Shown here: in pieces, positions 1-64,000 of the stretch | Layout: every line of letters begins with the position of its first letter | Position numbering within the stretch: the first letter of the stretch is position 1 | Source: a virus | Taxonomy: Duplodnaviria; Heunggongvirae; Uroviricota; Caudoviricetes | DNA: 64,000 bases | Reading direction: 5' to 3' (one strand) | IMG/VR virus record: IMGVR_UViG_3300008113_000307 | Location: 21,919-85,918 of that record | Notes under the pieces: generated by a model | The model's input: only the letters and a program-made list of their open reading frames with translations | What the model was told of the DNA's origin: nothing | The model's database searches: none | Position numbers and translations under genes: made by a program

Positions 1-325
1 TCGATTGGGTCAAGAGTAGCAGAGTGGACAGCACAGTAGGCGATGACTGTAAATCAAGCAAAACCTTTAAATGCAAATGATGACGCATTTTTGATGGCCG
101 CCTGATAGGCACCATCTGAGTTTTGCTAGTTGAACTTGGAAACAGAATCAACTAGCCTTATTTCGCCGAAAATCGTAGACTTTTTGCGACCTGTCATATA
201 TAATAGCACTTATGAACAAACACATTGCACTGATCAACAACATAGCCCCTGAAGCGGCCGTGGCCTATGAGCACGATCGTCCGCCCGGTCTTTGTGAGTG
301 AGTAGAACCAACTGCCCCACACAAA

Positions 326-352
326 GACCCGCCAACTAAGCGGGTTTTTTTA
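326..352 (+). terminator. Rho-independent terminator
   Basis: GC stem cccgc/gcggg with 7-nt loop followed by T7 run. Confidence 0.6.
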
Positions 353-461
353 TGGCGGTAGACCAAAAATGCCACCTGTGTTACAATAGAAGCAAGTTAG
401 AGAGAAAAGGGCAGCAGAGTTTGTAAAGACCCGTCAAGTCAAAGGGCTTTTACAAAACCAG

Positions 462-490
462 TTGACCAGTATTGCACTCAGTGTTATACT
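462..490 (+). promoter_or_regulatory. sigma70-like promoter
   Basis: TTGACC -35, 17-nt spacer, TATACT -10, upstream of tRNA array. Confidence 0.5.
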
Positions 491-666
491 AGAGGCTAGT
501 TAGGAGAAACAGTCGATCGTGGCTGTGGATCAGATCGTTAAAAATTTATGTTTGTGTAGTGAACTCGGGTTAGCCCCGGGCACTATATGAGAACACACTT
601 GATTCCCCTGTAGCTACCCCTGGGAGTTCGTAAGAATCAACGTAGCCAAGTGTGGTCCCATATAGT

Positions 667-741
667 GGAGCGTTCGTCTATCGGTTAGGACATCAGGTTT
701 TCATCCTGAGAAGAGGGGTTCGACTCCCCTACGCTCTTCCA
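667..741 (+). tRNA. tRNA-Glu(TTC)
   Basis: Cloverleaf folded by hand: acceptor ggagcgt/acgctct, anticodon loop ttTTCat, T-loop ttcgact, encoded CCA. Confidence 0.65.
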
Positions 742-798
742 AGTTAGGGTGCTGTATACAGTTAAATGTGGTAGAACCGCAGCCGGAGATAGTATAAT

Positions 799-883
799 GG
801 AGAATCCGCCGCAATGGTGTGGCAGGGGACTGTAAATCCTCCGACTTCGGTCACGACTGGTTCGATCCCAGTATTCTCCACCA
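799..883 (+). tRNA. tRNA-Tyr(GTA), type II
   Basis: Acceptor ggagaat/attctcc, anticodon loop ctGTAaa, long variable arm, T-loop ttcgatc, CCA. Confidence 0.7.
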
Positions 884-1082
884 AGAACGTTCCAGCTAAT
901 CACTGGATAGTGTGACCCACACGATGAGAAGTGCAGTGATATGCACGGGTGGTAGTCTTCGAACCGAAAGGCCGCTAGCAATGCGACAACGGTCCCGGTC
1001 GGGAAGCGGGTGGAAGGTACGTGTGATGACTCCAAAGGTCTGATGTACTACAATTACCGCCGCGGGATGCAGAGCATTTTTG

Positions 1083-1240
1083 TTTTTATAGTTAAGCACC
1101 GATAAAGGTATCGTGTGGGGACGCTCACACTATTCGGGTCAAAGCGGCCGGCGACTGATCCTGAAACAACTGCTATCGGCTGTTGCACTCTTAGCGGAGT
1201 ACGCATAAATCAAGCATCTCTCGGTGCTTAACTATAAAAA
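1083..1240. repeat. Perfect 20-bp inverted repeat pair (1083-1102 and 1221-1240) enclosing 118 bp
   Basis: tttttatagttaagcaccga and its exact reverse complement; sits between tRNA-Tyr and tRNA-Asp. Confidence 0.6.
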
Positions 1241-1244
1241 TTTA

Positions 1245-1320
1245 GGTCTTAAAGTGTTCATGGACGCACGACGGCTTGTCACGCCGTAAGAGTGGGGATC
1301 GTTACCCCCTAAGACCGCCA
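1245..1320 (+). tRNA. tRNA-Asp(GTC), non-canonical T-loop ATCGTTA
   Basis: Acceptor ggtctta/taagacc, anticodon stem acggc/gccgt with loop ttGTCac, CCA; T-loop gggg-atcgtta-cccc. Confidence 0.55.
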
Positions 1321-1328
1321 AGTTTAAT

Positions 1329-1403
1329 GGGCTGTTAGTGATAATGGTAGCACGGGGCCTTTGCAAGGCTTAGGTGGGAGTTCGATCCTCCCACGGTCCA
1401 CCA
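1329..1403 (+). tRNA. tRNA-Ala(TGC)
   Basis: Acceptor gggctgt/acggtcc (G3:U70 present), anticodon loop ttTGCaa, T-loop ttcgatc, CCA. Confidence 0.65.
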
Positions 1404-1410
1404 AGTTTAT

Positions 1411-1490
1411 GTGCGTTTGGTCTAAATGTTAGGGCGTCATGACAGGGGGCTAATAACCTCAAGATGCGGGTTCGAATCCCGTAACGCACA
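1411..1490 (+). tRNA. tRNA, anticodon unresolved (possibly AAT)
   Basis: Acceptor gtgcgtt/aacgcac and canonical T-arm gcggg-ttcgaat-cccgt; central region has an extra gtcatgac hairpin; 3' end is ccg rather than CCA. Confidence 0.4.
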
Positions 1491-1496
1491 CCGTTT

Positions 1497-1573
1497 TGCA
1501 GCAATGGAGGGGTAGGGGGCATGTCCTCCGCATTCTAGATTCCCGCAGTGGTTCGAGTCCACTGGCTGCACCA
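1497..1573 (+). tRNA. tRNA-like element without a canonical anticodon arm
   Basis: Acceptor tgcagca/ggctgca 6/7, T-arm agtgg-ttcgagt-ccact, 5-bp ggagg/cctcc hairpin with 14-nt loop; contains ttCTAga but no flanking stem. Confidence 0.3.
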
Positions 1574-2030
1574 AGTTTTGCTTAGTTAGTATCAGAAAGT
1601 GTGTTTAATTGGGGCAACGAACTTTTACTCTGCCCGAGGAGTGGTATCGTAAAGATATATGGACCACCTTTACACAGTGCAATCAAGTTTTGTTAGTATA
1701 TGATAGAGTAATGTTCCAGGGTGTGGATTCCCTACTATCTTGTGGATAAGCCCGTTCGAATCGGGTCAATAGAGAACATTCTAACAGATCAAGTTTTGTA
1801 GCGTCGGCAAGAGAAAGGCACACTGGCAAGATTCTTCGAAGATCAAGTCAGTGTAGAGCAGAAGGGGGTTCGACTCCCCGCCATTCGGAAGAATGGTAGC
1901 TGTAGTGGTAGCGTCTGGTCGAGTATCCCAAGCGACATGTCCTGGAAAACCTCGACGTTAGGAAAGTCCGGCTCTGAACGTCTAAACACCAGCAATAAAC
2001 CTGAGGATGCTGGGCTACAAATTCAACATC

Positions 2031-2105
2031 GGGGGCAGCAGAGGGCTGCGGTGTTCGCTGGCAGCGATCATGTCTAGAGGGGTTCGATACCCCCGGTCTC
2101 CACCA
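2031..2105 (+). tRNA. tRNA-like element with Ala-type acceptor (G3:U70), no anticodon arm
   Basis: Acceptor gggggca/ggtctcc + A + CCA, T-arm gggg-ttcgata-cccc, two short hairpins in place of D/anticodon arms. Confidence 0.35.
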
Positions 2106-2110
2106 AATAC

Positions 2111-2185
2111 ATCGCATTGGACTTCAGGTGAGGTCATCACCCTTTCAAGGTGACTAGACGGGATCGTTACCCGTATGCGATACCA
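2111..2185 (+). tRNA. tRNA-Glu(TTC) variant, T-loop ATCGTTA, A1:U72
   Basis: Acceptor atcgcat/atgcgat, D-stem gact/ggtc, anticodon stem tcacc/ggtga with loop ctTTCaa, CCA. Confidence 0.55.
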
Positions 2186-2239
2186 TTCTTGAAAATAATC
2201 GAACCTAGCTAAATACTCTTATAAACATAAGGGTTCGAT

Positions 2240-2740
2240 ATGACAAAAGTTTGTCCAAAATGTAATTCAGAGCATCATAAAAATGGCACATTTTGCAGTA
2301 GAAAATGTGCCAACAGTAGAACATTCAGTGAAGAATCTAAGATTAAAAAATCTTTAGCAAGTAAAAAACATTATCAATCACTTAGTGAAGATGATAAAAA
2401 TAAAATTAACAAACGTCTCAAAGAGTTGTCCATTAACACTCAGGGGTATCGATTAGAACTTTTGCTCTCAAAAGAGTTTTCAACCTTAGCGTATCAGAGC
2501 AAGAGAAAGCGAGTTTTGATAGAACAAGAATTTAAATGCAAAAAATGCAATATAGATACTTGGTTTGGTAAACCATTGACTCTAGAATTGGAGCATATCG
2601 ATGGCAATCATCAAAATGATATTAGGTCAAATTTAATAGCATTGTGTCCAAACTGCCATAGTTTAACTGAAACATGGAGGGGACGCAATAGAAAGAACAA
2701 ATTACCCCCAGTAGCTCAAGGAGAGCAGGTCGTTTTATAA
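2240..2740 (+). CDS. HNH homing endonuclease
   Basis: N-terminal Cys-rich region and HNH motif EHIDGNHQND...NLIALCPNCHS; low GC; inserted among tRNA genes. Confidence 0.8.
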   Translation: MTKVCPKCNSEHHKNGTFCSRKCANSRTFSEESKIKKSLASKKHYQSLSEDDKNKINKRLKELSINTQGYRLELLLSKEFSTLAYQSKRKRVLIEQEFKCKKCNIDTWFGKPLTLELEHIDGNHQNDIRSNLIALCPNCHSLTETWRGRNRKNKLPPVAQGEQVVL

Positions 2741-2794
2741 GCGATTAATCTAGATAAGGTCCAGGATGAGGTTCGATTCCTCACTGGGGGACCA
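2705..2794 (+). tRNA. tRNA, long variable region, anticodon probably TAT
   Basis: Acceptor cccccag/ctggggg perfect, D-stem gctc/gagc, anticodon stem gtcgt/gcgat with loop ttTATaa, T-loop ttcgatt, CCA; 5' end overlaps last 36 nt of HNH gene. Confidence 0.4.
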
Positions 2795-3253
2795 AGAAAC
2801 TTCATCTGGGTTCAATTCCCGGCGGGGGTACCAAGTTAAACAAGTCAGGTGTGAACAAGAGGTTGATCACCAGCCCAGCTGCCAGGGACTACTATCGATC
2901 CACATCTCTGATCGGATGGAAACATCGCGACAACTGCTGATCACAGTTACTCATGTCAGTGGAAGGAAGTCTCGGCTTTGTGCCGACAGTACCTTTAAAC
3001 GCAAGGCAGTGCCTGACTTGTTTATCCAAAATCAGTTGACACTTATTCCAGAGTCAGCTACAATACACACATGCCAACTAATACTTGGTATTAGTGAACT
3101 CATTACGTGCACCATTCTGCGGGCTCTCAGGATTGCAAGATCCCGTATCCCAAGGTTGTCAGCGGGTAGACATGGAAGTCGCTGTGCTCCGAGCACAGAA
3201 AGACGCCGTGGTAGTGAGGTCACTAATACAAAGAATTTTGGCAACATTGACAG

Positions 3254-3282
3254 TTGACATGATTCACTGTTGATGTTACAAT
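3254..3282 (+). promoter_or_regulatory. sigma70-like promoter
   Basis: TTGACA-17-TACAAT; downstream region has no convincing ORF. Confidence 0.45.
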
Positions 3283-3791
3283 AAAGATTACAGGGCAGCG
3301 TAATGTCCTGTACAGTTGGGTTCGCCCAGCTGTGCAAAAGATAACTGTGGTGACACAGCCAAAGGAGGTATGCCTACATAACTCCGCCAGCAAAGGTCTG
3401 GTTACGCAAGCCTGCTCACTAGGGTGACCTAGCGATCACTGATAAGACCGGTGGTTGTAACAACGACGCTGGATGTTGTGGAAAGAACGTTTGCCGACAA
3501 GCCTGAGATTGTATCAAGGGGAACTTGGGTAGATGGAAAGTAACAGGTGGTGCTGACTTCACAACTAAACCAGTCCAGTTAGTTAGTATGAGAAAGGGTA
3601 GTGTACATGTCCGAGGGGTTGCACCCAAGGGCTAGTATGCAGTTTGAGTGGTAGGTGGGACTGTCAGCAATGGCGGGGTCACACTGATCGCAAAAGACGA
3701 CTGAGTAGCTCGCAAGGCCAAAGGTACGTGGTGTGTTGTATTGGGTAGAGCAAAACTTTATTCAGCAACTGTGTCAGCACATCGCAGTAGG

Positions 3792-3864
3792 TTCAGTTAT
3801 AGCACAATGGTAGTGCATCTCCCTGTTAAGGAGACGGCTGAAGGTTCAACTCCTTCTAACGTTT
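3792..3864 (+). tRNA. tRNA-Asn(GTT), acceptor pairing imperfect
   Basis: D-arm gcac-aatggta-gtgc, anticodon stem tctcc/ggaga with loop ctGTTaa, T-arm gaagg-ttcaact-ccttc. Confidence 0.4.
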
Positions 3865-4128
3865 AAAAAGCAAAGACTGACACGGCGGTATGTGAAAAGC
3901 ATCTAATACTTGACACGCAAGTGAATCAAGTCCAACGTAGCTCGCAAGGTGAAATTGGTTTATGCAGGAAGTTTCGTAAGGTGTTAGCGCACTTGAATGG
4001 CTAGGTGCTGTTAGGTAAGCATGTAATCTCAGTGCTCCACTATTCTAAAACACATTACCCCCGTAAAACGGTCTATACTAGTCACTAACCGAGTTGTTGT
4101 GTAGTGTGTTTCAGAATGGTAAATATAT

Positions 4129-4202
4129 CGCGGGTAGGGTGGCCACCACACCGGTCTCATAAGCCAGGTGCATCGGCAGTTCGAATCTGTCACCCGCATC
4201 CA
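4129..4202 (+). tRNA. tRNA-Met(CAT), initiator-like (C1-A72 mismatch)
   Basis: Acceptor cgcgggt/acccgca with 1-72 mismatch, anticodon loop ctCATaa, T-arm ggcag-ttcgaat-ctgtc, CCA. Confidence 0.5.
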
Positions 4203-4248
4203 GTTTTTTGGCGTGTTGTATAAATACAACATAAAATTTTTCACTTGG

Positions 4249-4277
4249 TTGACAACATCGACTAAGTACAGTACAAT
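4249..4277 (+). promoter_or_regulatory. sigma70-like promoter of a short transcription unit
   Basis: TTGACA-17-TACAAT; ATG 4285 and terminator at 4443-4475. Confidence 0.5.
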
Positions 4278-4442
4278 AGGACACATGATGAAACAACAAT
4301 TCTGTTCACAGCTGACCAAACCCACAATGCTCCAGACATCCGTCTGGTCGCACGGTTTTGGCCGCGTGAATAGTATTCCAGGCATCAGGGTCCACGAAGG
4401 TTGGGACGATTAACAAGTCGTAACACACACAAACTTCAAAGA

Positions 4443-4475
4443 CCCTGGAACTCAAAACTCCAGGGTTTTTCTTTT
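4443..4475 (+). terminator. Rho-independent terminator
   Basis: ccctgga-actcaaaact-tccaggg stem-loop followed by tttttctttt. Confidence 0.7.
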
Positions 4476-4685
4476 AGTGCAAGGCAACGCGAGCCGGCAA
4501 CACTCAAAACTGCAAATGAGGGCGTCCTCGGGGATGAGAAGCACTTCTTGTAGTGTGTGAAAAAACCGAGCGTATCGAAGAGGATTGTTCTCTTAACTGA
4601 GCATCCGCGGAGAGGAACTAATATTATGTTCGACTGACTCAACAGTCTTCTTCGATACCTGCATTGGCAACAGTGCAGTAAATTT

Positions 4686-4759
4686 ACCCGCATAGCTCAA
4701 AGGTAGAGCACACGCTTGATAAGCGTTAGACCAAGGATCGTTACCTTGTGTGGGTACCA
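4686..4759 (+). tRNA. tRNA-Ile(GAT), T-loop ATCGTTA
   Basis: Acceptor acccgca/tgtgggt, anticodon loop ttGATaa, CCA. Confidence 0.55.
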
Positions 4760-4765
4760 AATTTT

Positions 4766-4840
4766 ATCTCTCTGGTGTAATGGCAGCACATCGGCCTCCA
4801 AAGCCGTAAGGTCAGGGTTCGAGTCCTTGGGGGGATGCCA
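4766..4840 (+). tRNA. tRNA-Trp(CCA)
   Basis: Acceptor atctctc/gggggat (GU pairs), anticodon stem cggc/gccg with loop ctCCAaa, T-loop ttcgagt, G discriminator, CCA. Confidence 0.65.
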
Positions 4841-4848
4841 ATTTTTGT

Positions 4849-4922
4849 TCGGGAATTGTGTAATGGTAGCACAACAGACTTTGACTCTGTTAGCCTAGGT
4901 TCGATCCCTAGTTCCCGTGCCA
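4849..4922 (+). tRNA. tRNA-Gln(TTG)
   Basis: Anticodon stem acaga/tctgt with loop ctTTGac, T-arm ctagg-ttcgatc-cctag, G discriminator, CCA. Confidence 0.55.
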
Positions 4923-4932
4923 GTTTTTGTAT

Positions 4933-5011
4933 TCCACAGAACCCGAGCGTGGTGCATGGGCCGGACTGTTAATCCGTGGTTAGCTGGGATCGTCACCCAG
5001 ATGTGGAGCCA
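4933..5011 (+). tRNA. tRNA-Asn(GTT) variant, T-loop ATCGTCA
   Basis: Acceptor tccacag/atgtgga, anticodon loop ctGTTaa resembling E. coli tRNA-Asn, CCA. Confidence 0.5.
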
Positions 5012-5017
5012 AGTTTT

Positions 5018-5093
5018 CTCCGTATAGCGTAATCTGGTAGCGTTCCTGGTTTGGGGCCAGGAGGTTGGGGTTCAAATCCTCATATGGAGACCA
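5018..5093 (+). tRNA. tRNA-Pro(TGG)
   Basis: Acceptor ctccgta/tatggag, anticodon stem tcctgg/ccagga with loop ttTGGgg, T-loop ttcaaat, CCA. Confidence 0.6.
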
Positions 5094-5101
5094 AAAATTT
5101 G

Positions 5102-5130
5102 TTGACAGTAACCGCTGTTGACTATATAAT
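5102..5130 (+). promoter_or_regulatory. sigma70 consensus promoter
   Basis: TTGACA-17-TATAAT immediately upstream of tRNA-Asn. Confidence 0.6.
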
Positions 5131-5148
5131 ACAAACAACAAAGTATGT

Positions 5149-5223
5149 TCCTCAGTAGCTCAGCGGTAGAGCAATCGGCTGTTAACCGATCGGTCATTGG
5201 TTCGATCCCAGTCTGAGGAGCCA
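5149..5223 (+). tRNA. tRNA-Asn(GTT)
   Basis: Acceptor tcctcag/ctgagga perfect, anticodon loop ctGTTaa, near-identical in outline to E. coli tRNA-Asn, CCA. Confidence 0.8.
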
Positions 5224-5281
5224 AAATAAAAAGCGGATGACCTTTCTGCTCTTTTGTATAAATAAAACAAAGGAGCATGAT

Positions 5282-5671
5282 ATGAATGTGAATCAAAAAG
5301 GAAACATTGGCTTATTAAAAGTTATTAGTGATTTGTATAACAAAGGTTTTACAGCGTTTAAACCGTTTGATGACTACAATCCAGTGGATTTGATTGCTAT
5401 GGAATCGTCTGGAAAAACGTTTAGACTACAAGTAAAATATCGTAGTATGGATCCTAAAAGAAAAAGATATGAAATTTCTGCACAATCTATAGTTAATAGC
5501 AAAGCTGTGCCAATAGATAGAAATCTAATAGATTTTTGGGCAGTATATTTGGCAGATCTAGATCAAGTGGTCTATATGCCGGTTAGTATTATGGAGGGCA
5601 AAGGAGTCCACTATATTACTGAGAGACAATTAGGTGAGATGGATGAGAGGTTGAAATCGGCACCCTGCTAA
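5282..5671 (+). CDS. PD-(D/E)XK family nuclease (Hjc/Holliday-junction-resolvase-like)
   Basis: RBS aaaggag then ATG; motif GNIGLLKVISDLYNKGF...PVDLIAME...RLQVK matches the D-x-E-x-K restriction-endonuclease fold; low GC; 3' end overlaps tRNA-Ser. Confidence 0.5.
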   Translation: MNVNQKGNIGLLKVISDLYNKGFTAFKPFDDYNPVDLIAMESSGKTFRLQVKYRSMDPKRKRYEISAQSIVNSKAVPIDRNLIDFWAVYLADLDQVVYMPVSIMEGKGVHYITERQLGEMDERLKSAPC

Positions 5672-5724
5672 GGTGTTTTCTTGGGAAACCAGGGACGTGG
5701 GTTCGAATCCCACTTTCACCACCA
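5633..5724 (+). tRNA. tRNA-Ser(GCT), type II
   Basis: Acceptor ggtgaga/tttcacc, anticodon loop ctGCTaa, long variable arm cttgg-gaaa-ccagg, T-loop ttcgaat, CCA. Confidence 0.6.
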
Positions 5725-5753
5725 ATTTAGAGTTTAGCAAACTCAAACAATTC

Positions 5754-5827
5754 GCCCTGTTAGTTAAGTGGCATAACGCCTGTTTTGTAATCAGGAGTTG
5801 GCAGTTCGATTCTGTCACGGGGCACCA
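5754..5827 (+). tRNA. tRNA-Thr(TGT)
   Basis: Acceptor gccctgt/acggggc, D-arm gtta-agtggca-taac, anticodon loop ttTGTaa, CCA. Confidence 0.55.
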
Positions 5828-5835
5828 ATTAAAAT

Positions 5836-5911
5836 GCGGGTGTAGCTCAGTTGGTAGAGCACTTCCTTGCCAAGGAAGATGTCAGGAGTTCGAGCCTCCT
5901 TACCCGCTCCA
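5836..5911 (+). tRNA. tRNA-Gly(GCC)
   Basis: Acceptor gcgggtg/tacccgc, anticodon stem cttcc/ggaag with loop ttGCCaa, T-loop ttcgagc, CCA. Confidence 0.7.
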
Positions 5912-6009
5912 ATTTTTGTAGAGATGCAAGTGCCAAACTGAGCGCATGCTCACCGGTGCATCCCGGCTATGCCTAGATATTGGCTCTGGGCTTACTACAT
6001 TTTTCTTTT

Positions 6010-6083
6010 GCTCTTGTAGTTAAGTGGTATAACGAATCCATGGTAAGGATTAATCGACAGTTCGATTCTGTACTTGAGCACCA
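6010..6083 (+). tRNA. tRNA-Thr(GGT), acceptor has 2 mismatches
   Basis: D-arm gtta-agtggta-taac, anticodon stem aatcc/ggatt with loop atGGTaa, CCA. Confidence 0.45.
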
Positions 6084-6137
6084 CCCAACCGGCCCATACC
6101 ATCCCTTGACGAGCAGGTCCCTGGGCTTTGTTTTCGC

Positions 6138-6213
6138 GCCGCGGTAGCTCATCAGGTAGAGCAGCAGACTGAAAATCTGTGTGTGGCTGGTTCGAGTCCA
6201 GCTCGTGGCACCA
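6138..6213 (+). tRNA. tRNA-Phe(GAA)
   Basis: Acceptor gccgcgg/tcgtggc, anticodon stem gcaga/tctgt with loop ctGAAaa, T-loop ttcgagt, CCA. Confidence 0.7.
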
Positions 6214-6219
6214 TCTAAT

Positions 6220-6297
6220 GCGTCTTTAGCTCAGTTGGAATAGAGCACTGGTTTACGAAACCGGGGGTCGGGAGTTCGAGTCTCTCAGGACGCACCA
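6220..6297 (+). tRNA. tRNA-Arg(ACG)
   Basis: Acceptor gcgtctt/aggacgc, anticodon stem ctggt/accgg with loop ttACGaa, CCA. Confidence 0.7.
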
Positions 6298-6302
6298 CAC
6301 AG

Positions 6303-6331
6303 TTGACAACAATTGCAGATTGTTGTATAAT
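6303..6331 (+). promoter_or_regulatory. sigma70 consensus promoter
   Basis: TTGACA-17-TATAAT upstream of the second tRNA sub-cluster. Confidence 0.6.
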
Positions 6332-6443
6332 TAAGACTTAAACAAAAAGGTTACACTATGAAACGCTCAGGCAAACCCTAGTGTCATCCTGGTCCCCCGT
6401 ATGGTCCTGGATGGCACGTAAAAGACAATCTATTACGATCCAT

Positions 6444-6518
6444 CCATGCTAAACTTTGCTGGCGAAGTACCCGGCTCTTACCCGGACAAACTGAGTTCGA
6501 TTCTCAGAGCATGGACCA
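6444..6518 (+). tRNA. tRNA-Lys(CTT)
   Basis: Acceptor ccatgct/agcatgg perfect, D-stem actt/aagt, anticodon stem ccgg/ccgg with loop ctCTTac, T-loop ttcgatt, CCA. Confidence 0.5.
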
Positions 6519-6521
6519 TAT

Positions 6522-6596
6522 GGGGGCATAACTTAACGGCTAAAGTAGTCGGCTTTTAACCGACCTATCAGAGTTCAATTCTCTGTGCCCCTACCA
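6522..6596 (+). tRNA. tRNA-Lys(TTT)
   Basis: Acceptor gggggca/tgcccct, anticodon stem gtcgg/ccgac with loop ctTTTaa, T-loop ttcaatt, CCA. Confidence 0.7.
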
Positions 6597-6668
6597 TATG
6601 CAAACACATTAACAGCGTCGTGCCGGTCGCCGGACTTAGGTTGAATTCCTAATAGTGTGTTTACATAT

Positions 6669-6743
6669 GGTGTCGTTAGTTTAGTGGCAAAACCGCGGAT
6701 TGTGATTCCGCTATCATGAGTTCAATTCTCATACGATACCCCA
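6669..6743 (+). tRNA. tRNA-His(GTG) with extra 5' G(-1)
   Basis: Extra 5' g, acceptor gtgtcgt/acgatac, anticodon stem gcgga/tccgc with loop ttGTGat, C discriminator, CCA. Confidence 0.7.
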
Positions 6744-6789
6744 CATACCAAAATTACATAAGTTAGACTTAATCTACATAATTAATAAT

Positions 6790-7833
6790 ATGACAAATCA
6801 GTATAGTGACGTTCTCAATACTCATAAAATCATGTTCAACGATTCTATTAGAAATAATTTTTACAAAAAAATTTTAACTGGTTGCGTTGAGAACAAGCAC
6901 TGCGTAGAAGTGGGGTTTGGTACTGGCATTTTATCTGTTATTGCATGTGATCTTGGTGCAAAACATGTGATTGCATATGAGCACAATCTCGACACATACA
7001 ACTTTGGTCAGGAAATGATCAAAACTTTAAACTTGACCGACAGAATTTTATTGCTTAATGAAACATTTGAACCTTCCAAACTATCACAACATCATAAGAT
7101 AGATGTAATGTTTTCTGAAACAGTTGATAATGCGTTATGGGGGGAAGGTTGGTATCTCAATACATTTATTGATGACCCAAACATAAACATACTGCCCAAC
7201 AAATATTTTTTCGAATCTTTTTGTATTGAAGTCGAAGATAATTATGCTCAAGGGCTACTAATGGGTCCTGAACACTTGTGTAATCCAGGCATACCCATCA
7301 ATCATCAATTTGTTGATTTTATTAATCAACATCTCACATCTGGTGGTAGTAAAGATACGGTTGTATCTAAAATTGACGAGTATTACACTAATAAAATAGT
7401 TGACATAAGTTTGGCCAATCAAGGTACTTTTTGGGGATGGCACACCCAACTAATGGAAGCGTTTGATATTAGACAGAAAGTTGCCGATTTTCAATATGCA
7501 TTAGACCTTAACAAAAAAAACATAATTTTAACAGACAAATATAAAACAACTATAAAAAAAATAAACCCAGATTTATCGTCGATAGAATTTCAACTAAAAA
7601 TGGAAAATCCCGATTCTAATTATCTAATATTTTTTAGAGTAGGATTAGAATCCGGCAACGAAAAATTTTATTTAGATAGCGGACATTTTGGACCTTTCAG
7701 TTCAGCGTTTTTACTGAGAAGTTCTTCTAAAAATAAAATAGTAAATCTTTCACATAATTTGTTCGATGGCGGAATAACTGCTGAATACAATAAAAAAATT
7801 ATCAAAAAAGTTGCTTCGGATAATTGGGCATGA
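6790..7833 (+). CDS. Class I SAM-dependent methyltransferase, PRMT-like
   Basis: NDSIRNNFYKKIL, motif I VEVGFGTGILS, and IDVMFSETVDNALWGEGW resemble type I protein arginine methyltransferases; strongly AT-rich. Confidence 0.55.
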   Translation: MTNQYSDVLNTHKIMFNDSIRNNFYKKILTGCVENKHCVEVGFGTGILSVIACDLGAKHVIAYEHNLDTYNFGQEMIKTLNLTDRILLLNETFEPSKLSQHHKIDVMFSETVDNALWGEGWYLNTFIDDPNINILPNKYFFESFCIEVEDNYAQGLLMGPEHLCNPGIPINHQFVDFINQHLTSGGSKDTVVSKIDEYYTNKIVDISLANQGTFWGWHTQLMEAFDIRQKVADFQYALDLNKKNIILTDKYKTTIKKINPDLSSIEFQLKMENPDSNYLIFFRVGLESGNEKFYLDSGHFGPFSSAFLLRSSSKNKIVNLSHNLFDGGITAEYNKKIIKKVASDNWA

Positions 7834-7872
7834 CCTATTGCAACAATTAGGTTGGCCTTTCAACATAGACAT

Positions 7873-7947
7873 GGAAGTATAGCACAGCGGTAGTGCAGCA
7901 CCTTCATACGGTGTTGGTCAGTAGTTCGAATCTACTTACTTCCACCA
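7873..7947 (+). tRNA. tRNA-Met(CAT) (elongator Met or Ile2 precursor)
   Basis: Acceptor ggaagta/tacttcc perfect, anticodon stem gcacc/ggtgt with loop ttCATac, T-loop ttcgaat, CCA. Confidence 0.65.
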
Positions 7948-7948
7948 T

Positions 7949-8023
7949 GGGCCTTTGGTGAAATGGATATCATGCTGGTCTTCGAAACCAGCGGTGGGAG
8001 TTCGATCCTCTCAGGGCCCGCCA
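7949..8023 (+). tRNA. tRNA-Arg(TCG)
   Basis: Acceptor gggcctt/agggccc, anticodon stem ctggt/accag with loop ctTCGaa, CCA. Confidence 0.6.
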
Positions 8024-8201
8024 GTTATAACGATGCAATGAATCGCCTGGCTGATTCAGCGTCAACAAAATAGAACATGCGCAGGCTGTCGTCGTAAATA
8101 TCATTGACAATGATGTAGCCTGTGTTGTCGTTGCTCATGCTGAGATGGATTTGAATTCCGTCTGCGGTGAGAGTGTCGTAGATGTACATAAGTTTATTTA
8201 A

Positions 8202-8275
8202 GCGGGTAAGCTCAAGGTGAGACGTCAGCCTTCCAAGCTGCACTGAGTGGGGTTCGACTCCCCCTACCCGCTCCA
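8202..8275 (+). tRNA. tRNA-Gly(TCC)
   Basis: Acceptor gcgggta/tacccgc, anticodon stem cagc/gctg with loop ctTCCaa, T-loop ttcgact, CCA. Confidence 0.65.
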
Positions 8276-8281
8276 GTTTTT

Positions 8282-8355
8282 CTCGGTATGGTGAAATGGT
8301 ATCACTCGACGTTTGGGACGTTGGAGCGTAGGTTCGATTCCTGCTACCGAGACCA
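8282..8355 (+). tRNA. tRNA-Pro(TGG), second copy
   Basis: Acceptor ctcggta/taccgag perfect, D-stem gtga/tcac, anticodon stem cgacg/cgttg with loop ttTGGga, CCA. Confidence 0.55.
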
Positions 8356-8362
8356 TGACAAT

Positions 8363-8439
8363 GCACAGGTGGCGGAGTGGCCCAACGCAAGGGATTGCAA
8401 ATCCCTAAAACCGTGAGTTCAAATCTCACCCTGTGCTCC
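8363..8439 (+). tRNA. tRNA-Cys(GCA)
   Basis: Acceptor gcacagg/cctgtgc perfect, anticodon stem aggga/tccct with loop ttGCAaa, T-loop ttcaaat, CCA. Confidence 0.7.
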
Positions 8440-8445
8440 AGATAC

Positions 8446-8537
8446 GGAAAGTAATGCAGCGGGGATGGTCCTGCGACTGGCCTTGAAAACCAGGTTCTCT
8501 TAACAGGGATGGGGTTCGACTCCTCTGCTTTCCGCCA
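8446..8537 (+). tRNA. tRNA-Ser(TGA), type II
   Basis: Acceptor ggaaagt/gctttcc, anticodon loop ctTGAaa (reads UCA), long variable arm, T-loop ttcgact, CCA. Confidence 0.6.
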
Positions 8538-8557
8538 TAAGTACAGCAAAGGAGATC

Positions 8558-8728
8558 ATGATGACAAGATCAGCAATTTTTCAAAACAAAATTACTCGGG
8601 AACGCCTGATCTGCGACAACGTGGATCTTGTGCGTTGGTTTGATGGTGCGGCCTTTTTGTCAGTTCGGCGAGAAGGAACTGAACGACGTTTCCTAATTCG
8701 TCGCGATGCACTGCAAGAAATAGTATAA
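8558..8728 (+). CDS. Hypothetical small protein (56 aa)
   Basis: Strong RBS aaaggag 6 nt upstream of ATG; between tRNA-Ser and tRNA-Val. Confidence 0.5.
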   Translation: MMTRSAIFQNKITRERLICDNVDLVRWFDGAAFLSVRREGTERRFLIRRDALQEIV

Positions 8729-8737
8729 TTGACACAT

Positions 8738-8812
8738 GCCTGGTTAGCTCAGGGGGAGAGCGCTTCGTTTACACCGAAGATGTCCGCGGTTCGAAACCGT
8801 GACCAGGTACCA
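8738..8812 (+). tRNA. tRNA-Val(TAC)
   Basis: Acceptor gcctggt/accaggt, anticodon stem cttcg/cgaag with loop ttTACac, T-loop ttcgaaa, CCA. Confidence 0.65.
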
Positions 8813-8818
8813 AACATA

Positions 8819-8893
8819 GTCTCTGTAGTTCAATGGATAGAACAAGTTCCTCCTAAGAATTAGATATCAGTTCAATTCTGGTCAGAGACGCCA
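8819..8893 (+). tRNA. tRNA-Arg(CCT)
   Basis: Acceptor gtctctg/cagagac perfect, anticodon stem agttc/gaatt with loop ctCCTaa, T-loop ttcaatt, CCA. Confidence 0.6.
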
Positions 8894-8933
8894 ATCTTGC
8901 GATAGTGGTGGCATCAATAATTTTATTTTTACT

Positions 8934-9782
8934 GTGATTAATTATTTTACCGATAATCTCCTATTTGCATATTATCCACAGGGCGCTGGGGGGAAATTTT
9001 TACTTAACTGCATTGGATTAAGTGATCATTCCGTATTACAATCTAGAGCACTAGTGGTAAAACAACTTGAAAATAATTTTAATCAAGACCAAAAATTTAA
9101 TTGGTTACTGGAAAAAATTAAATATGCTAAAAAAAGAAAACACTGGAATGATCTGGACCTTGGTTGTACTGAATTGTTTGGACAGGAAGATCAACCATAT
9201 TATCCAGAAATAGACATACTATCTAACTCACATTTAATTTTTTCCAAAGTAGCACACAGTTATAATGTGTTGCTAGACGCAACTAACACTTGGCCCAATG
9301 CAAAAATTTTGCAACTAGAAAATTGTCATAACTTTATTTCAGCATATAGATCTCATACTTTGTCCAATCCAGCAGCCCCCGAACCTGATATTTTGTCATT
9401 AGTTTGGAAAAATATTAGAGATCAATCATGGCCAGTTAATCATCCCACTACGCTAGAAGAATACAATCAATTAGATATTAAAATTCGTAATGAAGATCAA
9501 TACATGCATAATCATTCAATTTTACAAGAGATTATTAAATGCAAACAACTGAATTATCGGCTATTGCAAAATATCAACGTTATTAAATGGGACTGTGATT
9601 GGTTTTTTGATTGTGATGTTTGTGTTGATCAATTAAGTACAGTATATCAAAAACTTTGTTTACCTGACTTCGATCGAAAAAAAATTAAAGCCTATTTTTT
9701 AGCCTGGATAGACTGTCTAGATACTATAGACAAAGATCAAAAGAAAAATCTCAGAAGCAATAAAAGCCAAATGGGAAGATAG
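8934..9782 (+). CDS. Hypothetical protein (282 aa), AT-rich
   Basis: Long low-GC ORF embedded in tRNA array; GTG start; no family recognised. Confidence 0.5.
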   Translation: MINYFTDNLLFAYYPQGAGGKFLLNCIGLSDHSVLQSRALVVKQLENNFNQDQKFNWLLEKIKYAKKRKHWNDLDLGCTELFGQEDQPYYPEIDILSNSHLIFSKVAHSYNVLLDATNTWPNAKILQLENCHNFISAYRSHTLSNPAAPEPDILSLVWKNIRDQSWPVNHPTTLEEYNQLDIKIRNEDQYMHNHSILQEIIKCKQLNYRLLQNINVIKWDCDWFFDCDVCVDQLSTVYQKLCLPDFDRKKIKAYFLAWIDCLDTIDKDQKKNLRSNKSQMGR

Positions 9783-9788
9783 AAAAAT

Positions 9789-9873
9789 GCGGATGTGGCG
9801 TAATTGGTAGCCGCACCAGATTTAGGTTCTGGCGTTGAAAGGCGTGGGGGTTCGAGTCCCTTCATCCGCACCA
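9789..9873 (+). tRNA. tRNA-Leu(TAG), type II
   Basis: Acceptor gcggatg/catccgc perfect, anticodon stem ccaga/tctgg with loop ttTAGgt (reads CUA), long variable arm, CCA. Confidence 0.65.
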
Positions 9874-9921
9874 AGACTCTCCCTGACACACGGAGTATAA
9901 TAGGACAAGTAGTGTGTTTCC

Positions 9922-9995
9922 AGGTCATTAGCTCAAAGGTAGAGCGGTGCATTGACATTGCACATACAGCGGATCGTTACCGTTATGACCTACCA
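9922..9995 (+). tRNA. tRNA-Val(GAC), T-loop ATCGTTA
   Basis: Acceptor aggtcat/atgacct perfect, D-arm gctc-aaaggta-gagc, anticodon stem gtgca/tgcac with loop ttGACat, CCA. Confidence 0.55.
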
Positions 9996-10003
9996 AACAT
10001 CAT

Positions 10004-10080
10004 GCCTTTGTAGCCGAATTGGTATAGGCACTGCGTTGAGGTCGCAGGTTCTGCTGGTTCGAGTCCAGTCAAAGGCACCA
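10004..10080 (+). tRNA. tRNA with Leu anticodon GAG but short (type I) variable arm
   Basis: Acceptor gcctttg/caaaggc perfect, anticodon stem ctgcg/cgcag with loop ttGAGgt, 5-nt variable region, T-loop ttcgagt, CCA. Confidence 0.5.
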
Positions 10081-10085
10081 TTTTT

Positions 10086-10157
10086 AGCGTCACTCTGGCT
10101 GATCTAACTGGGGTCCAATCCCGGTAGTCAAAGGTTCGATTCCTGCAGGCGCTGCCA
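10086..10157 (+). tRNA. Short tRNA-like element with Trp anticodon CCA and reduced D-arm
   Basis: Acceptor 6/7, anticodon stem ctggg/cccgg with loop gtCCAat, T-loop ttcgatt, CCA; only 69 nt before CCA. Confidence 0.35.
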
Positions 10158-10335
10158 TTTTTGCAAACACAAAACCGTGCAGGGGCAATCCCCCGGCTGG
10201 CCCTGTGCAGTGATGCATAACCAGCGGATCAGGTGTCGGGGTGAGAGGCCCCGGGTCGTTTCTGGTGGAAACAGCATCTAGTAACGATGCTGACGACAGC
10301 AGTGCCCTGCACGAAACCAGGTGTTTGCGTTTTTA

Positions 10336-10364
10336 TCGACCAAAAATCAAGAACACAGTATAAT
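10336..10364 (+). promoter_or_regulatory. sigma70-like promoter
   Basis: TCGACC-17-TATAAT, ATG 7 nt downstream at 10371. Confidence 0.5.
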
Positions 10365-10370
10365 AGAAAC

Positions 10371-10601
10371 ATGTATAAATTAATAAACAAAGCAGGCACA
10401 GAACTAGATGGATTTGAGACCTTGGACTCTGCTATGCAAGCCGCAAAGGCAGTGGGCTTCTTTGTGACCATTGCAGGACCGGACTTTGAAGTGTGTGGTC
10501 GGTTTGGAGTAGACACTGTTCGAAACGGGCTGTGCCCAGATGGTGTTAAATACGATTGGAACAAAGCTAGTCGCATTGGCGCAACTAAACGAAAAAGATA
10601 A
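10371..10601 (+). CDS. Hypothetical small protein (76 aa)
   Basis: First ATG after promoter; ends 2 nt before next gene. Confidence 0.5.
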
Positions 10602-10603
10602 AA

Positions 10604-11008
10604 ATGCTGGATAGATTGTTTACAGGTCTTGAAGATATACAAACAAAAACTTGCGGAATGTGTTTGAAAACTCTACCGCTAACTATGTTCGGTAACGACG
10701 GCGGCGCAAAATATCTTAGATATGAGTGCAAGACATGTGCAAAAGCTCAAAGCAAATTGTTAAAAACAATTAAAAAATCTGCACCAGCAATTCCTAAAGA
10801 TTACAAGTGTCCAATTTGCAAGCGTAATGAGCAAGAAGCTAAAGGACATAATCCCAACAAAAAAGGAATTTGGTGTGCCGACCACAATCATGCATCGGGT
10901 AAATTTAGAGGTTGGCTATGTCACAAATGCAATTTAGGATTAGGCAATATGAACGATGACATAGATAGATTAGAAGCTGCTATCAAATATTTAAAGGAGA
11001 AACCATGA
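10604..11008 (+). CDS. Recombination endonuclease VII family protein
   Basis: Cys clusters plus [25 protein letters not shown]...LEAAIKYL match the T4 endo VII signature. Confidence 0.75.
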
Positions 11009-11676
11009 AACGTGTGATTGAAATTCGTGCTGCCGAAGGCGGCGAAGACTCTAAGTTGTTTGTGCAAGATCTTGCACAGGCCTACATCAAGTTTGCTCAC
11101 AGCAAAGGCTGAGCTGCCCGCCTGACAAATCAGATGGCCGGCGAGCAGCATGTGTTGGTCGAAGGCGGTGATTTATCAGGCTTGACGAACGAAGCAGGAG
11201 GGCATCGTATTCAACGAGTGCCGCCTACCGAACGCAAAGGCCGTGTGCATACCAGCACAGTGACAGTGGCCATAGTTGACCCCCGAACCATTGCTACCAC
11301 CATTCGAGAGAGTGATCTCTATGTAGAGTGGTATTCAGGTACAGGTGCTGGAGGGCAGTATCGCAACAAGCATCAAAACTCATGTAGAATCACACATGTG
11401 CCCACCGGCATCACTGCCAAGTCTGAGTGCCGAAGCCGAGCCAACAGTTTGGCTGAAGCTACCCAGGCCATACAGCAACGAGTTGACCACGTGCTACAAA
11501 GTCGCTATAATAGTGCAGTGGCACAGGATCGACGTTCACAAGTGGGCACTGGCCAGCGAGGAGACAAAATACGCACCTATAGATTTCAAGACGATGTCAC
11601 ACAAGACCATGTGACTGGACAACGTGCCAGCACACGACGAGTGTTACAGGGAAACTTTGATCTCTTGTGGAACTGA
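11005..11676 (+). CDS. Truncated class I release factor (RF1-like, domains 2-4) interrupted by an in-frame TGA at 11110-11112
   Basis: ATGA overlap with upstream gene; [34 protein letters not shown] aligns with RF1 VRAGTGGDEAALFAGDL..ARRW; downstream [12 protein letters not shown] (PxT motif), SGTGAGGQ and [13 protein letters not shown] match RF1 domains 3-4. Confidence 0.8.
11113..11149 (+). promoter_or_regulatory. Stable hairpin directly 3' of the in-frame TGA (candidate recoding/readthrough stimulator)
   Basis: gctgcccgcc pairs with ggcgagcagc (9 of 10 bp) around a 17-nt loop, starting at the first nucleotide after the stop codon. Confidence 0.55.
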
Positions 11677-11810
11677 TGCGTAAATAGAAACAGGTGGCGT
11701 CCAGCCTGGACCTCTACTGCACTGGTCTGCAGACATGTCAAACTAGAACGGGTGAGTTGAGGAGCCGCAGGTGCCAAAGGCCTGCACTGGATTCGGTAAC
11801 CAGTATTTTT

Positions 11811-11888
11811 GCCCCTGTGGACAAATTGGCAAAGTCGCTTCTCTCAAAAGGAAGAGTGTTCTCAGTTCGACTCTGAGCAGGGGTACCA
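11811..11888 (+). tRNA. Solitary type-I tRNA with anticodon CAA (Leu UUG codon), A73 discriminator
   Basis: Acceptor gcccctg/caggggt, D-stem gac/gtc with 11-nt loop, anticodon stem cttct/ggaag with loop ctCAAaa, T-loop ttcgact, CCA; sits 130 nt after the release-factor gene. Confidence 0.55.
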
Positions 11889-11905
11889 TTTAAAGAAAGA
11901 ACCAT

Positions 11906-12376
11906 ATGAAGCAAATCAATCTAGACGAAGTCACACAGTTTATCCAGGCACAGACACCAGAAACCAAGATCTATCTTGGTTGCGACTCGGAACGCCTGCG
12001 AGTGGACGGTGACTGGTACGCGGATTACGTGCTGGCCATTGTGGTTCACATCAACGGCAACAATGGCTGCAAACTGTTTGGCGAAGTGCATCGGGAACGT
12101 GTATGGGATGCCAAGCCCAGCAAGCCCAGCATGAGGCTCATGACCGAAGTGTACAAGGTTTCCGAACTGTACTTGAAGTTGGCCGAAGTGCTGGAAGGCA
12201 GGCATGTGGAAGTGCATTTGGACATCAACCCCAACGAAATGCACGGCAGCTCATGCGTGATCAGCCAGGCCATAGGCTACATCAAGGGCACCTGCAACGT
12301 GGTGCCATTTGTGAAACCTGAAGCTTTTGCTGCCAGTTACGCCGCAGACCGATTCAAAGGCCTGCGAGTAGCATAA
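11906..12376 (+). CDS. YkuK/DUF458-like RNase H-fold protein
   Basis: IYLGCDSE, VLAIVVH, EVHLDINPNE, GYIKG..VKPEAFAASYAADRF follow the conserved blocks of the B. subtilis YkuK family. Confidence 0.55.
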   Translation: MKQINLDEVTQFIQAQTPETKIYLGCDSERLRVDGDWYADYVLAIVVHINGNNGCKLFGEVHRERVWDAKPSKPSMRLMTEVYKVSELYLKLAEVLEGRHVEVHLDINPNEMHGSSCVISQAIGYIKGTCNVVPFVKPEAFAASYAADRFKGLRVA

Positions 12377-12379
12377 CAA

Positions 12380-12404
12380 AAACCCGCTGAGGCGGGTTTT
12401 TTTG
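12380..12404 (+). terminator. Rho-independent terminator
   Basis: aacccgc-tga-ggcgggtt stem followed by T7. Confidence 0.7.
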
Positions 12405-12473
12405 TGGCTGCTAATAGGCAATGCCAAACAGTACCATTGGAAAATACAATAGCTAAAACCTATGGAAACCGCT

Positions 12474-12502
12474 TGACCTGTAGGTATTTTATGCTATATA
12501 AT
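12474..12502 (+). promoter_or_regulatory. sigma70-like promoter with extended -10
   Basis: TTGACC-17-TGC-TATATAAT upstream of ahpC. Confidence 0.55.
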
Positions 12503-12567
12503 ACTTTATGACATCAGCACAGACTGTGCTGACTCGATCCAATCAACATTTATACATAGGAGAAATA

Positions 12568-13107
12568 ATGAAAACAGTTGGCGATAAATTGACTAAATTT
12601 GCAGTGACCGGTGTCCGGCCCGGGCAACCTGAAGACGCATTCTTCACAATCACAGACGAGAGCTTTGCAGGCAAGTGGAAAGTGATTGTGTATTACCCCA
12701 AGGACTTTACCTTTGTATGCCCAACAGAAATCGTTGCATACGATAAATTGACTGGTGACTTTGCTGATCGTGATGCAGTGTTGCTGACCGGTTCGACAGA
12801 CAATGAGTTCTGCAAGGTTGCTTGGCAAACTGCTCATGAAGATCTCAAGAAGATCACCCACACTCAGTTTGCTGATACACAGCGTGGTGAGTTGAGCTTG
12901 ATCGAACAACTGGGCGTGTTCTACGCTCCAGCAGGTGCTGCCCTTCGTGCCACATTCATTGTTGACCCCAACAACGAGATCCAGCACGTGACTGTCAACA
13001 ACTTGAACGTGGGTCGTAGCCCAGAAGAAACTTTGCGTGTACTTGACGCACTGCAAACTGGTGAACTGTGTGCATGTAACCGTACTGTGGGCGGGGAGAC
13101 ACTGTAA
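12568..13107 (+). CDS. ahpC: Peroxiredoxin AhpC (typical 2-Cys)
   Basis: RBS aggagaaataATG; peroxidatic-Cys motif FTFVCPTEI and C-terminal GELCACN resolving-Cys region. Confidence 0.85.
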   Translation: MKTVGDKLTKFAVTGVRPGQPEDAFFTITDESFAGKWKVIVYYPKDFTFVCPTEIVAYDKLTGDFADRDAVLLTGSTDNEFCKVAWQTAHEDLKKITHTQFADTQRGELSLIEQLGVFYAPAGAALRATFIVDPNNEIQHVTVNNLNVGRSPEETLRVLDALQTGELCACNRTVGGETL

Positions 13108-13613
13108 TGGCATTCATCGACGCAGTTAAAGGTGCGTTGCCAGAATACGCAAAGGACACCAAGTTAAATCTTGACGCTGTTCTTTTGCGTAGTACTCTAG
13201 ATGCGGATGTGGCCATGGGGTGTGCTGTGGCTGCATTGGCTGCAACCGGCAACGGCAAAGTACTCAGCATCATGTTGGCCGATGCGCCTGTGCATGCAGA
13301 ACCAGCAATGACAGCAGCCAGCATCATGGCCCAAAACAACGTTTGGTATCCTTACGTTGAAATGGCAGATGATCCGGCACTGAAAGGCCTGCCTGCTCAG
13401 TTGCGTATGAATGCTATTGCGTCACACGGCGGAACTACCAAGGCCAACTTTGAAGCGTTCTCGTTGGCAGCAAGTATTGTGGGCAAGTGTCACTTCTGTG
13501 TCAAAGCACACTATGATACTCTAAAGGCAGAAGGCTACACTGTAGAGAACTTGCGTGATATCGGACGTATTGCCAGTGTCATGAATGCTGTGGCCAAAGT
13601 GCTCAACAGTTAA
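13107..13613 (+). CDS. ahpD: AhpD-like alkylhydroperoxidase (carboxymuconolactone decarboxylase family)
   Basis: ATG overlaps ahpC stop (TAATG); CxxC-type motif KCHFCVKAH; size 168 aa. Confidence 0.65.
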   Translation: MAFIDAVKGALPEYAKDTKLNLDAVLLRSTLDADVAMGCAVAALAATGNGKVLSIMLADAPVHAEPAMTAASIMAQNNVWYPYVEMADDPALKGLPAQLRMNAIASHGGTTKANFEAFSLAASIVGKCHFCVKAHYDTLKAEGYTVENLRDIGRIASVMNAVAKVLNS

Positions 13614-13792
13614 GGAATCGCGATGCAAATTCGAGTACAAGAAGATTCTGAAGATTTTGGTGCCTGCGGCTGCGGCCGTAGTCCAGATGGCAAGTGCATT
13701 GGGTGGCATGCTCTGTCGCCACAAGAATACGAAGATGCGTTGGTTAAATACGAAGCACAGTTGTTTAGTGAGCCTCCTCAGGACCAAACCAG

Positions 13793-13821
13793 TTGACCTT
13801 GTGGGCTAGGCGTGTTATACT
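13793..13821 (+). promoter_or_regulatory. sigma70-like promoter
   Basis: TTGACC-17-TATACT upstream of 13852 gene. Confidence 0.5.
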
Positions 13822-13851
13822 GTGACACACTGCAAACTTACAAGGAAGCCT

Positions 13852-14136
13852 ATGAGCACTGAACAAGATCGATTCAAGAACTCAAAACGTCGTCTACGTG
13901 ACGAGTCGGCAGTGAAAAAGCAAACCAAAATTGCCAAGGCATACGGAGTTCCTGTAACGGAGCCCCACAAGTTTGCCAAACATCATGCCATGAACTGTGG
14001 AAACCCAGATTGTGTCATGTGTGGTAACCCACGCAAGACGTTCAATGAACTGACCGCACAAGAACAGCGACTGTTTCAGGACACCGAAGCAATCCGTAAC
14101 CGCCATTCAAACGGCACACAAGAGGAAACACCATGA
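13852..14136 (+). CDS. Hypothetical zinc-ribbon-like small protein
   Basis: NCGNPDCVMCGNPR four-Cys motif; basic N-terminus. Confidence 0.5.
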   Translation: MSTEQDRFKNSKRRLRDESAVKKQTKIAKAYGVPVTEPHKFAKHHAMNCGNPDCVMCGNPRKTFNELTAQEQRLFQDTEAIRNRHSNGTQEETP

Positions 14137-14384
14137 GAGACATTGATAGAACTGCTGGCCTGACCAGTCAAGCTGCTGTGGAAGCCATTGGCAATCGTTA
14201 CAACCTGGTGCTGGTGGCATCTCAACGCATGCGAGAGCTGGCCCGTGGCAGTGCCAGGCGAGTGACATCTCGATATGGTGACGGTGTTACTACCTTGTTG
14301 GAAATCGAGCAGGGCAAGGTAGGTATTGATTACCTGATGAAAGCCCCGCAAGTTGAGCAACGAAGACGATCAAATCCTCGTTGA
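14133..14384 (+). CDS. rpoZ: RNA polymerase omega subunit (RpoZ)-like protein
   Basis: AVEAIGNRYNLVLVASQRMRELARG aligns with E. coli RpoZ [23 protein letters not shown]; RBS agaggaaaca; 83 aa. Confidence 0.65.
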   Translation: MRDIDRTAGLTSQAAVEAIGNRYNLVLVASQRMRELARGSARRVTSRYGDGVTTLLEIEQGKVGIDYLMKAPQVEQRRRSNPR

Positions 14385-14398
14385 CAGCAAACTACAAT

Positions 14399-14431
14399 CC
14401 TGCTACAATAAAACATAGCAGGATTTTTTTT
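14399..14431 (+). terminator. Rho-independent terminator
   Basis: cctgcta-caataaaaca-tagcagg followed by a T9 run. Confidence 0.7.
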
Positions 14432-14438
14432 GGAGAGC

Positions 14439-14936
14439 ATGATGCCCTGGATTCAAAACGTAGCACTCAGTGATGTCAAAAAAGGACATCATGTTCGCGT
14501 GGGCGAGAATAGCATGCTGATTCAGATTGTGGATCCTGACATGGAGCATCCTGCTCCTGCACACCAGTTTAAGGAAGTGTATCAGTTCCGCTTTTTGGAT
14601 CTAGAACACAATGACGACTGCATCAACGATGCCTGGAAGATCCAGGACCAGGATGCTAAACAGTTGGTTGGCCTGTTGCAACATGCCCTGGACAATCGCA
14701 TGGACGTGGTTGTGCACTGTGTGGCAGGCGTTTGCCGTAGTGGTGCAGTTGCCGAAGTCGGAGTCATGATGGGCTTTGACGACACCGAAGTGTTCCGCAG
14801 TCCCAATCTCTTGGTCAAGCACAAGATGATGAAGCAGTTGGGCTGGACATATGATGAGAACGAGCCACACACCATTAATGGTGTGATGTTGGATTCGGGT
14901 ATCATCATCCCTAAATCAAGAGACGGAGATATTTGA
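14439..14936 (+). CDS. Protein tyrosine / dual-specificity phosphatase (CX5R)
   Basis: Active-site signature VVHCVAGVCRSGAV; start could be TTG 14430, ATG 14439 or ATG 14442 after ggagag. Confidence 0.7.
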   Translation: MMPWIQNVALSDVKKGHHVRVGENSMLIQIVDPDMEHPAPAHQFKEVYQFRFLDLEHNDDCINDAWKIQDQDAKQLVGLLQHALDNRMDVVVHCVAGVCRSGAVAEVGVMMGFDDTEVFRSPNLLVKHKMMKQLGWTYDENEPHTINGVMLDSGIIIPKSRDGDI

Positions 14937-15127
14937 TGTATTTGCATAGAGAAGATTTAAAAAAGATGTTGGAAATTTTAGAAAAGTTTCCAGAGGTTGA
15001 TGTGGTAGATGTCCAAGTTGACAACAGTTCAGGCATTGGATCGCATACTACCATGCACTTAGTGACCCAGGTCAACGGGATCGACGGTACTTTGGAAGTT
15101 GTTGTTTCCAGCGTAGAGAACTGGTAA
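14933..15127 (+). CDS. Hypothetical small acidic protein
   Basis: ATGA overlap with phosphatase stop; 64 aa. Confidence 0.45.
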   Translation: MMYLHREDLKKMLEILEKFPEVDVVDVQVDNSSGIGSHTTMHLVTQVNGIDGTLEVVVSSVENW

Positions 15128-15132
15128 CCGAT

Positions 15133-15186
15133 TTGACCTAAATTCACACCTGTGCTATAATACAGCATAGGTTAACAAAACAGGAG
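15133..15186 (+). promoter_or_regulatory. Promoter-leader cassette copy 1
   Basis: TTGACC-17-TGTGCTATAAT followed by conserved leader cagcataggttaacaaaacaGGAG and ATG 15193. Confidence 0.65.
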
Positions 15187-15192
15187 TCCAAA

Positions 15193-15366
15193 ATGGTACA
15201 TGCATGGGAAGTCAGCTCTGTTGATCAAGGGGACACTCGTTACCGTGTCGCCCGGGTATACATCAATGCCAACGGCAAGTATACTGTGGAAAAACACCCC
15301 CGCACTTTTGCCTCTCTTGACGCCGCAGAAAAAATTGCCCGAAAACTGAATTTGGTTGACCAATAA
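15193..15366 (+). CDS. Hypothetical small protein (57 aa)
   Basis: Directly downstream of cassette RBS; below the 60-aa cutoff of the ORF track. Confidence 0.5.
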   Translation: MVHAWEVSSVDQGDTRYRVARVYINANGKYTVEKHPRTFASLDAAEKIARKLNLVDQ

Positions 15367-15409
15367 TACCCGATTTGCTATAATAAAGCATAGGTTAACA
15401 AAACAGGAG
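15355..15409 (+). promoter_or_regulatory. Promoter-leader cassette copy 2
   Basis: TTGACC-18-TGCTATAAT then aagcataggttaacaaaacaGGAG, ATG 15416. Confidence 0.6.
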
Positions 15410-15415
15410 CTCAAG

Positions 15416-15685
15416 ATGTCCAAAAGTATCACCCTGCAGATGTTTAGTGACCCCGGCCACGGTTGGGTTCGTTTCCCCAAAGCACGCCTGGCCCGACTGG
15501 GTATTGCTGAAAAGATTTCGGCCTACAGTTATCAGAACGGTGCCATGGCATTCCTGGAAGAAGACTGTGACGTCTCGGTGCTGATCACTGCACTCCGAGC
15601 TCATGGCTATGAGGACATTCGATTCCGTGGCGGTGCCAGCAATCGTCAAAGCAAGATTCGCAATTTTGAATACTACCGTGCCTGA
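15416..15685 (+). CDS. Hypothetical protein (89 aa)
   Basis: Start set at cassette ATG rather than the upstream TTG of the ORF track. Confidence 0.5.
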   Translation: MSKSITLQMFSDPGHGWVRFPKARLARLGIAEKISAYSYQNGAMAFLEEDCDVSVLITALRAHGYEDIRFRGGASNRQSKIRNFEYYRA

Positions 15686-15699
15686 CCCAGGAGCACCAG

Positions 15700-15963
15700 A
15701 TGTATATCGCAATGATGAAACATGCTGAACAAGAGCAGATTGTGAGAGCACTGAAAGGTTGGCAGTTTGATCGCGACACTCATGGTAGCCTCTACGATCG
15801 CGGTGCGTCAGACTCATACTACGGACGCAACCCCAAACCGCACTATGGTGGTGTTGGTGGTGGCTCAGGTCCAACGGTGCCGGTCACCGATGAAGCTAGT
15901 GTTGCTGAATACCTGGCCGGCTACCAAGACAACGAACAGTCAGGTGCCAAAAAAGAATGGTGA
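15700..15963 (+). CDS. Hypothetical Gly-rich protein (87 aa)
   Basis: ORF followed by bidirectional terminator. Confidence 0.45.
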   Translation: MYIAMMKHAEQEQIVRALKGWQFDRDTHGSLYDRGASDSYYGRNPKPHYGGVGGGSGPTVPVTDEASVAEYLAGYQDNEQSGAKKEW

Positions 15964-15980
15964 TTGTTGTTGGTCACGAA

Positions 15981-16006
15981 AAAGCCCCAATGGGGCTTTT
16001 TTCTTT
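15981..16006. terminator. Bidirectional rho-independent terminator
   Basis: aaagcccc-aat-ggggcttt 8-bp stem flanked by A-run and T-run; convergent genes on both sides. Confidence 0.7.
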
Positions 16007-16505
16007 ATCTTGGATAAAGCAAGAAATCTTCTGTTGAACCATCGGCGTCAGTTCTGTTGCCTACGATTGGTGTAGGTCTTCCTTGCACTAGATCAACAAT
16101 CATGCCGTTGTTGGATTTCAGCGACTCTACTGAGTTGTTGCTGTGAGTAATAGCAACATCTGTACTTTTACCAATGGCGTAGACTTGAGTAAGACTGGGT
16201 ACCAATACGCTGGCCCACTTGAGCATGGTGTCGCCGAAGCTGGTTGGTGCGGCAATCTGTTGCGAGCCTTGCGAGCCTTGCGACTGACCTTGTGAGCCAA
16301 ACTGCAGGCTCATGACCGCGGCCACTCTGGCAGCAGTGTCGCCACTGGCAGCAATTTCTTTGAGTGCGTTGGTCCTGGCAATGTCAGCTTCAGATTTGGA
16401 CACTGCAATCTGTTGCTGTGTTTGTGCATACAATGCATAGTTGCTTGTGGCACATCCTGTTAGAAACATTGCGCCCACGGCAATGGCAATTAGGGATTTT
16501 TTCAT
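16005..16505 (-). CDS. Lipoprotein (signal peptide with lipobox LTGC)
   Basis: MKKSLIAIAVGAMFLTGC; RBS aagga upstream on minus strand; only minus-strand gene in this region; SQG repeats. Confidence 0.65.
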   Translation of the reverse strand: MKKSLIAIAVGAMFLTGCATSNYALYAQTQQQIAVSKSEADIARTNALKEIAASGDTAARVAAVMSLQFGSQGQSQGSQGSQQIAAPTSFGDTMLKWASVLVPSLTQVYAIGKSTDVAITHSNNSVESLKSNNGMIVDLVQGRPTPIVGNRTDADGSTEDFLLYPR

Positions 16506-16599
16506 TTGGGATTTTCCTTAGGGTAAGGGCCCTTAAAGAATGTACTAAACCGCTAGGACATTTTCTAAGAAGTCTCTACGGTTATTTATAAATATTTTT

Positions 16600-16896
16600 A
16601 TGACACATCGAAAACACATTGAAGCACTGGTAGAATCTGCCGGCGATTTATGGGCCAAATCGGCCCGTTTTGAGCTGATAGATGTTGATTCTACCAGTTA
16701 TACTTGGCACGTGACCAGTCAAAACACTGTGTACGAAATCTACTACAGTGACAGCGGTGTTATTTCTCTTACGGCACTGCCCTCCAAATGCTGGCCCGGC
16801 AGCAGATCTAGAGAAATCTACAGCGGCAACAATAGTCAATCCAGTTACCAACACATGATTGGACTGCTGGCTGACAATTTGATCGATTTGGTTTGA
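16600..16896 (+). CDS. Hypothetical protein (98 aa)
   Basis: ORF between lipoprotein gene and kinase gene. Confidence 0.4.
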   Translation: MTHRKHIEALVESAGDLWAKSARFELIDVDSTSYTWHVTSQNTVYEIYYSDSGVISLTALPSKCWPGSRSREIYSGNNSQSSYQHMIGLLADNLIDLV

Positions 16897-16921
16897 CAAA
16901 AAACACAAGATAGCATATACT
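16893..16921 (+). promoter_or_regulatory. sigma70-like promoter
   Basis: TTGACA-17-TATACT ending 8 nt before ATG 16929. Confidence 0.5.
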
Positions 16922-16928
16922 GTATGCT

Positions 16929-17402
16929 ATGTCAAATAGTCCTACTGTATATGTGTTGATTGGCTTGCCGGCCGCTGGCAAAAGCACCTGGGTGTCTCAG
17001 CAAGATTGGGCCAGCACTTGTGCCTACATCAGCACCGATCACTATGTGGATCGCTTTGCGGCTCGTATGGGTCAGACTTATAACCAGGTGTTTGAGACTG
17101 TGATGCCCCGGGCCATACGGCTCATGATGCGAGCAGTGCGACGAGCACAGGCTCGGGGTCAAGACATCATCTGGGATCAGACCAACCTGACTCGGGCCAG
17201 TCGTGTCAAAAAGTTTAGAATCCTGCCTGAGTATCGTGCAGTGGCAGTGGTGTTTGCTGCTCCTGAGCCTGAAGAACATGCTCGCAGGCTTGCCAGTCGT
17301 CCGGGCAAGCGGATACCTGACGCAGTGCTGGCCGACATGATTCAGAGTTATGAGCCGCCCGATGAAGGCGAAGGCTTCGAGGAGATTTGGTATGCCCAGT
17401 GA
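16929..17402 (+). CDS. P-loop kinase, polynucleotide kinase (T4 Pnk kinase-domain)-like
   Basis: Walker A GLPAAGKSTW and downstream IWDQTNL / R-rich blocks resemble T4 PNK N-terminal kinase domain; no phosphatase domain. Confidence 0.55.
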   Translation: MSNSPTVYVLIGLPAAGKSTWVSQQDWASTCAYISTDHYVDRFAARMGQTYNQVFETVMPRAIRLMMRAVRRAQARGQDIIWDQTNLTRASRVKKFRILPEYRAVAVVFAAPEPEEHARRLASRPGKRIPDAVLADMIQSYEPPDEGEGFEEIWYAQ

Positions 17403-17604
17403 TGCTGTTGTGTGTCGAGGATGCGGCACTGCAAAAGACTCTGACCGTTGGGGGCAATGGTGGCACCTCAACGGCTACTATGGCTTCCGCGGCAGTTTTT
17501 GTCAAAACTGCTACAGCATGATCTCGCATGATGCCGACGGCAAGCCTTGCAATCCTGGGCAACATCTGTTCATGGTGCTGAAACTACAGAAAGAAAACAC
17601 ATGA
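17392..17604 (+). CDS. Hypothetical Cys-rich small protein
   Basis: CRGCG...CQNC zinc-ribbon-like; overlaps kinase stop. Confidence 0.4.
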   Translation: MPSDAVVCRGCGTAKDSDRWGQWWHLNGYYGFRGSFCQNCYSMISHDADGKPCNPGQHLFMVLKLQKENT

Positions 17605-18116
17605 CTCAAACTGTTCGACGCAAGCCCTTGACCGACAAAGAAGAACGTGTACTGGCCTATGCCCAACTCATGGGTGTGGAGGTGTCCAGCATGAGCCGCA
17701 TTGCCAACCGCATGCGAGCCCAGGCTCTGGAACAAGAAAACGCCCGAACCGTGGCCACGGTGATCAGCGACTATGAGTGGACAGTGGTCAGCAGTGAACA
17801 TCCGCGACAGGTGTATGAGATCTTGAACAAAAGCACAGGTTGGCGTTGGCACTGTCGGTGCACTGGTCGTGGGGCATCATCCTGGCTCAGCGTGGGCTGG
17901 GAGTTTGAAGTAACTTGGACTGCACCCGATGGCACTGCGGGAAAAGAACTGCCCAGCCCCAGTCAACCCCGAGATCTGCAACTGCGATTGTTGCCCGAGC
18001 GTGACCGAGCACTGTATAGCCTGATTCGCTGGATCAGGAACCAGGACTGGGATTATCTTCTCCGTCGGTGTCAAAAACAACAACAGCAAACCAAAAAGAA
18101 AAAGCCTCGACCCTGA
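17601..18116 (+). CDS. Hypothetical protein (171 aa)
   Basis: ATGA overlap; internal Met after purine-rich stretch. Confidence 0.45.
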   Translation: MTQTVRRKPLTDKEERVLAYAQLMGVEVSSMSRIANRMRAQALEQENARTVATVISDYEWTVVSSEHPRQVYEILNKSTGWRWHCRCTGRGASSWLSVGWEFEVTWTAPDGTAGKELPSPSQPRDLQLRLLPERDRALYSLIRWIRNQDWDYLLRRCQKQQQQTKKKKPRP

Positions 18117-18166
18117 TTTGCTCAATATTCCTGTTTGTGCTATAATACATGTATAGCGAAAAGGAG
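18117..18166 (+). promoter_or_regulatory. Promoter-leader cassette variant
   Basis: TTGCTC-18-TGTGCTATAAT then acatgtatagcgaaAAGGAG, ATG 18173. Confidence 0.55.
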
Positions 18167-18172
18167 TTGATT

Positions 18173-18676
18173 ATGGACATGACAGAAAGAGCCCGCGTGT
18201 TTGCCACTGCCGCACATGCCGCTGTGGGTCAACTCCGCAAGTATACGCACGAACCTTACATAGTGCACCCCGCTGAAGTGGTGAGCATTGTGCAAACTGT
18301 GCCGCATACCGAAGCCATGTTGGCCGCGGCCTGGTTGCATGATGTAGTGGAAGACACCGGCGTCACAATAGAAACTGTGCGAGCCGAATTCGGAACAGCG
18401 GTTGCGGACTTGGTGTCATGGTTGACTGATGTGAGTCGTCCCGAACAGGGCAATCGTGCACATCGCAAGGCCTTGGACCGTGCACACACTGCAGCCGCTC
18501 CGGCTGAAGCACAGACTGTGAAGTTGGCTGATTTGATCTCCAACACTCGTAGCATCGTGGCTCACGACGCCAAGTTTGCTGAAACTTACCTCGCAGAAAA
18601 GAGGTTGTTGTTGGAGGTAATGACCCGGGGCGATGCCACGTTGATGGCCATAGCCCGTAGAAATATTGGAGCATGA
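18173..18676 (+). CDS. HD-domain phosphohydrolase, RelA/SpoT-hydrolase-like
   Basis: HEPYIVHPAEV...AAWLHDVVEDT matches the (p)ppGpp hydrolase HD signature. Confidence 0.6.
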   Translation: MDMTERARVFATAAHAAVGQLRKYTHEPYIVHPAEVVSIVQTVPHTEAMLAAAWLHDVVEDTGVTIETVRAEFGTAVADLVSWLTDVSRPEQGNRAHRKALDRAHTAAAPAEAQTVKLADLISNTRSIVAHDAKFAETYLAEKRLLLEVMTRGDATLMAIARRNIGA

Positions 18677-18677
18677 T

Positions 18678-18812
18678 ATGAGCCAGCGTCAATGGACTGT
18701 GAAAATCTGGGACGGGTATTCCAACAGTGAATATCAACGTCAAGGCACGTATCAGCAGGTGGCAAATAGTCTGGCAGGACTGCCACCTGCATATATTTGG
18801 AGCATGATATGA
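18678..18812 (+). CDS. Hypothetical small protein (44 aa)
   Basis: Preceded by ttggagcatgatATG, the same motif that precedes the next gene. Confidence 0.35.
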   Translation: MSQRQWTVKIWDGYSNSEYQRQGTYQQVANSLAGLPPAYIWSMI

Positions 18813-19105
18813 ACCCACGTATTCGAGAACTGATGGTTGAACTCAAAAAGACTGTTTCGACTCATCGTGGTGCTGAAGTGCTAGCTGGCTATGATGAGAT
18901 TGAAAAGTTCGCCGAGTTGATTGTGCGGGAATGTATGACAGTAACTAAAGATTACACCTGTAATCAAGGTTGGGATTATTCTGCACCTGTTGCATTAGCA
19001 AGGCATTTTGGATTTGGAGTTGAAGAATGGAACAACTATTTGACAAATTGCTCAACCAAGCCATCGACGGCGGTGATGAAACATCGTTTCGGAGTTGAAC
19101 AATGA
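18809..19105 (+). CDS. Small-protein paralog family member 1 (MNxRIxEL...KFAELIVREC...HFGVE)
   Basis: Conserved N-terminus MNPRIREL, central KFAELIVRECM and C-terminal HFGFGVEEW. Confidence 0.55.
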   Translation: MNPRIRELMVELKKTVSTHRGAEVLAGYDEIEKFAELIVRECMTVTKDYTCNQGWDYSAPVALARHFGFGVEEWNNYLTNCSTKPSTAVMKHRFGVEQ

Positions 19106-19305
19106 ACGAACGAATTCGAGAACTTAGAGAACAGGCTTGGGCACTGGTATCTGATGAAGAACGAGATTGTGGCGAATTGTATGAGACACGGTGGGAACGA
19201 TGTGATCAAAAGTTCGCCGAGTTGATTGTGAGAGAATGTGCCTTACAGTGCGTTCATAATGAAGATATGGACCTGATTGAAAAACATTTCGGAGTTGAAG
19301 AATGA
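19102..19305 (+). CDS. Paralog family member 2
   Basis: MNERIRELREQ...KFAELIVRECA...KHFGVEE. Confidence 0.55.
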   Translation: MNERIRELREQAWALVSDEERDCGELYETRWERCDQKFAELIVRECALQCVHNEDMDLIEKHFGVEE

Positions 19306-19461
19306 AACTACATTTATATTATGTTGTTCAAGGCAGTGAAGCCGCAGGTTACACACTAGTCAACGGTCCATTCTCCTCATTGGATCGGGCGCTTGACGCT
19401 AAATCTGGTCAGCTGTTCAGCGAAGGTATGACTGTTGTTAAACACACAATCGAGGTTACGA

Positions 19462-19722
19462 ATGAACGAACGAATCAATAAACTTGCTCTACAGGCTGAA
19501 CAATATGCCCGGGATGACTTAATTGAACGCCGTGCAGTGGGTGCTCCGCTCTATACTGAGGGTGAATATGAGAACAAGATCAAGCAAAAGTTTGCTGAGT
19601 TGATTGTGCTGGAATGTGCTGGATTATTTCCAAATGTGTATGTAGAAATTGAAAACGAATACGGGCACACTCCTGTTATTGCGGCGGACTATATAAAAGA
19701 ACATTTCGGAGTTGAATCATGA
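19462..19722 (+). CDS. Paralog family member 3
   Basis: MNERINKLALQAEQ...KFAELIVLECAG...KEHFGVES. Confidence 0.55.
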   Translation: MNERINKLALQAEQYARDDLIERRAVGAPLYTEGEYENKIKQKFAELIVLECAGLFPNVYVEIENEYGHTPVIAADYIKEHFGVES

Positions 19723-19946
19723 TTGAGCCAATCGTGCCTGTCACACTGTATAAAACAACCTTCACTGGTGTGTTGGCCTCGGCGGCTGTGGGCAAGGGTC
19801 GAGTAGAGAGCGAAATGTGGAGTCAGACTCTGTATCCCAACGGCAGTGCAGTGACTCGAATATATCATCAATCGATTGAAGTGTATGACCACAGAGCAGT
19901 GGTCACTCAGCACAATGTTCGACCCAATCTGGATGTAATGGCATGA
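19719..19946 (+). CDS. Hypothetical protein (75 aa)
   Basis: ATGA overlap with preceding paralog. Confidence 0.4.
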   Translation: MIEPIVPVTLYKTTFTGVLASAAVGKGRVESEMWSQTLYPNGSAVTRIYHQSIEVYDHRAVVTQHNVRPNLDVMA

Positions 19947-19976
19947 GCCCTGTAGAACTTTTTTTTGGAGTATAAC

Positions 19977-20195
19977 ATGAACAAACGAATTCAAGCTCTT
20001 GCTGAACAGGCTGGATACACAAAAGATATGTTTGGTGTAGGACACTGGGATATGCCAGAGTGTAAAAAGTTCGCTGAGTTGATTGTGCGGGAATGTGCTG
20101 GTATTGCCAATAAACAATTTAGTGCGGCGTCTGGGTTGGATGATCGAGATTGTTGGACTGCGGCTGAGATGAAGAAACATTTCGGAGTTGAATAA
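19977..20195 (+). CDS. Paralog family member 4
   Basis: MNKRIQALAEQAG...KFAELIVRECAG...KKHFGVE. Confidence 0.55.
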   Translation: MNKRIQALAEQAGYTKDMFGVGHWDMPECKKFAELIVRECAGIANKQFSAASGLDDRDCWTAAEMKKHFGVE

Positions 20196-20372
20196 TGGAA
20201 ACGTTTAGTTTTATCATTATGATAATCGCCGTTGCAGTGCTGCTGTGGGTGGTAGCCTTGGTGTTTGGTCTTGTGTTCATGTATGCTGTAATGAATTGGA
20301 TAGAAAAATGATTGAAATAATTGCGTTGATCTGCGTTGTTGGACCTGTTATAATTGTTCACTACCTGGGCAA

Positions 20373-20588
20373 ATGAAAGAACATATGAACGAACTTGAAA
20401 CTGCACTGAAGTCGCATGACTGGACACATCTGGGCTGTTTTGCCCGACCTGCCCTGGATCAACTCATGCGCACACACCCGGATGCGGCCGCGGCCAAGGC
20501 ACTGTGGGAACAGTATTGCCCCTGGAGTTCAGCCAACGGTGGTTATATTGCCTGGGCCAAAACACCCGCCAACTGGACCAGAACATGA
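20373..20588 (+). CDS. Hypothetical protein (71 aa)
   Basis: ORF preceding paralog 5. Confidence 0.4.
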   Translation: MKEHMNELETALKSHDWTHLGCFARPALDQLMRTHPDAAAAKALWEQYCPWSSANGGYIAWAKTPANWTRT

Positions 20589-20815
20589 ACAAACGAATTC
20601 GAGAACTGGCTCTACAGGCTGGCATACAGATGTTCGAAGACAAATCGTTTAGCTGGAGCGTGATCGCCGGCACTGACCACAACCTACAACGGTTTGCTGA
20701 GTCAATTGTGACAGAATGTGTGCGTGTTTGTGTGGCTGATCTAGCTGATCCTAGAGATTCAGTTGAACTCCAGTGTGCAAAAAAGATTCAGAAACATTTT
20801 GAGGTTGAATCGTGA
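20585..20815 (+). CDS. Paralog family member 5
   Basis: MNKRIRELALQAG...RFAESIVTECV...QKHFEVES. Confidence 0.55.
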   Translation: MNKRIRELALQAGIQMFEDKSFSWSVIAGTDHNLQRFAESIVTECVRVCVADLADPRDSVELQCAKKIQKHFEVES

Positions 20816-21096
20816 AGGACGAAAGCATGTTGCCAGTGAGTGAACAAAGCCTGGTGTTCCGACTACGAAAGCGAGCAGAAATTCGCCGGTCGATCAAGGA
20901 CCGCAAAAGTGTGCAACAAGGTGCTGCTGACCGTATTGCTGATCTACTGGAAGAGGCTGCGGCAGAAATTGAGGCACTGCAGGCCCTGAGACACGAACTG
21001 CAGGGTGTGCTGGTGGATTCGGAACAGGACGAGTTTGATGCAGTGTGTCGAGAGACTGTGCAGTATGTGATTGACCGCATGGCAGGCGTCAAATGA
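20812..21096 (+). CDS. Hypothetical coiled-coil protein (94 aa)
   Basis: Overlaps previous stop. Confidence 0.4.
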   Translation: MKDESMLPVSEQSLVFRLRKRAEIRRSIKDRKSVQQGAADRIADLLEEAAAEIEALQALRHELQGVLVDSEQDEFDAVCRETVQYVIDRMAGVK

Positions 21097-21131
21097 TCCC
21101 GGGCCAATAAATACATTTTTAAGGAGCCGTT

Positions 21132-21425
21132 ATGAAATACTCAAGTCTAGCGGCGTTCCTATTCTGCCTAGCCCACAGCGTAGCCAACGCCCAACCAGTG
21201 AAAATTGACAAACCAGTGGTGTGCGACAAAACCGCCACAGTGTTTGCGGCATTGGAAGAAAAATTCCAGGAAATGCCGGTCTGGGGAGGCAACAACTCTC
21301 GAAGCAACGCAAACTATGCGCTGATGTTGAACCCCGAAACCAAAACCTGGACACTGGTGCAGTTCAACACTGAGACTGCCTGTATCTTGGGCATAGGCAA
21401 CAACTATGTGACACAAAAACTGTGA
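21132..21425 (+). CDS. Secreted hypothetical protein (signal peptide)
   Basis: RBS aaggag; MKYSSLAAFLFCLAHSVANA cleavable signal. Confidence 0.55.
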   Translation: MKYSSLAAFLFCLAHSVANAQPVKIDKPVVCDKTATVFAALEEKFQEMPVWGGNNSRSNANYALMLNPETKTWTLVQFNTETACILGIGNNYVTQKL

Positions 21426-21515
21426 TTGACAGGTTGTGATATTTTCAGTACAATATCAATTGTCACCCTAAACTTATTGGTATTAAAATAAATCTATTCT
21501 GAAGAGAATCACCGT

Positions 21516-21740
21516 ATGAAAGCAACCTCAGCCACTGGAGTCACTGGATTCGTCCTGCACACTATTGACGGGTACGTGTTCCGGGTGTATGAAAAAGACA
21601 CCGAAGCCTTCCGGGACTATGACTTGCACCACTGGGATCTGGAAGTCAGAATCGTGGACGAGGACGCTGTGTTCTACGAACTGGACAACGGTAAGAAACT
21701 GTTGGACTACAGCCCTGCAACCCTGGGAATTGACCAATAA
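21516..21740 (+). CDS. Hypothetical protein (74 aa)
   Basis: ORF ending just before cassette copy 3. Confidence 0.45.
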   Translation: MKATSATGVTGFVLHTIDGYVFRVYEKDTEAFRDYDLHHWDLEVRIVDEDAVFYELDNGKKLLDYSPATLGIDQ

Positions 21741-21783
21741 TCCCCGTTGTGCTATAATACAGCATAGGTTAACAAAACAGGAG
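21730..21783 (+). promoter_or_regulatory. Promoter-leader cassette copy 3
   Basis: TTGACC-17-TGTGCTATAAT then cagcataggttaacaaaacaGGAG, ATG 21790. Confidence 0.65.
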
Positions 21784-21789
21784 TTCAAC

Positions 21790-22062
21790 ATGAACGTGCA
21801 AGAAATCAACCGTGCTATCGTCTCCGGCCATCTTACCAATGCTGATCTCAACAGTGTGATTGACGCTGTGAAGTTTGCTCGTGCTCGGCTTACACGACAA
21901 AACAAGGCCAGTCTCATGCTGGGCGATACGGTGCAGTTTACCAGCACACGAACTGGCCGAACCATGCAGGGCACAGTTCGAAAGATTGCCATCAAGTTTG
22001 TCACAGTCAACACCCCCACAGGCCTGTGGAAAGTTCCAGCCAGCATGCTGACTGCAGTTTAA
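21790..22062 (+). CDS. Hypothetical protein (90 aa)
   Basis: Start at cassette ATG. Confidence 0.5.
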   Translation: MNVQEINRAIVSGHLTNADLNSVIDAVKFARARLTRQNKASLMLGDTVQFTSTRTGRTMQGTVRKIAIKFVTVNTPTGLWKVPASMLTAV

Positions 22063-22088
22063 TTTCAACAATCACCAGGGAGATTTCT

Positions 22089-22259
22089 ATGAGCCGCACC
22101 AAAGATTATTTTACCATGTACGAAGATCCCACCTATGATGATGACGGCACCTGCCAGGATCTGGAGCCTGCAGAGACGGCCAGTACAGACACAGGCAGTG
22201 TGGCATTTGCTCAAATGATTGAGCAGTTGACTAGAAAACCTGAGCTAGAATTTGACTGA
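22089..22259 (+). CDS. Hypothetical acidic small protein (56 aa)
   Basis: RBS agggag 7 nt upstream. Confidence 0.4.
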   Translation: MSRTKDYFTMYEDPTYDDDGTCQDLEPAETASTDTGSVAFAQMIEQLTRKPELEFD

Positions 22260-22403
22260 GATAAATAATCTTGCAACGCCAAATTCATCGACGTCGGAAA
22301 TAAATTGACGCCTGGAGTGTATCTCCTTTACTAGATATCAAATATCTACAACGCCAACCGTAAGCACTTGACGGTGCCAGCACTATTAATATAAAATGTT
22401 AAT

Positions 22404-23453
22404 ATGGCATCAATTTATTTTCGTGATCAAAACAACAACATCTATCTCACACGATATCAAGCTGAATCTTCTGCCGCAGGCAATTTAGAGTTTGTGTGTG
22501 GTCATTATAATTTTGCAGCTCATCGCGATGCATCAATTGAAACTGCAGTTGATTACCGAACAAAAGAAATTGCAGACACCTATCAATACACCCAGTTATT
22601 CTACAGTGGCGGCAGCGATTCGCACACCATATTAAAATCCTTTGTAAAAAATAATATACCGTTGTCTGAAATAGTGCTCAGCAGATGGAGTACCGACAAC
22701 AATTTTTTGCAAGAACAAAACAAAGAAATAAATCAAATTGCTGTTCCGCTACTGAACAGATATCAAGATTATCTTGACCGATTTCAGGTCAAAATTACGT
22801 TTTGTGATTTTGGGCTAGACCAAATTGCCAAGGTCTATCATCCTGATCAACTGGCAATACTGCACGGCAATGGAATTTACAATCCTTGCACGTTCAACGT
22901 GATAAATTTTGCGTATCCTCAATTGAGGGATCATCACAACATGTGTCAAATTGTTGGCTGGGAAAAACCATTGATGCAATACAAAAACAAGAAGTTTTAT
23001 ACTTTTATGTTTGACAAAGCCTTGCCGTTTCTAACAGAAAATCCTGAAGTTTTTGCCAGGCAAGAAAATTTCTACTTTGGTGGTGATGGATTTCTAACAG
23101 TAAATCAATTTAGACGAGCAACTGAGCTAATAGACACCAGGCAGTGTACACAAAATCAGCTGTTTACCAACTCCGATAAAGATTTTTTCAACAGTGTGAT
23201 TTCCAACCTTAGGGACGCAGATGAGTGTGGCCTAAGCAATACTGAACACATAGGAAAATCTTTTACTGTTGATGTCCCTGAAAAAGAAAAAATATTTTTT
23301 TCCAATCTAAAAAAGCATCCGGGTGTGTGGAATTCAATTACTACCTATTGCCAATCTGAAAAATTTTCTGACATTACTAATCGGTGTTCTTATCTTTCCA
23401 ACAACAAGCTGACCATTGATACGCTGGTGGCAACTCAGCAGGAGATCACATGA
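22404..23453 (+). CDS. PP-loop superfamily ATP pyrophosphatase (SGGxDS motif), AT-rich
   Basis: QLFYSGGSDSHTIL; 349 aa; low GC; promoter-like TTGACG/TATAAA upstream. Confidence 0.45.
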   Translation: MASIYFRDQNNNIYLTRYQAESSAAGNLEFVCGHYNFAAHRDASIETAVDYRTKEIADTYQYTQLFYSGGSDSHTILKSFVKNNIPLSEIVLSRWSTDNNFLQEQNKEINQIAVPLLNRYQDYLDRFQVKITFCDFGLDQIAKVYHPDQLAILHGNGIYNPCTFNVINFAYPQLRDHHNMCQIVGWEKPLMQYKNKKFYTFMFDKALPFLTENPEVFARQENFYFGGDGFLTVNQFRRATELIDTRQCTQNQLFTNSDKDFFNSVISNLRDADECGLSNTEHIGKSFTVDVPEKEKIFFSNLKKHPGVWNSITTYCQSEKFSDITNRCSYLSNNKLTIDTLVATQQEIT

Positions 23454-24703
23454 TTGAAGCCACTGTGATGGGAATATTTGCTGGCTTGATCAGCGGTCTA
23501 GTTCCAGCAGCCGGACTATTGACTGCCTTGATCATGATGTTGCCACTGTTGACATACCTGTCGGCCAGCGAGCTGTTGTTGTTTTATATGGTGCTAGGCA
23601 CGGTCACACAGTATATCACAGCCATTCCTTCGATACTGATCTCTATTCCTGGGCATCCTTCTAGCATGCACACTGTGATAGAATCCAGCAAACTACTGCC
23701 TGAGCAAAAAAAACAAGTGCTTGGCACTGCATCTCTCCACAGTTTTTTTGCAGTTATGGGTACGTTTTTGATTTTGGTGCTGGCGTCAAGTGCAATTGAT
23801 CAACACATTTCTGTGCTGTTTAGATCCGAAATAATTTTTTTGTTGTTGTTGTTGACGCTGGCGCTGACCACTGCATTTAGCAAAAACAACATGATTGTTT
23901 CTACAGTGCTACTGGGCGTGGGAATCGCACTGTCGTTTGTTGGATACAATTTCTTTTTTGATACCGATTTCACATTTGGGCTAACTTTTATTGCGGCCGG
24001 ACTTGATCCAGTGATTGTTGTGCTGTTGTTTTTGTGTTTTCCTGAATTGTTTAAAAAATTTCATCCACCCAGTCTCGATCAAGCCCGACCTGTGCCAACA
24101 AGATCCAACTCGAATGACCTAGCAAATTCGTCAACTGCAGCCAGTGTGGGATTCTTGGGAGGCCTGGTACCTGGGCTGACCACCATTGCCAGTTCATCAT
24201 TTTACTACTACCTGGGCCGACTGTTTAAACTGCAGCCTCGGCAGCTAGTGGTAGGAACAGAAACTGCAAATGCAGTGGGTTCCATAAGTCAGGTTCTGCC
24301 AGTGTTGTATTTTGGAATCCCAATTCTGGCCAGCGAAGCATTGTTGCTGGCGTTGATGCAGAGTCGAGGATTTTCAATCTCTTTGTTCGATCTTTCGGCA
24401 TTCTTTAGTTCGAGCGTTGGTTATTTTATTCTGGCCAACTTGGTTGCCCTGGCAGTGTGTCTGTTTGCTGCCAAAACTAAGTTTGTTCTGAATTTGTCAC
24501 TACTCAACAAGATTGCCACAGTCTTGCTGATAGTGTCACTGGTCTTCTATGTACTGTTTAACGGTAATGTTGATATCAAACTTATGCAATTACTAATGTT
24601 GTTGCCGTTTGCATTACTGTTCGGCAAACTAGATACTACCCCAGTTGTTGTGGGGTTTTTGATTTCGCCGATGTTTTTTGAATCGGCGTCTAGAATTTTT
24701 TAA
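23450..24703 (+). CDS. Polytopic membrane protein, TctA-like (tripartite tricarboxylate transporter permease family)
   Basis: More than 10 hydrophobic helices; N-terminal GLISGLVPAAGLLTALIMMLPL...VLGTVTQYITAIPSILISIPGHPSS resembles the TctA/DUF112 signature. Confidence 0.45.
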   Translation: MIEATVMGIFAGLISGLVPAAGLLTALIMMLPLLTYLSASELLLFYMVLGTVTQYITAIPSILISIPGHPSSMHTVIESSKLLPEQKKQVLGTASLHSFFAVMGTFLILVLASSAIDQHISVLFRSEIIFLLLLLTLALTTAFSKNNMIVSTVLLGVGIALSFVGYNFFFDTDFTFGLTFIAAGLDPVIVVLLFLCFPELFKKFHPPSLDQARPVPTRSNSNDLANSSTAASVGFLGGLVPGLTTIASSSFYYYLGRLFKLQPRQLVVGTETANAVGSISQVLPVLYFGIPILASEALLLALMQSRGFSISLFDLSAFFSSSVGYFILANLVALAVCLFAAKTKFVLNLSLLNKIATVLLIVSLVFYVLFNGNVDIKLMQLLMLLPFALLFGKLDTTPVVVGFLISPMFFESASRIF

Positions 24704-24714
24704 AAGGAAAAAGT

Positions 24715-25566
24715 ATGAAAATTATTTCAACATGTTTAGCATTAATAATGTGGGCCTCGGCTGTGAATGCAAAAGAATTACACATTGTTTCAGCGGGATC
24801 GAAAACTGGATCTCTTACTATGCAGGCCACTGCCTATGCTAGTGATTTGGCCAACACTTACCAACTGCAGTTGTCAGCACCGGGAAATTTTTGTCAGGCG
24901 CTGACTCAGGTCAACTCTACTACGCCAACCATGTTTTTATGGGCCCACGACTTTGAAGCGGCTGTGCAATCAGGTCAGTGCCCAGTTAAACTGCCTGCAA
25001 ACATGCAACCTATTAGATTCATCAAATCTTCAAGTTTGATATGTTCATTGACCAACGCTGATTCGATCTTTAAAGGCAACGCAAAAATTGCACATACGGT
25101 GCCCAAAAAAATGTTTTCAACAGTTATTTCAAACATAAACACAGCGTTTGGCACTGCACATCAAGGAGTCATGTTCAACGGAAGTGGGCAAGTACGTCTA
25201 GCCTTGCTCAACGGTGAAGTTGATTTGGCAATCTTAACAAACGAACATGCCGATGTAATCAGAAGCAAGGGAGGCTCGTGTAAATTTGTGCTAGACGACC
25301 AAAGCAACATGCCCGGAGTAGTTCCGTTACAACAGTTTAGTCAATCAGTCAAACTACGACATTCATTTAATACCATGGTCTACGCTGTCAACATGTCCAA
25401 AGCCCAGGCAGCTGAGTTGAAACGCAACATGCAACAAGCTCACAAAAATTGCAATAGTGCAATTGGTCAGTACACCAGGTGCGATTCCTTGTTGGATCTA
25501 TCATGGGAAATTGACCAGAAAATACTGTCAAGATGGCAGGAGGATGTGGCTGATTTGATTGAATAA
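24715..25566 (+). CDS. Periplasmic substrate-binding-like protein (signal peptide)
   Basis: MKIISTCLALIMWASAVNA signal; 283 aa; adjacent to TctA-like permease. Confidence 0.4.
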   Translation: MKIISTCLALIMWASAVNAKELHIVSAGSKTGSLTMQATAYASDLANTYQLQLSAPGNFCQALTQVNSTTPTMFLWAHDFEAAVQSGQCPVKLPANMQPIRFIKSSSLICSLTNADSIFKGNAKIAHTVPKKMFSTVISNINTAFGTAHQGVMFNGSGQVRLALLNGEVDLAILTNEHADVIRSKGGSCKFVLDDQSNMPGVVPLQQFSQSVKLRHSFNTMVYAVNMSKAQAAELKRNMQQAHKNCNSAIGQYTRCDSLLDLSWEIDQKILSRWQEDVADLIE

Positions 25567-25582
25567 ACGCATCGCTCTAAAT

Positions 25583-25636
25583 TTGACCAATATTCACCCT
25601 TGTGCTATAATACAGCATAGGTTAACAAAACAGGAG
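25583..25636 (+). promoter_or_regulatory. Promoter-leader cassette copy 4
   Basis: TTGACC-17-TGTGCTATAAT then cagcataggttaacaaaacaGGAG, ATG 25642. Confidence 0.65.
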
Positions 25637-25641
25637 CAGGC

Positions 25642-25854
25642 ATGACAACCACTTACACTGTGCAAGAACTGGCCCAACGGTATGCCGAGGCCCTGGTAGA
25701 ATTCCACGAGCTGGATCAGCATGTGCGAGCAGCCGGTGACAGCCCCTTGCGTCAAGATGTGTCAGCACGCCGTACAGCTCGCGACGCCATATATGATGCC
25801 CAGCAGGCCCTGGATGAGGCTTGCCAGCGTCAAGCACAGATGAACCATGCGTGA
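25642..25854 (+). CDS. Hypothetical protein (70 aa)
   Basis: Cassette-driven ORF. Confidence 0.5.
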   Translation: MTTTYTVQELAQRYAEALVEFHELDQHVRAAGDSPLRQDVSARRTARDAIYDAQQALDEACQRQAQMNHA

Positions 25855-25923
25855 TTTGACACAAATTTGCAGAAGTCGTACAATACAGTTTGTCAGCTAA
25901 ATTCAACCACCGAAAGGAAACCC

Positions 25924-27006
25924 ATGTCAGATAGTCGTACCGTAACCTCCGCCCAAGCTCGCAACAGTCTGTTGACAGCTTTCCGTGTCAAACGTCCGCT
26001 GTTCCTGTGGGGCCCTCCTGGCATTGGCAAAAGCGAACTGGTTGAAGGCATCACCCAGGAACTGAACGGTCTCATGATTGACTTGCGATTGGGCCAGATG
26101 GAACCCACTGACATTCGTGGCATTCCGTTCTACAACAAAGAAGTTGGCAAGATGGATTGGGCTCCCCCAATCGAACTGCCCGACGCCGAAACTGCCAAGC
26201 AATACCCTATTGTGGTGTTGTTTTTGGACGAGTTGAACTCAGCCGCTCCTAGTGTGCAAAGTGCCGCGTACCAGTTGATCTTGAACCGTCGCATTGGCAA
26301 ATATGTGTTGCCTGACAACGTGGTCATGGTGGCTGCTGGCAACCGCGAAAGCGACAAAGGTGTCACATACCGCATGCCAACTCCGCTGGCCAACCGTTTC
26401 ATTCACCAGGAAATGAAGGTGGACTTTGCCAGCTGGCAAGAGTGGGCTGTGAACAACCGTGTGCACAAGGACGTGGTTGGTTACTTGAGTTTTGCCAAGC
26501 AAGACCTGTATGACTTCGACGCCAAGAGTGCCAGCCGTGCCTTTGCTACTCCACGCTCTTGGAGCTTTGTGAGCCAGCTGTTAGATGACCGTGTGGATGA
26601 CGAAACTCTGACCAACTTGGTTGCAGGTACTGTGGGCGAAGGCCTTGCTGTGAAGTTCATGGCACACCGCAAGATTGCCAGCCGCATGCCCAACCCTGCA
26701 GACATCTTGGCAGGCAAGGTCACCACCTTGGATGTGAAAGAAGTTTCGGCCATGTACAGCTTGGTGATCTCCATGTGCTACGAACTCAAGGCTGCTGTTG
26801 AGACCAAAGTGGAAGACAAAAAGTTCCACGAAATGGCCGACAACTTCCTGGGCTACATGATGAAGAACTTTGAAACTGAGTTGACTGTGATGGGTGCACG
26901 TATTGCGTTGACCACGTACAACTTGCCCTTCTTGCCAACCAAGATGAAGAACTTCGACGAGTTCCACCAGCGTTTTGGCAAATACATCCTGCAGGCTTCG
27001 GCCTGA
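25924..27006 (+). CDS. MoxR-like AAA+ ATPase
   Basis: RBS aaaggaaa; Walker A LWGPPGIGKS, Walker B VLFLDELNSA. Confidence 0.8.
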   Translation: MSDSRTVTSAQARNSLLTAFRVKRPLFLWGPPGIGKSELVEGITQELNGLMIDLRLGQMEPTDIRGIPFYNKEVGKMDWAPPIELPDAETAKQYPIVVLFLDELNSAAPSVQSAAYQLILNRRIGKYVLPDNVVMVAAGNRESDKGVTYRMPTPLANRFIHQEMKVDFASWQEWAVNNRVHKDVVGYLSFAKQDLYDFDAKSASRAFATPRSWSFVSQLLDDRVDDETLTNLVAGTVGEGLAVKFMAHRKIASRMPNPADILAGKVTTLDVKEVSAMYSLVISMCYELKAAVETKVEDKKFHEMADNFLGYMMKNFETELTVMGARIALTTYNLPFLPTKMKNFDEFHQRFGKYILQASA

Positions 27007-27025
27007 CCCGAAAGGGTTTAATGGA

Positions 27026-27055
27026 AAGGCTGTGTTTCTAGCACAGCCTTTTTTA
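27026..27055 (+). terminator. Rho-independent terminator
   Basis: aaggctgtg-tttcta-gcacagcctt followed by a T-run. Confidence 0.7.
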
Positions 27056-27057
27056 AT

Positions 27058-27375
27058 ATGCGATATCACATAGTTCGACTTGACGCTAGATATTCCTATT
27101 CAAAGGATTTCAAATACATGCTGGAGTTTTCCAAAGACTCTTGGCTGGGAACTGGCGTATTGAATTTTGATCGTAGTCGGCGTTGGTTCAATCAAACGTT
27201 TGGCTGGAGCCAGGATGTGGAAACTAGATCTGCTGTGCTACGATCATCAGATTTTGAGGCCAGTGACTACAATTTCAAATGGGCCTACAGTGCCAAATAT
27301 CGTGAGTATCGCATCTATGTGCAGGATGAAGCTGTGTTGAACTGGTTTGTTTTGAGTCACCCCAATGCGACATAG
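27058..27375 (+). CDS. Hypothetical protein (105 aa)
   Basis: ORF after terminator. Confidence 0.4.
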   Translation: MRYHIVRLDARYSYSKDFKYMLEFSKDSWLGTGVLNFDRSRRWFNQTFGWSQDVETRSAVLRSSDFEASDYNFKWAYSAKYREYRIYVQDEAVLNWFVLSHPNAT

Positions 27376-27545
27376 ATTTGAATTTAGATCCCGTGACCTA
27401 GACGCCGCTGAGCGGGTCAAATGGTGCAGAGTCAATCTTGGAGCCAGAGGAGAGCGATGGGACTTTGCGGGCGGACTCTCAATCACCATCGTGATCCGTT
27501 CGGACGAGGATGCCGAAGCCTACAACAAAGTCTGGAGATTTTGGA

Positions 27546-27824
27546 ATGTCCTTAAAGGTAACTGTAAAACAGAGACTCATCGTATTTCATAATCCCGGCG
27601 AGTGGAGCGACATCTACAGCAGGATTTTGCAGGAATATGGAATGGGAATGGCCATACGCCCTCGACTGCGGCGTGAACTGGGGTTTGTGTATCGGCATCA
27701 TCGTGGACTAGTGCCCAACCCACACCCTCGCAAAAATGGGCCCACCATGCACTACGAGGACCAAGTGTGTTTGGATTTCTACTCAGATGCCGCACAATCC
27801 TGGTTTCAACTGCGATATTTGTAA
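27546..27824 (+). CDS. Hypothetical protein (92 aa)
   Basis: Internal ATG after ggag. Confidence 0.4.
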   Translation: MSLKVTVKQRLIVFHNPGEWSDIYSRILQEYGMGMAIRPRLRRELGFVYRHHRGLVPNPHPRKNGPTMHYEDQVCLDFYSDAAQSWFQLRYL

Positions 27825-27840
27825 CTCAGGTATATAACAC

Positions 27841-28902
27841 ATGTCTTGGTATTTTTCTAGTGTTCTTGAGAACAAATCAGATTTTTTTGAATTCTTTGAA
27901 TTTAATCAATATTCAATGCACCTAGTCGAACTTTGGGATCCATCGGTACATGTTGGCGGCGCTCATAAAATTCCCTGCAGCTTGATGGGATCAAGCAACA
28001 CAAAGTTAGTAATTGATGCAAGTGAATTTATCAGTTTATTTGAATTTGATACTGATTCTCTAACGACATTTCTTCAAACCAATCGGGTCGTAATATATCA
28101 AAATATTGATTGCTTTGTCGAATTGACAAAGCGTCTGCGCATTGCGTTTGAAAATATTGACTCTAATATACCTAAAAATTGTTTACATGTTATTTTTGAC
28201 GCGGTTCCGTCAACTGAATTTTATTTTTATTCGTTTAAAAATATCAATTTTACAGTGTTAACGCACAATCACTTTTTTAAACTTCCTAGGATACACAAAG
28301 CCAGCCTAGAAAAAAACAAAACCAGCAAAGATTTTCTGCTAACAACTATAAAAAAATCTAGTCGACCACACAGAGAACTATTGTGGAAACAATTGCAAGC
28401 GTATCCAGAATTAACGGTTAATTCAACAATTCTTTATAAAACTCGGCAAAAAAAATGGATAGGTCATCAGACCCATCAACATCAATGGTCAGACGGCCAT
28501 CCAAGCATGGATCTATATCGAAACAACTACGTTGAATTGGTGCCTGAGACTCTTTACAAGCACGGATATTTTTTTACTGAAAAAACAATGAAACCCATTG
28601 CTACCAAGACGCCGTTTTTGATTGTTTCAACTTGTCACTATCTTAAATTTTTAAAACAACAAGGATTTAAAACTTTTGACAACTTGATTGACGAATCATA
28701 TGATTCGTTTCCTCAAATTGAAGACCGAATTAGATCCCTTGTGCAAACAATGCACGACATATCGAAAAATGGTGCAGGCGATTTCTATCAGCAAGCCCAA
28801 GACACGCTGAACTATAATCATCAGCGACTGTTGGAAATATCTGGAGGTTGGCGATATTATCGTGATTTAGACTACCAAAGAATTATTGATAGTATGTGTT
28901 AG
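27841..28902 (+). CDS. Glycosyltransferase-like protein, TEK-motif paralog (AT-rich copy)
   Basis: C-terminal block FFTEKTMKPIATKTPFLIVS...GFKTFDNLIDESYD shared with 39723, 40807 and 50681; motif resembles GT10 fucosyltransferase TEKxW...VPVV. Confidence 0.4.
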   Translation: MSWYFSSVLENKSDFFEFFEFNQYSMHLVELWDPSVHVGGAHKIPCSLMGSSNTKLVIDASEFISLFEFDTDSLTTFLQTNRVVIYQNIDCFVELTKRLRIAFENIDSNIPKNCLHVIFDAVPSTEFYFYSFKNINFTVLTHNHFFKLPRIHKASLEKNKTSKDFLLTTIKKSSRPHRELLWKQLQAYPELTVNSTILYKTRQKKWIGHQTHQHQWSDGHPSMDLYRNNYVELVPETLYKHGYFFTEKTMKPIATKTPFLIVSTCHYLKFLKQQGFKTFDNLIDESYDSFPQIEDRIRSLVQTMHDISKNGAGDFYQQAQDTLNYNHQRLLEISGGWRYYRDLDYQRIIDSMC

Positions 28903-28908
28903 CTTGAT

Positions 28909-28964
28909 TTGACCAAAATTCCCATTTGTGCTATAATACTTGTATAGCGTAACAAAACAGGAGC
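28909..28964 (+). promoter_or_regulatory. Promoter-leader cassette variant
   Basis: TTGACC-17-TGTGCTATAAT then acttgtatagcgtaacaaaacaGGAG, ATG 28970. Confidence 0.6.
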
Positions 28965-28969
28965 ACCAA

Positions 28970-29200
28970 ATGACTATCAAGCGTTTCAAACAGACCCAGC
29001 GTTTTCGTATTTGCTCCGGCACAGTTAGCTTCTATGCCACTGCCCGGCAAATCCGTTCCGGTGTTGGCGACTTTGTTAAGTTCAATGCTGCCACACAAAA
29101 GGCTCTGGATGCCCTGGAATTTTCCCGAGCTGATGCCCCAGCTGTGGGCCTGGCAGGCACCTGGGAAGGTATTCCTGTACAAATCAACGTGGCAGTTTGA
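28970..29200 (+). CDS. Hypothetical protein (76 aa)
   Basis: Cassette-driven ORF. Confidence 0.5.
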   Translation: MTIKRFKQTQRFRICSGTVSFYATARQIRSGVGDFVKFNAATQKALDALEFSRADAPAVGLAGTWEGIPVQINVAV

Positions 29201-29250
29201 CACTAAATCACGATTGCTGTACAATATACACTTAGTCAACAAGGAACAAC

Positions 29251-30471
29251 ATGACCGCTTCCACTACCATTAACCGAAAGCAATCTGATCAGTTCAAGGA
29301 TATCCTGGGTGCCACAGATCCCAAGCTGGACCGAGAAGTTCGCGAAAAACTGATCACTGCTCGAGTGGGCCTCCTGCTCCGTGCCAGTTTCTTTGGCAAC
29401 TTGGCCACCCGTCTCAAGCTGGTCAATGCTGACACCTGGTGCCCTACTGCTGCCACTGACGGCCGTAACTTTTATTACAACAGCCGTTTCATCAACATGC
29501 TCCGTGCTAAGGAGATTGAGTTCTTGTTTGGCCACGAAGTCCTGCACTGTGTGTATGACCACTTTGGTCGCCGTGGTGATCGTGACCCGCAACTGTGGAA
29601 CATTGCCAACGATTTCTGTGTGAACCAGGACTTGAAGGAACACAATGTTGGCGAGTTCATTACCACAGTGCCTTGCCTGTATGACAAAAAGTACAAGGGC
29701 ATGAGTTCGGAAGAAATCTATGACCAGCTGTACGAAAACGCAGAAAAAGTCGACATCGGCAAACTGATCCAGCAACTGTTGGACGAGCACTTGGACGGCG
29801 ACGGCGACCAAGACGGCGATGGTGACGGTGACAAGGACGGCAAAGGTGATGGGAAAGGCAAGGGTCGTCCCCGACTGAGCGAAGCCGACAAGCAGGCCAT
29901 CCGTGACGAAATCAAAGAAGCTGTGTTGGCAGCGGCCGCTGCCAGCGACGGTGCCGGCAACTTGCCCGCAGGTGTCCGACGCCTGATCCAGGACTTGACT
30001 GAGCCCAAGATGAACTGGCGTGAACTGCTCCGCATGCAGTTGGAATCCACCATCAAGAGCGACTACACCTGGATGCGAGCCAGCCGCAAAGGTTGGCACA
30101 TGGATGCAGTCATGCCCGGCATGAAACTGGATCCCATGATTGATATTGCTGTGGCAATCGACACTTCGGGTTCGATTGGTGCCGACATGCTCAAAGACTT
30201 CCTGAGTGAAATCCAGGGCATCATGGACTCGTTCCCAGCATATCGCATCCATGTGTTCTGCTTTGACACCGAAGTCCACAATCCTGCTCAATACAACAGT
30301 GACAACTTGGACCAGATCACTGACTACGAGCCTGGCGGTGGTGGCGGTACTGACTTCACTGCCATCTATGACTACTTGAAGGCGGAAGAAATCGAGCCCA
30401 AGCGACTGGTTGTGTTCACTGACGGCTACCCATTTGGTTCGTGGGGCGATGAAAACTACACTGACAAATGA
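29251..30471 (+). CDS. Metallopeptidase-like (HExxH) plus VWA-domain protein, likely MoxR partner
   Basis: FGHEVLHCVYDH zinc-binding motif, poly-acidic DGDGDQDGDGDGDKDGKGDG linker, MIDAS motif AIDTSGSIG. Confidence 0.7.
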   Translation: MTASTTINRKQSDQFKDILGATDPKLDREVREKLITARVGLLLRASFFGNLATRLKLVNADTWCPTAATDGRNFYYNSRFINMLRAKEIEFLFGHEVLHCVYDHFGRRGDRDPQLWNIANDFCVNQDLKEHNVGEFITTVPCLYDKKYKGMSSEEIYDQLYENAEKVDIGKLIQQLLDEHLDGDGDQDGDGDGDKDGKGDGKGKGRPRLSEADKQAIRDEIKEAVLAAAAASDGAGNLPAGVRRLIQDLTEPKMNWRELLRMQLESTIKSDYTWMRASRKGWHMDAVMPGMKLDPMIDIAVAIDTSGSIGADMLKDFLSEIQGIMDSFPAYRIHVFCFDTEVHNPAQYNSDNLDQITDYEPGGGGGTDFTAIYDYLKAEEIEPKRLVVFTDGYPFGSWGDENYTDK

Positions 30472-30686
30472 AAGTGTATTTGCTGTATTACGACAATGAC
30501 TATGGTGACCGTGAGAATTGGAACACATTCTACACACCATGTGAAGTTTTTGACAGTGCCGAAAAGCGTCAGGCTCGCATCGATGTTATCCAAGCACAAA
30601 GCGAAGATTACAAAGAAGATGATTCATTCCATACTGTGGATCTGGACATCATGTCTGACACTGAAATTCAGAAATGGAGTGAATAA
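30468..30686 (+). CDS. Hypothetical acidic protein (72 aa)
   Basis: ATGA overlap. Confidence 0.4.
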   Translation: MKVYLLYYDNDYGDRENWNTFYTPCEVFDSAEKRQARIDVIQAQSEDYKEDDSFHTVDLDIMSDTEIQKWSE

Positions 30687-30907
30687 TGCCTACTGTGTAT
30701 ACAGAAGTGGAAGTGGATGTTGAACTGGACGACTTTGACGACGAGGACTTGATTGACGAACTGCAACGTCGGGGTCGCGGCTTCGAAGTTGACAGCAAAA
30801 CACCAACTGAGTTGGTGGGTCGAATCCATCAACTGAGACGCAATGGTCATGATTATCAGCGTGAACTGGATGAGTTGATTTACGTGACCATTGGGAGAAT
30901 TGCGTGA
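30686..30907 (+). CDS. Hypothetical acidic protein (73 aa)
   Basis: ATGA-type overlap. Confidence 0.4.
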   Translation: MPTVYTEVEVDVELDDFDDEDLIDELQRRGRGFEVDSKTPTELVGRIHQLRRNGHDYQRELDELIYVTIGRIA

Positions 30908-31224
30908 GTACCATAAGCACACTTAAAATGGATGTGTGGAAGTTCAGCACTATCTTTTTGATGGTGATACTGATCATCAGCTGGGTATGGATGATGATTG
31001 CTGGTATCATCAATGACTCGGCCATGGAGTCAGTTCGTGGTCAGCAGATGCAGGTGCGTGAACTTACCAACAAGATCATCACGCTGGAAATGCAAGTGCA
31101 GGATCTGCAGATTCGTAACAAGGCCTTGAACGAGCGTATTGAATCATTCAATACACTGCGTCAACGTGATGTTGAGTACCTGCAGAGTCAGATCAATCGT
31201 GCTACTATCAAACCAAATCGTTGA
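30904..31224 (+). CDS. i-spanin-like protein (N-terminal TM helix plus coiled coil)
   Basis: Hydrophobic helix FSTIFLMVILIISWVWMMIAGII then heptad-rich periplasmic domain; immediately upstream of lipoprotein gene. Confidence 0.5.
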   Translation: MSTISTLKMDVWKFSTIFLMVILIISWVWMMIAGIINDSAMESVRGQQMQVRELTNKIITLEMQVQDLQIRNKALNERIESFNTLRQRDVEYLQSQINRATIKPNR

Positions 31225-31233
31225 GGAGAAAGA

Positions 31234-31419
31234 ATGAAAGTTTTAATTGTTATTGCGGCTGCTGTATCACTTACTGGCTGCGGGTGGTTTGATCGCTACG
31301 TGGTAGCCAACACAACTGGCTACAGTCGAACCTGCGTAGATGGTGTGATGTATCTTCAGTTCCCCAGCGGTGCTACACCGCAATACAACATTAATGGCAG
31401 TTTGAGAGGATGCAAATAA
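31234..31419 (+). CDS. o-spanin-like outer-membrane lipoprotein
   Basis: MKVLIVIAAAVSLTGC lipobox; 61 aa. Confidence 0.5.
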   Translation: MKVLIVIAAAVSLTGCGWFDRYVVANTTGYSRTCVDGVMYLQFPSGATPQYNINGSLRGCK

Positions 31420-31616
31420 TGTCAATTGGTATTTTGATTCGTGCCGCTTATGTTGCCCTGGGCATTGTGATCGGTGTTTGGTTGATTGTCGCAGGAGTGT
31501 TGGTATGATTGTGTTATCAATGATTGGGTTGGCTATCTTGGTAGGTGTAGCCGCAGTAGGTGCCTACTGGATGTTTAAAAATGTTAGTTTTAAATCTGTT
31601 GAAAAGGAAAATGAAA

Positions 31617-32444
31617 ATGACTGAACGTGGTATGATTGGCATCATTGGTGCTGTGTTTGTGGGCTTGATTGTGTTGGTGGTCCTAGGTGGTAGTTTCTAC
31701 ACCATTGATGCAGGTGAGCGTGGTGTTATTCTACGCAACGGTAAAGTGGTGGGCACTGCTGAGCCTGGCTTGAGTTTCAAGTTGCCCATTGTGGACAGTG
31801 TGAAAGAAATCACTGTGCAGACCGAGGCGCGAGTGTATGAGAAGCTTATGGTTTACAGTCGAGATCAGCAAAGCGCCGAACTCTACATCTCTGTAAACTA
31901 TCGACTGCCTGCTGATCAAGTGCAAACTATCTACACTGAGTACGGTGGCAAGGATGGTGTGCTGACTCGTATGCTGGATCGACAAGTGCCAGAAGAAGTC
32001 AAAAATGTGTTTGGCCGATTCAATGCTGTGACTGCTATTCAGGAACGTGAACGACTCAGTAAAGAAGTGCAGGAAGCAATTCAGCGGGCCACTACCAACC
32101 CTGTGTTGATTGTGGAAAGTGTGCAGATTGAGAACATTGACTTCTCCAAAGCCTATGAGGACAGCATCGAACAGCGTATGTTGGCCGAAGTTGAAGTGCA
32201 AAAAGTTCAACAAAACGCCCAGCGTGAAAAGGTGCAGGCCGAGATCCTTGTGATTCAAGCCAAGGCCGAAGCTGATGCCAAGAAACTGCAGGGCGATGCC
32301 GAAGCACATTCTATCAATGCACGTGGCCGAGCACTGGCTCAGAACCCAGCCCTGGTGGAACTGATTCAAGCTGAAAAGTGGAACGGTGTATTGCCAACCA
32401 CTATGGTTCCTGGTCAGACTGTGCCATTCATCAACGTGAAGTAA
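31617..32444 (+). CDS. SPFH / band-7 (prohibitin-HflK/C-like) protein
   Basis: N-terminal TM helix, then SPFH core with coiled-coil and Ala/Glu/Lys/Gln-rich C-terminus. Confidence 0.8.
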   Translation: MTERGMIGIIGAVFVGLIVLVVLGGSFYTIDAGERGVILRNGKVVGTAEPGLSFKLPIVDSVKEITVQTEARVYEKLMVYSRDQQSAELYISVNYRLPADQVQTIYTEYGGKDGVLTRMLDRQVPEEVKNVFGRFNAVTAIQERERLSKEVQEAIQRATTNPVLIVESVQIENIDFSKAYEDSIEQRMLAEVEVQKVQQNAQREKVQAEILVIQAKAEADAKKLQGDAEAHSINARGRALAQNPALVELIQAEKWNGVLPTTMVPGQTVPFINVK

Positions 32445-32606
32445 TCGGAAACAGCATATGAAAAGAGCGCTGATGTATATTGCACCCAGCGTTCTTTTCG
32501 CGCTGTGGATCTGGATCATTGTGCAGGGCATTGATGACATGACAGCCCAGGAACGCAACAATCATGCCATTGCTCGGCTCATGGCATGCGAGTATCGTGG
32601 CAGACT

Positions 32607-32897
32607 ATGATTAGATTTAGCATTAGCATTGCTAACTGGCACTGGCCTTGTGAGTTCCGAAACATCTACAATCGTTCATGGGCAGTGAGCAAGAATCGTA
32701 CACTGGAGATTCAGTTTGATCGCTACGATTACGAACTACTGGGCTTGAGTTTTGATCTGCGTTGTCGGGGTGGTGATCATGCTGGACCCAAGTTTGAAAT
32801 CAACATCTTGGGCTGGTACTTCGGGATCAGCTTGCCTGACAACAGACATTGGGATTACGAAAAAGATAACTGGACACAGCATGGGCAATCAAACTGA
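32607..32897 (+). CDS. Hypothetical protein
   Basis: ORF, overlaps next ORF in another frame. Confidence 0.3.
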   Translation: MIRFSISIANWHWPCEFRNIYNRSWAVSKNRTLEIQFDRYDYELLGLSFDLRCRGGDHAGPKFEINILGWYFGISLPDNRHWDYEKDNWTQHGQSN

Positions 32898-33066
32898 CTA
32901 TTTCAATCGTGTAGGTTACCAGGCTACATACGACATCGGCGATCGTGTAATTGGCAAATGGAATGGTATTCCGTTCGTGGGCACAGTAGGCAACGATCGA
33001 CTAATCATTGTCATTGTCAAGCACAATCAAGTGCGAAAACTGCCTCAAATCACCGACAAAAAATAA
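32881..33066 (+). CDS. Hypothetical protein
   Basis: Internal Met of ORF 32752-33066. Confidence 0.3.
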   Translation: MGNQTDYFNRVGYQATYDIGDRVIGKWNGIPFVGTVGNDRLIIVIVKHNQVRKLPQITDKK

Positions 33067-33284
33067 CAGCCTGAGCCAGTGTGCGTTAAATATCTGTATG
33101 GAAAACGCACAACTTACCATTGCCGACATGGCTTCCTTAAAAAATCTACTCGAAGCTGCTGCCAATCGTGGCGCTTTCAAAGCAAACGAAATGAGCGCTG
33201 TGGGCGCCATTTACGACAAACTCTCAAGGTTTGTAGAGTTTACCACAGCCCAGTTGGCTGAACAACAAGCACAAGGAGAACAAA

Positions 33285-34016
33285 ATGCTTAAACATATCG
33301 GACGTCACGGTGATCGCAAGGTCGCAATTTTATTCAGAGAGGTGCCTGGTGAAGACCACATGTGCTTGGTTGTGTATCCCGATACCCTGCCCACTCACAT
33401 TCACAATTCAATCATGAGCACTCTAGAAAGTCTGCCTGGTCAAGCTGCACCCAATCTAGCAGATGTGTTGAGTCGCAATCTCTTGCCCGACGGTCGTGCT
33501 CAGCTGGAAGCTCTGCATCGTGAAGGCATGATAAAGAAGATCCCTAGTAATCAAGTGATTGTGACTCCCACTGCCACCAGCAATGTCAAGCTGGACGAAA
33601 TGAATCAAATCATTCGCGAGATGGAAACAGGTGGTGCTGCTATGAAGCGACTGCAAGAGTTGGACAACAGCACCGGCTTTGTGGATCCTGCACAAAAACG
33701 CAAGGCCGAAGCAGAGTTCAAACGCAGCCAGGAACGTGGGCAGACACAGCCTGCAGTTGCTCCTTTGGTCAGTGGTGCTGACGGTGTGCTGGATGACAAA
33801 ACTCTAGCTGGCAACATGCTGGCACAAGCCAAGCGCATGGAACAGGAAGCCAAGAGCATGATTTCCGAAGCAGCTCGTATGAAGAAAGATGCTCAACGCA
33901 TGTTTCCCGGAGTCAAAACTGGCGATCAATCGCCTGCAGTGGTAGCTGTGGCAGAAACCGTTGTGGCCAAAACTCGCGGTCGCAAAAAGGCAGTGACTGC
34001 CGATGGCGTTCAGTGA
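33285..34016 (+). CDS. Hypothetical protein (243 aa)
   Basis: RBS aaggag; charged, coiled-coil-prone C-terminal half. Confidence 0.5.
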   Translation: MLKHIGRHGDRKVAILFREVPGEDHMCLVVYPDTLPTHIHNSIMSTLESLPGQAAPNLADVLSRNLLPDGRAQLEALHREGMIKKIPSNQVIVTPTATSNVKLDEMNQIIREMETGGAAMKRLQELDNSTGFVDPAQKRKAEAEFKRSQERGQTQPAVAPLVSGADGVLDDKTLAGNMLAQAKRMEQEAKSMISEAARMKKDAQRMFPGVKTGDQSPAVVAVAETVVAKTRGRKKAVTADGVQ

Positions 34017-34308
34017 AGAATTCCTTGCTATGTGGGAGCATATAATCGATGAGGTCCACAAAACTGAAATCCCTCTCGAATGTATCAAAAAAGTAGTGAT
34101 CAAACTACATGGCAAGAAGCAACGAACAATAAATCTACAAACTCTACGACGCCAGGGACTAGACAGTGAAGAACTTGAAACTGTGCTGAGTCGGGCGCTC
34201 AGCGAACTTGGTGATCAAGTTCGCGACGTTGAATTCTTGGTTGACGTGAGCGCAGTGGCTGAACTGGTACAACCTGAAACTGACAAACTCTTAAACAATT
34301 TAAAATAA
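34003..34308 (+). CDS. Hypothetical protein (101 aa)
   Basis: Overlapping start with previous stop. Confidence 0.45.
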   Translation: MAFSEEFLAMWEHIIDEVHKTEIPLECIKKVVIKLHGKKQRTINLQTLRRQGLDSEELETVLSRALSELGDQVRDVEFLVDVSAVAELVQPETDKLLNNLK

Positions 34309-34309
34309 C

Positions 34310-35002
34310 ATGAATGTTCAACTTGTGTCCTACTCACAGCCAACTGAGGAATTTGCAAACCTGGGTGTCGACGATGCCCAGGAACTCATTGCCTATTGTG
34401 CCCGTGTGTCCAACCCTGCCAACCAGTTCAACACTGAAACAAGCGAACGACTCATCAAGTATCTGGTGCGACATGCCCACTGGAGTCCACTCGAAATGGT
34501 GTCAGCCTGTTGCGAAATCACCACCACCAGAGACATTGCCCGACAGATTCTACGTCACAGAAGTTTCAGCTTCCAAGAGTTCAGTCAGCGATATGCTGAT
34601 CCTACAGCTGAACTTGATGAAGCGTTTGTGTTACGTGAGGCACGATTCCAGGACACCAAGAATCGACAAAACAGTGTAGAGCTGGACACCACAGACGAAG
34701 CACAGCGACTCTTGGCCATTGAATGGGAACGTGCTCAACAGCGTGTGCTGTTCAGTGTCAAACAAGAATACAAGTGGGCTATTGCCAATGGTATTGCCAA
34801 AGAACAGGCTCGTGCTGTGCTGCCTGAAGGTCTCACAGTGAGTCGCATGTACATGAACGGCACTTTGCGTAGCTGGATTCACTTTATTGAATTGCGAAGC
34901 GGCAACGGCACACAAAAAGAACACATGCTGATTGCTCGAGCCTGTGCCGAAGTCATTGCCAAAATCTTTCCCATGGCAACCGATCTAGTTGCAAAAACAT
35001 GA
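34310..35002 (+). CDS. thyX: Flavin-dependent thymidylate synthase ThyX
   Basis: ThyX signature RHRSFSFQEFSQRY (RHRxxSxxxxSxR) and typical size (230 aa). Confidence 0.9.
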   Translation: MNVQLVSYSQPTEEFANLGVDDAQELIAYCARVSNPANQFNTETSERLIKYLVRHAHWSPLEMVSACCEITTTRDIARQILRHRSFSFQEFSQRYADPTAELDEAFVLREARFQDTKNRQNSVELDTTDEAQRLLAIEWERAQQRVLFSVKQEYKWAIANGIAKEQARAVLPEGLTVSRMYMNGTLRSWIHFIELRSGNGTQKEHMLIARACAEVIAKIFPMATDLVAKT

Positions 35003-35018
35003 TCCACCTGCTATACTA
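34989..35018 (+). promoter_or_regulatory. sigma70-like promoter inside thyX 3' end
   Basis: TTGCAA-18-TATACT, ATG 35023. Confidence 0.45.
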
Positions 35019-35022
35019 AGGT

Positions 35023-35346
35023 ATGGCAAACACACCGTATTTTGACACACCCACGCACTGGCAACCTGAACTTACAAAAATTGTAGACGGGCGCCCAGTG
35101 CGTTTTTCTGACGTGTGTGTGCATGAATTTCGTATAGGCGACGTAGAAGATCCTGCGATTGTTGCAGGTGGTCCCATGTGGGATTGGCAGCAGAGCGAGG
35201 TAGGACAATGGGTGATTGAACATGCAGTGGAAAAACCTTACTGGCACAAGGATCTTGATCCCAGCACCTACGGCTATCGCTTTCGCATAATGGCTCGACT
35301 CAGTGAGCAGGATCAAACTTTTTTTAAACTCAAGTGGAGAAAATAA
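35023..35346 (+). CDS. Hypothetical protein (107 aa)
   Basis: Trp-rich ORF upstream of sugar-modification genes. Confidence 0.45.
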   Translation: MANTPYFDTPTHWQPELTKIVDGRPVRFSDVCVHEFRIGDVEDPAIVAGGPMWDWQQSEVGQWVIEHAVEKPYWHKDLDPSTYGYRFRIMARLSEQDQTFFKLKWRK

Positions 35347-36317
35347 TGGCAAAGTTTTTGGTAACAGGCGGACATGGCCTAATTGGACACAATGTGGTAC
35401 AACGACTGCAGACTCGTGGCGATAGTGTGGCAGTGATGGACACACATACCACATACGGTATCATTCCTCAAGAGGAAATTGATTACTTGGTTGCCGAGCG
35501 GCTCAAAAAGCTAGAGCCCCATGTGTTCTACTGTGATGACATTGTGGATGCTGCTGCTGTGGAATACATCGTGAACAAGGAAAAGCCTCAAGTGTTGATC
35601 CACATGGCCAGCTTTCCTAGACAAAAAGTTGTCAATGCCAATCCTGCTACGGGTGCAGATGTTATGATGAAGGGGTTGATCAATCTTTTGGAGAGTGCCA
35701 AAAAACACGGTGTTGAACGTTTTGTGTACATCTCCAGCAGTATGGTATATGGAGACTTTGAGGATCAGGTACTAGAGGACGACGACTGTGCTCCGCAAGG
35801 ACAATACGGCATAATGAAACTGGCCGGCGAGTGGCTGGTCAAAGATTATGCACGCCGTACAGGTATGGAGTATGTGATTATCCGTCCCAGTGCTGTGTAT
35901 GGACCCTTGGATGTGGAAGATCGTGTGGTGGCCAAGTTCATGATTGCTGCCATGCGTGGAGAAACCCTCCGAGTCAACGGTGCAGGAGAGACCCTGGACT
36001 TTACCTATGTGGATGATGCTGCAGATGGTATTGTGGCGTCGGCCACTCGTATCATGAGCCGCAACAGCACCTACAACATCACCAAGAGTCACAGTGTGAG
36101 CTTGTTGGAAGCTGCAGAAATGATTGTAGAGATCGTGGGCTCAGGCAAGATTGAGGTTTGCGACAAAGACGCAGACTTTCCCAGCCGCGGTGCACTCAAC
36201 ATTGATCGTGCCCGAACCATTCTAGGTTATGATCCCAAGGTGGATGTTCACGAAGGATTTGAAAAGTATTATGAGTGGATCAATAATTCCCTTTACTGGA
36301 ATCCAAAGACAGTATAA
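35346..36317 (+). CDS. NAD-dependent nucleotide-sugar epimerase/dehydratase (SDR family)
   Basis: N-terminal Rossmann motif VTGGHGLIGHNV; about 320 aa. Confidence 0.8.
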   Translation: MAKFLVTGGHGLIGHNVVQRLQTRGDSVAVMDTHTTYGIIPQEEIDYLVAERLKKLEPHVFYCDDIVDAAAVEYIVNKEKPQVLIHMASFPRQKVVNANPATGADVMMKGLINLLESAKKHGVERFVYISSSMVYGDFEDQVLEDDDCAPQGQYGIMKLAGEWLVKDYARRTGMEYVIIRPSAVYGPLDVEDRVVAKFMIAAMRGETLRVNGAGETLDFTYVDDAADGIVASATRIMSRNSTYNITKSHSVSLLEAAEMIVEIVGSGKIEVCDKDADFPSRGALNIDRARTILGYDPKVDVHEGFEKYYEWINNSLYWNPKTV

Positions 36318-37344
36318 CAATCTCCGCGAGGAGATACTGGAAATCACAGACCGTGCACTCAGCACCGGTCAGTTGATGAGCGGCGGATGGACCAATCACT
36401 TTGAGGACTGGCTGGCCTATCGCAATCATGTGCAATATGCAGTGACTTGTCATTCGGGCACACAAGCACTGGAAATCATCGCAGGGTACTATCGAGAACA
36501 ACGTGCAGATCATCCCTCAGTGCTGATTCCAGCCATGACCTACATTGCCACAGCCAATGCTTGGGCCAATGCAGGCTGGCGATTGCACATTGTGGATACT
36601 GATGCTTACGGGCTCATGAATCCTGCAAGTGTGCCCGCATCCCTAGAATTTCAAGCTGTGTGCAATGTAGGGCTGTATGGTGCTGCTGCCACTCAGTGGG
36701 ACGAGCATCACAAACAGTATGTCTTGATTGAGGATGGGGCACAGCATTGGCTGGCAGACAACAGCCAACGTCGTGGTGCTGCTTGTGCCATCAGCTTTGA
36801 TCCCACCAAGAACTTGGCCAACTATGGCAACGGTGGTGCTGTTGTTACCAATCGCATGGATCTGGCCAACTATGCTAGAGACTGGTGCACCAACGGACGT
36901 GACGGATACGGTGCTGAACATGTGACCAACAGCCGCATGAGCGAAGTTGATTGTGCGCAAATGATGATCAAGACCAAGTATATTGATCAATGGCAGCAAC
37001 GTCGCAGAGAGATTGCTGAATACTGGATTGATCAGTTCCAAGATTCCCCTGTCCGTTGCTTGATTGATTCAAGCAATGTTGGACGACACTGTTTTCACAA
37101 GTTTGTGATTGATGTGGATCGACGTGATCAAATGCAGGTACGACTAGCTAATGCCGGTATCAGTACCAAAGTGCATTACACAAGACCCCTGCACGAAGAA
37201 CCCAGGTATATCAACACTCTGGGGCCCAACATGTTGAGTGTGGCCAGTAGCCTGGCCCGCCGTTGTCTAAGTTTGCCTATCTATCCTGAACTAACAGATA
37301 GCGAAGTAGAGCATGTGGCTAGTCAGGTACTAGCCCACGTTTGA
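36271..37344 (+). CDS. DegT/DnrJ/EryC1/StrS-family PLP-dependent sugar aminotransferase
   Basis: N-terminal IPF..QY..L..EI motif and family-typical length; overlaps epimerase stop in another frame. Confidence 0.75.
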   Translation: MSGSIIPFTGIQRQYNNLREEILEITDRALSTGQLMSGGWTNHFEDWLAYRNHVQYAVTCHSGTQALEIIAGYYREQRADHPSVLIPAMTYIATANAWANAGWRLHIVDTDAYGLMNPASVPASLEFQAVCNVGLYGAAATQWDEHHKQYVLIEDGAQHWLADNSQRRGAACAISFDPTKNLANYGNGGAVVTNRMDLANYARDWCTNGRDGYGAEHVTNSRMSEVDCAQMMIKTKYIDQWQQRRREIAEYWIDQFQDSPVRCLIDSSNVGRHCFHKFVIDVDRRDQMQVRLANAGISTKVHYTRPLHEEPRYINTLGPNMLSVASSLARRCLSLPIYPELTDSEVEHVASQVLAHV

Positions 37345-39724
37345 CAAACACATAACTGGCCAGCCACGCCCAGTCATAACTCTTGCGTAGTTGTTCAAAG
37401 TCTCCATTTACTGAATCATAGTATTCTACTGCATCCTCGGCACCCAGCACACTCCATTGCCCGTGTTCCACTATGCCATTGGTATCAGGGTCCAACCATT
37501 GTTTGAGTCTGTATTGACTTTCTACATCTGTGCTGGCACACAATTTGAGCACTTCACGGAAAGCAGTGCGCCAGGCCATCCAGGGAGTATAACTGTAGTA
37601 GGCTGTACCTGACATCATGGGCACAACTTCATGTGCACTGTCCAAGGTAAAGTCTAGTCCGTGTCCTGAATTGGCCAATACCAAGTCCCGGTTGTAGGCA
37701 ATCATGGCTTGGTGCCCATACTCTAATCCATTCACAGGATTACGTGCATGAAAGATATAGTGCTTGGGTTCTTGCATACGATCAGGTTGCCAGTACCAAT
37801 CAAACTCAGGATTCACTGCCAATTTAGCAAACACTGCAAAAAACCAAGGAGTCGTGCTGGCACGGGCTGCTGCATGATATGCTGCCACACGACCATTAAT
37901 GCCATCGACTCGATGCAATTGGTTCGGCCGATAATCCACAGCGCGGCTAACCATACCCCAGTTTGTTTCTGCGTTGGGTTCTCCGTTGCTGATGAACACA
38001 ATGTCTAGAGGTCGGTCGCTGTGTGGTTTTCGTCGAGTTTTGTCAATGTAGGCATAATCATACAACTGTGTGCGAACATGCCCCTGTGCTGTTTTGGGCA
38101 CAATCACTGCACTGGCACCGGTACTGAGCGGCACAATAGTCTTGGTTTCTTGCCGCCACAAGCTCACTGTGGGTAACTCAGCAGGCACATGTTCAACTGT
38201 AAACACGGCCAATGGCCCTGCCCAGTCAGTACGTTTTACAACATCTACGTGTGTATCGTCCTTGTGATATATCACAGGCATGCTACGGCGAGGAACTGAG
38301 ATGCTGGGCACATAGTTAACATCATACCAATCCAGCAGGGCCTTTTTCTCTGCTGACTCGGCAAATGTAGGCACATGCATAAAAAATGTGTCCCCAAACT
38401 TTTGTTCGTTGCTGGCAAACACATGCAGCATTGTGCTCTGCCATGCTTCGGGGTGCCAAGAGAAATCAAATCCTGTGTAGTCGCAGATGCTGCTACACAC
38501 CCATACGTATTCATGTTCCGTGCCAATACTTTTAGCCAAACGTATCAGTGTATCTCGATAGTTGTCAAAGTAGCGCACACGCCGTGTGGTGTTTTTAATT
38601 TTGCCAGCATGTTCATCCAGGTGATCAATTTCATAAATGGCTGTGGCCACACGGGTGGTACGACTTTTGATTTCACTCAGGTACTTGACTTCAGTGGCTC
38701 CGGGTACTGTGTATACTGGCCCGCCTGTCTTCTGGTGTTGCGTAGCAAACTGATAGATGTAGGCAGGTGCACCTGGATCTGGTTGCCAAGAGAAATCAAA
38801 GTCACTGACATCTAGTGTGTCTGGCACAGTCCAATGTTCCAGCGACGGAGTCAACTGAACACGCGGCCAAGTCACATACTTGCGTTCGGTTGCGCCCGGC
38901 ACGCGATATTCTACGGTGGGCATTTTTTCTGCAGGCCACCATTGATTACCAAACACATAGATGTAAGGTGGATCTCCGGGATCTGGCACCCACGAGTAGT
39001 CCCAGTCACAATCAGGTATCACATCGTACCAGAGCCGATTGGGGTTCTTGGGCAGCGTAGCACAGGGAGTGTTCATGTACTTGCGTTCGGTAGCGCCTGG
39101 CACATGATATTCCACAGTGGGCATGACAGTGGCCGAATGCCACTGATTGCCAAACACATAGATGTAGGGCGGATCCATGGGATGTGGACGCCAGGACCAG
39201 TCAAAGCTATCAACATTGACACAGGTTTGCCAGTTGGCAGTGCTGGGCTCTAGCTGTGCTCGCGGTTGTGAAACGTATTTTGGGTCCACTGCGCTTGGCA
39301 CACGATATTCTGGGCCGCCTTGATCATGATAGTTGGTGCCAAACACATACACATAGTCAGGCTCGGTGGGATCTGGATGCCAACTGTAGTCAAACTCAGA
39401 CACCAGGTCACAGTTGTACCAGTGTTCACTGCTGGGCAGTCGCTGTATTACTGGGTCAGCATGATAGTTGGTGTCAGTATAGCCCTCACGGGGCACCAGG
39501 TATGTGCCCGAATCTTTCTGCCACTGACTGGCCCAAGCATGTCGTTGGCCAGCTTGCCACGGTACTGGCTCCCAAAGCCAATCCCAGCCACTGTAGTCCG
39601 ATAAGTAGTTGACCACCCAAAAATAGCGTGTGCGGCAACGGTGGGCAGCATCTTGAATATCCACAGCTGGTTGTTCGTGCACAAACAAGTTTGGCTTTTT
39701 GCCTAGATAAAATACATCAAACAT
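37319..39724 (-). CDS. Large tandem-repeat protein with C-terminal domain homologous to 53195-54154 (putative glycan-modifying enzyme)
   Basis: Six copies of an about 40-aa repeat FD[FW]SWxPDPxxPxYIYVFGN...VPGATE[RV]KY; C-terminal IVFISNGEPNAETNWGMVSRAVD...RVDGINGRVAAYHAAARAS aligns with the N-terminus of the 319-aa protein. Confidence 0.6.
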   Translation of the reverse strand: MFDVFYLGKKPNLFVHEQPAVDIQDAAHRCRTRYFWVVNYLSDYSGWDWLWEPVPWQAGQRHAWASQWQKDSGTYLVPREGYTDTNYHADPVIQRLPSSEHWYNCDLVSEFDYSWHPDPTEPDYVYVFGTNYHDQGGPEYRVPSAVDPKYVSQPRAQLEPSTANWQTCVNVDSFDWSWRPHPMDPPYIYVFGNQWHSATVMPTVEYHVPGATERKYMNTPCATLPKNPNRLWYDVIPDCDWDYSWVPDPGDPPYIYVFGNQWWPAEKMPTVEYRVPGATERKYVTWPRVQLTPSLEHWTVPDTLDVSDFDFSWQPDPGAPAYIYQFATQHQKTGGPVYTVPGATEVKYLSEIKSRTTRVATAIYEIDHLDEHAGKIKNTTRRVRYFDNYRDTLIRLAKSIGTEHEYVWVCSSICDYTGFDFSWHPEAWQSTMLHVFASNEQKFGDTFFMHVPTFAESAEKKALLDWYDVNYVPSISVPRRSMPVIYHKDDTHVDVVKRTDWAGPLAVFTVEHVPAELPTVSLWRQETKTIVPLSTGASAVIVPKTAQGHVRTQLYDYAYIDKTRRKPHSDRPLDIVFISNGEPNAETNWGMVSRAVDYRPNQLHRVDGINGRVAAYHAAARASTTPWFFAVFAKLAVNPEFDWYWQPDRMQEPKHYIFHARNPVNGLEYGHQAMIAYNRDLVLANSGHGLDFTLDSAHEVVPMMSGTAYYSYTPWMAWRTAFREVLKLCASTDVESQYRLKQWLDPDTNGIVEHGQWSVLGAEDAVEYYDSVNGDFEQLRKSYDWAWLASYVFVKRGLVPD
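38875..39175. repeat. Two about 100-nt near-identical direct DNA repeats inside the repeat-protein gene
   Basis: acttgcgttcggt(t/a)gcgcc(c/t)ggcac..gatatt..cacatagatgta(a/g)gg(t/c)ggatc appears twice about 200 nt apart. Confidence 0.6.
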
Positions 39725-40829
39725 GATTAGAATAGACGAGATTTACAACAATACTATTTGGCCTTGGATCAAACATCAGCGACCTGGATTCAGAATGTTC
39801 ATGTGCGACCCGTTTGGTCGAAGTGACCCAGACAGTGTAAAAAACTACGGCGATGATGATATGCACGAACACAATTATATATTCTTTTTTGATCAAGAGC
39901 CAATACATTTGAACATTCACACTGCCACATTCGACGAAGTGCGTAATGCAAGAAATCCTGACTTACACAATCAGTATCAAAATATTGGCGCCATATGCAC
40001 TAGCGAACAAGATTCGGACACTGTGGACGCAGTATGTAAAAAATACAACTGGAAAAGCCTTTATTATTTCTTTCATGGATGGGCAGCGTTGGATTGGTAC
40101 CGAGGATATGATCGCACTTTCCTAATACCGCCATGGCAAGAAAGAAACATTACCAAAACGTTTATTGCTCCCAATCGTATTGTGGCCGGCGAACGTCAAC
40201 ATCGACTAGAAATGCTGTACCATATATTCAAAAACGATATGGTGCACAATCATGTGAGTTGTCCAGCTGTATGCCCTGCCGAAAACATTGCGGTACAAGA
40301 TGCTGTCAAGGCCCTGGCAAACAAATATCCTGATATTGAATCTGTGTTTGCTGCACAAAGCTTGCCTATCAACTTTGCTGGAGAAACTGATCATCCCATG
40401 CATAGCTGTTGGCTGAGTTTGTTTGACCAGAGTGCAGAAAGTTTGTTGTACCTGGTTACAGAAACAGTAGCTGCTGGCCGCAGACATCATCTAACTGAAA
40501 AAACATTCAAGCCCATTGCCCTGGGCATGCCGTTTGTGATTGTAGGCACCCAGGGCAGTCTTGAATATTTGCGCAGTTATGGTTTCCGCACTTTTGAGGG
40601 TATCTGGGACGAGAGTTACGACCAAGCACCTGACAATGTTCGCATTGAGCGTATTGCTAGTTTGTTGCAGAGTCTTGATCAGTTGCCAAAAAAGGCCAAG
40701 CAAGAACTATTTGAAGCTGCACATGAAGTAATCGAACACAACTGGAATCATTTCTACAAAGGTGGATTTGAAGCTGTGCTATGGGCCGAACTAAAGGACA
40801 TGCTGAATGCCATTGAATCTAGTAGCTGA
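39723..40829 (+). CDS. Glycosyltransferase-like protein, TEK-motif paralog
   Basis: HLTEKTFKPIALGMPFVIVG...GFRTFEGIWDESYD; start codon overlaps the start of the divergent minus-strand gene. Confidence 0.4.
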   Translation: MIRIDEIYNNTIWPWIKHQRPGFRMFMCDPFGRSDPDSVKNYGDDDMHEHNYIFFFDQEPIHLNIHTATFDEVRNARNPDLHNQYQNIGAICTSEQDSDTVDAVCKKYNWKSLYYFFHGWAALDWYRGYDRTFLIPPWQERNITKTFIAPNRIVAGERQHRLEMLYHIFKNDMVHNHVSCPAVCPAENIAVQDAVKALANKYPDIESVFAAQSLPINFAGETDHPMHSCWLSLFDQSAESLLYLVTETVAAGRRHHLTEKTFKPIALGMPFVIVGTQGSLEYLRSYGFRTFEGIWDESYDQAPDNVRIERIASLLQSLDQLPKKAKQELFEAAHEVIEHNWNHFYKGGFEAVLWAELKDMLNAIESSS

Positions 40830-41988
40830 TCGTATTGTGAAAGGACGCTTGTATCCGGCACTGACTCAGCACGAAGCCAGACCTTATACACAGGCATGGC
40901 GGGAGTTTGGGCAGCACTACCCTTACACTGTGCCACTGCGACTACAGGAATATTGCGATCATCATGGAGTCAAGCTTGGTGTATTTGGAATAGGCGATGC
41001 ATTTCCCGAGGACTCTTTTTATCCAGTTGGGTTAGCATTTTTTAATTTTGAAATAGACTATTTTGATCTGTTAGCCGGCGCAGTAATACAATTGATCAAA
41101 CGTCAGCAGTTACGGGTTTTATTTTATTATCACGAGGGAGACAATCCTGTTCGTATCAAACAACGTTTAGATTGGTTGGTTAAAAAACATCAACTGCCTG
41201 AACGGTGTTATGTGTTTGTGAGTGCAAACTCAGCTGCAGATGCTATTCCAGGATTTGTGTATTTTGCTGACTTTGAACTGTGGTATTATCAACGAAACAT
41301 TGGGTTGCCTGCATTGCAAATACATTCGAACAATCGTGATAGAGAATTCACAGTGCTGAACCGGCTGCATAAAAGTTGGAGAGCCACAGCAATGGCCGAT
41401 CTCCAGCGCATCGACATACTTGAAAACAGCTATTGGAGTTATTGCGAAACCGGCAACTTAGACTTGGACAATCCCATTGAGTTGGACAGCATACCTGGTC
41501 TTAGAACTGCAACTGAACAATTTCTCAAGCATGCACCTTATGTAAGCGACGACCTAGATCAATCTCGGCGCAATAACCACGCATTGTTGGAGCCTAAATA
41601 TCATGCCAACAGCTACTGCAACATTGTGATGGAGACACATTTTGATGCTGATCAAAGTGGCGGCACATTTTTAACTGAAAAAACATTCAAACCTATCAAG
41701 CACGGTCAGCTGTTTTTTGTTGCAGGACCTGCTGGTAGTTTGGCAGCTCTTAGAGAGTTGGGTTATAGAACGTTTGACTCTGTGTTTGACACAACCTACG
41801 ATACTGTTGTAGACAATACCCAACGCTGGTTGTTACTAAGGCAAGCTATAACACAGGCAAGATCTAGTGTTTCAGATCATTTTAAAAAAGCACAAGCTGA
41901 CATCGAACACAATCAACATTTATTTGTCAGCCACAAGTCGCAGCGTTTAAATACCTTGATCGGAAAAATACATGAGCAACCTCGTTAA
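40807..41988 (+). CDS. Glycosyltransferase-like protein, TEK-motif paralog
   Basis: FLTEKTFKPIKHGQLFFVAG...GYRTFDSVFDTTYD. Confidence 0.4.
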   Translation: MPLNLVADRIVKGRLYPALTQHEARPYTQAWREFGQHYPYTVPLRLQEYCDHHGVKLGVFGIGDAFPEDSFYPVGLAFFNFEIDYFDLLAGAVIQLIKRQQLRVLFYYHEGDNPVRIKQRLDWLVKKHQLPERCYVFVSANSAADAIPGFVYFADFELWYYQRNIGLPALQIHSNNRDREFTVLNRLHKSWRATAMADLQRIDILENSYWSYCETGNLDLDNPIELDSIPGLRTATEQFLKHAPYVSDDLDQSRRNNHALLEPKYHANSYCNIVMETHFDADQSGGTFLTEKTFKPIKHGQLFFVAGPAGSLAALRELGYRTFDSVFDTTYDTVVDNTQRWLLLRQAITQARSSVSDHFKKAQADIEHNQHLFVSHKSQRLNTLIGKIHEQPR

Positions 41989-43012
41989 TTCGTACACATC
42001 TTGGCAACCACTTGAAGAAGTTATTGTGGGCCGTGCCTATAGTCCTGACTATTTTGATTTCATCGACAACCCCCAGGTTCGCAATCAACTGCAGCAGATC
42101 CTGACTGAGACCGAAGAGGACCTTGACAATCTTGCTCGAACTATTGAACAGTACGGTAGCGTAGTAAAACGACCAGATCTTCCGGATCGAGATCAGTTTG
42201 TTTGGTGGCAGACCGAAGGACACGGCGCTCCGTTGCCACCACTAACTCCTAGAGATTGGCAGATTACGTTGGGCGATAAACTTTTGCGTGTATTGCCCAT
42301 GTCCGGGCTTGACAATGTGTGCGCTGAGTATGAGGCACATCAGCCGGGCTCAGTGATAAATCCACACGGAAGTATCTGGGACAAAAATTGTATATTGAAT
42401 GGTGCCAGTGCCAGCTGCATAGTGCGAGTAGGCCGAGATGTATTTTTTGATAACTCTGAATTCTTAAATCCAGAACAAAGTCGATGGATTGTAGATAATG
42501 TTCTAGGACCAGAATATAGAATACACGAGGCAATCACTGATGGGCACGGTGACGCGGTGTTTGCTATTCTTAAACCTGGTGTGTTGTTGTCTAGCAAACA
42601 CGACGTCAATTTAAACTTTGATCAGGACTTTGCAGGCTGGGATGTTTGTAAAGTATGGGATTCAAGTATTTGGGCAGCAATGGAAGTGGGAAAGTTTAAA
42701 TATGAAACAAGTCCCGGTGCATGGTACGTGCAAGGACAAACTCCTACTCCTGAATTTACTGAATTTGTGAATACATATCTAAACAAATGGACTGGCTTTG
42801 TGGCTGAAACTGTGTTTGATGTCAACTGCTTGGTTCTAGACGAAGAAAACGTTATCTTCAGTGCCTACAACAAGCCAGTGTTTGACTATTGTCGCAAGCA
42901 TCGTATCAATCCTATTATCAGTGAGCTACGACACAGTTACTTCTGGGACGGTGGCATCAGCTGCTGTACACAAGACATTCGTCGTCGTGGTGGTTTAGAA
43001 ACTTATCTTTAA
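41972..43012 (+). CDS. Amidinotransferase-family enzyme
   Basis: C-terminal FWDGGISCCTQDIRRRGGLETYL resembles the amidinotransferase (AGAT/StrB) active-site Cys region GGxHCxTxDxRRRG. Confidence 0.6.
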   Translation: MSNLVNSYTSWQPLEEVIVGRAYSPDYFDFIDNPQVRNQLQQILTETEEDLDNLARTIEQYGSVVKRPDLPDRDQFVWWQTEGHGAPLPPLTPRDWQITLGDKLLRVLPMSGLDNVCAEYEAHQPGSVINPHGSIWDKNCILNGASASCIVRVGRDVFFDNSEFLNPEQSRWIVDNVLGPEYRIHEAITDGHGDAVFAILKPGVLLSSKHDVNLNFDQDFAGWDVCKVWDSSIWAAMEVGKFKYETSPGAWYVQGQTPTPEFTEFVNTYLNKWTGFVAETVFDVNCLVLDEENVIFSAYNKPVFDYCRKHRINPIISELRHSYFWDGGISCCTQDIRRRGGLETYL

Positions 43013-44493
43013 CTGCATACCCGGACTTTGTACTCGCGTTCAAATCTATCAGCGTCTGATCTTGTATTGACCATTGGTTCACCGCGAATGTTGAGACTGG
43101 TGTTTAACAACATAGGGCAACCGGTCATAACGTACCACTTTTCTAGTAGTTGTCTTATTCCAGATCCGTCCCGTGGCACAGTCTGTACACGACTAGTGCC
43201 GTCAGCATGAACGATAGCAGGGAAAAGCTCAGGATACCTGCAGCCAGCGACTGACTGCATATACCTATTGTGGTGCCAGCCAGGAGGCATAGCAAAGTAA
43301 TCACCAGCCAACTCCTCCAGTATAACGGGAGCAAAGGGCCGAAACTTCTGTCTACGCTTGATCTCATTTACACGATCCTTTATATCTGGACCTCTTGGGT
43401 CCGCCAAGAGGCTTCTGTTGCCTAGAGCACGTGGGCCAAACTCTGCACGGCCACTGGCCACACCCACAATCTTGTTAGTAACAAGATGATCCAAAATACC
43501 ATTGACAGGATAGTCGCCGCCGATATCATGACCCAAATAGGCATTGGTCCAATGTATCTTTCCTCCATGAGCCAGTGCTGCTGCACCCAGGCTTGAGCCA
43601 GCATCGCCAGGACAAGGCATAATCCATATGCGATCAAATTGTTCTCCTAGTCGTCGATTGGCACTACAGTTCAAGGCCACACCTCCCATGTATACCAAAT
43701 TACGGCTCCACCCATGCCCTGCTGCACGAGCCATCACATTCATGATCAAGTCTTCTGCGAGATCTTGTGCACCAGCCGCAATGTCCATGTTGCCCACATG
43801 ACTGAGATACTTGTGGCTCAGGCCTAAGTGCAAGTTTTCGCGGAATCTAATACGCCAAGCATCGTCCACAAGATCTTGCTGCATGAGTGCACTGAATCCT
43901 GATTCGCCATAGGCGGCCATACCCATCAAGATGTATTCTTCATCCAGGGGCTTGAGACCCACTCGATCAGTCATTGAGCTGTAGAATAACCCAATGCTGT
44001 GTGGATAACGTTGCGTCCACAGTCGTCGATATGTTGCCTTGCCAGTTGAATCATATTCAGCGGCCCATATGGTCACGGTGTCCCACTCGCCTATGGCATC
44101 AATTACCACCACTGTGGCACGATCAAACTCGCTGGTTTGAAATCCTGCTGCAGCGTGACTGAGATGATGACGATAGTGTTTTATCTTTTTACCACTGAGT
44201 CTATTGTGGCCCAACTGCTGCTCAAGCACTTGACATGTGGTGAATTTGTTCCACTCTATGCCCTGTCCACTGTAGAGCTGACGAGTTTGTTTCAGCCACG
44301 GAGTTTCGTAGTAGGCCACAGTGCCCACAGTGCTCATGTCTATTTCGTTCAGCAGCTTTAAAGAAATGTCAGCATCATTTTTCTTGCCGCTGTAACGTTC
44401 GCTATGACCAGCAAACAAAATTTCGCCTGCGGGCGAGATCACTGTGGCAGCAGCGTCATGAAAGCCAGCTGATATTCCTAGTATGTTGTTCAT
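43009..44493 (-). CDS. Carbamoyltransferase (NodU/CmcH family)
   Basis: N-terminal MNNILGISAGFHDAAATVI...GHSERYSGKKND typical of NodU/CmcH. Confidence 0.75.
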   Translation of the reverse strand: MNNILGISAGFHDAAATVISPAGEILFAGHSERYSGKKNDADISLKLLNEIDMSTVGTVAYYETPWLKQTRQLYSGQGIEWNKFTTCQVLEQQLGHNRLSGKKIKHYRHHLSHAAAGFQTSEFDRATVVVIDAIGEWDTVTIWAAEYDSTGKATYRRLWTQRYPHSIGLFYSSMTDRVGLKPLDEEYILMGMAAYGESGFSALMQQDLVDDAWRIRFRENLHLGLSHKYLSHVGNMDIAAGAQDLAEDLIMNVMARAAGHGWSRNLVYMGGVALNCSANRRLGEQFDRIWIMPCPGDAGSSLGAAALAHGGKIHWTNAYLGHDIGGDYPVNGILDHLVTNKIVGVASGRAEFGPRALGNRSLLADPRGPDIKDRVNEIKRRQKFRPFAPVILEELAGDYFAMPPGWHHNRYMQSVAGCRYPELFPAIVHADGTSRVQTVPRDGSGIRQLLEKWYVMTGCPMLLNTSLNIRGEPMVNTRSDADRFEREYKVRVCS

Positions 44494-44587
44494 CTATAGA
44501 TAAATGGATCTCGTTTACGTAACTCTTTGAGTTTTTTTCTGTAACGAATTTCTAGAGTGATTCTTGCCCATAGTCGTTTGATCCAGT

Positions 44588-45643
44588 TCATTTCAATATC
44601 CTTGTCTGTTGTTCTTGATAGTTAATATCGCTCCAGCGATAAGTGTAGGTAGCATCAGCATCTCGTGTGGAGATCTTGTACACATCCATATAGTTATTTA
44701 ACTGCTGCCATATTTCTAGATAGTTAGTTGTACCAAAACTAGCTAGTAAATTTACTTGTCCCACTTTGGGATGACCAATTGTTAAACTTTTGTCTCGGGG
44801 ATCGAATCCGTTGTCGATTAGCCAGGCACGAAATTCTGCCAATTGCTGTTGCTGCCACGGGTATGCACCCGGATCACGTGCCCACTCAATATCAAAATCT
44901 CCAGCAGCCAGTGTCTGACCACGCAATGTTGTGGTAGTGAGTTCGTCTACTCTGCTGTCTCTACCCTCGTCACAAAACACTTCCCAGTGATGCTTGCCTA
45001 CAGCCTTGTTGACTCCCACATAGACTCCGCCTATGTGTCTGTTGATTGTTTCAATCCCAAACAGTTCAAAATCTTCTGCATCTAGTTCAAATCTGGGTGC
45101 CTGGAGCCAGCACATCAGCTGACTGGGACGTTGCCACTCTGGGGCAGTGTGCATTTTTCGGATGCTGAGTATTAGGCTTTCGTATTCATGGCATAACAAA
45201 TTCAGTTGTCGGATATGCCAACGTGTGTCAACATCAGCTGCTGTATAGTGTGCGGACATGGCGTCAGCGGTGCCTTGAAGATCTTCAAAATATCGATGCA
45301 ATTGATTCATGCGATCATGATCCAGTCGCCACTCAGCACCAACAGTATTGCCTACTGTGTAATGATCGTCAATTTGATAATCAATGTTGCTGCAATTTAC
45401 GGCCTCTATACTTGCGTTGATTTGACTGCAAATGTATTCAGGTGTTCGATCACTTTGAGCAAATCCTAGAAAACAATAATTTTTTTCTAGATGATATTGC
45501 TCTTGAATCAGGCGATTAAGTGCATGCAACCACTTGCGCCCAAGACTGTTGTTGTACACATCGATCAGAACTGGTAATGTGTTACCGTGCTGATTTCTCA
45601 AAGTTATTACCACCTGATCAAGCAATTGATTTCCACCAGCCAT
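44588..45643 (-). CDS. Hypothetical protein (351 aa)
   Basis: Long minus-strand ORF downstream of radical-SAM genes. Confidence 0.5.
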   Translation of the reverse strand: MAGGNQLLDQVVITLRNQHGNTLPVLIDVYNNSLGRKWLHALNRLIQEQYHLEKNYCFLGFAQSDRTPEYICSQINASIEAVNCSNIDYQIDDHYTVGNTVGAEWRLDHDRMNQLHRYFEDLQGTADAMSAHYTAADVDTRWHIRQLNLLCHEYESLILSIRKMHTAPEWQRPSQLMCWLQAPRFELDAEDFELFGIETINRHIGGVYVGVNKAVGKHHWEVFCDEGRDSRVDELTTTTLRGQTLAAGDFDIEWARDPGAYPWQQQQLAEFRAWLIDNGFDPRDKSLTIGHPKVGQVNLLASFGTTNYLEIWQQLNNYMDVYKISTRDADATYTYRWSDINYQEQQTRILK

Positions 45644-46916
45644 GAATTTCCTTGTCTGCCGACAGTATGTCGCTCATAGTATATGTATCTTGTCTTATGT
45701 GTTCCAGTTGCAAAACTCGCGCCTTACCTTTGCTCAATGCTGCTTGATATGTATCAGGCCATTGTTCAGCAAATGTGGGACGTTGTTTTAGTTGAGTCAG
45801 TAGATCACGCATGACTGAGGTAGTGGAATCGGCAATCAACTGATCTAGTCTGTTGTGTAACAACTCTCGAGGCAATGCTAGCGGACTCAGCACAATATCT
45901 GGACTGAAACTGAACACTATTTTGGCCAGTAGTTCTACATCATACTCTTGTGCTAAACTTTGTATATTGTTGATTTCAAACATGCCCGGCAAGGTCAATG
46001 TAAAATCCAGTCTCATTTGTCTACGGTTGCGTTGGTGTTTGAGTCCTTGTTCGAAGTTGCTGCGGAACTGGTTGTAGTCAAGACCGGTCCTGATGTATTC
46101 GCCCACTGCACCTGTGCCGTCCAGGCTGGCACACACTTGCCAGTCGCGAAGATTGGACAGTATGTCTCGATACAAGTTGACACCGCGGTAGTTGACTCTC
46201 GAAAGATTGGTGTTGTATCGTGCATACACCTGTTGACCATCACCCAATTCAATGATGCGTTGCATGTAGCGCCAGTGCTGTTCATACATCAAGGGTTCGC
46301 CGCCAACCCAATACACTTCCTCTATGCTGTGTTGTTCCACTGCAGCAGCAAATTCTGCCTCGATCTGTGTGTCCTGGAACTGAGTTATTTGGGCTCGGAC
46401 TTCGGGCAGTTGCCAGTTATTTTTTGGGTTATCCCAGTCGACCATGTCATGAGTTTTTTGTTCAGTCTCCCAGGCCGAGGATAACATGTCGCCACACATT
46501 CTGCACTTGAAGTTGCACAGGTTACTAAATCTATAGTCCCACGACACCGGCTGCATGGTTGTGGCGCCTGTGGCGTCTGTTGAGTCATACACTTGCTGCA
46601 ATTTGTGGCCAAACAAGTGGCCAAAATAATCACGATAGACACTGGTGTTCAACAACTTGTTATTGCACACATCGCACTCAGGCAAGGTCTCTCCTGCCAG
46701 CATACGACGACGCACACTTCGCATGTGATCACTATTCCAGTGCTGTTCCAGTGTAACTGGAACATATCGGCCTGTGCCCGCAGCGGTGTCAATGTACTGG
46801 CGAAAGTTCTGTGCAGGTTCTCGGCTGGCACAACACATTCTGCGTTCAGTTTGTGGACTAAGGTATGTATGCGTCCAAGGTGCTAGGCACAGGGTTTCAG
46901 ATTTTGACATATTCAA
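45618..46916 (-). CDS. Radical SAM enzyme, paralog 1
   Basis: CNFKCRMCGDMLSSAW (Cx3Cx2C) and GGEPLM; N-terminal C..PW...P....CC cluster. Confidence 0.8.
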   Translation of the reverse strand: MNMSKSETLCLAPWTHTYLSPQTERRMCCASREPAQNFRQYIDTAAGTGRYVPVTLEQHWNSDHMRSVRRRMLAGETLPECDVCNNKLLNTSVYRDYFGHLFGHKLQQVYDSTDATGATTMQPVSWDYRFSNLCNFKCRMCGDMLSSAWETEQKTHDMVDWDNPKNNWQLPEVRAQITQFQDTQIEAEFAAAVEQHSIEEVYWVGGEPLMYEQHWRYMQRIIELGDGQQVYARYNTNLSRVNYRGVNLYRDILSNLRDWQVCASLDGTGAVGEYIRTGLDYNQFRSNFEQGLKHQRNRRQMRLDFTLTLPGMFEINNIQSLAQEYDVELLAKIVFSFSPDIVLSPLALPRELLHNRLDQLIADSTTSVMRDLLTQLKQRPTFAEQWPDTYQAALSKGKARVLQLEHIRQDTYTMSDILSADKEIHGWWKSIA

Positions 46917-48108
46917 TCAGTTCAGCCATTTCGGGACTGACTTGTGCAAAGTCTTGATCTCGTTTGCGATCTAGATCAGCAATTTTCATTCGCAACATCA
47001 ACCCGTCAGTGCTTGCACCGTTGTTCATAAAGTCACGTATGCCCTGAAAATCTTTCACATAGCGTTCAGGAATTCGTGCAGCGTTTAAATAATTGTCAAG
47101 ATCTTGTTTGACTTCGTCGGGCAAGGTAGCGATACTAAAGTACCAGGCATCGTGCATGATATTCCAGTACACAAAATCAAACTGCTGCGATGCAATCCAA
47201 TTGGCCAGGCGATCAATGTATCTGATGTTGAATATGTTTACTGTGCTGCAGCATTGTAATTGAATATTGGCATGATTATTACGCAAAGAATGAAAACGTG
47301 CAACATTTTCTTCCACTTCCGACCACACAGCATTGGTACGCTGATATTCAAATCTCTCACCAATGTCGTCAATGCTGATAGCAATTTCTACAGTTTTAAA
47401 ATGTTTCCAGATCTCCACTGCTTGTTCCGGGAAATGAGTGCCATTGGTATTGTAATGTATTTCCACTTGGTGTGCAATACCTCGATCTACCATGCCCTGC
47501 AGCATGCGAAAATGTTCTTGAATCATAAACGGCTCGCCCCCAGTGAATTCAATATAACGTATGTCGCCCAGCACAGTATCAATTTCTTTCCAAAACTGTG
47601 TGTTTTCTCTTGGCCACGCTCCGGCTCGCAGCATTTGATATGCATAGGTTTGTTTTTGTTCTTCTTGAGGAGTCCAAGCAATTTCTTCTGCAGCAAATTG
47701 ACTGGAACTCCAGGAGCCACAGATACGACATTTTAAATTGCAAATGTTGCCCAGTTTGAGATCCAAAAACATCAAGGGTCGAGCGTCCGCAGTCCATCCC
47801 TGATCGGGCAGCATGTGCTTGAGTCTGTCCAGGGTATGCATACGTTTTGATGTGCGACCAGCACGTTCTTCATTCCAGCACTTGCGACAGGTCTGTGGCC
47901 GTTTGCCAGCAAGAAACTGCTCACGCAGCTCTTGCATAGAATTGCTGTTTTGAATATCTTTGAAGTCAGCAGTCAGTAAACTGAACTTTTCGCCTGTGTT
48001 GTCAAGTATTTCGTCATCGGCTAAACAGCATGGCCTTACTGTACCAATGGGACTGGCTTCTAAGCTAACCCACGGCAGTACGCAAAATTTATCGTGGGGT
48101 ATGTTCAT
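46897..48108 (-). CDS. Radical SAM enzyme, paralog 2
   Basis: CNLKCRICGSWSSSQF, FTGGEPFM; N-terminal CVLPW...PCC. Confidence 0.8.
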   Translation of the reverse strand: MNIPHDKFCVLPWVSLEASPIGTVRPCCLADDEILDNTGEKFSLLTADFKDIQNSNSMQELREQFLAGKRPQTCRKCWNEERAGRTSKRMHTLDRLKHMLPDQGWTADARPLMFLDLKLGNICNLKCRICGSWSSSQFAAEEIAWTPQEEQKQTYAYQMLRAGAWPRENTQFWKEIDTVLGDIRYIEFTGGEPFMIQEHFRMLQGMVDRGIAHQVEIHYNTNGTHFPEQAVEIWKHFKTVEIAISIDDIGERFEYQRTNAVWSEVEENVARFHSLRNNHANIQLQCCSTVNIFNIRYIDRLANWIASQQFDFVYWNIMHDAWYFSIATLPDEVKQDLDNYLNAARIPERYVKDFQGIRDFMNNGASTDGLMLRMKIADLDRKRDQDFAQVSPEMAELIEYVKI

Positions 48109-49367
48109 TTTAGTGCTTTCAATTCAGGAATTATATCCAAGATGTTTTCGTTACGAATAGCATCGAGCTCGTGTGTACGACGCCAAAATGTATCTATTAG
48201 ATGAGTGTTGTCTGTAGCGTCCATGAATGTGATTGCACTTTCGAATCCTGTAGTAGCGCGGTGCAATGGATCTTGTGGACTTAACCATTCGATATGTTGT
48301 TGAAACTTTTCTTGCAACTGCTGTTTGTATTCAGCCGGTGCAATATCAATTCTATAGTGTGTGGGATCTTGCAAGATGTTTACATTTAGATCTTGTGCAC
48401 GGATAAGACCCTGTTCAACCCAGGTGCGATGAAACTCAGGCAGATGATGTGCATTCATTATACTGAGTGTGGGGCTGATGTAAAAGTCTACCTCAGGACA
48501 CATGGCCATCATGTCTCTACGATTCTGTTCAACCACAGCCCAGTCTGTGCCTTTGCGTATGTATTCAGCACGTGGACCCATATCGTCTAAGCTGGCGCCC
48601 ACTGCAACTGAATCAAACTGTCGCCAGTATTCAAAAACTGACCGGCCTTTTAAGTCAGTATGTGTAAAGTTAGTATTGTAAATCAAGCGTACATCAAAAC
48701 GTTGGCGACGCACCAGTTCATCCAAGATGCGGTAGTGTTCTTCCATCAGCAAGGGCTCGCCACCAGCAAAGTAGATCTGCTCCACATAGTCCAAGTGTGG
48801 TTCTAACTGCGACCACATGTCTGTTTCTGTACGGCCAGCATAGTTCAGCACTGTGTTGCGGGCTTTCCATTCAGGACCTGCCAGCTTGGCTTGATCTTGA
48901 TACCACTGACTGCTGAAGATATGCCCGCAACTGCGACACTTGAGATTGCAGAGATTGCTGAAACGAATATCCCAGTAGGTCATTTCAAACGGATTCTCTT
49001 CCAATTTTTTAATATGATGGCCATGATGCTTGTTTGCACTGCGACGACCACTAAAAAATCCCGACTGTTCTTGTTCGTAGCAACGTGTGCAGGCTGCATG
49101 TGGAGTTTCAGTCAACATGGCTTCACGCAGATCTGTCATAGGCTGGTCCTGCCAAATTTCTTCTAGTGTGTTGGTGCGGCAGTTGCCCACTTGCCCTACA
49201 CCCATTTCGGCATGACAGCAAGGGTATGCCTCACCAGTGGGGTATGCATGCAAGTGAATCCATGGGTAGATGCAGAATGTCTTAGATTCTTTCAGCAGGA
49301 ATTGTTCACGTTCGGTTAGCTCAACCGGATGCACAAGATCACTGCTGTTGTAGTTGTAATTGGTCAT
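48105..49367 (-). CDS. Radical SAM enzyme, paralog 3
   Basis: CNLKCRSCGHIFSSQW, FAGGEPLL; N-terminal CIYPW...PCC. Confidence 0.8.
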   Translation of the reverse strand: MTNYNYNSSDLVHPVELTEREQFLLKESKTFCIYPWIHLHAYPTGEAYPCCHAEMGVGQVGNCRTNTLEEIWQDQPMTDLREAMLTETPHAACTRCYEQEQSGFFSGRRSANKHHGHHIKKLEENPFEMTYWDIRFSNLCNLKCRSCGHIFSSQWYQDQAKLAGPEWKARNTVLNYAGRTETDMWSQLEPHLDYVEQIYFAGGEPLLMEEHYRILDELVRRQRFDVRLIYNTNFTHTDLKGRSVFEYWRQFDSVAVGASLDDMGPRAEYIRKGTDWAVVEQNRRDMMAMCPEVDFYISPTLSIMNAHHLPEFHRTWVEQGLIRAQDLNVNILQDPTHYRIDIAPAEYKQQLQEKFQQHIEWLSPQDPLHRATTGFESAITFMDATDNTHLIDTFWRRTHELDAIRNENILDIIPELKALK

Positions 49368-50865
49368 GCCATGTTTTCATGTTGGGAAACGATGCGGCAA
49401 AATCCTTGCTGCGACGTTGGTCATACTGTGCGTAAAACTTGTGGAAATCGTTGTGCAGCTTGGGCAAGTCAAAAGCTTCCGAGTGCGGAGTTTTGACCAC
49501 ATCTAAGTAATCAATCAAGCGTTGAGTATGGTTGACCTCGTGTTCATGCAAGAAAGGGTTGGCTCGGTTCTTGTACATCCATTCTTGTAGTCGTACACGG
49601 TACTGATCTCGCAACTGATCACTTAACACAAGCGGAGATTGAAAGCTGGGGAATCTCAAGATGTTGAGCGTGAAGTTTACAGCATTACGTCCGTACAGAC
49701 GTTTGAGATCCAGCATGAGATTCAAATGCGGTACTAGAGTGTCCAGGCACAAGGCATTGATTGTGCACATCACGTGCAGGGCCTTGATTCGGCCCGACTT
49801 CAGCAGTGTGTGTACATTTTGCAACCACTGGGTGTAATCAAGGCCATCACGAATGTATTCAGCTTGGACTCCTGTGGCTTCCATACTAGTATACACTTCC
49901 ACATGCGGCAAGGACTCCACTGCTGAAACAAACTCTTGTAGTTTTTCTTGGCTGAATCCCAAGTTTGAATTGATAGCCAACTTGGTAGTACTACGTCCTT
50001 GATTTTGTTTAAACCAGTCAATCAGTTTCCAAGTATGGCCACTCATCAGCGGCTCTCCGCCGGTGATCCTTAGCTCTTGGAGTGTTTTGTGTAGGTCCGT
50101 TTCCCACCACTGGAAGAACGCTTCCACATAAGGATTAGTTTCATTGAAACTATAAAGTTGGCTACTATCATGAGTATGAGTAAAGTGATTCCTGCCGTCA
50201 GAAACCAGTCCAGTGTAGGCACCGTTGACACGTATATCACGAACCCAGGTACTACTAAAAGCAGGATTACAGTATGAACAAGCAAACTGACAAGTACGGT
50301 CAAAAGCGATCTCCAGGGTACGGAGTTCAACGTCCGAATCAGGGCTAGAATTTTTTGCTGCATGCAAAGCCTCTATAGGATAAATTTTTGATTTGTACAC
50401 ACGGTCGCTCACAGCGTCTCGACCCATGTCTTCAATCTTCCAGCAATATTCACAACCGGGTGGTCTTTCACCTTGTCGCATCATATCGCGGTCTAACTTC
50501 TTTTCAGGAGTATTGTGTATAAGCTTGGGATTTTCTTTCAGTAGCTCTACTGATGGTATTTTGTGTGCCGGCGGATGGTGACAGCTTGTGGTTTGCCCAC
50601 TACCAAGCCATATTGTGGCGTTGTACCACTTGGCAGCACAAAAGCTGGAACTCAAGGGGTCTAGTACCTCTTGGCGAAAATCAAGGTCGTTCATTGATGT
50701 GTTTGTGTATAAATTGAGCAAATCGATCAGGAAATTTTTTGCGTACAGATAACCGCATTTCCGCAAGATGTTGCTGATTGTATTTACATACATTATAACA
50801 CGCTGCCAGGAATTGATCAAGATCTTGTTTGCACAAATCTTCAACCACTTGAGCAATACGAGCAA
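49339..50865 (-). CDS. Radical SAM enzyme, paralog 4
   Basis: CQFACSYCNPAFSSTW, ITGGEPLM; N-terminal CAAKW...SC. Confidence 0.8.
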   Translation of the reverse strand: MLVLLKWLKICANKILINSWQRVIMYVNTISNILRKCGYLYAKNFLIDLLNLYTNTSMNDLDFRQEVLDPLSSSFCAAKWYNATIWLGSGQTTSCHHPPAHKIPSVELLKENPKLIHNTPEKKLDRDMMRQGERPPGCEYCWKIEDMGRDAVSDRVYKSKIYPIEALHAAKNSSPDSDVELRTLEIAFDRTCQFACSYCNPAFSSTWVRDIRVNGAYTGLVSDGRNHFTHTHDSSQLYSFNETNPYVEAFFQWWETDLHKTLQELRITGGEPLMSGHTWKLIDWFKQNQGRSTTKLAINSNLGFSQEKLQEFVSAVESLPHVEVYTSMEATGVQAEYIRDGLDYTQWLQNVHTLLKSGRIKALHVMCTINALCLDTLVPHLNLMLDLKRLYGRNAVNFTLNILRFPSFQSPLVLSDQLRDQYRVRLQEWMYKNRANPFLHEHEVNHTQRLIDYLDVVKTPHSEAFDLPKLHNDFHKFYAQYDQRRSKDFAASFPNMKTWHDQLQLQQQ

Positions 50866-51832
50866 TGCGATCTTGACTGTTTTCTATCTGGTCAAAAGAC
50901 TCGTCAATCACGTGACCGAATGTCTGAAAGCCCAGATTGTGCAGGTCTCGATAATACCCGCAATTGGCAGCAACAACAAACGGATGGCCCATTGCAATGG
51001 GTTTCCAAATTTTTTCAGTACGAAAGCTGTGCGGGTATTCAAATACTGTTTCAGTAACTAGACTAAAATAGGTGTCAACGTAAGGTTCGGCCTTGAGATA
51101 TATCTCACCCCAGGTGTTGTCAAACAGTTGATTCTTTACAAAATGATCAGTGGCTGGCTGGTCAATATGTGTTTGATATTGGGCCAACTCGTATTTGGAA
51201 TCAAGATATTTGACCGGGCGTATCAAACGCATTAAATCTTCATCGTTGTGCCATAGCTGAATACGTCGACTTGCTGAGTCTCTTGAGTCAAGGTTGGTCC
51301 ATAAACATTGATCCAACAATCCTGACAACCTAAAGCTTTCCATGAGATATTTTCTATTGGGTCGTTGTCTCCCATTTAAAAACAAAAACTTATAAGGCTT
51401 GTTAGCAGTCGAGTACAAGTTGGCTGCTTGTTCAATTGCAGCTACGTTTTCATGGTAGTCAAGGACTTTGGGCAAAAAGCTGTCGTACTGTAAGCAAGGC
51501 CATTGGGCGTCCATATCTCCGCCACCGATCAACAAGATTTGGCCTTGTTTGATCAGGTCGGCCACTCCCAGCTGCTGGCATTGTCCTTTTAGAGTTTCTG
51601 ATCCTTCGGCTGGATTGCTCAGTATCACATGACAATAATTGGTTTCTACCAAGTGACGTATTTTTTCTACGTTGAGTCGAAACTGCAAGCGGCCTATTAG
51701 GTATATTGCTCCAGGTACAGGATCGTGATTTTCAAAATTCCAAAAATCCTGGTCGCACCAAGGCTCAAGCAAATCATACACTTCACAAAAAGTGTCAAGT
51801 ACTAGCTTATGTGTTCCTAGCATGGTACGCAC
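50681..51832 (-). CDS. Glycosyltransferase-like protein, TEK-motif paralog
   Basis: SFRTEKIWKPIAMGHPFVVAA...GFQTFGHVIDESFD; lies between radical-SAM paralogs 4 and 5. Confidence 0.4.
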   Translation of the reverse strand: MRTMLGTHKLVLDTFCEVYDLLEPWCDQDFWNFENHDPVPGAIYLIGRLQFRLNVEKIRHLVETNYCHVILSNPAEGSETLKGQCQQLGVADLIKQGQILLIGGGDMDAQWPCLQYDSFLPKVLDYHENVAAIEQAANLYSTANKPYKFLFLNGRQRPNRKYLMESFRLSGLLDQCLWTNLDSRDSASRRIQLWHNDEDLMRLIRPVKYLDSKYELAQYQTHIDQPATDHFVKNQLFDNTWGEIYLKAEPYVDTYFSLVTETVFEYPHSFRTEKIWKPIAMGHPFVVAANCGYYRDLHNLGFQTFGHVIDESFDQIENSQDRIARIAQVVEDLCKQDLDQFLAACYNVCKYNQQHLAEMRLSVRKKFPDRFAQFIHKHINERP

Positions 51833-53201
51833 ACTCCTCCCACCATGCCTTCATGTCTGGAAATGTCTTCAGAAAGTTGGTATCACGACGGCGATCGTGC
51901 TCTGAAAAGAATCTGTAAAAGTCGGCCTTGAACACAGCGTGATCTTGACCTTGTGCTGATCGCATCCAGGTTATGTCTCGATCCAGTCTAGATAGTTCGT
52001 AGTCTTTGAATCCTTTGAACGGTTCTTCGGGTGTTTCGATTTGACGCACCATCCACGCCCATACTAATTCTAGTTTTTCAGCGTAACTCTCAGGCAGGAT
52101 CTGTAAACTTTGCCAAGCAGGTGCTCGCAGCACAGGTGTATCAAACCACACACGTTGATATGTGTTGCTGTAGGTTTTTCTCAGACCCAGGATGCCAGCA
52201 AACAATTCAGCCAGAGTGGTCACACTCAGGTTGTTCATGGTCACAATAAAAGTAAGGCTGGAGTAATTGGGTACTTCAGTCAAGAACTGATTGACTCGAT
52301 CCCATAAGAGTTCAAAGTCCATACCGTCACGAATGTACTCGGCCTGCGATCCCCAGGCGTCTAGACTCACATACTGCATGAAGTGTTCAAGGTTGCCCTC
52401 TTGGCACAGTTGCTTGACATATCCCAGGTACTTTTGCCATGACTTCTCATCCACACAAAAGTTTGACGTTACATTAAGATGCAGGTCAGGCTTGGGATTG
52501 GCCAACACATAATCAAATACTCGATAAGTGTTTCGATCCAGCAATGGTTCGCCGCCAGTCATACGGAAATGTTGCAATTGTGGGTACAGGTCAGGCCACC
52601 AAGACCAAAATGCATCTACATAAGGATTATACTCACGACCGGGTATAATGCGGCGATCACCACCAAAGTGATCCATGCTGTTGTGCGGCGTACTAGTGGG
52701 GTATGCTCCGTGTCGGGCCGCTTCATCGGCCCAGCTGCTGCTAAATTGAGGACTACAGTAGCTGCAACGTAGATTACAAGCATTATTAAAATTGACTTCA
52801 ACATAGCTAGGAATAACATCATCTTCAGTTCCCTGTGAGTTTGTAATCTTTTCAAAGTCTACTGTAGCCCAGGGTTCACCTGACCTGTAGTGACGGTCGC
52901 TCAGCTTGTTCTGATCTTCCATGTTCCAGCAGTATTGACATTCTGCCGGTCGTTCGCCAGCCAGCATCATCTGCCGTTGTGCTTTTTTGTGCTCAGTATT
53001 GTGCAACGCACTGGGGTTGCGACCAATGTCTTCAATGTTGATCTTGTGCAAGGGCGGATGATAGCATGAGTTGTTCATGCCAGTCTGCAAGTGAAGGCTC
53101 ACTTGTTTCCACTTGGCCAGACACAATGCAGGTCCAAGTTTGGCCTGCATTTCCTCGGCTGAACTCAAGAACCGGCTTTGATCGCCTTTGGACATTACCA
53201 A
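51807..53201 (-). CDS. Radical SAM enzyme, paralog 5
   Basis: CNLRCSYCSPQFSSSW, MTGGEPLL; N-terminal CLAKW...SC. Confidence 0.8.
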   Translation of the reverse strand: MVMSKGDQSRFLSSAEEMQAKLGPALCLAKWKQVSLHLQTGMNNSCYHPPLHKINIEDIGRNPSALHNTEHKKAQRQMMLAGERPAECQYCWNMEDQNKLSDRHYRSGEPWATVDFEKITNSQGTEDDVIPSYVEVNFNNACNLRCSYCSPQFSSSWADEAARHGAYPTSTPHNSMDHFGGDRRIIPGREYNPYVDAFWSWWPDLYPQLQHFRMTGGEPLLDRNTYRVFDYVLANPKPDLHLNVTSNFCVDEKSWQKYLGYVKQLCQEGNLEHFMQYVSLDAWGSQAEYIRDGMDFELLWDRVNQFLTEVPNYSSLTFIVTMNNLSVTTLAELFAGILGLRKTYSNTYQRVWFDTPVLRAPAWQSLQILPESYAEKLELVWAWMVRQIETPEEPFKGFKDYELSRLDRDITWMRSAQGQDHAVFKADFYRFFSEHDRRRDTNFLKTFPDMKAWWEECAYHARNT

Positions 53202-54154
53202 CCTTCCCGCTTGCGGATCACATCTATTTCTCTTGTCATGATGCCTTGATTGTGCCAGTCGCTGCGATAATGCTGTTTGAAGAAACGGCTTTGTTCTGCT
53301 TCAAAAATTGCAACAGGTAAGCCCAGTTGATTGCCTAGATCTAGCCCGAGTAAATTGCTGATATATCTAGGCTCTGAATCTTTTACAGTAAGCCATAGTT
53401 CGGCCAATGCATCAAAGTCTTGTACCAGTCGATGATCCCATGCTGTCAGCATAGTCATGTAAGTACCTTGTCGGGCACCAGCAATGGCCCATTCTCCATA
53501 CTTTGCATCTGTGCCGATGTTGTGCCAGATAGTCAAATGATCAAGATTTCTTTTGTGTACTCGATCTTGAAATTCTTCTAAACTTGGCTTTCGGCCTCGG
53601 TCCAAACACATCTTGACACCTTCGCGGAATCCTGCACGCCATGCTTGAAACGCCGAGCCATTGGGGTGTGTGGTTGAGTAGCAGTCATGCATAGCCCAGT
53701 ATAGTGGATCAAAACAAAACTCTACTTCGGTTTCTGTGCGACCGTCAGTGGCTTCGTGAGTACGCATGTTTTGAACAAATGTTCGAGTCCACGAGCTTAG
53801 TCCACCATTGCCGTACATGAGTCCGTTTACTGCATTACGTGCACGCCAACGAAACACTGCCTGTTCATACTCAGGTGTGGAGAATGTCAGAGTTTGATTA
53901 AAAAAGGCAGGATCAGGAAGATTATCCCCATCAATCAAAATAAAACGCTCAGTTGTGCTAGCTTCGGCTGCAGCTTTGTGTGCGGAATCCGATCCTTTAA
54001 CTCCGTCTACACGTCGGGCCCAAGGTACCATGTTTTTGATTTGTGCCCAGGTTTCTTCCTTGTTGGGCTCATCGTAGCTGAGATAAATGCAGTCTAGATC
54101 TGCAATGTCAATTTGATTCATATGTTTTCTTTTTCCAACGTTGTCCTTGATCAA
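53195..54154 (-). CDS. Putative glycosyl/sugar transferase (DxD-like ILIDGDN), homolog of repeat-protein C-terminus
   Basis: [33 protein letters not shown]...[18 protein letters not shown]. Confidence 0.45.
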
Positions 54155-54446
54155 CGGCTACTATACTGACATCCCCAAGATGACACAGTGTGCCTGATTC
54201 AGAAGGTGTGAGCTTGTGAGCAACTTGCCAGGTCAGTTCTACCAGTTGTCCATTACGAACTCTTACACTCGAGTTGGCTCTTGTGTATTGTTCATGGTTA
54301 ATTTCTATGTATGTACCTGGCAGATCTTCCATGCTGTAAAATAGCGGAACTCCTGATTCATCGTGATACAGTCGATAAAACACTGGTTTAGATTCGGTAG
54401 TAGAGTGTAGTATGCTCCAAAATTCTTCTGGAGTCATGGTTGCCAC
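54108..54446 (-). CDS. Hypothetical protein (112 aa)
   Basis: Overlapping ORF in the minus-strand operon. Confidence 0.4.
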
Positions 54447-55192
54447 GCTTTCTCACAATAATGAAACGCACCCCACTGGGCCACAGTTTGTATTCTCAAT
54501 GGATCAGTTTCCCATACCAATTCCTGTGTCCAGTTTTCAGTTTGAGTACCAGCATGATGTCGTTTCATGTGCACAATCTGCGGCGACCCAGGCACAGTCA
54601 CACGCTCTACACCCATAATTTGTGCCGCCATGGCATACACCAAGTCAGTATCTGGTTGGTCAGGAGAAAACTTGATCAAAGTTCTGTATTGTGTCCAATG
54701 TGCAAATATATTTTTGATCAATCCAAAAAACTCCTTAGCAGTGTTGCTAAGTCTCCAGTATGTGATAGCATTATATACATCAGGCAAGTGATTGTTGTCA
54801 AACAGTCGGCGATATTGCCGTGCAGTGCTCTCTTGGTCTTGCCAGGTTCTGCAACCTGTGCTCAACACAACGTCACGAAGTCTAAAACAGGTCCACCAGT
54901 GTTCAATAGAGCTGGCAATCAACATGTCTGCTTCTAGCTTGATGGTTTCACGAAACGGACTCAGCTTGAACAGTTGGGCATCGTTGGCATAAGGATTCTC
55001 AATATTGGGTGCCAACTGTTGTACATGGTCAAACACAGGATCCTGGATTGCTTGATCTGTGACCAAGCATACCCTTGCGTGAGGGACATGTTGTTTGAGA
55101 CTTTGACTCAAGCGGCGAGCACAAGCCACATAGTCAGTGTCGTTGGTATTCACAGCCATGATCACATAGCCTTGTGGCTCAAGAGTTGGCAA
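54434..55192 (-). CDS. GT-A fold glycosyltransferase (GT8-like)
   Basis: N-terminal [24 protein letters not shown] nucleotide-sugar-binding-like block. Confidence 0.45.
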
Positions 55193-55988
55193 TCATGTTC
55201 TCCAGGTGTTGTTTGCACATCACATGCATGTCTATACCGTTGAATGCCAAATACTTGGGTCGATCGTGATTGTCTTGGTAAGTCACTTCGTACATGTCAG
55301 ATTCAACCTGTGTGATTGTGTGCCCAGGTAGTACAGCTAGTAAAGTCCAAGGAATTGAATCTACAGACTGTGTGTGGCCTGACACTATGCCCAAGGCAAT
55401 GCTCAAGGCATAGTCGTTGCGATAAGTGGGTCGGTCAATATGATACAGATCTCGATAGTGCGACCAGTTGAGTCGCACCATGTTCATGCAATCAAAAATG
55501 TATTCAGCAGTAGAGGATCGACGAAACATCATGACTGTGGCCCAATACATGGGCATGGCAGGATGTCCAAACCAGTTGTTGCCTTGATAAAAATTGTGAT
55601 CTCCGTCGACGCTGCTGGACCAACGGTGACAGGCAAACGCCTGTGGCATGGCCAGCACCTTCTTTAGTTCGTCTCCTGCTACCACATAGTCAGCATCTAG
55701 TACCAGTGTCTGATCCCAGGGTGACAAGGCATATGCATCCACACGACCTGCATTGTACCAGGTCACAGAGTGTCCGATATCGCCAAAATATCTAGTGCCA
55801 CCTGATTCAGCACCGGCGGTGATTACTACATCAAAATTAGTTTTGACCAGGTCATGTTCAGGCACGTTGGTTACCACAGCTACCGGAATGCCAAGATGTC
55901 GACGGATGTTGGCAGCACTCCAGGCTGCCATACGCACATAGTCTGTGTGTTCGTTGTTGAAGGCAAAAATAAGTGCGCCAGTGGTCAT
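55179..55988 (-). CDS. GT-A fold glycosyltransferase (GT8-like), paralog of 54434
   Basis: ALIFAFNNEHTDYVRMAAWSAANIRRHL and DxD-like VLDADYVV. Confidence 0.45.
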   Translation of the reverse strand: MTTGALIFAFNNEHTDYVRMAAWSAANIRRHLGIPVAVVTNVPEHDLVKTNFDVVITAGAESGGTRYFGDIGHSVTWYNAGRVDAYALSPWDQTLVLDADYVVAGDELKKVLAMPQAFACHRWSSSVDGDHNFYQGNNWFGHPAMPMYWATVMMFRRSSTAEYIFDCMNMVRLNWSHYRDLYHIDRPTYRNDYALSIALGIVSGHTQSVDSIPWTLLAVLPGHTITQVESDMYEVTYQDNHDRPKYLAFNGIDMHVMCKQHLENMIANS

Positions 55989-56290
55989 CGTCGTTGATTG
56001 ATTTGATCGTGCTCTACCAACCAGGCGTTCATTTGTTCTTGCCAGCGTTGTTGACTCAGAGCATATAACTCTTTGGTATCTACTTGCACTGGGTTCTCAT
56101 ACAAGTCTAGTAGTACTGCTTCTACACCAGGACAAGTCAGCAGCGTTGTTTGTAATTCAGGACCTGCTCGAAACATGCCGCCGCGATAGGCAAACAACAT
56201 TCGAGCAGAGTATTTTTCTTTCAGCACACGACGGGCGGCCACATGATCAAATCTGGCTCGTGCATGAGCAACTAAATCTTCAGTATTCAT
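55985..56290 (-). CDS. Hypothetical protein (101 aa)
   Basis: First gene of the minus-strand glycan operon. Confidence 0.4.
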   Translation of the reverse strand: MNTEDLVAHARARFDHVAARRVLKEKYSARMLFAYRGGMFRAGPELQTTLLTCPGVEAVLLDLYENPVQVDTKELYALSQQRWQEQMNAWLVEHDQINQRR

Positions 56291-56320
56291 GTGTGTATTG
56301 TACAGCAGACTGCTGCAAAA

Positions 56321-56345
56321 GTAAAGGGCCTGGTGGCCCTTTTGG
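56321..56345 (-). terminator. Hairpin terminator between structural gene and glycan operon
   Basis: aaagggcc-tggt-ggcccttt with flanking A/T runs on both strands. Confidence 0.4.
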
Positions 56346-57311
56346 TTATGTTGTGGTAGCAGCCACTGTGGGTGTGCCCCAGGATGCAGTTAGGTATGTG
56401 GTGCTTGGGGGGAAATAGGTCACAATGGTTGTGGGTGCTGTGCCTGGTGTTGCACCCGAACTAGCGGTTCCGCCTGAAATTGCGTCACCTTCGGGGTTAC
56501 TCCAAGTTGTGGTAATTATCAGGGTGTCTGAACTGGCTCCTTTGGCAATGGCATGCTGAATAAAGTTGCTGGTATACGGTGCTGTGTCAGCAAACTGTTT
56601 GTACACAATGGTAGCAGCAGCGCCGGCAGTTAGATCATACCAGCCTGTTGTGGTCAACAAGATGTTGGGGGTTCCTGTGCCGCCAACCTTGGTTGTGCCA
56701 GTGTAGTTTGCAGCAGCGATGGTTTGGGTAGCTGTGCCGCCTGTGATAAAAATATCGCCGCACAAGGTGTTGGCTAGATCGTTCCATTCAGGGTCACCTG
56801 TGGCGCCGGTGGCAGTTTTTGACACGTCAATTTTGATTCGGCCGCCTGCGTTGAAGAAATAACGAGCAGCGTCAGCTGAGGCAAAAGTCACTGTGTTAAC
56901 AAATGTGATAGTCCAGGTACCCGTGCCTGTTGCTGCAGTTTTTGAGTTGGTGCCAGTCCATCCTGTGAACTGTGTGCCATTGGCCACAGCGTTTTGTCGG
57001 TTGGCAGTGATGTTGGTCAAGTCTGTGTTGAGTGCAGCAAGAATTTCGATGGTGTTACCAGCAACCGGTGCTGATCGAGCAGTGATGGTGGTATTGGTTT
57101 GACTGCCCATTGAGGCAATGGTATTGACCAGGCTGGCCCATTGTGTAGCAGTAATTGAGCCTGCTGCTGCCACTGTGGCCAACGCACTCTGCCCCCATCC
57201 TGAGTCAGTTGAGCCTGTACTCCACACGTTGTTGACGTTGGCTCCGCTAGTGGTACTAACAAAACCATTGTAGTCTGTGGCTTCAATTAGCCCGCCTGAT
57301 GAATATGCCAT
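56346..57311 (-). CDS. Thr/Gly/Ala-rich virion structural protein (fiber or decoration-like)
   Basis: More than 40 % T+G+A+S+N with repeated TGT/GTT motifs; adjacent to tail fiber. Confidence 0.5.
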   Translation of the reverse strand: MAYSSGGLIEATDYNGFVSTTSGANVNNVWSTGSTDSGWGQSALATVAAAGSITATQWASLVNTIASMGSQTNTTITARSAPVAGNTIEILAALNTDLTNITANRQNAVANGTQFTGWTGTNSKTAATGTGTWTITFVNTVTFASADAARYFFNAGGRIKIDVSKTATGATGDPEWNDLANTLCGDIFITGGTATQTIAAANYTGTTKVGGTGTPNILLTTTGWYDLTAGAAATIVYKQFADTAPYTSNFIQHAIAKGASSDTLIITTTWSNPEGDAISGGTASSGATPGTAPTTIVTYFPPSTTYLTASWGTPTVAATTT

Positions 57312-57323
57312 TTTGTATTCCTA

Positions 57324-59033
57324 TTAGTTCTTGATTGTGACAATTGCTTCGATTGTACCCGATTCAGGGGTCAACTTGTCAACCAGACTTCGTCCAATCA
57401 CGTTGAATGCTGTGATTTCACCAGGCAGTGCTGCTCTGGCAATACCATTGCCGGCACTGACCAGGCGATCGCCCTTGCGCACACGTCCAACAACCTTGAC
57501 TGGCACCCGTCCAGTCATGGCCACCGCAGGGTGAGTGTCATCTTCTCCGGCACCACCGTTCATCATAAATGCAGGATTAGTTGAAATTACTCCAAACACC
57601 TGATCACTGAGTTCGCTTGTGGCTCGAGTAATTTCCATAGTACCGCCCAATTCAACCACAGTTCCTGGTTCCATAACTTCGTCAGCAGCAAAACGTTCTG
57701 CAACGTCAGCATACAAAGCCGTGGTTGCTGTAGCAAACACACGGTTGAAATAGTTAGCACTTGATCCAATATTGCCCACAGCATTGGTGCCTGACTTGGC
57801 AATACTGGGAGTTGTAAGACCGGTAAACACACCGCCTGTGGTAGTAAACACTGCCACGTTTGATGTTCCGGCTACATCAAAGTTGATGTTGCCGCCTGAA
57901 GTACCAATGTTGCCTTCCGAGGTGCCGTTAACAAACTTAGTAACTGCAACAGCAGCGCTCAGGCCCGTGAGTTGTGACCCGTTGCCAATGAAGAATGTGC
58001 CAGCCACGTTGCCAGCACTGGTGATGTTGCCCGATGCACTGACCAGTCCAACTGTTCGAATATTTCCGCCGACCACGTTGGCAGTAGAAGTAATTGTTCC
58101 TGCTGCAGTCACTAGGCCGGCAGTCACGATGTTGCCGCCAGTGATGTTGCCAGTAGCCACAACCTGTGCACCTGTATTTAGGTTGCCACCAGTGATGTTG
58201 CCAGTGACGCTGAGTGTGGTACCCACTGTGGCGGCATTGCTTACTGCAAATGTTCCTGATGCTCCCAGTGCACGAGCAACATCAAAATTGGTTCCACCTA
58301 CGTTGGCTTGGATAACCAAGTTACCAGTTGAAATGTCACTTCTAATCAGTGCGTCGTTGTTGACGGTGCTGACGTTGAACACGTTGGCTGCACCCACAAA
58401 CAAACCGGTATTGTTCAGTACTCGCAAGATACCACTGGTAGAAGTATTGGCAGTGGCTCGCATGAAGTCTGTTGAGTCTAGACTGTCCAGCAATTGTGCA
58501 TTAGTAGCCGATCCGCCAAACACCGGTGATCCTGAATTATACAGTGTGATACCGTTAAAGATTGTGGGGAAAGTTGTGTTGACTGGAGCAGCCGGAGTAA
58601 AGCTAGCATCTTTGCTCACAATGGCCACTCGGGTGTTGTTGACATACAGGCTGGTCACAAAGTGCGGACTTGCACCCGAATCGTTTATGGTTTCAGGAAT
58701 GGCACCTGCAGTGCCTTCGCTGCTGGAGAACGCAGGACCCACCACAATAAATGCTGCACCAGTGTATACTTTGACCTGCTGATTCACAGTATCATACCAC
58801 AAATCGCCTTGCACATTGGAAACAGGAGCAGTGGCACTGGCAGTTGCAGCACTAATGGTTTTGAAAATAGTGCCATTATAAACTTTAAGCAGGTTGTTGG
58901 TTTTATCCCACCAAAGCTGACCAGTTAGGGGTGCGCTGGGTGCAGTGGTATTTGAACCGTTTTCCAACAAGTGGATAAAGTTTTCGTCCAAAAACTCACC
59001 GTAGCCGGCGTAGTTTTTGCCCACAAGTATCAT
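57324..59033 (-). CDS. Tail fiber protein
   Basis: N-terminal phage fiber repeats QLWWDKTNNLLKVYNG and GDLWYDTVNQQVKVYTG, then TGNITGGN beta-helix-like repeats. Confidence 0.7.
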   Translation of the reverse strand: MILVGKNYAGYGEFLDENFIHLLENGSNTTAPSAPLTGQLWWDKTNNLLKVYNGTIFKTISAATASATAPVSNVQGDLWYDTVNQQVKVYTGAAFIVVGPAFSSSEGTAGAIPETINDSGASPHFVTSLYVNNTRVAIVSKDASFTPAAPVNTTFPTIFNGITLYNSGSPVFGGSATNAQLLDSLDSTDFMRATANTSTSGILRVLNNTGLFVGAANVFNVSTVNNDALIRSDISTGNLVIQANVGGTNFDVARALGASGTFAVSNAATVGTTLSVTGNITGGNLNTGAQVVATGNITGGNIVTAGLVTAAGTITSTANVVGGNIRTVGLVSASGNITSAGNVAGTFFIGNGSQLTGLSAAVAVTKFVNGTSEGNIGTSGGNINFDVAGTSNVAVFTTTGGVFTGLTTPSIAKSGTNAVGNIGSSANYFNRVFATATTALYADVAERFAADEVMEPGTVVELGGTMEITRATSELSDQVFGVISTNPAFMMNGGAGEDDTHPAVAMTGRVPVKVVGRVRKGDRLVSAGNGIARAALPGEITAFNVIGRSLVDKLTPESGTIEAIVTIKN

Positions 59034-59089
59034 GCTTGAGCTGGTGTTGACTGTGCCGTCTGCAATGGTTGCAAAAACGTTACCGTCGG

Positions 59090-59620
59090 TTAGATTGATT
59101 GTATCACATGAGTGATCAGTCTTAAATCGTTTGCTGCACCGTTCCAGGATTTAAGTCCCAGCTCGTCGAACACAAATTCACCGTTGAAGTTGGTTGAGTT
59201 ATCAAATGCTTGCTGTTGAGGTGGTTCACCGTAGTCCAGCAAGCAAGTGACCAGTATATCAGTGTACACTGTGCCTGATGTGTGCAGCACAGTCATGCGG
59301 TTGTTTACTGGGTCTTGGTTGGCTGCACTCTGATCGTCCACAACTTTTTGGTAAGTTTGATTGTACAAGTCGGCATTTTGTCCAATGGTGTTTGGGGGCA
59401 AATAGGTGATAACGCCGGTGGGATCCACACTGCTGCCGCCGTTGCCAAACGCCATTTCGTAGATGTAACCCAAGTTTCTGTTGCTCAGGGTCTGTGCCAT
59501 TGCAATCGAAATGTTTTCGTAGTGAATGGCATTTTTTTTGTCTACCAACACCTCACCAGTGTTGGGGTCATGGATTTTGATAAATCCTTCAATTTTTGCA
59601 AGTCCGGGCTCAATAATCAT
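59090..59620 (-). CDS. Hypothetical structural-module protein (176 aa)
   Basis: Lies between the two large structural genes. Confidence 0.4.
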   Translation of the reverse strand: MIIEPGLAKIEGFIKIHDPNTGEVLVDKKNAIHYENISIAMAQTLSNRNLGYIYEMAFGNGGSSVDPTGVITYLPPNTIGQNADLYNQTYQKVVDDQSAANQDPVNNRMTVLHTSGTVYTDILVTCLLDYGEPPQQQAFDNSTNFNGEFVFDELGLKSWNGAANDLRLITHVIQSI

Positions 59621-59788
59621 GCTCGCCCCTCCACATAAGTTTTTTGGGTCACTGGATCAAAAATTCGCATGTGCGCTTGTACCGAAATTGATCCAGTTTC
59701 GTTGGGTCTAGCGGGCTTTTGCTGAGCAGCAGGTTCCACTGGTTTAGTTGCCTGAGTGTTTGTCATCATGATCACTTATTTACCTTGT

Positions 59789-62700
59789 TTATAGACCACG
59801 CAAGAACCTTGCGGCTTCTGTATCGGTATCTTGCAATGCAACACCGTTACTAGGTGAATTTACCCCAGGTGCGTACCAAGTTACACCGCGACGTACTAAG
59901 ATAGTAACTTCTACTCCTGCAGGTGGCAACAACAAGGGATCTACTGGATTTGAATCTGTTAAGAATTCCACGGCCACTGGGTCAAAATCAGTCACAATCC
60001 AACGATATTGAGATGTTGCAACAGTGTCAGAATATCGATACTGTCTGACTCCGCCCACATATACTTCAAGTGCTAGAATATCCGAACTGCTGTCTTGATA
60101 TGCACTGTCAATGTCTATGCTTGGTGCATAATACACTGCAGTAGATCCATCACTCAGGGTAGTATCGCTTACAATGTAATCCTGGTATCTTTGATCCAAC
60201 AAGTTGCCACGACCAAGATCAGTTATGTCGGTGCCAACAGCATGCGATGATGCAGCAGTTCCAGCAGTACCACGCAATAGGCTACTGATTTTGTTCAGCG
60301 ACAAATCTCGCACACGATACATGATTCGTTCACCATCAATGATCACTACCCCAAAGATGCCCAAGTCTAAGTTGGGTTCGCTAAGGGCTGTCGCGTCTGC
60401 TACAAAAATTTCATCTGCAGTGGCAGTAACTGCCATGACCACTTGTGTAGTAGTAGAACTGGTGATACGATAAGTAGCCTGCACACCTCTCATGTCCTGG
60501 AATATACGGAATCCCATTTCTTCTGGTGTTACACTGTTGGTAAATTGGGTTACTGCAACCACCTGAGCCGGTCCTATTGCCCCTGTGGCCAATATCAAGA
60601 ATCCGTTTTCTACTGTGTAATCTGCACCTTCAAACAGTCTTGCGCCGTCTAGTGTGACCCACAATCTGCTGGCCACAATGTCTGTGCGCTGTAGATCAAA
60701 TTGATTGTTGGCCACAGATGTGCCAGTGGTAAAATCGTACGACCCCGGGGTGTTGTTGATCACCGCAGGATCATAGTCAGTACTGTCATAAGGCTCGTTG
60801 ATCACCACACCAGATATTACAGGTCCAACAAACACCTGAGTAAGAATATTCTGTTGCGCAGTGTCGTTCCAGGTGGTGATTGCAAAAACGTCGCCCAAGT
60901 TAACGGTTGACGCTATCTGAATTTGATTTCCGGCCACAACATAATCAGCAATTGTACTAACTGAGATTAAAATTCTTGCTCCTGCAGCAGGCGGAGTTGC
61001 AAACACAACCTGTCGGCCTGGTGTGTTTGAACCAGTCCAGTTGGTCACACTAAAGTCACCAACAAATGCTCCAAGACTTTGTGTCTGAAGAACATTGTCA
61101 ACCCATACCAAAATGTCAGTAGCTGGATCAATAATGCTTTGTTCATATCCTCCGCGTTGTGGTAGACCAAAACTCACACTGCTGTCGTCGCCAAACCATT
61201 CTATACCTTCAGCAGGTTGCAAACGTAGTCCATTGCGAGTCACAATCATGTTGGCTGAATTTGTACCTTCAAGGCTGTTGATTGCTGTAATGGTCTTGAC
61301 AAGCACGGTAGCTGCATTGGCCACCACAGTCTGCACTTGAGGAGTACTCCAGGAATATTGTTCAGGTGTAGTAGTCCCAAGTGCTAACAAAGCAATACCA
61401 TCGTTAAAGTTAAATGTTTGTCCAAAGGTAACCCGAGTTTCCAAAGTAGGTACAAATGCTAACCAATATGCTGCATCAGTTAGGCTGGTACCTACTGGTA
61501 CCGTCTGTAGTGCTCGGTAATAGTTGCCAGCGTTTACTACCACAGTTAGTTTTTGGTAAGAACTCAGTATATTCCAGGCGGTTGCTTCAGCATACGGGAC
61601 CCAGGACACAGTGTCAATCAACTGCCCATTTACAAACACAGCAACATCATATATTTCTGCATTGTTAACAGGAATTACAACTGTTGTCCCAACATCCACC
61701 CCAATATAGTTTGCACGATACAATTGGCTTCCACCGCCTGCTTCATAAACACTGATATTGATAGTATCACCGTTGGCAACTCCTGAACTAATTGTAATTG
61801 TTTGTGCGTTCCAATTTACCAGATAGTTGATATCTCTAGATAGATCAACACCTGTGTTCAGGTTGCTTACTAGAACCTGTACAGGATTTTCAACTACTCC
61901 AGCCCAACTGTATTCAGTGGCAATTGCCGGCTCGTAAGTGTAGCGAATGGTGCCGATCTCAAATCCGTGGCCGTCTAGACTCCAGTCACTACCCGGACGA
62001 GTAAACACTCGGAAGTCTAGAGTGTCAAATTCCGAACCGTTGACCAGCTCTTCAGGAGCGTGTCCTTCGTATGGTCCTATAAATTCGCCACCGTTGACAT
62101 TGATGTCAGAGAAACGATTGCCCAGCGCTGTGTCAGTAAATTCGCTCTGATACTCTGCATCAATTGCATTGGTATTGCCCAAGAAGTATTCGCCGTAGAC
62201 CTGTACACCAGGATAGTCAACTCCGTCAATCAACAGCGGCAGTTCTAGACCAGGAGAGTTAACTCCGGCCACATACAATCCCATGGTACGGTCAACACCA
62301 CTAAGTCCAACCCCATTGTTGTAGGTTCCTGCATTGACCAATTGCCAATTTTCAAGGTCGAATGTTGGGCCCACAACTGCAGTACTATCGGTACTGGCAG
62401 CTTGCCACACACGGTCATCGTAGCGCACTAGATCACCATTTTGATAGATAGCGTTGGCATTCCATTCACTCAGACTTGGTACATATTGGCATCTGTCAAA
62501 TTTCATTGTGGTACGGAATGTACGGACTGGACTATATGCCACTGAACCAGCTGGCACCACTGATTGGCTGTAATTTTGTGACTCTGCACTGCCCATTACA
62601 GCATACGCCCTGGCGTTGATTCCGTTGCCTCCCGAAAACACAATCTGCGGAGTGGCTCTGTATCCAACGCCTGGAGTGGTAATCACCACTCCAGACACTT

Positions 62701-63961
62701 GGCCAACACTGTTGATTGTTGCACGTCCTTGTGCTGGCTGAACAGCAGATCCAACAAAAGTCACCAATGGAGGTTCGTTGTAGCCTGATCCACCGTTGAT
62801 GATCTGAATATCTATAATGTTCAACAGATAATTCTGGAACCAGGCGCTGTATGGCCAACTGGTCCACACTGTGCTAGATGCTGGTAGATCGCTCTGAGTG
62901 GTCAACTGTGCATTAAATGCAGTGCCCGAAGTGTAAGGCAACAACACCGGACTAGTGTATTCAGGAATTTCTAATGTGGTATTAAAATATGCAGGAACAT
63001 CAAAGTCCACAACATCGCCACGGAAATCGTCAAAACCTGCGTACTTCAAGTTGAACTCTCGTATTTGTACATGATATGGCTTGACTTCTTGGATGTAGTC
63101 CTCCACAAACTCCTGGTTGTCACGAATATAGTTCTGATAAGGAACCAGATCCCGAATCCTATGATCCACGTCAATTAGACTGGTTTTGACCAGCCACTCG
63201 GGTGCCGAGAATTCGCTCAGTACATAGTTAAACATCAGGACCAGGGCTCGGTTGCGCTCGATTGCTAGATCATCAATGAACAGCTCTTGATTGATGGCCT
63301 GAATAATTTTTCTAGTTTCAATCACAGGTTCTTGATCATAATACTGTGCATCAAACACTTCAAGGTCAAATCCAAAACGGCCCAGCGCATAGTCCCACAA
63401 TTCTGCAGAAAATTCAATAGTGCCATCCTGCAAGCCTACTCGTTCCCAGGATAGATTTGTAAGCAGATAAATTTCAAACTTTCCCTGGGCGTTGGCAGTC
63501 ACTTTGACACTGGATCCAACTGGCACACTCAAGGTATCCAACTGGCTAAAACTAGTTACTTCAGTTATGATCTTGCTGCTGGCATTGTATCCAGGACGAT
63601 ACCAATCGATGTAGTTCCAGTAGTCCGGAGTGTTGAAGTTTTGTACTCTGGTCAAAACTGTTTCGCGAACACCCGCTTGAGTTTCACTCAGTTGCACAGT
63701 GTAGATAGTCCAAAGACCGCGATTGCGACTGTCTGTTTCTACCAGATACTTGTAGCCCAAGGGCACTGCGTAAATATTTTGGAATCCTAAAATTTCTAAA
63801 TTAGCCACACGCAGATTCCATAAACCCGAGCTGGCGCTGGGCTCAGGTTCACTGGAGTTCAGCAAGTTGAATATGCGGCTTTCAGTAATAGTGTACTGCT
63901 TGAGCACAGCATTGGCTCTTGTCAAATAGTTACGCAGGGCTTCAAATCGATCCACAAACAT
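59789..63961 (-). CDS. Very large virion structural protein (at least 1390 aa; tail fiber/baseplate-like), start near window edge
   Basis: Continuous minus-strand ORF, beta-rich, no enzymatic motifs seen; reading frame may continue beyond the window. Confidence 0.55.
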   Translation of the reverse strand: MFVDRFEALRNYLTRANAVLKQYTITESRIFNLLNSSEPEPSASSGLWNLRVANLEILGFQNIYAVPLGYKYLVETDSRNRGLWTIYTVQLSETQAGVRETVLTRVQNFNTPDYWNYIDWYRPGYNASSKIITEVTSFSQLDTLSVPVGSSVKVTANAQGKFEIYLLTNLSWERVGLQDGTIEFSAELWDYALGRFGFDLEVFDAQYYDQEPVIETRKIIQAINQELFIDDLAIERNRALVLMFNYVLSEFSAPEWLVKTSLIDVDHRIRDLVPYQNYIRDNQEFVEDYIQEVKPYHVQIREFNLKYAGFDDFRGDVVDFDVPAYFNTTLEIPEYTSPVLLPYTSGTAFNAQLTTQSDLPASSTVWTSWPYSAWFQNYLLNIIDIQIINGGSGYNEPPLVTFVGSAVQPAQGRATINSVGQVSGVVITTPGVGYRATPQIVFSGGNGINARAYAVMGSAESQNYSQSVVPAGSVAYSPVRTFRTTMKFDRCQYVPSLSEWNANAIYQNGDLVRYDDRVWQAASTDSTAVVGPTFDLENWQLVNAGTYNNGVGLSGVDRTMGLYVAGVNSPGLELPLLIDGVDYPGVQVYGEYFLGNTNAIDAEYQSEFTDTALGNRFSDINVNGGEFIGPYEGHAPEELVNGSEFDTLDFRVFTRPGSDWSLDGHGFEIGTIRYTYEPAIATEYSWAGVVENPVQVLVSNLNTGVDLSRDINYLVNWNAQTITISSGVANGDTINISVYEAGGGSQLYRANYIGVDVGTTVVIPVNNAEIYDVAVFVNGQLIDTVSWVPYAEATAWNILSSYQKLTVVVNAGNYYRALQTVPVGTSLTDAAYWLAFVPTLETRVTFGQTFNFNDGIALLALGTTTPEQYSWSTPQVQTVVANAATVLVKTITAINSLEGTNSANMIVTRNGLRLQPAEGIEWFGDDSSVSFGLPQRGGYEQSIIDPATDILVWVDNVLQTQSLGAFVGDFSVTNWTGSNTPGRQVVFATPPAAGARILISVSTIADYVVAGNQIQIASTVNLGDVFAITTWNDTAQQNILTQVFVGPVISGVVINEPYDSTDYDPAVINNTPGSYDFTTGTSVANNQFDLQRTDIVASRLWVTLDGARLFEGADYTVENGFLILATGAIGPAQVVAVTQFTNSVTPEEMGFRIFQDMRGVQATYRITSSTTTQVVMAVTATADEIFVADATALSEPNLDLGIFGVVIIDGERIMYRVRDLSLNKISSLLRGTAGTAASSHAVGTDITDLGRGNLLDQRYQDYIVSDTTLSDGSTAVYYAPSIDIDSAYQDSSSDILALEVYVGGVRQYRYSDTVATSQYRWIVTDFDPVAVEFLTDSNPVDPLLLPPAGVEVTILVRRGVTWYAPGVNSPSNGVALQDTDTEAARFLRGL

Positions 63962-64000
63962 GCTCTGTCGTGGACGGAACTGTACTCCGTATCGTTCAGC

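Follow-up and report, generated by a model that had tools for sequence, protein, structure and literature searches.

The interval described here, within a window of 64,000 nt of phage DNA, is very likely a tRNA island from an uncultured tailed phage of very large size, with about 35 tRNA genes on the + strand and several residents that are not tRNAs. An array of roughly 9.5 kb holding at least 35 tRNAs for all 20 amino acids had been proposed from hand folding, and ARAGORN, Rfam, and comparison with related loci confirm that the cluster is real and numbers about 35 genes. The genes stand in tight groups with A/T-rich spacers of 1 to 10 nt inside the groups. Between groups lie a GOLLD RNA, a 205-nt structured RNA, the leader of a Lys tRNA pair, a handful of tRNA remnants that have decayed, and five ORFs of low GC content, of which three encode endonucleases. 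The original prediction had overlooked the largest of these residents, namely, GOLLD, the 205-nt RNA, and the ORFs.

With default settings, ARAGORN called 30 tRNAs, all on the + strand, within 667-10080, so that automated calling did not return far fewer tRNAs than hand folding. A 31st call, tRNA-Leu(CAA), lies at 11811-11888, and the rest of the 64 kb has no further tRNAs. These default calls alone cover 20/20 amino acids, and 31/31 encode a 3' CCA. The RF00005 gathering score is reached at 29 sites in the region, three of which the default calls miss: 1411-1490 (46.8 bits), 3796-3860 (57.9), and 8202-8272 (30.7). Relaxed ARAGORN runs (-ps90/-ps80) with manual and comparative checks add Asn-GUU at 4933-5011, Ser-UGA at 8446-8537, and an Ala-like gene at 2031-2105. 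In total, 660-10160 holds 35 genes that stand alone and whose anticodon loop can be read: the 30 default calls plus 1411-1492, 2031-2105, 4933-5011, 8202-8275, and 8446-8537 (Rfam, relaxed ARAGORN, and relatives). One further tRNA-like domain is nested in GOLLD. Thirty of the 35 are textbook or near-textbook genes, and five are atypical yet conserved in relatives or at the Rfam tRNA threshold. That threshold is not reached by seven (Asp 1245, Glu 2111, Met 4129, Lys-CUU 6444, Asn 4933, Ala-like 2031, and Ser-UGA 8446), which are predicted from ARAGORN or comparison alone. The isotypes listed originally sum to 33 rather than the stated 35; they correspond to ARAGORN's 30, minus Ile-UAU (2705-2794), plus 3796, 4933, 8202, and 8446. 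The list lacked the long-variable-arm tRNA(UAU), a gene that both ARAGORN and Rfam call.

TABLE 1 Features of the tRNA island and its neighbors, all on the + strand (scores in bits are Rfam scores)
Position	Feature	Evidence
1..175	Permuted (two-piece type) tmRNA gene, 3' part, cut by window edge	Rfam
462..490	Sigma-70-like promoter, TG-extended, upstream of first tRNA group	10/12 matches
667..741	tRNA-Glu(UUC)	ARAGORN; 54.1 bits
799..883	tRNA-Tyr(GUA), class II	ARAGORN; 32.4 bits
884..1085	Structured RNA, ~205 nt, unclassified	Covariation
1245..1320	tRNA-Asp(GUC), atypical T-loop AUCGUUA (A54/U58 swapped)	ARAGORN; no RF00005 match even at E<=10
1329..1403	tRNA-Ala(UGC), G3·U70	ARAGORN; 50.9 bits
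1411..1492	Atypical tRNA-like gene, enlarged D region, 4-bp anticodon stem	46.8 bits
1497..1573	tRNA-like RNA: acceptor stem, T arm, ACCA end	ARAGORN at -ps90 only
2031..2105	Atypical tRNA-Ala-like gene, G3·U70, A73, CCA	ARAGORN -ps90, Ala(ggc)
2111..2185	tRNA-Glu(UUC), second copy, T-loop AUCGUUA	ARAGORN; no RF00005 match
2240..2740	HNH-motif endonuclease ORF, 166 aa, 33.5% GC	Motif EHIDGNHQN...CPNCH; weak NCBIfam HNH-region matches
2705..2794	tRNA(UAU), 90 nt, class II-like, 21-nt variable region	ARAGORN; 46.6 bits
2806..2833	Leftover tRNA 3' half: T arm, acceptor 3' strand, ACCA	L040 alignment; blast
3036..3064	Promoter-like site	11/12 matches
3254..3282	Promoter-like site, TG-extended, placed to start GOLLD transcript	11/12 matches
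3290..4035	GOLLD RNA, ~745 nt	RF02032, 102.9 bits, E 1e-26, below GA 150
3796..3860	tRNA-like domain in GOLLD linker, loop CUGUUAA	57.9 bits, model positions 4-67 only
4129..4202	Initiator-like tRNA-Met(CAU), C1·A72 mismatch, weak D arm	ARAGORN; only 20.1 bits
4249..4277	Promoter-like site	11/12 matches
4686..4759	tRNA-Ile(GAU), T-loop AUCGUUA	ARAGORN; 57.7 bits
4766..4840	tRNA-Trp(CCA)	ARAGORN; 52.9 bits; stem parsing
4849..4922	tRNA-Gln(UUG)	ARAGORN; 59.7 bits
4933..5011	Atypical tRNA-Asn(GUU), enlarged D arm, T-loop AUCGUCA	ARAGORN -ps90
5018..5093	tRNA-Pro(UGG)	ARAGORN; 54.3 bits
5102..5130	Promoter, perfect consensus	12/12 matches
5149..5223	tRNA-Asn(GUU)	ARAGORN; 66.2 bits
5237..5671	PD-(D/E)XK endonuclease ORF, 144 aa, 34.5% GC	Pfam PF11645, E 1.2e-15
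5633..5724	tRNA-Ser(GCU), class II	ARAGORN; 57.4 bits
5754..5827	tRNA-Thr(UGU)	ARAGORN; 62.2 bits
5836..5911	tRNA-Gly(GCC)	ARAGORN; 67.1 bits
6010..6083	tRNA-Thr(GGU)	ARAGORN; 49.5 bits
6138..6213	tRNA-Phe(GAA)	ARAGORN; 61.4 bits
6220..6297	tRNA-Arg(ACG)	ARAGORN; 59.4 bits
6298..6443	Conserved leader of Lys tRNA pair	Promoter, conservation, hairpins
6444..6518	tRNA-Lys(CUU), C27·A43 mismatch	ARAGORN; no RF00005 match
6522..6596	tRNA-Lys(UUU)	ARAGORN; 63.9 bits
6601..6665	tRNA-sized remnant, 7-bp acceptor-like stem, T arm	Sequence
6670..6743	tRNA-His(GUG), encoded G-1, C73	ARAGORN; 58.8 bits; sequence
6790..7833	ORF, 347 aa, weak methyltransferase-like match, 32.3% GC	Pfam PrmA, E 1.1e-4
7873..7947	tRNA-Met(CAU), elongator or Ile2 type	ARAGORN; 68.0 bits
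7949..8023	tRNA-Arg(UCG), 1 nt 3' of preceding tRNA-Met	ARAGORN; 59.1 bits
8202..8275	tRNA-Gly(UCC), U73, weak D stem	30.7 bits; ARAGORN -ps80
8282..8355	tRNA-Pro(UGG), second copy	ARAGORN; 58.2 bits
8363..8440	tRNA-Cys(GCA), U73	ARAGORN; 62.2 bits
8446..8537	tRNA-Ser(UGA), class II, C31·A39 mismatch	ARAGORN -ps90 '???'; tRNA-Sec model, 36.1 bits
8738..8812	tRNA-Val(UAC)	ARAGORN; 58.9 bits
8819..8893	tRNA-Arg(CCU)	ARAGORN; 61.0 bits
8934..9782	ORF, 282 aa, 31.7% GC	ORF list; no Pfam or NCBIfam family match
9789..9873	tRNA-Leu(UAG), class II	ARAGORN; 52.5 bits
9922..9995	tRNA-Val(GAC), T-loop AUCGUUA	ARAGORN; 56.2 bits
10004..10080	tRNA-Leu(GAG)	ARAGORN; 59.6 bits
10086..10157	tRNA-sized remnant, 6-bp acceptor stem, G73, CCA	Sequence
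10604..11008	Endonuclease VII ORF, 36.8% GC	Pfam PF02945, E 9e-16
11005..11676	RF1-like release factor gene without domain 1, PPT and GGQ motifs	
11811..11888	tRNA-Leu(CAA), outlying island member	ARAGORN; 52.3 bits

Nearly all of the 7-nt anticodon loops read U33-NNN-R37, and discriminator bases mostly obey bacterial identity rules, the exceptions being Glu (U and A) and Ser-GCU (A). Bacterial-type identity elements include G-1/C73 in His, G3·U70 in Ala, U73 in Gly and Cys, A1-U72/G73 in Trp, and C1·A72 in the initiator-like Met. Two details of the hand folding hold here: the G-1 of tRNA-His is encoded (6669) opposite C73, and one Met tRNA (4129-4202), kept at 86 to 92% identity in 4 relatives, has the initiator-type mismatch. 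The sole Trp tRNA of the island also has U11-A24 and a U27·U43 mismatch that leaves a 4-bp anticodon stem.

The atypical genes have counterparts in related phages. The gene at 1411-1492, which does not encode a CCA and has the loop CUAAUAA (AAU), is conserved in 8 related loci; identity is ~82%, and there are compensatory pairs. For tRNA-Asn at 4933-5011, 8/23 pairs are compensatory across 5 loci, and tRNA-Gly(UCC) is 91% identical to related loci L008 and L076. The loop of tRNA-Ser(UGA), CUUGAAA, can be aligned to those of 12 Ser(UGA) tRNAs from relatives, as well as to the E. coli sequence; the gene is 92 to 96% identical to L010, L066, and L080.

Five elements had been described as degenerate tRNAs lacking a canonical anticodon arm, and all are present at 1497-1573, 2031-2105, 2806-2833, 6601-6665, and 10086-10157. 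The description does not fit 2031-2105, a conserved tRNA-Ala-like gene that does have an anticodon arm (7-bp stem, 7-nt loop) and whose 4-bp D stem carries a 4-nt loop. Relatives have CUUGCAA (UGC) as the anticodon loop where this copy has CUGGCAG (GGC), and an alignment of 6 sequences shows 10/22 compensatory pairs and an invariant 3-70 G·U. The element at 1497-1573 does lack an anticodon loop, a long hairpin whose loop is 5 nt forming its center, and it is conserved in one relative (L041; 86% identity, 4 compensatory pairs). The T arm, acceptor 3' strand, and ACCA at 2806-2833 are a leftover tRNA 3' half, whose homologue is the 3' end of the tRNA(UAU) orthologue of related locus L040. This long-arm tRNA(UAU) type, 92 nt in length, occurs in 9 related loci; the copy here, overlapped by the 3' end of the HNH ORF, is putatively Ile, by anticodon only.

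The remaining two elements are probably degenerate, as proposed. The first, 6601-6665, lacks a D arm, its central hairpin has a loop of 3 nt, and its 3' end is ACA rather than CCA; in 10086-10157 the T stem is 3 bp long, the D stem is missing, and the central hairpin loop is GUCCAAU. Because no counterpart of either occurs among 80 related loci and neither folding energy stands out (z-scores of -1.86 and -0.35, respectively), decay fits them better than the suggested role as conserved decoys. The second is also absent 3' of Leu(GAG) in 7 relatives. Both are lineage-specific elements, probably decayed tRNAs.

GOLLD comprises a 5' variable domain (~3290-3727) and a conserved 3' domain (3728-4035), of which this copy is short of ~150 nt. 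Orthologues in L020, L040, and L058 score 203 to 212 bits at orthologous positions, each with a nested tRNA, and both halves are conserved in 12 to 16 loci. The nested domain had been counted as one of three Asn tRNAs; those at 4933-5011 and 5149-5223 stand, but 3796-3860 is a tRNA-like module within GOLLD. An alignment of 8 loci gives it a 4-bp covarying closing stem, no CCA, and an "anticodon" that differs among relatives (GUU, CUU, AUU, and UUC), which, with the GOLLD context, rules out a free-standing tRNA-Asn.

The 205-nt RNA begins directly 3' of the tRNA-Tyr CCA and shows very strong covariation. In an alignment of 56 sequences (A10), 98.2% of cells are paired and 27/49 pairs are compensatory; 0/500 shuffles were as good, and slid controls were 39 to 52% paired. 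No Rfam family matched it at E<=10. It sits in tRNA arrays; at least 84 viral contigs have it, and tRNAs are present on 82 of these.

Seven near-consensus sigma-70 promoter-like sites (10 to 12 of 12 matches) were found, all on the + strand. One perfect promoter (6303-6331) lies in the Lys leader, which also holds a mini-ORF (ATG at 6358) encoding MKRSGKP and a stop, and two alternative hairpins, the second extending to the 5' end of tRNA-Lys(CUU). Conservation of the leader extends to 18 loci, and the Lys(ctt)-Lys(ttt) pair is present in at least 16 of them; Lys(ctt) itself is called 20 times in relatives.

To the left, the tmRNA gene is matched by RF04321 at 1-105 (48.3 bits; GA 47; model positions 102-213) and by RF01850 at 1-175 (36.6 bits), and a tag frame, ANDDAFLMAA followed by two stops, can be read at 73-108. 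Together with the RF1-like gene to the right, the tmRNA gene and the island would form a phage translation module. The island may continue beyond the left edge of the window.

The RF1-like gene has an in-frame TGA (11110-11112), as noted originally, and TGA stands at this Trp position in 78/78 sequences. The earlier failure to find a convincing suppressor tRNA is upheld: ARAGORN gave no suppressor call at default or -ps90, the island has no UCA, CUA, or UUA anticodon, and none occurs among 938 tRNA calls in 80 related loci, window included. The only "stop" calls at -ps80/-ps70 require introns of 11 to 121 nt and are placed on the minus strand or within the HNH ORF. Since TGA ends more of the window's ORFs (18/37) than any other ordinary stop, the genetic code is standard.

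The window comes from a family of uncultured phages in which the island layout is conserved and contigs reach 364 kb. Homologues of the release factor are encoded by 195 IMG/VR contigs, the longest also 364 kb, and the window contains baseplate and virion-protein matches. A very large genome for this phage is suggested by relatives whose release factors are at most 79% identical. Related loci that we fetched contain up to 43 tRNAs in 20 kb.

We propose that host RNA polymerase would transcribe the island as several polycistronic units, from which host RNase P and 3'-end nucleases would excise the tRNAs, the same cuts releasing the intervening structured RNAs. Charged by host synthetases, the tRNAs could sustain phage translation once host tRNAs run short, suit phage codons poorly, or are damaged in the course of infection. 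Codon compensation and counter-defense are both candidate roles. The set does not match codon usage in the window: AGA (15% of Arg codons) and UUA (8% of Leu codons) have no tRNA, whereas the rare AGG does.

A phage tRNA island is a kind of feature already known, and large islands are known in such phages. Acinetobacter phage KARL-1 has in its tRNA cluster an unannotated gene that is ~94 to 95% identical to the atypical tRNA-Asn at 4933-5011. Huge phages carry up to 67 tRNAs and also RF1, RF2, and tmRNAs (PMC7162821), and GOLLD occurs in phages near tRNA islands, its linker sometimes containing tRNAs (PMC12286853).

The tRNA array placed by the original prediction at 660-10160 is real and covers all 20 amino acids. 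ARAGORN at default settings called 31 tRNA genes in the 64-kb window, all on the plus strand, with 30 of them located within 667-10080 and the remaining one at 11811-11888. These calls alone account for 20/20 amino acids, and every one of the 31 carries an encoded CCA. The Rfam tRNA model RF00005, which has a gathering score of 29 bits, reached that score at 29 sites in 660-10160 and at one more at 11811. Three RF00005 matches (1411-1490, 3796-3860 and 8202-8272) were missed by ARAGORN at default settings, and four ARAGORN calls fell below the gathering score, namely Asp at 1245, Glu at 2111, the initiator-like Met at 4129 (20.1 bits) and Lys-CUU at 6444. Relaxed ARAGORN settings and comparison with relatives added an Asn-GUU gene, an Ala-like gene and a Ser-UGA gene, which also score below 29 bits; the seven sub-threshold genes are supported by ARAGORN or by comparison with relatives. 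The total is 35 stand-alone tRNA genes with a readable anticodon loop. A reading of the Ser-UGA gene as tRNA-Sec (36 bits with the Sec model) was rejected on its base-for-base alignment with Ser(UGA) tRNAs. The inventory first drawn up from the sequence was thus largely accurate, except that its isotype list sums to 33 instead of the claimed 35, omits tRNA(UAU), and counts as a tRNA the 3796-3860 match, which is a tRNA-like domain within another RNA (GOLLD).

Most of the 31 default calls fit bacterial identity rules in their discriminators and acceptor features. The His gene has G-1 and C73, both Ala genes have G3·U70 and A73, Gly and Cys have U73, Trp has A1-U72 and G73, and the initiator-like Met has C1·A72. 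The exceptions to the E. coli discriminator rule are the Glu genes (U73 and A73) and Ser-GCU (A73). In nearly all of these genes the anticodon loop is 7 nt long, has U33 and a purine at position 37, and is carried on a stem of about 5 bp; a 27·43 mismatch is found in three (Ile-GAU, Trp and Lys-CUU). The codon usage of the window is not mirrored by its tRNA set, which includes no decoder for AGA (15% of Arg codons) or UUA (8% of Leu codons). tRNAs for both codons are present in relatives, and the island may continue beyond the left edge of the window, past the tmRNA gene that this edge cuts off.

The gene content of the island, its encoded CCA ends, identity elements, promoter-like sites and tight spacing, and the conservation seen across the family, are direct observations. 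There are seven promoter-like sites, all on the plus strand, with 10 to 12 of 12 matches. We propose that host sigma-70 polymerase would transcribe the island as several polycistronic precursors, from which host RNase P and 3'-end nucleases would release the tRNAs, the same cuts freeing the structured RNAs that lie between them. Host synthetases would then charge the tRNAs, and the set could keep phage translation going when the host's own tRNAs run short or are damaged.

Features of the island and its surroundings, with coordinates in the window unless a comparison locus (prefix L; a fetched viral locus) is named
Feature	Coordinates	Strand	Remarks
tmRNA, permuted type, 3' part	1-175	+	RF04321, 48.3 bits (gathering score 47); cut by window edge
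205-nt RNA	884-1085	+
Copies of the 205-nt RNA	L003:12882-13090; L040:7184-7395; L029:1475-1688; loci L202-L303
tRNA-Asp	1245-1320	+	swapped T loop
Ala-like tRNA	2031-2105
Second tRNA-Glu	2111-2185	+	swapped T loop
Low-GC ORFs	2240-2740; 5237-5671; 6790-7833; 8934-9782; 10604-11008	+
tRNA(UAU)	2705-2794		long variable region
tRNA(UAU) in relatives, examples	L040:3579-3670; L050:2446-2537
tRNA-like elements	1497-1573; 2806-2833; 6601-6665; 10086-10157
Promoter ahead of GOLLD	3254-3282		near-consensus
GOLLD, 5' half	3290-3727
GOLLD, RF02032 match	3728-4035
tRNA-like domain in GOLLD linker	3796-3860
tRNA-Ile-GAU	4686-4759	+	swapped T loop
tRNA-Trp(CCA)	4766-4840	+	only tRNA-Trp in window
Odd tRNA-Asn-GUU	4933-5011		swapped T loop
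Homologue of odd tRNA-Asn, phage KARL-1	L322:5553-5631		unannotated
Leader of the Lys pair	6298-6443	+
tRNA-Ser-UGA	8446-8537
tRNA-Val-GAC	9922-9995		swapped T loop
RF1-like release factor gene	11005-11676	+	in-frame TGA at 11110-11112

Several genes of the array depart from the canonical tRNA form in ways that bear on their detection. In five of them (Asp, the second Glu, Ile-GAU, an odd Asn and Val-GAC), the T loop reads AUCGUUA or AUCGUCA, an exchange of the bases at 54 and 58. Three of the five (Asp, the second Glu and the odd Asn) escape the Rfam tRNA model, which the swap may explain; the Ile-GAU and Val-GAC genes still score 56-58 bits. We found nothing in the literature on A54/U58-swapped T loops in phage tRNAs. 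For the odd Asn gene, the tRNA cluster of the Acinetobacter phage KARL-1 has an unannotated counterpart with about 94-95% identity. Elsewhere in the same KARL-1 locus (L322:3423-3497), a stretch with no annotated tRNAs, ARAGORN reports a tRNA whose anticodon, CUA, would read amber codons.

The Ala-like gene had been set down as a degenerate element, a description that does not survive comparison. It recurs in six phages with an invariant G3·U70, A73 and CCA, a small D arm, and a conserved 7-bp anticodon stem, and 10 of its 22 pairs are compensatory. Its anticodon is that of Ala throughout, GGC in the window and UGC in the others. Because G3·U70 suffices for AlaRS, this tRNA probably accepts alanine.

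The tRNA(UAU) gene is 90 nt long with a 21-nt variable region, and represents a family-wide type of 90-92 nt. In relatives the variable region spans 23-25 nt and, read by eye, offers a possible stem of 3-4 bp with the loop YAGAUWA. This loop resembles the anticodon loop of Ile-GAU. The D arm is of class I type, and the acceptor stem is one that we take to resemble bacterial tRNA-Ile2 and not tRNA-Leu; on these grounds the phage genes resemble a tRNA-Ile into which an arm has been inserted. Among known tRNAs that combine a long arm with UAU, the nematode nev-tRNA comes closest, a class II tRNA that has a UAU or CCC anticodon and accepts leucine (Hamashima et al. 2012, PMC3333845). Both the window gene and its 92-nt relatives share with nev-tRNAs the joining of a long variable region to a UAU anticodon, but differ from them in the class I-type D arm.

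Four further elements, at 1497-1573, 2806-2833, 6601-6665 and 10086-10157, had likewise been described as degenerate, and the first three indeed present no 7-nt U33/purine-37 anticodon loop on a stem of about 5 bp. One explanation, which we regard as possible but doubtful, is that these elements are functional as decoys for host nucleases that target tRNAs, or as punctuation for processing by RNase P and 3'-end nucleases. All four retain what RNase P recognises, an acceptor-like stem and a T arm, and all occupy ordinary tRNA slots, with spacers of 4-11 nt. The element at 1497, whose central loop is 5 nt long and which has no anticodon loop, is kept in comparison locus L041 with four compensatory pairs, so that this element at least is under selection. 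The others argue against such a role. Neither the 6601 nor the 10086 element has a homologue in the 80 related loci, and any resemblance to other tRNAs is confined to their T arms; their folding energies are ordinary, with z-scores within the shuffled range (-1.86 and -0.35, respectively), and the 6601 element has lost its CCA. We read these two as decaying genes. The 3' end of the L040 ortholog of tRNA(UAU) aligns with the 2806 element, which indicates that the window holds both a new, perfectly paired 3' half of this tRNA and the old one. Both halves adjoin the HNH gene, and partial duplication of a tRNA 3' half beside this endonuclease gene accounts for the element. Decay and partial duplication thus remain our preferred reading of three of the four elements.

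The array also includes RNAs of other kinds. The base after the CCA of tRNA-Tyr is the first base of a structured RNA of 205 nt. A scan found its 15-nt core in at least 120 viral contigs, at least 84 of which contain the whole element. tRNAs are present at 82 of 84 of these loci (median, 14), and in about 54 of the 84 the RNA starts no more than 15 nt from the upstream tRNA, which is most often tRNA-Tyr. When 56 distinct sequences are aligned, pairing holds in 98.2% of cells and compensatory changes occur in 27 of 49 pairs; none of 500 shuffles was as good, and slid controls paired in only 39-52% of cells. Searches with this RNA returned no Rfam family even at E<=10 and no DNA match in GenBank phage records, and a search of 185,579 representative bacterial and archaeal genomes for its 30-nt core also came back empty. 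We also found no description of it in the literature on tRNA-island RNAs. Because it is absent from Rfam 15, GenBank phage records and the searched literature, we favor, with moderate confidence, the view that it represents a class of phage tRNA-island RNA not described before, to be set beside GOLLD and ROOL. This possible new class combines strong covariation with the lack of any assigned family, and at least 84 viral contigs carry it in tRNA slots.

Two inverted repeats lie in the same part of the island. A perfect 20-nt repeat (1083-1102 and 1221-1240) encloses 118 nt just 3' of the 205-nt RNA, and its first arm recurs after that RNA in some other contigs. A long-range repeat (approximately 2839-2850 and 3013-3024) encloses about 165 nt ahead of a promoter at 3036. 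Judged from sequence, the regions within both repeats could be further small RNAs.

The second large RNA is GOLLD, a class reportedly described by Weinberg and colleagues in 2009. The window copy matches the GOLLD model RF02032 with 102.9 bits (E = 1e-26). It falls short of the 150-bit gathering score because its 3' domain lacks about 150 nt that its orthologs have. Three orthologous copies exceed the gathering score (211.6 bits in locus L058, 210.5 in L040 and 203.5 in L020). Across about 660 nt, the window RNA is 71-88% identical in DNA sequence to copies in 16 related loci, these three included; its 5' and 3' halves are kept in 12-16 relatives, and the promoter ahead of it is positioned to start a GOLLD transcript. 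The apparent Asn tRNA in the GOLLD linker is closed by a stem of 4 bp that covaries across eight loci. In the same eight loci this domain is without CCA, and its "anticodon" varies among GUU, CUU, AUU and UUC. It looks like a structural tRNA-like module and not a tRNA that could be released and decode. GOLLD beside phage tRNA islands, sometimes with linker tRNAs, has already been published (Kretsch et al. 2025, PMC12286853). The family shares with that system (RF02032) the conserved motifs of the 3' domain, the variable 5' domain, the phage tRNA neighbors and the tRNA-like insert in the linker; it differs in that the window copy is naturally shortened and in that the nested "tRNA" has no CCA and a closing stem of 4 bp. 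With at least 16 GOLLD loci, including a naturally shortened copy, the family bears on what the cages of GOLLD, which are 14-mer assemblies, do.

A conserved leader precedes the Lys(CUU)-Lys(UUU) pair. It is found in 18 loci, with the tRNA pair seen in at least 16 of them, and comprises a perfect promoter, a Lys/Arg-rich mini-ORF (MKRSGKP followed by a stop) and two mutually exclusive hairpins, the second of which overlaps the 5' end of the tRNA. One covarying pair, with 88.7% of cells paired, gives the second hairpin modest support. The leader may couple translation to the processing or output of tRNA-Lys.

At the left edge of the window, the tmRNA encodes the tag ANDDAFLMAA (73-108), which ends AA-stop with two stop codons in succession. 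A hairpin followed by a T run at approximately 327-352 is terminator-like by eye; the automated scan lists this hairpin on the minus strand only. Five ORFs in or beside the array have a GC content of 32-37%, versus 46% for the window. They comprise HNH, PD-(D/E)XK and endonuclease VII genes, a weak methyltransferase-like match, and one ORF without an assigned family; the three endonuclease genes may be mobile insertions. A self-contained unit occupies 4249-4475 on the plus strand, with a promoter at 4249-4277, a 42-codon ORF from the ATG at 4285 to 4413, and a hairpin with a T run at 4441-4475 that is terminator-like by eye and absent from the list of the automated scan. Far from the array, at 43009-53201 on the minus strand, PHROG matches identify five radical-SAM-like ORFs in a row beside a Nol-like carbamoyltransferase gene, which may form a modification or biosynthetic cluster.

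The array had been said to contain no stop-codon suppressor, and our searches bear this out. No UCA, CUA or UUA anticodon occurs in the window at ARAGORN default or at the relaxed -ps90 setting, and there is none among 938 default tRNA calls from the window and the 80 related loci. The still more relaxed -ps80 and -ps70 settings yielded "stop" or "Pyl" calls that were rejected because they have introns of 11-121 nt, lie on the wrong strand or fall within the HNH ORF, leaving no credible suppressor down to -ps70. A scan of the viral collection with a Trp-type anticodon arm carrying UCA (CGGTCTTCAAAACCG) gave unrelated contigs among the matches listed. The 10086 element was considered as a conserved Trp-like UGA decoder, given its A1-U72, G73 and loop GUCCAAU, and rejected since it is absent from all relatives and matches other tRNAs in its T arm alone.

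This result bears on the RF1-like release factor gene to the right of the array, which encodes PPT and GGQ motifs and lacks domain 1. An in-frame TGA is present in 78 of 78 sequences of this gene from the window and its relatives. The codons flanking it vary synonymously, the base after it is never U, and it aligns exactly with the Trp of "KGW" in Thermotoga maritima RF1. Conservation of the protein extends to either side of the TGA, and relatives do not conserve the internal ATG at 11134, which leaves the downstream part unable to start independently in them. Something must therefore read this UGA. Recoding of TGA throughout the genome was rejected, as TGA terminates 18 of 37 long ORFs; it is the commonest stop in the window, which uses the standard genetic code. 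A scan of the window for long frames open on both sides of a TGA gave chance cases only, and the best of these (at 25852) proved to be two separate genes. The recoding puzzle is that the release factor gene needs UGA as Trp in a genome whose main stop is UGA, with no suppressor gene seen.

One candidate reader is tRNA-Trp(CCA) of the island, in which case release factor production would depend on island expression. This tRNA has a U27·U43 mismatch that reduces the anticodon stem to 4 bp, as well as a U11-A24 pair, which is also the natural state in Bacillus subtilis tRNA-Trp, a point against this reading. Several observations favor its involvement: the universal TGA with its synonymous flanks at an RF1 Trp position, the lack of an independent internal start in relatives, the complete absence of UCA anticodons among the tRNA calls, and the finding that leaving 27-43 unpaired in E. 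coli tRNA-Trp(CCA) increases UGA readthrough about 2.5-fold (Fakih et al. 2026, PMC13092985). The window's only tRNA-Trp is likewise unpaired at 27·43, and here a conserved in-frame UGA lies at a Trp position 6.3 kb away. Yet the mismatch is not kept wherever the UGA is kept. Among 23 family Trp tRNAs, 27·43 is mismatched in 8, G·U in 5 and Watson-Crick in 10, so that it is not a conserved property of the family, and TGA is otherwise the commonest stop. Nor is it specific to Trp. Against a background of 11% among 723 unique tRNAs, the mismatch occurs in 44% of Lys, 28% of Trp and 27% of Ser tRNAs, and a proposed enrichment in Trp was rejected since it is at least as frequent in Lys. A host tRNA-Trp could also serve, as could a suppressor in another part of these genomes, which exceed 300 kb and of which about 20 kb per relative was covered. 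On balance, we consider it unlikely that the island tRNA-Trp decodes this UGA. If it did, the release factor would be made only once the island is expressed, and a near-cognate tRNA would act as a translational timer.

Homologs of the release factor that are 64-79% identical occur in 195 IMG/VR contigs, several of them 320-364 kb long, and in the 80 fetched loci tRNA arrays lie beside the gene, with as many as 43 tRNAs per 20 kb. The window itself encodes baseplate, virion-structural and tail-fiber-like proteins. Cultured phages provided no near relative, only single tRNA-sized matches, and the best release factor match in GenBank phage records is below 40% identity. From the long viral contigs that bear the release factor gene, the flanking tRNA arrays and the virion genes, we infer that this is the tRNA island of a huge-phage lineage, whose size is taken from the contigs of relatives, the closest with 79% release factor identity, the window being 64 kb. 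That the array is instead a bacterial or plasmid "tRNA array unit" like those of mycobacteria and other bacteria is very improbable, for although GOLLD is placed in mycobacterial tRNA arrays by Morgado et al. (2020) as cited in PMC12286853, and some large plasmids bear comparable sets of translation genes (PMC7162821), the related contigs belong to a viral collection and reach 320-364 kb, phage structural genes share the window, and the core of the 205-nt RNA has no counterpart in the representative genomes.

As a huge-phage island, the array is one more case of a known class, in which near-complete tRNA sets accompany a tmRNA and a release factor. Its most valuable components are the GOLLD RNA with its structural insert, the unclassified 205-nt RNA, the tRNA types missed by predictors, and the UGA of the release factor gene. 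Standard predictors miss phage tRNAs with swapped A54/U58 T loops, enlarged D arms and extended anticodon stems, and one such gene lies unannotated in cultured Acinetobacter phages.

Two known systems offer the closest comparisons for the island as a whole. The phage T4 cluster is said, after work by Broida and Abelson in 1985, to consist of 8 tRNAs and two small stable RNAs that are co-transcribed and processed by the host. The present island resembles it in combining tRNAs and other stable RNAs in one array with very short spacers and homing-endonuclease genes nearby, and shares its atypical Asn tRNA with the cluster of a T4-like Acinetobacter phage. It differs from the T4 cluster in being four times larger, in covering all 20 amino acids, and in having multiple promoters and GOLLD. 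Huge phages (>200 kb) have been found to encode up to 67 tRNAs, along with RF1, RF2 and tmRNAs (Al-Shayeb et al. 2020, PMC7162821). Like their islands, this one has dozens of tRNAs for most or all amino acids, an adjoining tmRNA and release factor, a metagenomic origin, and related contigs of 320-364 kb. In contrast to them, its lineage is absent from GenBank phage records, and its release factor gene, which encodes an RF1 type without domain 1, has an in-frame UGA conserved in all copies.

Follow-up and report, generated by a model that had tools for sequence, protein, structure and literature searches.

The locus raises the question of whether five tRNA-like genes with the T loop ATCGTYA specify working tRNAs, and what could have favoured a loop in which the closing tertiary pair, the near-universal reverse-Hoogsteen U54·A58, would be inverted to A54·U58. 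In the window (the whole stretch of phage DNA analysed, 64 kb), the motif GATCGTYAC has five exact matches, starting at 1297, 2162, 4736, 4988 and 9972, all on the plus strand; the mean in shuffled windows was 0.70 and no shuffle reached five. All five matches span G53-C61 of tRNA-like genes (Asp, Glu, Ile, Asn-like and Val), four with the loop ATCGTTA and one with ATCGTCA, and TTCRANN is the T loop of every other tRNA that ARAGORN calls in the window (27/27). The first-pass annotation, which had reported five tRNAs sharing ATCGTYA loops, is confirmed by these in-register matches. The genes, and the two canonical tRNA genes duplicated by two of them, are as follows.

1245..1320, plus strand: tRNA-Asp(GTC), T arm TGGGG-ATCGTTA-CCCCC (ARAGORN, T-arm parse, cloverleaf minimum-free-energy fold)
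1298..1304, plus strand: Asp variant T loop, A54 U55 C56 G57 U58 U59 A60 (motif count, T-arm parse)
2111..2185, plus strand: variant tRNA-Glu(TTC), T arm ACGGG-ATCGTTA-CCCGT (ARAGORN, T-arm parse, cloverleaf fold z = -2.6)
2163..2169, plus strand: Glu variant T loop, AUCGUUA (motif count, T-arm parse)
4686..4759, plus strand: tRNA-Ile(GAT), T arm CAAGG-ATCGTTA-CCTTG (ARAGORN, RF00005 57.7 bits, stem covariation)
4737..4743, plus strand: Ile variant T loop, AUCGUUA (motif count, T-arm parse)
4933..5011, plus strand: atypical Asn(GTT)-like tRNA gene, T arm CTGGG-ATCGTCA-CCCAG (cloverleaf fold, conserved family)
4989..4995, plus strand: Asn-like variant T loop, AUCGUCA (motif count, T-arm parse)
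9922..9995, plus strand: tRNA-Val(GAC), T arm AGCGG-ATCGTTA-CCGTT (ARAGORN, RF00005 56.2 bits)
9973..9979, plus strand: Val variant T loop, AUCGUUA (motif count, T-arm parse)
667..741, plus strand: canonical tRNA-Glu(TTC), loop TTCGACT, duplicated by the variant Glu gene (ARAGORN, Rfam, T-arm parse)
5149..5223, plus strand: canonical tRNA-Asn(GTT), loop TTCGATC, duplicated by the Asn-like gene (ARAGORN, Rfam, T-arm parse)

Minimum-free-energy folding gives a cloverleaf for each of the five genes, its T arm closed by the variant loop. Neither TTCGA nor TTCAA was found elsewhere inside these genes when their sequences were read by eye; the alternative fold envisaged by the first-pass annotation, with a canonical TTCGA loop at another place, was not found. 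The cloverleaf folds agree with its description of the genes as otherwise well folded, but covariance-model scoring, which it had proposed, does so only in part. The Rfam tRNA model (RF00005) matched only the Ile and Val genes; the Asp and Glu genes have unusual D arms and no match even at E<=10, and the Asn-like gene gives no call with either ARAGORN or Rfam.

The tRNA-Asp gene encodes CCA and has A8, U14 and C21 in place of U8, A14 and A21; identical or near-identical genes are present in related phage contigs, with acceptor and anticodon stems changed on both strands. The variant tRNA-Glu gene, the second Glu-TTC copy of the window, is followed after 55 bp by an HNH-like ORF and has homologues with an identical loop in loci L255, L036, L057, L062 and L010. 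The tRNA-Ile gene has a D loop of 7 nt (AAAGGTA) and a variable loop of 4 nt (AGAC), and shares 87% identity, as well as the T loop, with a tRNA-Ile annotated in Xanthomonas phage X1. The Asn-like gene has A8/A9, a D loop of 11 nt and, in our own parse, mismatches G7·A66 and C27·U43, which are kept across its family; the stability of its cloverleaf does not exceed that of shuffles (z = -0.04). It is 94-95% identical to unannotated DNA in 24 Acinetobacter T4-like phage records. The eight members of its family have TTCGATT, TCCGATT, ATCGTTA or ATCGTCA loops and both-strand changes in the acceptor and anticodon stems, and a member with a canonical loop, in locus L296, is called tRNA-Asn by ARAGORN.

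Constraint on the variants was assessed with 38 distinct tRNAs lacking U54 (34 A54·U58 and 4 A54·A58). In this set 96.2% of stem cells are paired, both sides have changed at 17 of 21 stem pairs, and the stem covariation score is 0.93, versus 0.23 for shuffles and at most 0.16 for slid controls. The variant tRNAs retain intact anticodon loops, CCA ends and the G18 G19 doublet. Because the stems pair at 96% and 17/21 pairs have changed on both sides, the sequences indicate that the variants are conserved, structurally constrained tRNAs and not decayed copies. In a mutual-information scan, position 54 had 58 (0.549 of 0.672 bits) and then 60 (0.524) as its strongest partners, with a Fisher p of 2e-28, and the module also covaried with one D-loop and one variable-loop position. 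Among 50 distinct A·U tRNAs, G57 and C56 are found in all, U55 in 49, G52-C62 in 49 (compared with 55% of canonical tRNAs) and A60 in 38 (compared with 3%); by this comparison the variant loop and its flanks form one coordinated module, GG-AUCGUUA-CC. In some A·U tRNAs the second universal reverse-Hoogsteen pair, U8·A14, is inverted as well.

The 54/58 states were counted in two sets of loci. In 81 related jumbo-phage loci (1511 tRNAs) they were U·A 1383, A·U 91, A·A 20, G·G 16, C·A 1 and U·U 0; in viral contigs selected by the pattern (120 loci together with the KARL-1 locus, L001, which adds one A·U tRNA) they were U·A 1085, A·U 122, A·A 24, C·A 11 and U·U 0. The partner of U58 was always A54 and never U54 (n = 213 across the two censuses). 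The inversion of T54-A58 proposed in the first-pass annotation is therefore a genuine covariation, and the five loops belong to a real subfamily, 58 being the strongest mutual-information partner of 54. A·U is by far the commonest deviant T loop in the phage arrays examined, other deviations being at the level of about 1%, and 82 of the 121 viral loci have an A·U tRNA. Of 120 pattern matches in a small cellular-genome sample, just 3 were tRNAs, and all of these lie within dense tRNA arrays. The variant loop was found in the cultured phages Xanthomonas X1, Ralstonia RSP15 and Acinetobacter KARL-1, where variant tRNAs are often unannotated; T5 has canonical T-loops only. The A54·U58 flip thus recurs in many large phages and is nearly missing from the cellular sample; we found no earlier account of it in the literature.

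Isoacceptors with A·U were reproducible in the two censuses (Asp, Ile-GAU, Thr-GGU, Lys, Val-GAC, Phe and others), Asp reaching 26/38 in the 81-locus census, and neither census contained an A·U tRNA for Arg, Leu, Pro, Gln-UUG, Cys or Trp. Related loci have 0-5 tRNAs without U54, for a median of 21 tRNAs per locus. The Glu and Asn variants of the window do duplicate canonical tRNAs, as had been noted, but this is not typical: in related phages a U54·A58 copy of the same anticodon is present in only 9 of the 128 (locus, anticodon) combinations that hold a non-U54 tRNA, and in most cases the locus has no second tRNA with the variant's anticodon.

A single common ancestry of the variants, one of the suggestions of the first-pass annotation, was not borne out. 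The window tRNA-Val belongs to an allelic series, TTCGATA / ATCGATA / ATCGTTA, and the Val-GAC lineage accordingly has UUCGAUA, AUCGAUA and AUCGUUA loops: the genes of L246 and L247 are identical but for A58, L272 carries TTCGATA, and A60 is already present in a canonical member. Separate switches were observed in Phe, Thr, Gly, Asn and Ile; the Phe genes of L287 and L315 have five differences in total, positions 54 and 58 among them, and allele pairs are TTCGAGC / ATCGTGC for Asn and TTCGATC / ATCGTTC for Ile. The switch is a burst of changes confined to 52-62 in tRNAs that are otherwise 91-96% identical. As the switches affect differing isoacceptors and loop backgrounds, and near-identical canonical relatives remain, these alignments indicate that the inversion arose many times independently, by a route that passes through an A54·A58 intermediate.

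Taken together, the sequence data would best be explained by working tRNAs with a recurrent T-arm module in which removal of U54 is beneficial, a reading to which, as a whole, we give a probability of roughly 45%. Its first part is much the firmest: the five genes very probably are functional tRNAs in which the inversion at 54/58 is compensated. The module G52 G53 - A54 U55 C56 G57 U58 U59 A60 - C61 C62 evolved recurrently, with the cloverleaf preserved through compensatory change and the elbow contacts (U55, C56 and the G18 G19 doublet) preserved as well; on this reading U58, A60 and G52-C62 would compensate for the loss of U54 by making the T-loop stable again. In the absence of U54, m5U54 is impossible and the UUC (T-Psi-C) motif is not presented. 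The benefit might be that ribosome, EF-Tu and synthetases still meet a tRNA of the usual shape, whereas host factors that require U54 no longer find a substrate. Escape from such factors as the selective reason is a plausible but tentative proposal; the first-pass annotation had already suggested escape from a host nuclease. The likeliest candidates would be defence or toxin nucleases that cut the T-loop, of the Schlafen/Cash or CdiA-CT E479 type: CbCash targets UUC, and a single substitution of U54 or U55 abolishes cleavage (PMC13462974), while CdiA-CT E479 cleaves between the conserved T and pseudouridine (PMC9086364). The authors of the CbCash study leave it open if tRNAs of phages are among its targets (PMC13462974).

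Several observations count against nuclease escape. It fits a broad nuclease poorly, because 0-5 tRNAs are changed per locus and never whole isoacceptor classes; CbCash cleaves 28 E. coli tRNAs (PMC13462974), and with such breadth so few resistant tRNAs would not give escape. A T-loop nuclease also leaves the inversion of U8·A14 unexplained, and a survey of RNA structures does not include A:U in its list for the 54·58 position (PMC2615604).

A serious rival is nearly neutral compensatory drift, which we regard as a real if minority possibility. Fast-evolving phage tRNAs would be under relaxed constraint and the inversion itself would serve no function: backgrounds with G52-C62, G57 and A60 would tolerate A54·A58, and A54·U58, one step on, would have about the fitness of U54·A58. 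The stepwise Val series within one lineage, with A60 already in its canonical member, is as expected from such a route, as are the inverted U8·A14, the roughly 1% of further T-loop deviations, the small number of tRNAs affected per phage and their patchy isoacceptor distribution; the same arrays also contain further tolerated combinations at 54·58 (A·A, G·G, C·A), matching the published list (PMC2615604). Drift accounts less well for A·U (91) clearly exceeding its presumed intermediate A·A (20) and being by far the commonest deviant loop, for the burst of changes limited to 52-62, and for the variant in 26/38 Asp tRNAs. The near-absence from the cellular genomes sampled also speaks against it, unless purifying selection is stronger in cells, for example through dependence on TrmA or TruB.

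The altered T-loop could instead mark a subset of tRNAs for a non-nuclease phage or host factor, for example by lack of m5U54/m1A58, by altered handling by EF-Tu, the ribosome or the CCA enzyme, or by sparing from a phage attack on host tRNAs. We consider this improbable. The isoacceptor pattern is restricted and reproducible, the module covaries with D-loop and variable-loop positions, and the closest known A54 loops are also tied to particular tRNA species (PMC7566577); however, no array gene co-occurs with the variant tRNAs, and as most tRNAs of the same phage are canonical, a mark of self versus host would be incomplete.

Still less probable is selection on the DNA, in which the conserved GGTTCGA box of the tRNA genes would be the target of homing endonucleases resident in phage tRNA arrays, and the inverted loop a resistant allele with a still functional RNA. 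The array does contain HNH-like, PD-(D/E)XK and EndoVII ORFs, one of them the HNH-like ORF downstream of the variant Glu gene, the changes are concentrated at 52-62, and 11 loci carry HNH homologues, 5 of them with a non-U54 tRNA as one of the two closest tRNAs. Nevertheless, non-U54 tRNAs are not enriched beside ORF-sized gaps (odds ratio 0.89, p = 0.57), are not associated with any window nuclease ORF in the 81 loci, and are mostly flanked by other tRNAs. Finally, decayed or decoy sequences unused in translation are hardly credible: the Rfam failures of the Asp, Glu and Asn-like genes, the ARAGORN failure of the last and the redundancy of Glu and Asn in the window point that way, but against it stand the strong stem covariation, the intact anticodon loops, CCA ends and G18 G19 doublet, the 94-95% conservation of the Asn-like gene across unrelated phages, and the usual lack of a second copy with the variant's anticodon in the locus.

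Among known systems, the eukaryotic initiator tRNA has the T loop AUCGAAA, whose A54·A58 in tRNA-Met was reportedly described by Basavappa and Sigler in 1991; an ATCGAAA loop is present in some phage tRNAs of the loci examined. A54·A58 T-loops are found in eukaryotic initiator tRNA-Met and metazoan AGC-tRNA-Ala (Westhof et al. 2020, PMC7566577), and such pairs are stated as not observed in bacterial or archaeal tRNAs (PMC7566577). Like these, the phage variants have A54 for the otherwise universal U54 and a purine (here A) in place of a pyrimidine at 60, keep U55, C56 and G53-C61, and concern particular species only; the A·A state of the eukaryotic tRNAs corresponds to the evolutionary intermediate in the phage lineage. 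Unlike them, the phage tRNAs have U and not (m1)A at 58, so that the pair is inverted rather than purine-purine, and they are elongator tRNAs of many specificities; no link to R15/A48 was found in these data. A survey of T-loops and UA_handles in solved RNAs gives U:A at 92%, followed by C:A, A:A, G:A, C:C and G:G (Jaeger et al. 2009, PMC2615604). Its minor variants C:A, A:A and G:G are also minor in phage arrays, whereas A:U, which it does not list, is their commonest variant.

T5 tRNAs are said to counter PARIS (tRNA-Lys) and Retron-Eco7 (tRNA-Tyr), and anticodon-loop variants of mycobacteriophage tRNAs evade tRNA-targeting defences. The tRNA targets of PARIS and Retron-Eco7 are given as tRNA-Lys and tRNA-Tyr in PMC13462974. 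The variants described here would similarly deviate from the host consensus at a site read by defence nucleases while remaining usable in translation; they differ in that the change lies in the T-loop and affects many isoacceptors, whereas the known cases involve the anticodon loop, a single isoacceptor and a single defined nuclease. Two T-loop-directed nucleases, CbCash, a CRISPR-associated Schlafen (PMC13462974), and CdiA-CT E479, a toxin (PMC9086364), cut at the conserved T-Psi step, numbered T55, Psi56 in a review (PMC9086364), CbCash immediately 5' of U55 (PMC13462974). CbCash needs both U54 and U55, and the phage A54 removes the U54 determinant; the two nucleases are candidate selective agents, and not relatives, of the variant T loop.

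Few features of tRNA are as conserved as the U54·A58 pair. Five tRNA genes of the window carry the inverted pair, with A54 and U58 in each (5/5) and a T-loop that reads AUCGUUA or AUCGUCA; A54 and A60 are present in both loop forms (ATCGTTA and ATCGTCA in the DNA), and G53, U55, C56, G57 and C61 are retained in all five. These genes are:

1245-1320, + strand: tRNA-Asp-GTC, variant T-loop
2111-2185, + strand: tRNA-Glu-TTC, variant T-loop
4686-4759, + strand: tRNA-Ile-GAT, variant T-loop
4933-5011, + strand: Asn-GTT-like gene, variant T-loop
9922-9995, + strand: tRNA-Val-GAC, variant T-loop

With 0.7 matches expected, the motif GATCGTYAC has five in the 64 kb, a number reached by none of the shuffles, and all five lie on the + strand, exactly at tRNA positions 53-61. 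The minimum-free-energy fold of each of the five genes is a cloverleaf that carries the variant loop, and no canonical TTCRA box was found elsewhere in them. Motif count, register (5/5) and the absence of another TTCRA box in these genes rule out chance or mis-folding. The 27 remaining ARAGORN tRNAs of the window all have TTCRANN at the T-loop (27/27). The inverted 54/58 T-loop that the first-pass annotation had reported in these five tRNAs is therefore confirmed by motif count, register and folds, and alternative folds with a canonical loop do not account for it; its distribution is much wider than was seen at that stage.

The same annotation had described the five tRNAs as otherwise well folded and had proposed covariance-model scoring as a check. 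This description stands fully for two tRNAs, Ile (57.7 bits with RF00005) and Val (56.2 bits), the gathering threshold being 29 bits. It does not for Asp, Glu and the Asn-like gene, in which RF00005 found nothing at E<=10 over the small windows searched; ARAGORN calls four of the five genes and misses the Asn-like one, which has two mismatches that are conserved in its family. The D-loop GG doublet (G18 G19) is present in all five genes, with both positions at least 90% conserved in 38 homologues, and a 3' CCA is encoded in 5/5.

Covariation was scored in an alignment of Ile, Thr and Val tRNAs devoid of U54, 38 distinct sequences of 74 nt (34 A54·U58 and 4 A54·A58) drawn from the window and other phage contigs. 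In this alignment standard pairs occupy 96.2% of stem cells, 17 of the 21 stem pairs show both-sided changes, and the covariation score is 0.93, compared with 0.23 in shuffles (none of 500 matched it) and at most 0.16 with slid partners. The Asp gene has identical or near-identical copies in related contigs, and its acceptor and anticodon stems have changed on both strands. At 94-95% identity, the Asn-like gene matches unannotated DNA of Acinetobacter T4-like phages, in 24 records. Its family of eight sequences shows both-strand changes in the acceptor and anticodon stems and has TTCGATT, TCCGATT, ATCGTTA or ATCGTCA loops; the member from phage locus L296, with a TTCGATT loop, is identified as tRNA-Asn by ARAGORN. 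A tRNA pseudogene origin was rejected, as stems are compensated, the Asn-like family is constrained and the variants are usually the sole copy of their anticodon. In conclusion, as far as sequence can tell, the five variant genes are real tRNAs; they are tRNAs with a non-canonical T-loop, which depart from the U54·A58 rule and agree with tRNAs in the other features that could be tested.

These genes belong to a dense phage-type tRNA array, on the + strand in the first 12 kb of the window, where ARAGORN identifies 31 tRNAs and Rfam adds several tRNA-like elements, a GOLLD-like RNA and a permuted tmRNA end. The other elements in and beside the array are:

1-105, + strand: 3' part of a permuted tmRNA, cut by the window start (RF04321, 48.3 bits; gathering score 47)
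1411-1490: tRNA-like, no ARAGORN call (RF00005, 46.8 bits), with a 13-nt D-loop insert
3728-4035, + strand: GOLLD-like RNA (RF02032, 102.9 bits, under the gathering score of 150)
8202-8272: tRNA-like, no ARAGORN call (30.7 bits)
8446-8533: tRNA-Sec-like, no ARAGORN call (36 bits), matching unannotated DNA of Pseudomonas phage PHB09 at 88% identity
10085-10150: tRNA-like, no ARAGORN call
2240-2740, 5237-5671, 6790-7833, 8934-9782 and 10604-11008: AT-rich ORFs between tRNAs
11007-11676, + strand: release-factor-like gene (RF-1, PCRF domains), frame broken by a TGA near 11112
11906-12376, + strand: RNaseH_like (PF04308/DUF458) gene, flanking the array

The GOLLD-like RNA encloses a tRNA-like module (3796-3860; RF00005, 57.9 bits, model positions 4-67), and the structured-looking non-coding DNA upstream (2800-3700) might be the remainder of this RNA. 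Isolated T arms occur near 1547, 1750, 1866 and 2085 (within 1404-2110). The release-factor-like gene could be truncated or could contain an RF2-type frameshift site. The AT-rich ORFs encode nucleases of the HNH-like, PD-(D/E)XK and EndoVII types, a protein resembling SAM methyltransferases (weak PrmA match) and an uncharacterised 282-aa protein; as each is present in just 1-11 of 81 related loci, they are sporadic mobile insertions. No closely related cultured phage was found (best protein identity 59%). The RNaseH_like gene has 434 relatives in IMG/VR viral contigs of up to 364 kb, which places the window in a large uncultured jumbo-phage family, and 76 relatives in cultured large phages; in Xanthomonas phage X1 it lies inside the tRNA array (locus L122, 4439-4912). 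It is a candidate tRNA-processing factor.

A scan of viral contigs with the pattern GGATCGTTACC-N11-CCA gave at least 120 loci, and an A54/U58 tRNA was present in 82/121 loci (the 120 viral-contig matches listed and Acinetobacter phage KARL-1, locus L001). The same pattern was applied to one genome per prokaryotic species: among the 120 cellular matches listed, three lie in tRNAs, all three within dense tRNA arrays of MAG contigs (one with 4 tRNAs in 4.3 kb, the others with 20 and 18 tRNAs in 8 kb). In a census that was not selected for the loop, comprising the window and 80 related loci picked via the neighbouring gene, the 54·58 combination of 1511 good tRNAs was U·A in 1383, A·U in 91, A·A in 20, G·G in 16 (Phe, GTCGGAA), C·A in one and U·U in none. 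At least one tRNA lacking U54 was found in 65/81 loci, with 0-5 altered tRNAs per locus for a median of 21 tRNAs.

Among related loci and matches listed, A54·U58 was observed in Asp, Ile, Thr, Lys, Val, Phe, His, Met, Glu, Gly, Ala, Asn and Tyr tRNAs, with single cases in Ser and Gln-CUG, and never in Arg, Leu, Pro, Gln-UUG, Cys or Trp tRNAs. Asp is the extreme case, with A·U in 26 of the 38 tRNAs of the 81-locus census. Other loops were also encountered in related loci (L248, L258, L273, L003 and others): G54·G58 Phe-GAA tRNAs (GTCGGAA) in 15 related loci, A54·A58 loops (ATCGATA, ATCGAAA) in Val, Thr, Met, Glu and His tRNAs, and AGCGTTA and AGCGTAA loops, in which U55 is missing too.

Cultured phages carry the variant as well. 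It was found in Lys-UUU (L122 494-567, unannotated) and Ile-GAU of Xanthomonas phage X1, which additionally has ATCGAAA and ATCGATA loops; in Asp (L123 6001-6076, unannotated) and Asn (ATCGTAC) of Ralstonia phage RSP15; and in the Asn-like gene (L001 4004-4083, unannotated) and Ser (ATCGTTC) of KARL-1. None of the 24 Acinetobacter phage records has the Asn-like gene in its GenBank annotation. Some of the unannotated variant-tRNA stretches of X1, RSP15 and the Acinetobacter phages carry a hypothetical-protein annotation. The well-studied phage T5 is ruled out as a precedent, all 22 correctly registered ARAGORN tRNAs in the part of its genome scanned, the tRNA region, having U54·A58.

In a mutual-information scan of 170 distinct tRNAs of the same length and register, the top partner of position 54 was position 58 (0.549 of 0.672 bits; Fisher p = 2e-28 for the 54/58 table), followed by position 60 (0.524) and, further down, by a D-loop position beside G18, by position 46 and by the 52-62 pair. 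The signature of the variant was determined in the 50 distinct A·U tRNAs of the census. G52-C62 is present in 49/50 compared with 55% of canonical tRNAs, and A60 in 38/50 compared with 3%; U55 (49/50), C56 (50/50), G57 (50/50) and U59 (42/50) are conserved, and 36/50 have a 4-nt variable loop. These counts, together with the covariation of positions 54, 58 and 60, establish the variant as a coordinated module, GG-AUCGUUA-CC, in which the nucleotides for elbow contacts with G18 and G19 are kept. Motif register and 54/58 covariation also bear out that the variant loops form a real subfamily and that the inversion is real.

U8·A14, the other universal reverse-Hoogsteen pair, looks inverted in the Asp (1245-1320) and Lys-CTT (6444-6518) tRNAs of the window, where A8/U14 comes with C21 or G21, not A21. 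Related phages (L244-L323) have A8/U14 in 16 of the 50 distinct A54·U58 tRNAs and in 17 of the 833 canonical tRNAs; it occurs chiefly in Asp-GTC, Lys-CTT and Lys-TTT tRNAs.

Common ancestry of the five isoacceptors, one of the two origins suggested by the first-pass annotation, is not supported: switches occurred independently in several isoacceptors and in different loop backgrounds. Three alleles exist in the Val-GAC lineage of the window gene, UUCGAUA (related locus L272), AUCGAUA (L246 and L247) and AUCGUUA; the L246 and L247 tRNAs differ from that of the window at position 58 alone, and the A58 version (ATCGATA) is present in L252 as well. The series shows a stepwise path from U·A through A·A to A·U, with A60 present beforehand. 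Two Phe tRNAs (L287 and L315) have five differences in total, 54 and 58 among them, and the Thr-GGU switch took place with 94% identity outside the loop. The Gly-GCC (TTCGACC versus ATCGTAC), Asn (TTCGAGC versus ATCGTGC) and Ile (TTCGATC versus ATCGTTC) switches kept C60, hence their separate origins. UPGMA trees with parsimony gave 107 changes, a crude over-estimate, as trees from 70-nt sequences are poorly resolved. Glu and Asn do duplicate canonical tRNAs in the window, as had been noted; this is exceptional in related phages, where a U54·A58 copy of the same anticodon accompanies a tRNA lacking U54 in 9 of 128 (locus, anticodon) combinations. The variants thus take the place of the canonical gene and are not, in general, back-up duplicates.

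The variants conserve the cloverleaf and the elbow nucleotides. Their 54·58 inversion is compensated, and recurrence of this change is seen mainly in phages. As the sequence lacks U54, these tRNAs cannot receive m5U54 methylation and present no UUC (T-Psi-C) motif. For the prokaryotic Schlafen (Cash) nucleases that belong to type III CRISPR systems, the T-loop was recently reported as the main site of tRNA cleavage, at UUC, and cleavage by one of them, CbCash, is abolished by a single U54 or U55 substitution; the authors left open whether phage tRNAs are Cash targets (PMC13462974, published in 2026). Cleavage by the CdiA-CT E479 toxin likewise falls in the T-loop, where it separates the conserved T from pseudouridine (PMC9086364). 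The benefit of the variant may lie in escape from T-loop-cutting enzymes, which is plausible: a purine at 54, with position 58 adjusted to keep the pair, is how nuclease escape would be expected to look. The variants replace U54, the nucleotide required by CbCash, which is consistent with the published mutagenesis and goes no further than consistency (PMC13462974).

The main rival explanation is nearly neutral compensatory drift, in permissive backgrounds under relaxed constraint. It is favoured by three observations that argue against escape: only 0-5 tRNAs are altered per locus (median 21), six tRNA groups (Arg, Leu, Pro, Gln-UUG, Cys and Trp) are unaltered among related loci and matches listed, and U8·A14 is inverted too in Asp and Lys tRNAs. 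Pure drift, however, fits poorly with the excess of A·U over its A·A intermediate (91 versus 20), with the dominance of A·U in Asp (26/38), with a change that is a burst limited to positions 52-62 in otherwise near-identical genes, and with the near absence of A·U among sampled cellular genomes (matches listed). Selection at the DNA level, the inverted loop resisting homing endonucleases, has no general support, since a weak hint of closeness to HNH homologues is not matched by any general enrichment of variant tRNAs beside ORF insertions. A link to a particular array gene (methyltransferase-like ORF, HNH, PD-(D/E)XK, EndoVII, release-factor fragment, AhpC or others) was rejected, no association being detected in 81 loci.

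The boldest reading, to which we give a probability of about 0.3, is that phages repeatedly invert U54·A58, and in some cases U8·A14, as a shape-preserving disguise that leaves the tRNA competent for the ribosome and hides it from host enzymes that recognise U54 or U8. Among the enzymes blinded in this way would be T-loop-cutting defence nucleases of the Schlafen/Cash type, toxin tRNases, and the enzymes that make m5U54 and s4U8. If this disguise is real, it would represent a new class of counter-defence, acting through tRNA tertiary structure, and the first case in nature of a T-loop closed by an A·U pair.

Should the inversion hold, the T-loop closing pair is invertible in nature, and one tRNA offers a natural allelic series (UUCGAUA, AUCGAUA and AUCGUUA) for structural and biochemical work. 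Escape of phage tRNAs from the newly described T-loop nucleases would become directly testable, and the variants would provide natural scaffolds for orthogonal translation that lack U54 and m5U54. Standard annotation would also miss variant tRNAs, as in RSP15, X1 and the 24 Acinetobacter records, so that phage tRNA repertoires are under-counted.

We found no description of the inverted pair or of phage T-loop variants in the open-access literature; an older description is possible. A structural survey of the T-loop/UA_handle lists U:A (92%), C:A, A:A, G:A, C:C and G:G, and no A:U (PMC2615604). A54 of eukaryotic initiator tRNA is cited as the exception to U54 in a review of T-loop modification (PMC7912444), and reviews treat it as the sole one. 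A loop with A54·A58 and a purine at 60 is found in eukaryotic initiator tRNA and in metazoan AGC-tRNA-Ala, and such pairs have not been observed in bacteria or archaea (PMC7566577). This initiator-type loop is the nearest precedent for the phage variants, which share with it A54 and a purine at position 60; whereas the eukaryotic loop has A58, modified to m1A58, the phage variants have U58 (5/5).

Follow-up and report, generated by a model that had tools for sequence, protein, structure and literature searches.

An invariant in-frame UGA followed by a covarying stem-loop points to programmed read-through in a phage gene for an RF1-type release factor

The stretch of phage DNA analysed here (64 kb; the window) carries a gene for an RF1-type release factor without domain 1 (mini-RF1), interrupted at codon 36 by an in-frame UGA. 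TGA occupies this codon in all ~137 related genes, never replaced by TGG, TAA or TAG, and is very probably a site of deliberate, regulated read-through. The mechanism favoured here, which we consider likely, is a programmed, UGA-gated, in-frame read-through that yields a functional domain-1-less RF1-type factor. Read-through or recoding of the UGA as Trp had been proposed in a preliminary description of this DNA, and is supported by the invariance of the TGA (~137 genes) together with purifying selection on the 35 codons that precede it. The gene comprises the following features:

11005–11676, plus strand: mini-RF1 gene, encoding a domain-1-less RF1-type release factor (reading frame, PCRF and RF-1 domains, best match prfA/RF1)
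10994–10999, plus strand: Shine-Dalgarno sequence AAGGAG, 5 nt 5′ of the mini-RF1 ATG
11110–11112, plus strand: in-frame UGA at codon 36, in the context AAA GGC UGA G, aligned to the Trp of RF1 ‘KGW’
11221–11229, plus strand: codons of the PPT tripeptide (residues 73–75; PxT type, RF1-like stop recognition), invariant in alignment A1
11350–11358, plus strand: codons of the GGQ catalytic motif (residues 116–118), invariant in alignment A1

The ATG at 11005 overlaps the stop codon of an upstream Endonuclease VII-like ORF (ATGA) and opens 35 codons that end at the TGA (11110–11112), from which the same frame continues with no further stop until the TGA at 11674–11676, so that decoding of codon 36 would give 223 sense positions. 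Pfam matches to PCRF (82.4 bits, profile positions 103–194 of 194 only) and RF-1 (59.9 bits) were identified, and the best NCBIfam match is prfA (TIGR00019). As this match spans only model positions 115–342 of 361, the protein lacks domain 1; in alignment with Thermotoga maritima RF1 it starts at the equivalent of residue ~87–112. With a score of 183.5 bits against an equivalog cut-off of 423.25, and without domain 1 of the four-domain architecture, mini-RF1 is an RF1-derived paralogue and not prfA itself. The PxT tripeptide and the flanking Q...HT recognition residues are present, in a stretch that aligns with QRVPVTESGGRIHTS of T. maritima RF1, and a PxT-type factor of this kind should read only UAA and UAG. 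The domain-1-less release factor with a PPT tripeptide described earlier is thus borne out by profile coverage (Pfam, NCBIfam) and by the T. maritima alignment, which also places the stop exactly on the conserved RF1 Trp, as had been claimed (‘fahsKGWaarl’ vs ‘yaerKGWnlev’; 1RQ0/2FVO). Homologues number thousands in database searches, and GenBank phages contain no close relative. The initial view of this release factor as a phage gene is correct in that it occurs in phages, but the family extends to cultured Alpha- and Betaproteobacteria, where it is found on chromosomes and megaplasmids. Cultured carriers are Variovorax (e.g. Variovorax sp. SRS16/WDL1), Gemmobacter (G. caeni DSM 21823), Bosea (Bosea sp. 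RAC05), Rhizobium (R. leguminosarum TP16), Thalassospira and Rhodovibrio. A candidate PrmC-like RF methyltransferase at 6790–7833 was rejected, giving only a weak, generic SAM-methyltransferase signal.

The ~137 related genes, 132 complete (117 distinct sequences) and five checked separately, come from phage contigs of up to 354 kb, metagenomes and bacterial genomes. TGA is found at codon 36 in 46/46 viral loci, 80/80 metagenome loci and 10 bacterial-genome loci, and likewise in L188, L189 and replicons of cultured Variovorax, Bosea and Rhizobium; since the sequences are phylogenetically related, counts such as 132/132 do not represent independent events. The preceding codon is GGY in 126/132 genes, and the base 3′ of the TGA is A (94), G (31) or C (7); T is found here in 0/132 genes, compared with 49/142 ordinary terminal TGAs of the same phages. 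The recoding TGA sits in a weak predicted termination context. Final stops in the family are TAA (122) or TGA (8) and never TAG (0); the internal stop is always TGA. Codons 1–35 are under purifying selection (dN/dS 0.10), and dN/dS downstream of the UGA ranges from 0.03 to 0.40. Homologues with two separate genes lacking in-frame continuity, named in the preliminary description as grounds for abandoning the proposal, were not encountered, the TGA being present in all relatives and the parts upstream and downstream of it always sharing one frame. A stop conserved among homologues, with coding sequence of one frame on either side, is the pattern expected of read-through. ‘Full-length’ proteins of this family in databases, showing W at this position, result from gene calling of this TGA under code 4. 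On the sequence evidence, selection has fixed the UGA throughout the family.

Three elements were defined in the RNA 3′ of the UGA:

11113–11119, plus strand: 7-nt spacer separating the UGA from the conserved stem-loop (per-sequence folds)
11120–11181, plus strand: conserved extended stem-loop of ~62 nt within codons 39–59, with helix 11120–11130/11171–11181, a candidate read-through stimulator (fold, covariation)
11113–11150, plus strand: local hairpin GCUGC.CGCC / GGCG.GCAGC, an alternative fold (9 bp, −16.9 kcal/mol, z −2.86)

A hairpin directly after the UGA, as first described, does exist (9 bp), but the conserved element is the 62-nt stem-loop 7 nt further downstream (−37.2 kcal/mol in a 90-nt context, z −3.51). 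The two folds share a 5′ arm (CGCC), for which they compete; local folds comparable to the hairpin are found in relatives, yet in varying registers. The stem-loop was derived from per-sequence folds and tested by pair counting, RNAalifold having given no consensus on the full 57-sequence alignment owing to a few divergent rows. Its architecture is common to ~50/57 sequences, with 86.5% of cells paired across 18 pairs (30–48% in slid registers), changes on both sides in 12 of the 18 pairs, and 89 compensatory cells against 29.6 ± 6.4 (0/500 shuffles). Relative to synonymous-codon randomisation its z is −2.18, the sole such segment in the mini-RF1 gene; dS drops to 0.71 in this region, from 1.8 and 4.9 in the flanks, and the UGA and spacer are less paired in native sequences than in synonymous randomisations. 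No unusual stability was detected in sequence flanking the gene. A conserved 3′ structure at a short spacer, again expected of read-through, stands out in the main phage clade and in some other members (L157, L159, L162 and L188), and is not statistically evident in several divergent bacterial ones (L160, L161, L163, L168, L169 and L189). The stem-loop is therefore not indispensable.

The gene is embedded in a tRNA array that includes a candidate decoder of the UGA:

667–11888, plus strand: array of 31–37 tRNA genes embedding the mini-RF1 gene, with the same embedding in relatives
4766–4840, plus strand: phage tRNA-Trp(CCA), which would be the most plausible near-cognate UGA decoder

The amino acid inserted at codon 36 is probably Trp, because the codon aligns to the RF1 Trp and a sister clade has TGG at this position. 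A near-cognate tRNA-Trp(CCA), from either the host or the phage, would deliver it in competition with RF2. When the UGA is in the A site, the stem-loop would be positioned at the mRNA entry channel and favour read-through over termination, in a manner that may be likened to stimulation by 3′ structures at viral read-through sites. The phage tRNA-Trp was also considered as a Hirsh-type suppressor and rejected: its U11-A24 pair is not diagnostic, because ordinary tRNA-Trp species, e.g. that of B. subtilis, have this pair too. Since only RF2 terminates at UGA and the product is of the PxT type, mini-RF1 output would depend on RF2 and not on mini-RF1 itself, with the yield of full-length protein set by RF2 sufficiency. 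Autoregulation, which had been raised as a possibility, would not apply directly, as an RF1-type factor does not read UGA and the circuit would report RF2 activity instead. TGA ends 34–46% of the genes of the phage, and when RF2 is limiting, extra RF1-type activity might take over termination at UAA and so free RF2. Such RF2 sensing, argued from logic, is speculative as a regulatory purpose. At the least, the arrangement could restrain a factor that may be toxic, fixing its dose at a low level within a heavily transcribed tRNA operon.

Decoding by a dedicated trans factor, which would switch on mini-RF1 expression once it appears, is an unlikely alternative; the factor would be either a UGA-suppressor tRNA of phage or host whose gene lies beyond the sequence covered, or an unconventional tRNA-like RNA, for example the conserved D-arm-less element at 10081–10290, 0.7–0.9 kb 5′ of the mini-RF1 gene. 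In recoded phages, suppressor tRNAs accompany RF genes (Borges et al., preprint), and only part of each genome was covered (64 kb of probably 250–350 kb for the window, and ~10 kb around each relative). The tRNA-like RNA has CCA in its anticodon-like loop in 4/5 relatives, but it is not scored as a tRNA and the loop is not conserved in L077. Anticodons tca, cta or tta are borne by 0/791 tRNAs in 1.05 Mb around related genes, no UGA-reading tRNA was found in the window (ARAGORN with normal and relaxed thresholds and introns allowed; Rfam), and the sequence flanking the mini-RF1 gene contains no cryptic tRNA. Nor does any other gene in the window need UGA decoding: a check for further genes with a single in-frame TGA, suggested at the outset, found no convincing case in the 64 kb. 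The only same-frame ORF pair that merited inspection (25642–25854 and 25867–27006) was rejected: its first member is a small ORF, and the second, a MoxR-like ATPase, has a start of its own. Family members on bacterial chromosomes and plasmids have no tRNAs next to them, and host factors alone must therefore suffice for read-through there.

A UGA closely trailed by a conserved stem-loop is also the defining layout of selenocysteine (Sec) insertion, in which case the stem-loop would be a bacterial SECIS and codon 36 would specify Sec. This is improbable. Sec normally replaces Cys, but the homologous residue is Trp in RF1, the sister clade has TGG and Cys is never seen. In a bacterial SECIS the apical loop bound by SelB lies 16–37 nt from the UGA, but here the apical part is the least conserved portion of the stem-loop and lies ~38–46 nt away, beyond that range. 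There is no Rfam SECIS match at E ≤ 1, several divergent members lack a significant hairpin, and the only tRNA-Sec-like match in the window (8446–8533) was discarded, as its anticodon, UGA, identifies it as tRNA-Ser.

It is highly improbable that the UGA simply terminates translation, leaving a 35-aa peptide and/or a re-initiated C-terminal protein as the products of a split gene or leader peptide. An in-frame ATG (11134) does follow the stop, gene callers annotate proteins of 172–184 aa, and RefSeq has two CDS in Variovorax. However, the start codons chosen by gene callers vary between genomes, no conserved restart codon or Shine-Dalgarno sequence is found 3′ of the UGA among related genes, and the two parts are always in one frame, separated by a stop that is always TGA and exactly at the Trp codon. 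A product without residues 1–43 would moreover lose the RAAEGGED helix tip, which in RF1 structures serves stop-codon recognition. A sequencing or assembly error, or a decaying pseudogene, either of which typically shows up as one in-frame stop, can be dismissed in view of the same TGA in ~137 independent assemblies that diverge to 45% identity and are free of further stops and frameshifts, dN/dS of 0.03–0.10 in codons 1–35 and 61–95, and covariation in the adjacent RNA structure. Use of genetic code 4 (TGA = Trp) by phage or host, suggested by the many short contigs that automatic gene callers translate with this code, has a negligible probability: coding density in the window is unchanged when TGA is read as sense (0.857 vs 0.856), TGA ends 38/82 window ORFs and 142/422 ORFs in window and relatives combined, the relatives also fit the standard code (coding-density tests, 10 related loci), other conserved Trp codons of the family are not TGA and tRNA(UCA) was not found. 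Coding density and the frequent use of TGA as a true stop thus uphold the earlier exclusion of a global code 4.

A sister clade (7 loci) has TGG at the Trp codon, followed six codons on by CTT TAG CC and continuation in the +1 frame. This putative frameshift site has the geometry of that in prfB, with an RF1-specific stop. One frameshift-clade locus adjoins RtcR. No such +1 site is present in the window gene, where frame 0 continues (GGC UGA G). That a +1 frame change lies so near the position of the UGA suggests that the early stop acts as a prfB-like sensor of termination efficiency; true autoregulation of the prfB kind (CUU UAG C, +1) would be restricted to the sister clade. We tentatively propose, as a serious possibility short of a probable one, that the mini-RF1 genes found in jumbo phages and on accessory replicons of proteobacteria form a recoding-based termination-homeostasis circuit. 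In most of them, RF2 and tRNA-Trp would compete at the UGA on the conserved Trp codon and so report whether RF2 is sufficient, with read-through boosted by the 3′ stem-loop; the sister clade would instead use an RF1-specific form of the prfB frameshift (CUU UAG C).

No prior description of UGA recoding in an RF1-type gene was found in the literature. To our knowledge, control of release-factor dosage by recoding in bacteria is known only for RF2 (prfB), and we know of no established bacterial precedent for structure-stimulated read-through that does not involve selenocysteine. If true, programmed read-through of mini-RF1 would be the first instance of an RF1-type factor controlled by recoding and the first structure-stimulated non-selenocysteine read-through in bacteria or DNA phages. 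Two recoding devices at the same spot of one RF1-type family would broaden the prfB principle and show that RF1- and RF2-type activities engage in cross-talk, and jumbo phages with large tRNA arrays would be seen to tune termination and not decoding alone. The site would constitute a natural bacterial/phage read-through signal (UGA, 7-nt spacer, covarying stem-loop), testable with reporters and useful both for synthetic biology and for understanding the leakiness of UGA, and the cultured carriers open the question to experiment. Splitting, truncation or wrong-code translation of mini-RF1 genes by gene callers and RefSeq affects annotation and the prediction of genetic codes for short viral contigs.

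Among known systems, the +1 frameshift of prfB (CUU UGA C) resembles mini-RF1 in that an early in-frame stop ties full-length yield to stop recognition, and the sister clade shares its heptamer geometry and +1 continuation, although the sequence upstream of the sister-clade sites shows no Shine-Dalgarno-like stimulator. The prfB frame shifts, whereas the window gene stays in frame, i.e. is read through, and prfB senses its own factor, whereas an RF2-specific stop in an RF1-type gene would report another. Neither recoding of prfA nor TAG at prfB frameshift sites turned up in a 2025 survey (PMC12421855).

Viral programmed read-through, as with the extended 3′ stem-loops of alphavirus and others (PMC3159437), shares with the mini-RF1 site a leaky stop, most often UGA, a spacer of ~7–8 nt and a stable RNA structure whose conservation exceeds what the protein demands. 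Insertion of an amino acid by a near-cognate tRNA, as in these viruses, is likewise proposed for mini-RF1. Other viral examples are the Qbeta A1 protein (UGA read as Trp) and MuLV gag-pol. Viral stops separate short from extended products, whereas that of mini-RF1 replaces a conserved internal residue, with only the read-through product expected to be functional, and it resides in DNA phages and bacterial replicons, unlike these viral sites. Bacterial selenocysteine insertion likewise relies on a UGA with a conserved stem-loop behind it in the coding sequence, and differs in the features set out above (Trp rather than Cys in homologues, a variable and distant apical loop, no Rfam SECIS match); neither Sec machinery nor tRNA-Sec was found in the 64-kb window.

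Other termination factors offer further parallels. Plant eRF1 is autoregulated by read-through plus NMD (PMC5397192) and, like mini-RF1, is a termination factor controlled via read-through in its own mRNA; eRF1 reads all three stops, which makes its loop autoregulatory, whereas the UGA gating mini-RF1 should not be one that mini-RF1 recognises. PrfH (RF-H, paired with RtcB) also lacks domain 1 and is carried on mobile or accessory DNA, but has an altered decoding loop where mini-RF1 keeps the PxT loop. Assignment of mini-RF1 to PrfH was rejected (TIGR03072, 39.6 bits vs a cut-off of 166.65, GGQ domain only; prfA, 183.5 bits), and no RtcB match was found in the five ORFs scanned between 10287 and 13613. 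TGA-recoded (code 4) phages, e.g. Jade phages, carry RF1 genes (Borges et al., 10.1101/2021.08.26.457843), and in these, as with mini-RF1, a phage RF1 is linked to UGA as Trp and to phage tRNA genes. Many late genes are recoded in such phages, which also encode a UGA-suppressor tRNA, their own RF1 gene being in the standard code; the genome of the window, in contrast, uses the standard code, and its RF1-type gene alone carries the UGA.

The mini-RF1 gene is a single reading frame interrupted by one stop codon:

10994–10999, + strand, Shine-Dalgarno sequence AAGGAG, 5′ of the ATG at 11005
11005–11676, + strand, mini-RF1 ORF, from ATG 11005 to stop 11674–11676, with a single in-frame TGA (11110–11112) after 35 codons

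The ATG overlaps the stop of an upstream Endonuclease VII-like ORF, and beyond the TGA the frame is open, without a further stop, to 11674–11676. For domain searches Trp was placed at the stop position, giving a product of 223 residues. Pfam matches are to PCRF (the profile's last 92 positions only) and RF-1, and the best NCBIfam match is prfA (183.5 bits, below the equivalog cut-off of 423; model positions 115–342 of 361), with lower scores for prfB (104.9 bits) and prfH (39.6 bits). Because of this match pattern the product is classed, from its predicted sequence, as an RF1-derived factor without domain 1; QRVPPT...HTS (PxT type) and GGQ are retained, in agreement with the preliminary description, which had also placed the stop at a conserved RF1 Trp. 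Alignment of ‘SKGW’ of the product with ‘RKGW’ of Thermotoga maritima RF1 puts it exactly there.

The gene is embedded among at least 31 tRNA genes (array at 667–11888). A jumbo phage source is indicated by PHROG matches to baseplate and virion proteins in the window and by relatives lying on IMG/VR contigs of 240–354 kb; no close relative was found among deposited phage genomes. Other features of the window are:

1–105 (to ~175), tmRNA gene of the permuted (two-piece) type, 3′ part, truncated at the window edge (tmRNA_permuted, 48.3 bits; beta_tmRNA, 36.6 bits)
1411–1492, intron-containing or odd tRNA
3728–4035, GOLLD-like RNA match (102.9 bits, E 1e-26, under the gathering score of 150), containing a tRNA-like sequence (3796–3860, anticodon GUU) missed by ARAGORN
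8202–8272, tRNA-Gly(UCC)
8446–8537, long-arm tRNA-Ser, anticodon UGA, scoring as tRNA-Sec-like
10081–10290, conserved non-coding element (~200 nt), flanked by tRNA-Leu(gag) and by the ORFs that come before the RF gene
11906–13613, RNase H-like gene, peroxiredoxin (AhpC/TSA) and AhpD-like CMD protein, adjoining mini-RF1
43009–44493, Nol-like carbamoyltransferase
45618–53201, − strand, cluster of several radical-SAM-domain proteins, next to the Nol-like carbamoyltransferase

The phage has its own tmRNA beside the tRNA array. ARAGORN at default settings overlooked or mis-typed the tRNAs at 1411–1492, 8202–8272 and 8446–8537. Counterparts of the 10081–10290 element occur at four loci carrying relatives (L077:547–756; L071:~2466–2670; L079:~40–250; L080:~1270–1480). 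Its 5′ part is tRNA-like (acceptor-like stem, long anticodon-like arm with CCA in the loop in 4/5 sequences, GGTTCGATTCC T-loop and GCCA; D arm absent), followed by covarying hairpins with both-side changes at 13/50 pairs (RNAalifold), and has no Rfam match at E ≤ 1. RNase H and Redoxin also adjoin mini-RF1 in a Jiella sp. genome (L160:4364–6480), which may be coincidence or a conserved neighbourhood. The radical-SAM cluster is probably a nucleotide/RNA modification or auxiliary metabolic module.

TGA is found at this codon in 46/46 full-length matches from viral contigs, all of the best 80 metagenome loci and 10/10 bacterial-genome loci just 45–57% identical (Thalassospira, Jiella, Gemmobacter, Rhodovibrio, Sphingomonas/Sphingobium, a Pseudobdellovibrionaceae and other MAGs). 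It is also present on replicons of cultured strains: Variovorax sp. SRS16 ‘plasmid 2’ (L190; NZ_LR594667.1, 61520–62224), Bosea sp. RAC05 pBSY19_1 and Rhizobium leguminosarum pRlX5. A census by regular expression gave 132 complete genes (117 distinct), with TGA as the internal stop in every one, preceded by GGC, GGT, GGA or GGG in 131 and followed by A (94), G (31) or C (7), never T. No uninterrupted family member was found at ≥45% identity; the in-frame stop is no accident. Database proteins seeming full-length with W proved to be code-4 gene calls over the identical TGA.

Terminal stops in the census are TAA (122), TGA (8) and TAG (0); the window gene itself ends in TGA (11674–11676), where a short C-terminal extension would be possible if UGA is leaky in the host. 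RefSeq annotates the Variovorax gene as two CDS (WP_162570722.1, ‘hypothetical protein’; WP_162571144.1, ‘peptide chain release factor-like protein’), and tRNA genes and an HNH endonuclease surround it on the 801-kb ‘plasmid’, a phage-like setting; only an opposite-strand hypothetical protein is annotated at the Bosea locus. Huge phages of 595–735 kb also carry domain-1-less RF1-like genes (~35–38% identity; L073, LR756502.1; L074, LR745206.1; L075, LR756504.1; L076, LR756511.1). Three of the four are interrupted by one or two in-frame TGAs, which lie nearby but not at this codon, LR756511.1 being uninterrupted, and 40 kb of LR756502.1 fits the standard code despite these (density 0.941 vs 0.945). 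In-frame UGA may have arisen more than once in phage mini-RF1 genes.

The preliminary description placed a 9-of-10 bp hairpin directly after the UGA. This hairpin does fold (11113–11150; −16.9 kcal/mol, z −2.86), but family-wide data favour a different structure, an extended stem-loop (11120–11181) that spans +10 to +71 counted from the U of UGA and is the dominant fold in longer context. Within the gene, the 45-nt windows of highest stability begin at the TGA. Against randomisations with synonymous codons, which keep the protein, a single 51-nt window stood out, the one that begins at the TGA (mean z −2.18; z < −1 in 96% of 48 sequences), all 28 other windows lying between +0.67 and −1.04, and the UGA and 7-nt spacer were less paired than in the randomisations. 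When 57 distinct sequences were aligned without gaps, the 18 lower pairs were formed in 86.5% of cells (30–48% for slid registers), with both-side changes at 12/18 and 89 compensatory cells vs 29.6 ± 6.4 in shuffles (matched by 0/500); the basal 10 pairs were also tested separately for pairing. Some compensations change amino acids on both arms (e.g. GCC/GGC to GUU/AAC in the relative at L151), and dS is lowered in the stem-loop segment (0.71 vs 1.8 and 4.9 in the flanks). Some divergent members have unrelated hairpins at the same place (L157, z −4.5; L159, −3.4; L162, −2.7; L188, −2.4) and others no significant structure after the UGA, so the stem-loop appears helpful yet not universal, while the UGA is universal.

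These patterns make programmed recoding of the mini-RF1 gene very probable, with Trp probably inserted by near-cognate read-through. A trans-acting suppressor encoded elsewhere in the genome is less likely, as there are bacterial members without tRNAs nearby. The UGA-reading tRNA envisaged in the preliminary description was not found: no tRNA with a stop-reading anticodon is present in the window, among 791 tRNAs in 1.05 Mb around related genes, or hidden beside the mini-RF1 gene. Selenocysteine at UGA-36, directed by a SECIS-type element, is unlikely: relatives have Trp or TGG at the position, never Cys, the apical loop of the stem-loop is variable and distant, and a SECIS match is absent, as is tRNA-Sec from the window. 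The tRNA-Sec-like Rfam match at 8446–8533 was rejected, since its anticodon, UGA, makes it tRNA-Ser. A split gene or re-initiation is contradicted by the lack of a conserved restart codon after the stop, gene callers' start choice varying between genomes. Global code 4, already discounted in the preliminary description, is contradicted by a coding density unchanged with TGA as sense (0.857 vs 0.856) and by TGA ending 38/82 window ORFs; 10 related loci of 17–21 kb likewise fit the standard code. No further gene with a single in-frame TGA was found in the window, the sole candidate same-frame ORF pair being two neighbouring genes. Sequencing error or a pseudogene is contradicted by retention of TGA in all 132 complete genes and by dN/dS of 0.10 for codons 1–35, which are therefore translated as protein.

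Under near-cognate read-through, RF2 and Trp-tRNA(CCA) would compete for UGA-36 in the A site; a phage tRNA-Trp(CCA) is encoded at 4766–4840. U at +4 gives the strongest termination context in E. coli; it never follows the recoding UGA and follows 35% of ordinary terminal TGAs in the same phages. The basal helix, 7 nt downstream of the UGA, would be positioned at the mRNA entrance, and a helix there ~7 nt after a stop is the geometry of known recoding stimulators (cf. PMC3159437). The PxT-type product should not read UGA, so its synthesis would be under the control of RF2 and independent of its own activity, rather than autoregulatory as had been suggested. Sensing of RF2 is put forward tentatively as the purpose: with RF2 limiting, the RF1-type factor might be induced and take UAA termination, freeing RF2 for UGA (TGA and TAA are 34% and 54% of gene stops in these phages). 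Alternatively, the device might cap the dose of a factor encoded within a highly transcribed tRNA operon.

A sister clade carries a different device. In a gene from a Hahella MAG the Trp codon is TGG, and the frame changes by +1 six codons on, exactly at TCT CTT TAG CCC; a search with the repaired protein gave six further distinct members (59–70% identity), whose predicted proteins all start with the +1-frame peptide KTGNxTxFSP. The DNA of every member reads ...AAC TGG AAA xxx xxx xxx CTT TAG CCx, after which the RF domains are read in +1 up to a TAA stop:

L165, 5001–5670
L181, 4907–5570
L183 (= L182), 361–1039
L184, 4907–5582
L185, ~567–1230
L186, 1–663
L187, 189–870

Neighbours include RtcR and an integrase at one locus, and umuDC and a restriction-modification gene at another. 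By its sequence the site corresponds to the shift heptamer of prfB (CUU UGA C) with UGA replaced by UAG, the stop specific to RF1; no Shine-Dalgarno-like stimulator is apparent upstream of the CTT TAG CC sites. A 2025 survey reported that none of 8,164 frameshift sites in prfB has TAG and that prfA shows no programmed frameshift (PMC12421855). That two alternative devices exist within ~7 codons points to a regulatory role for the early in-frame stop, as a sensor of termination efficiency.

Literature searches and targeted reading turned up neither an in-frame UGA nor a UAG frameshift described for an RF1-type gene, and cultured carriers open mini-RF1 to testing. Among known systems, mini-RF1 most resembles prfB autoregulation, viral programmed read-through (Qbeta A1, MuLV, alphaviruses), bacterial SECIS, plant eRF1 read-through control (PMC5397192), PrfH and the RF1 genes of TGA-recoded phages (10.1101/2021.08.26.457843), yet it matches none of them. 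The mini-RF1 UGA would belong with the recoding already known to control release-factor genes and with programmed read-through.
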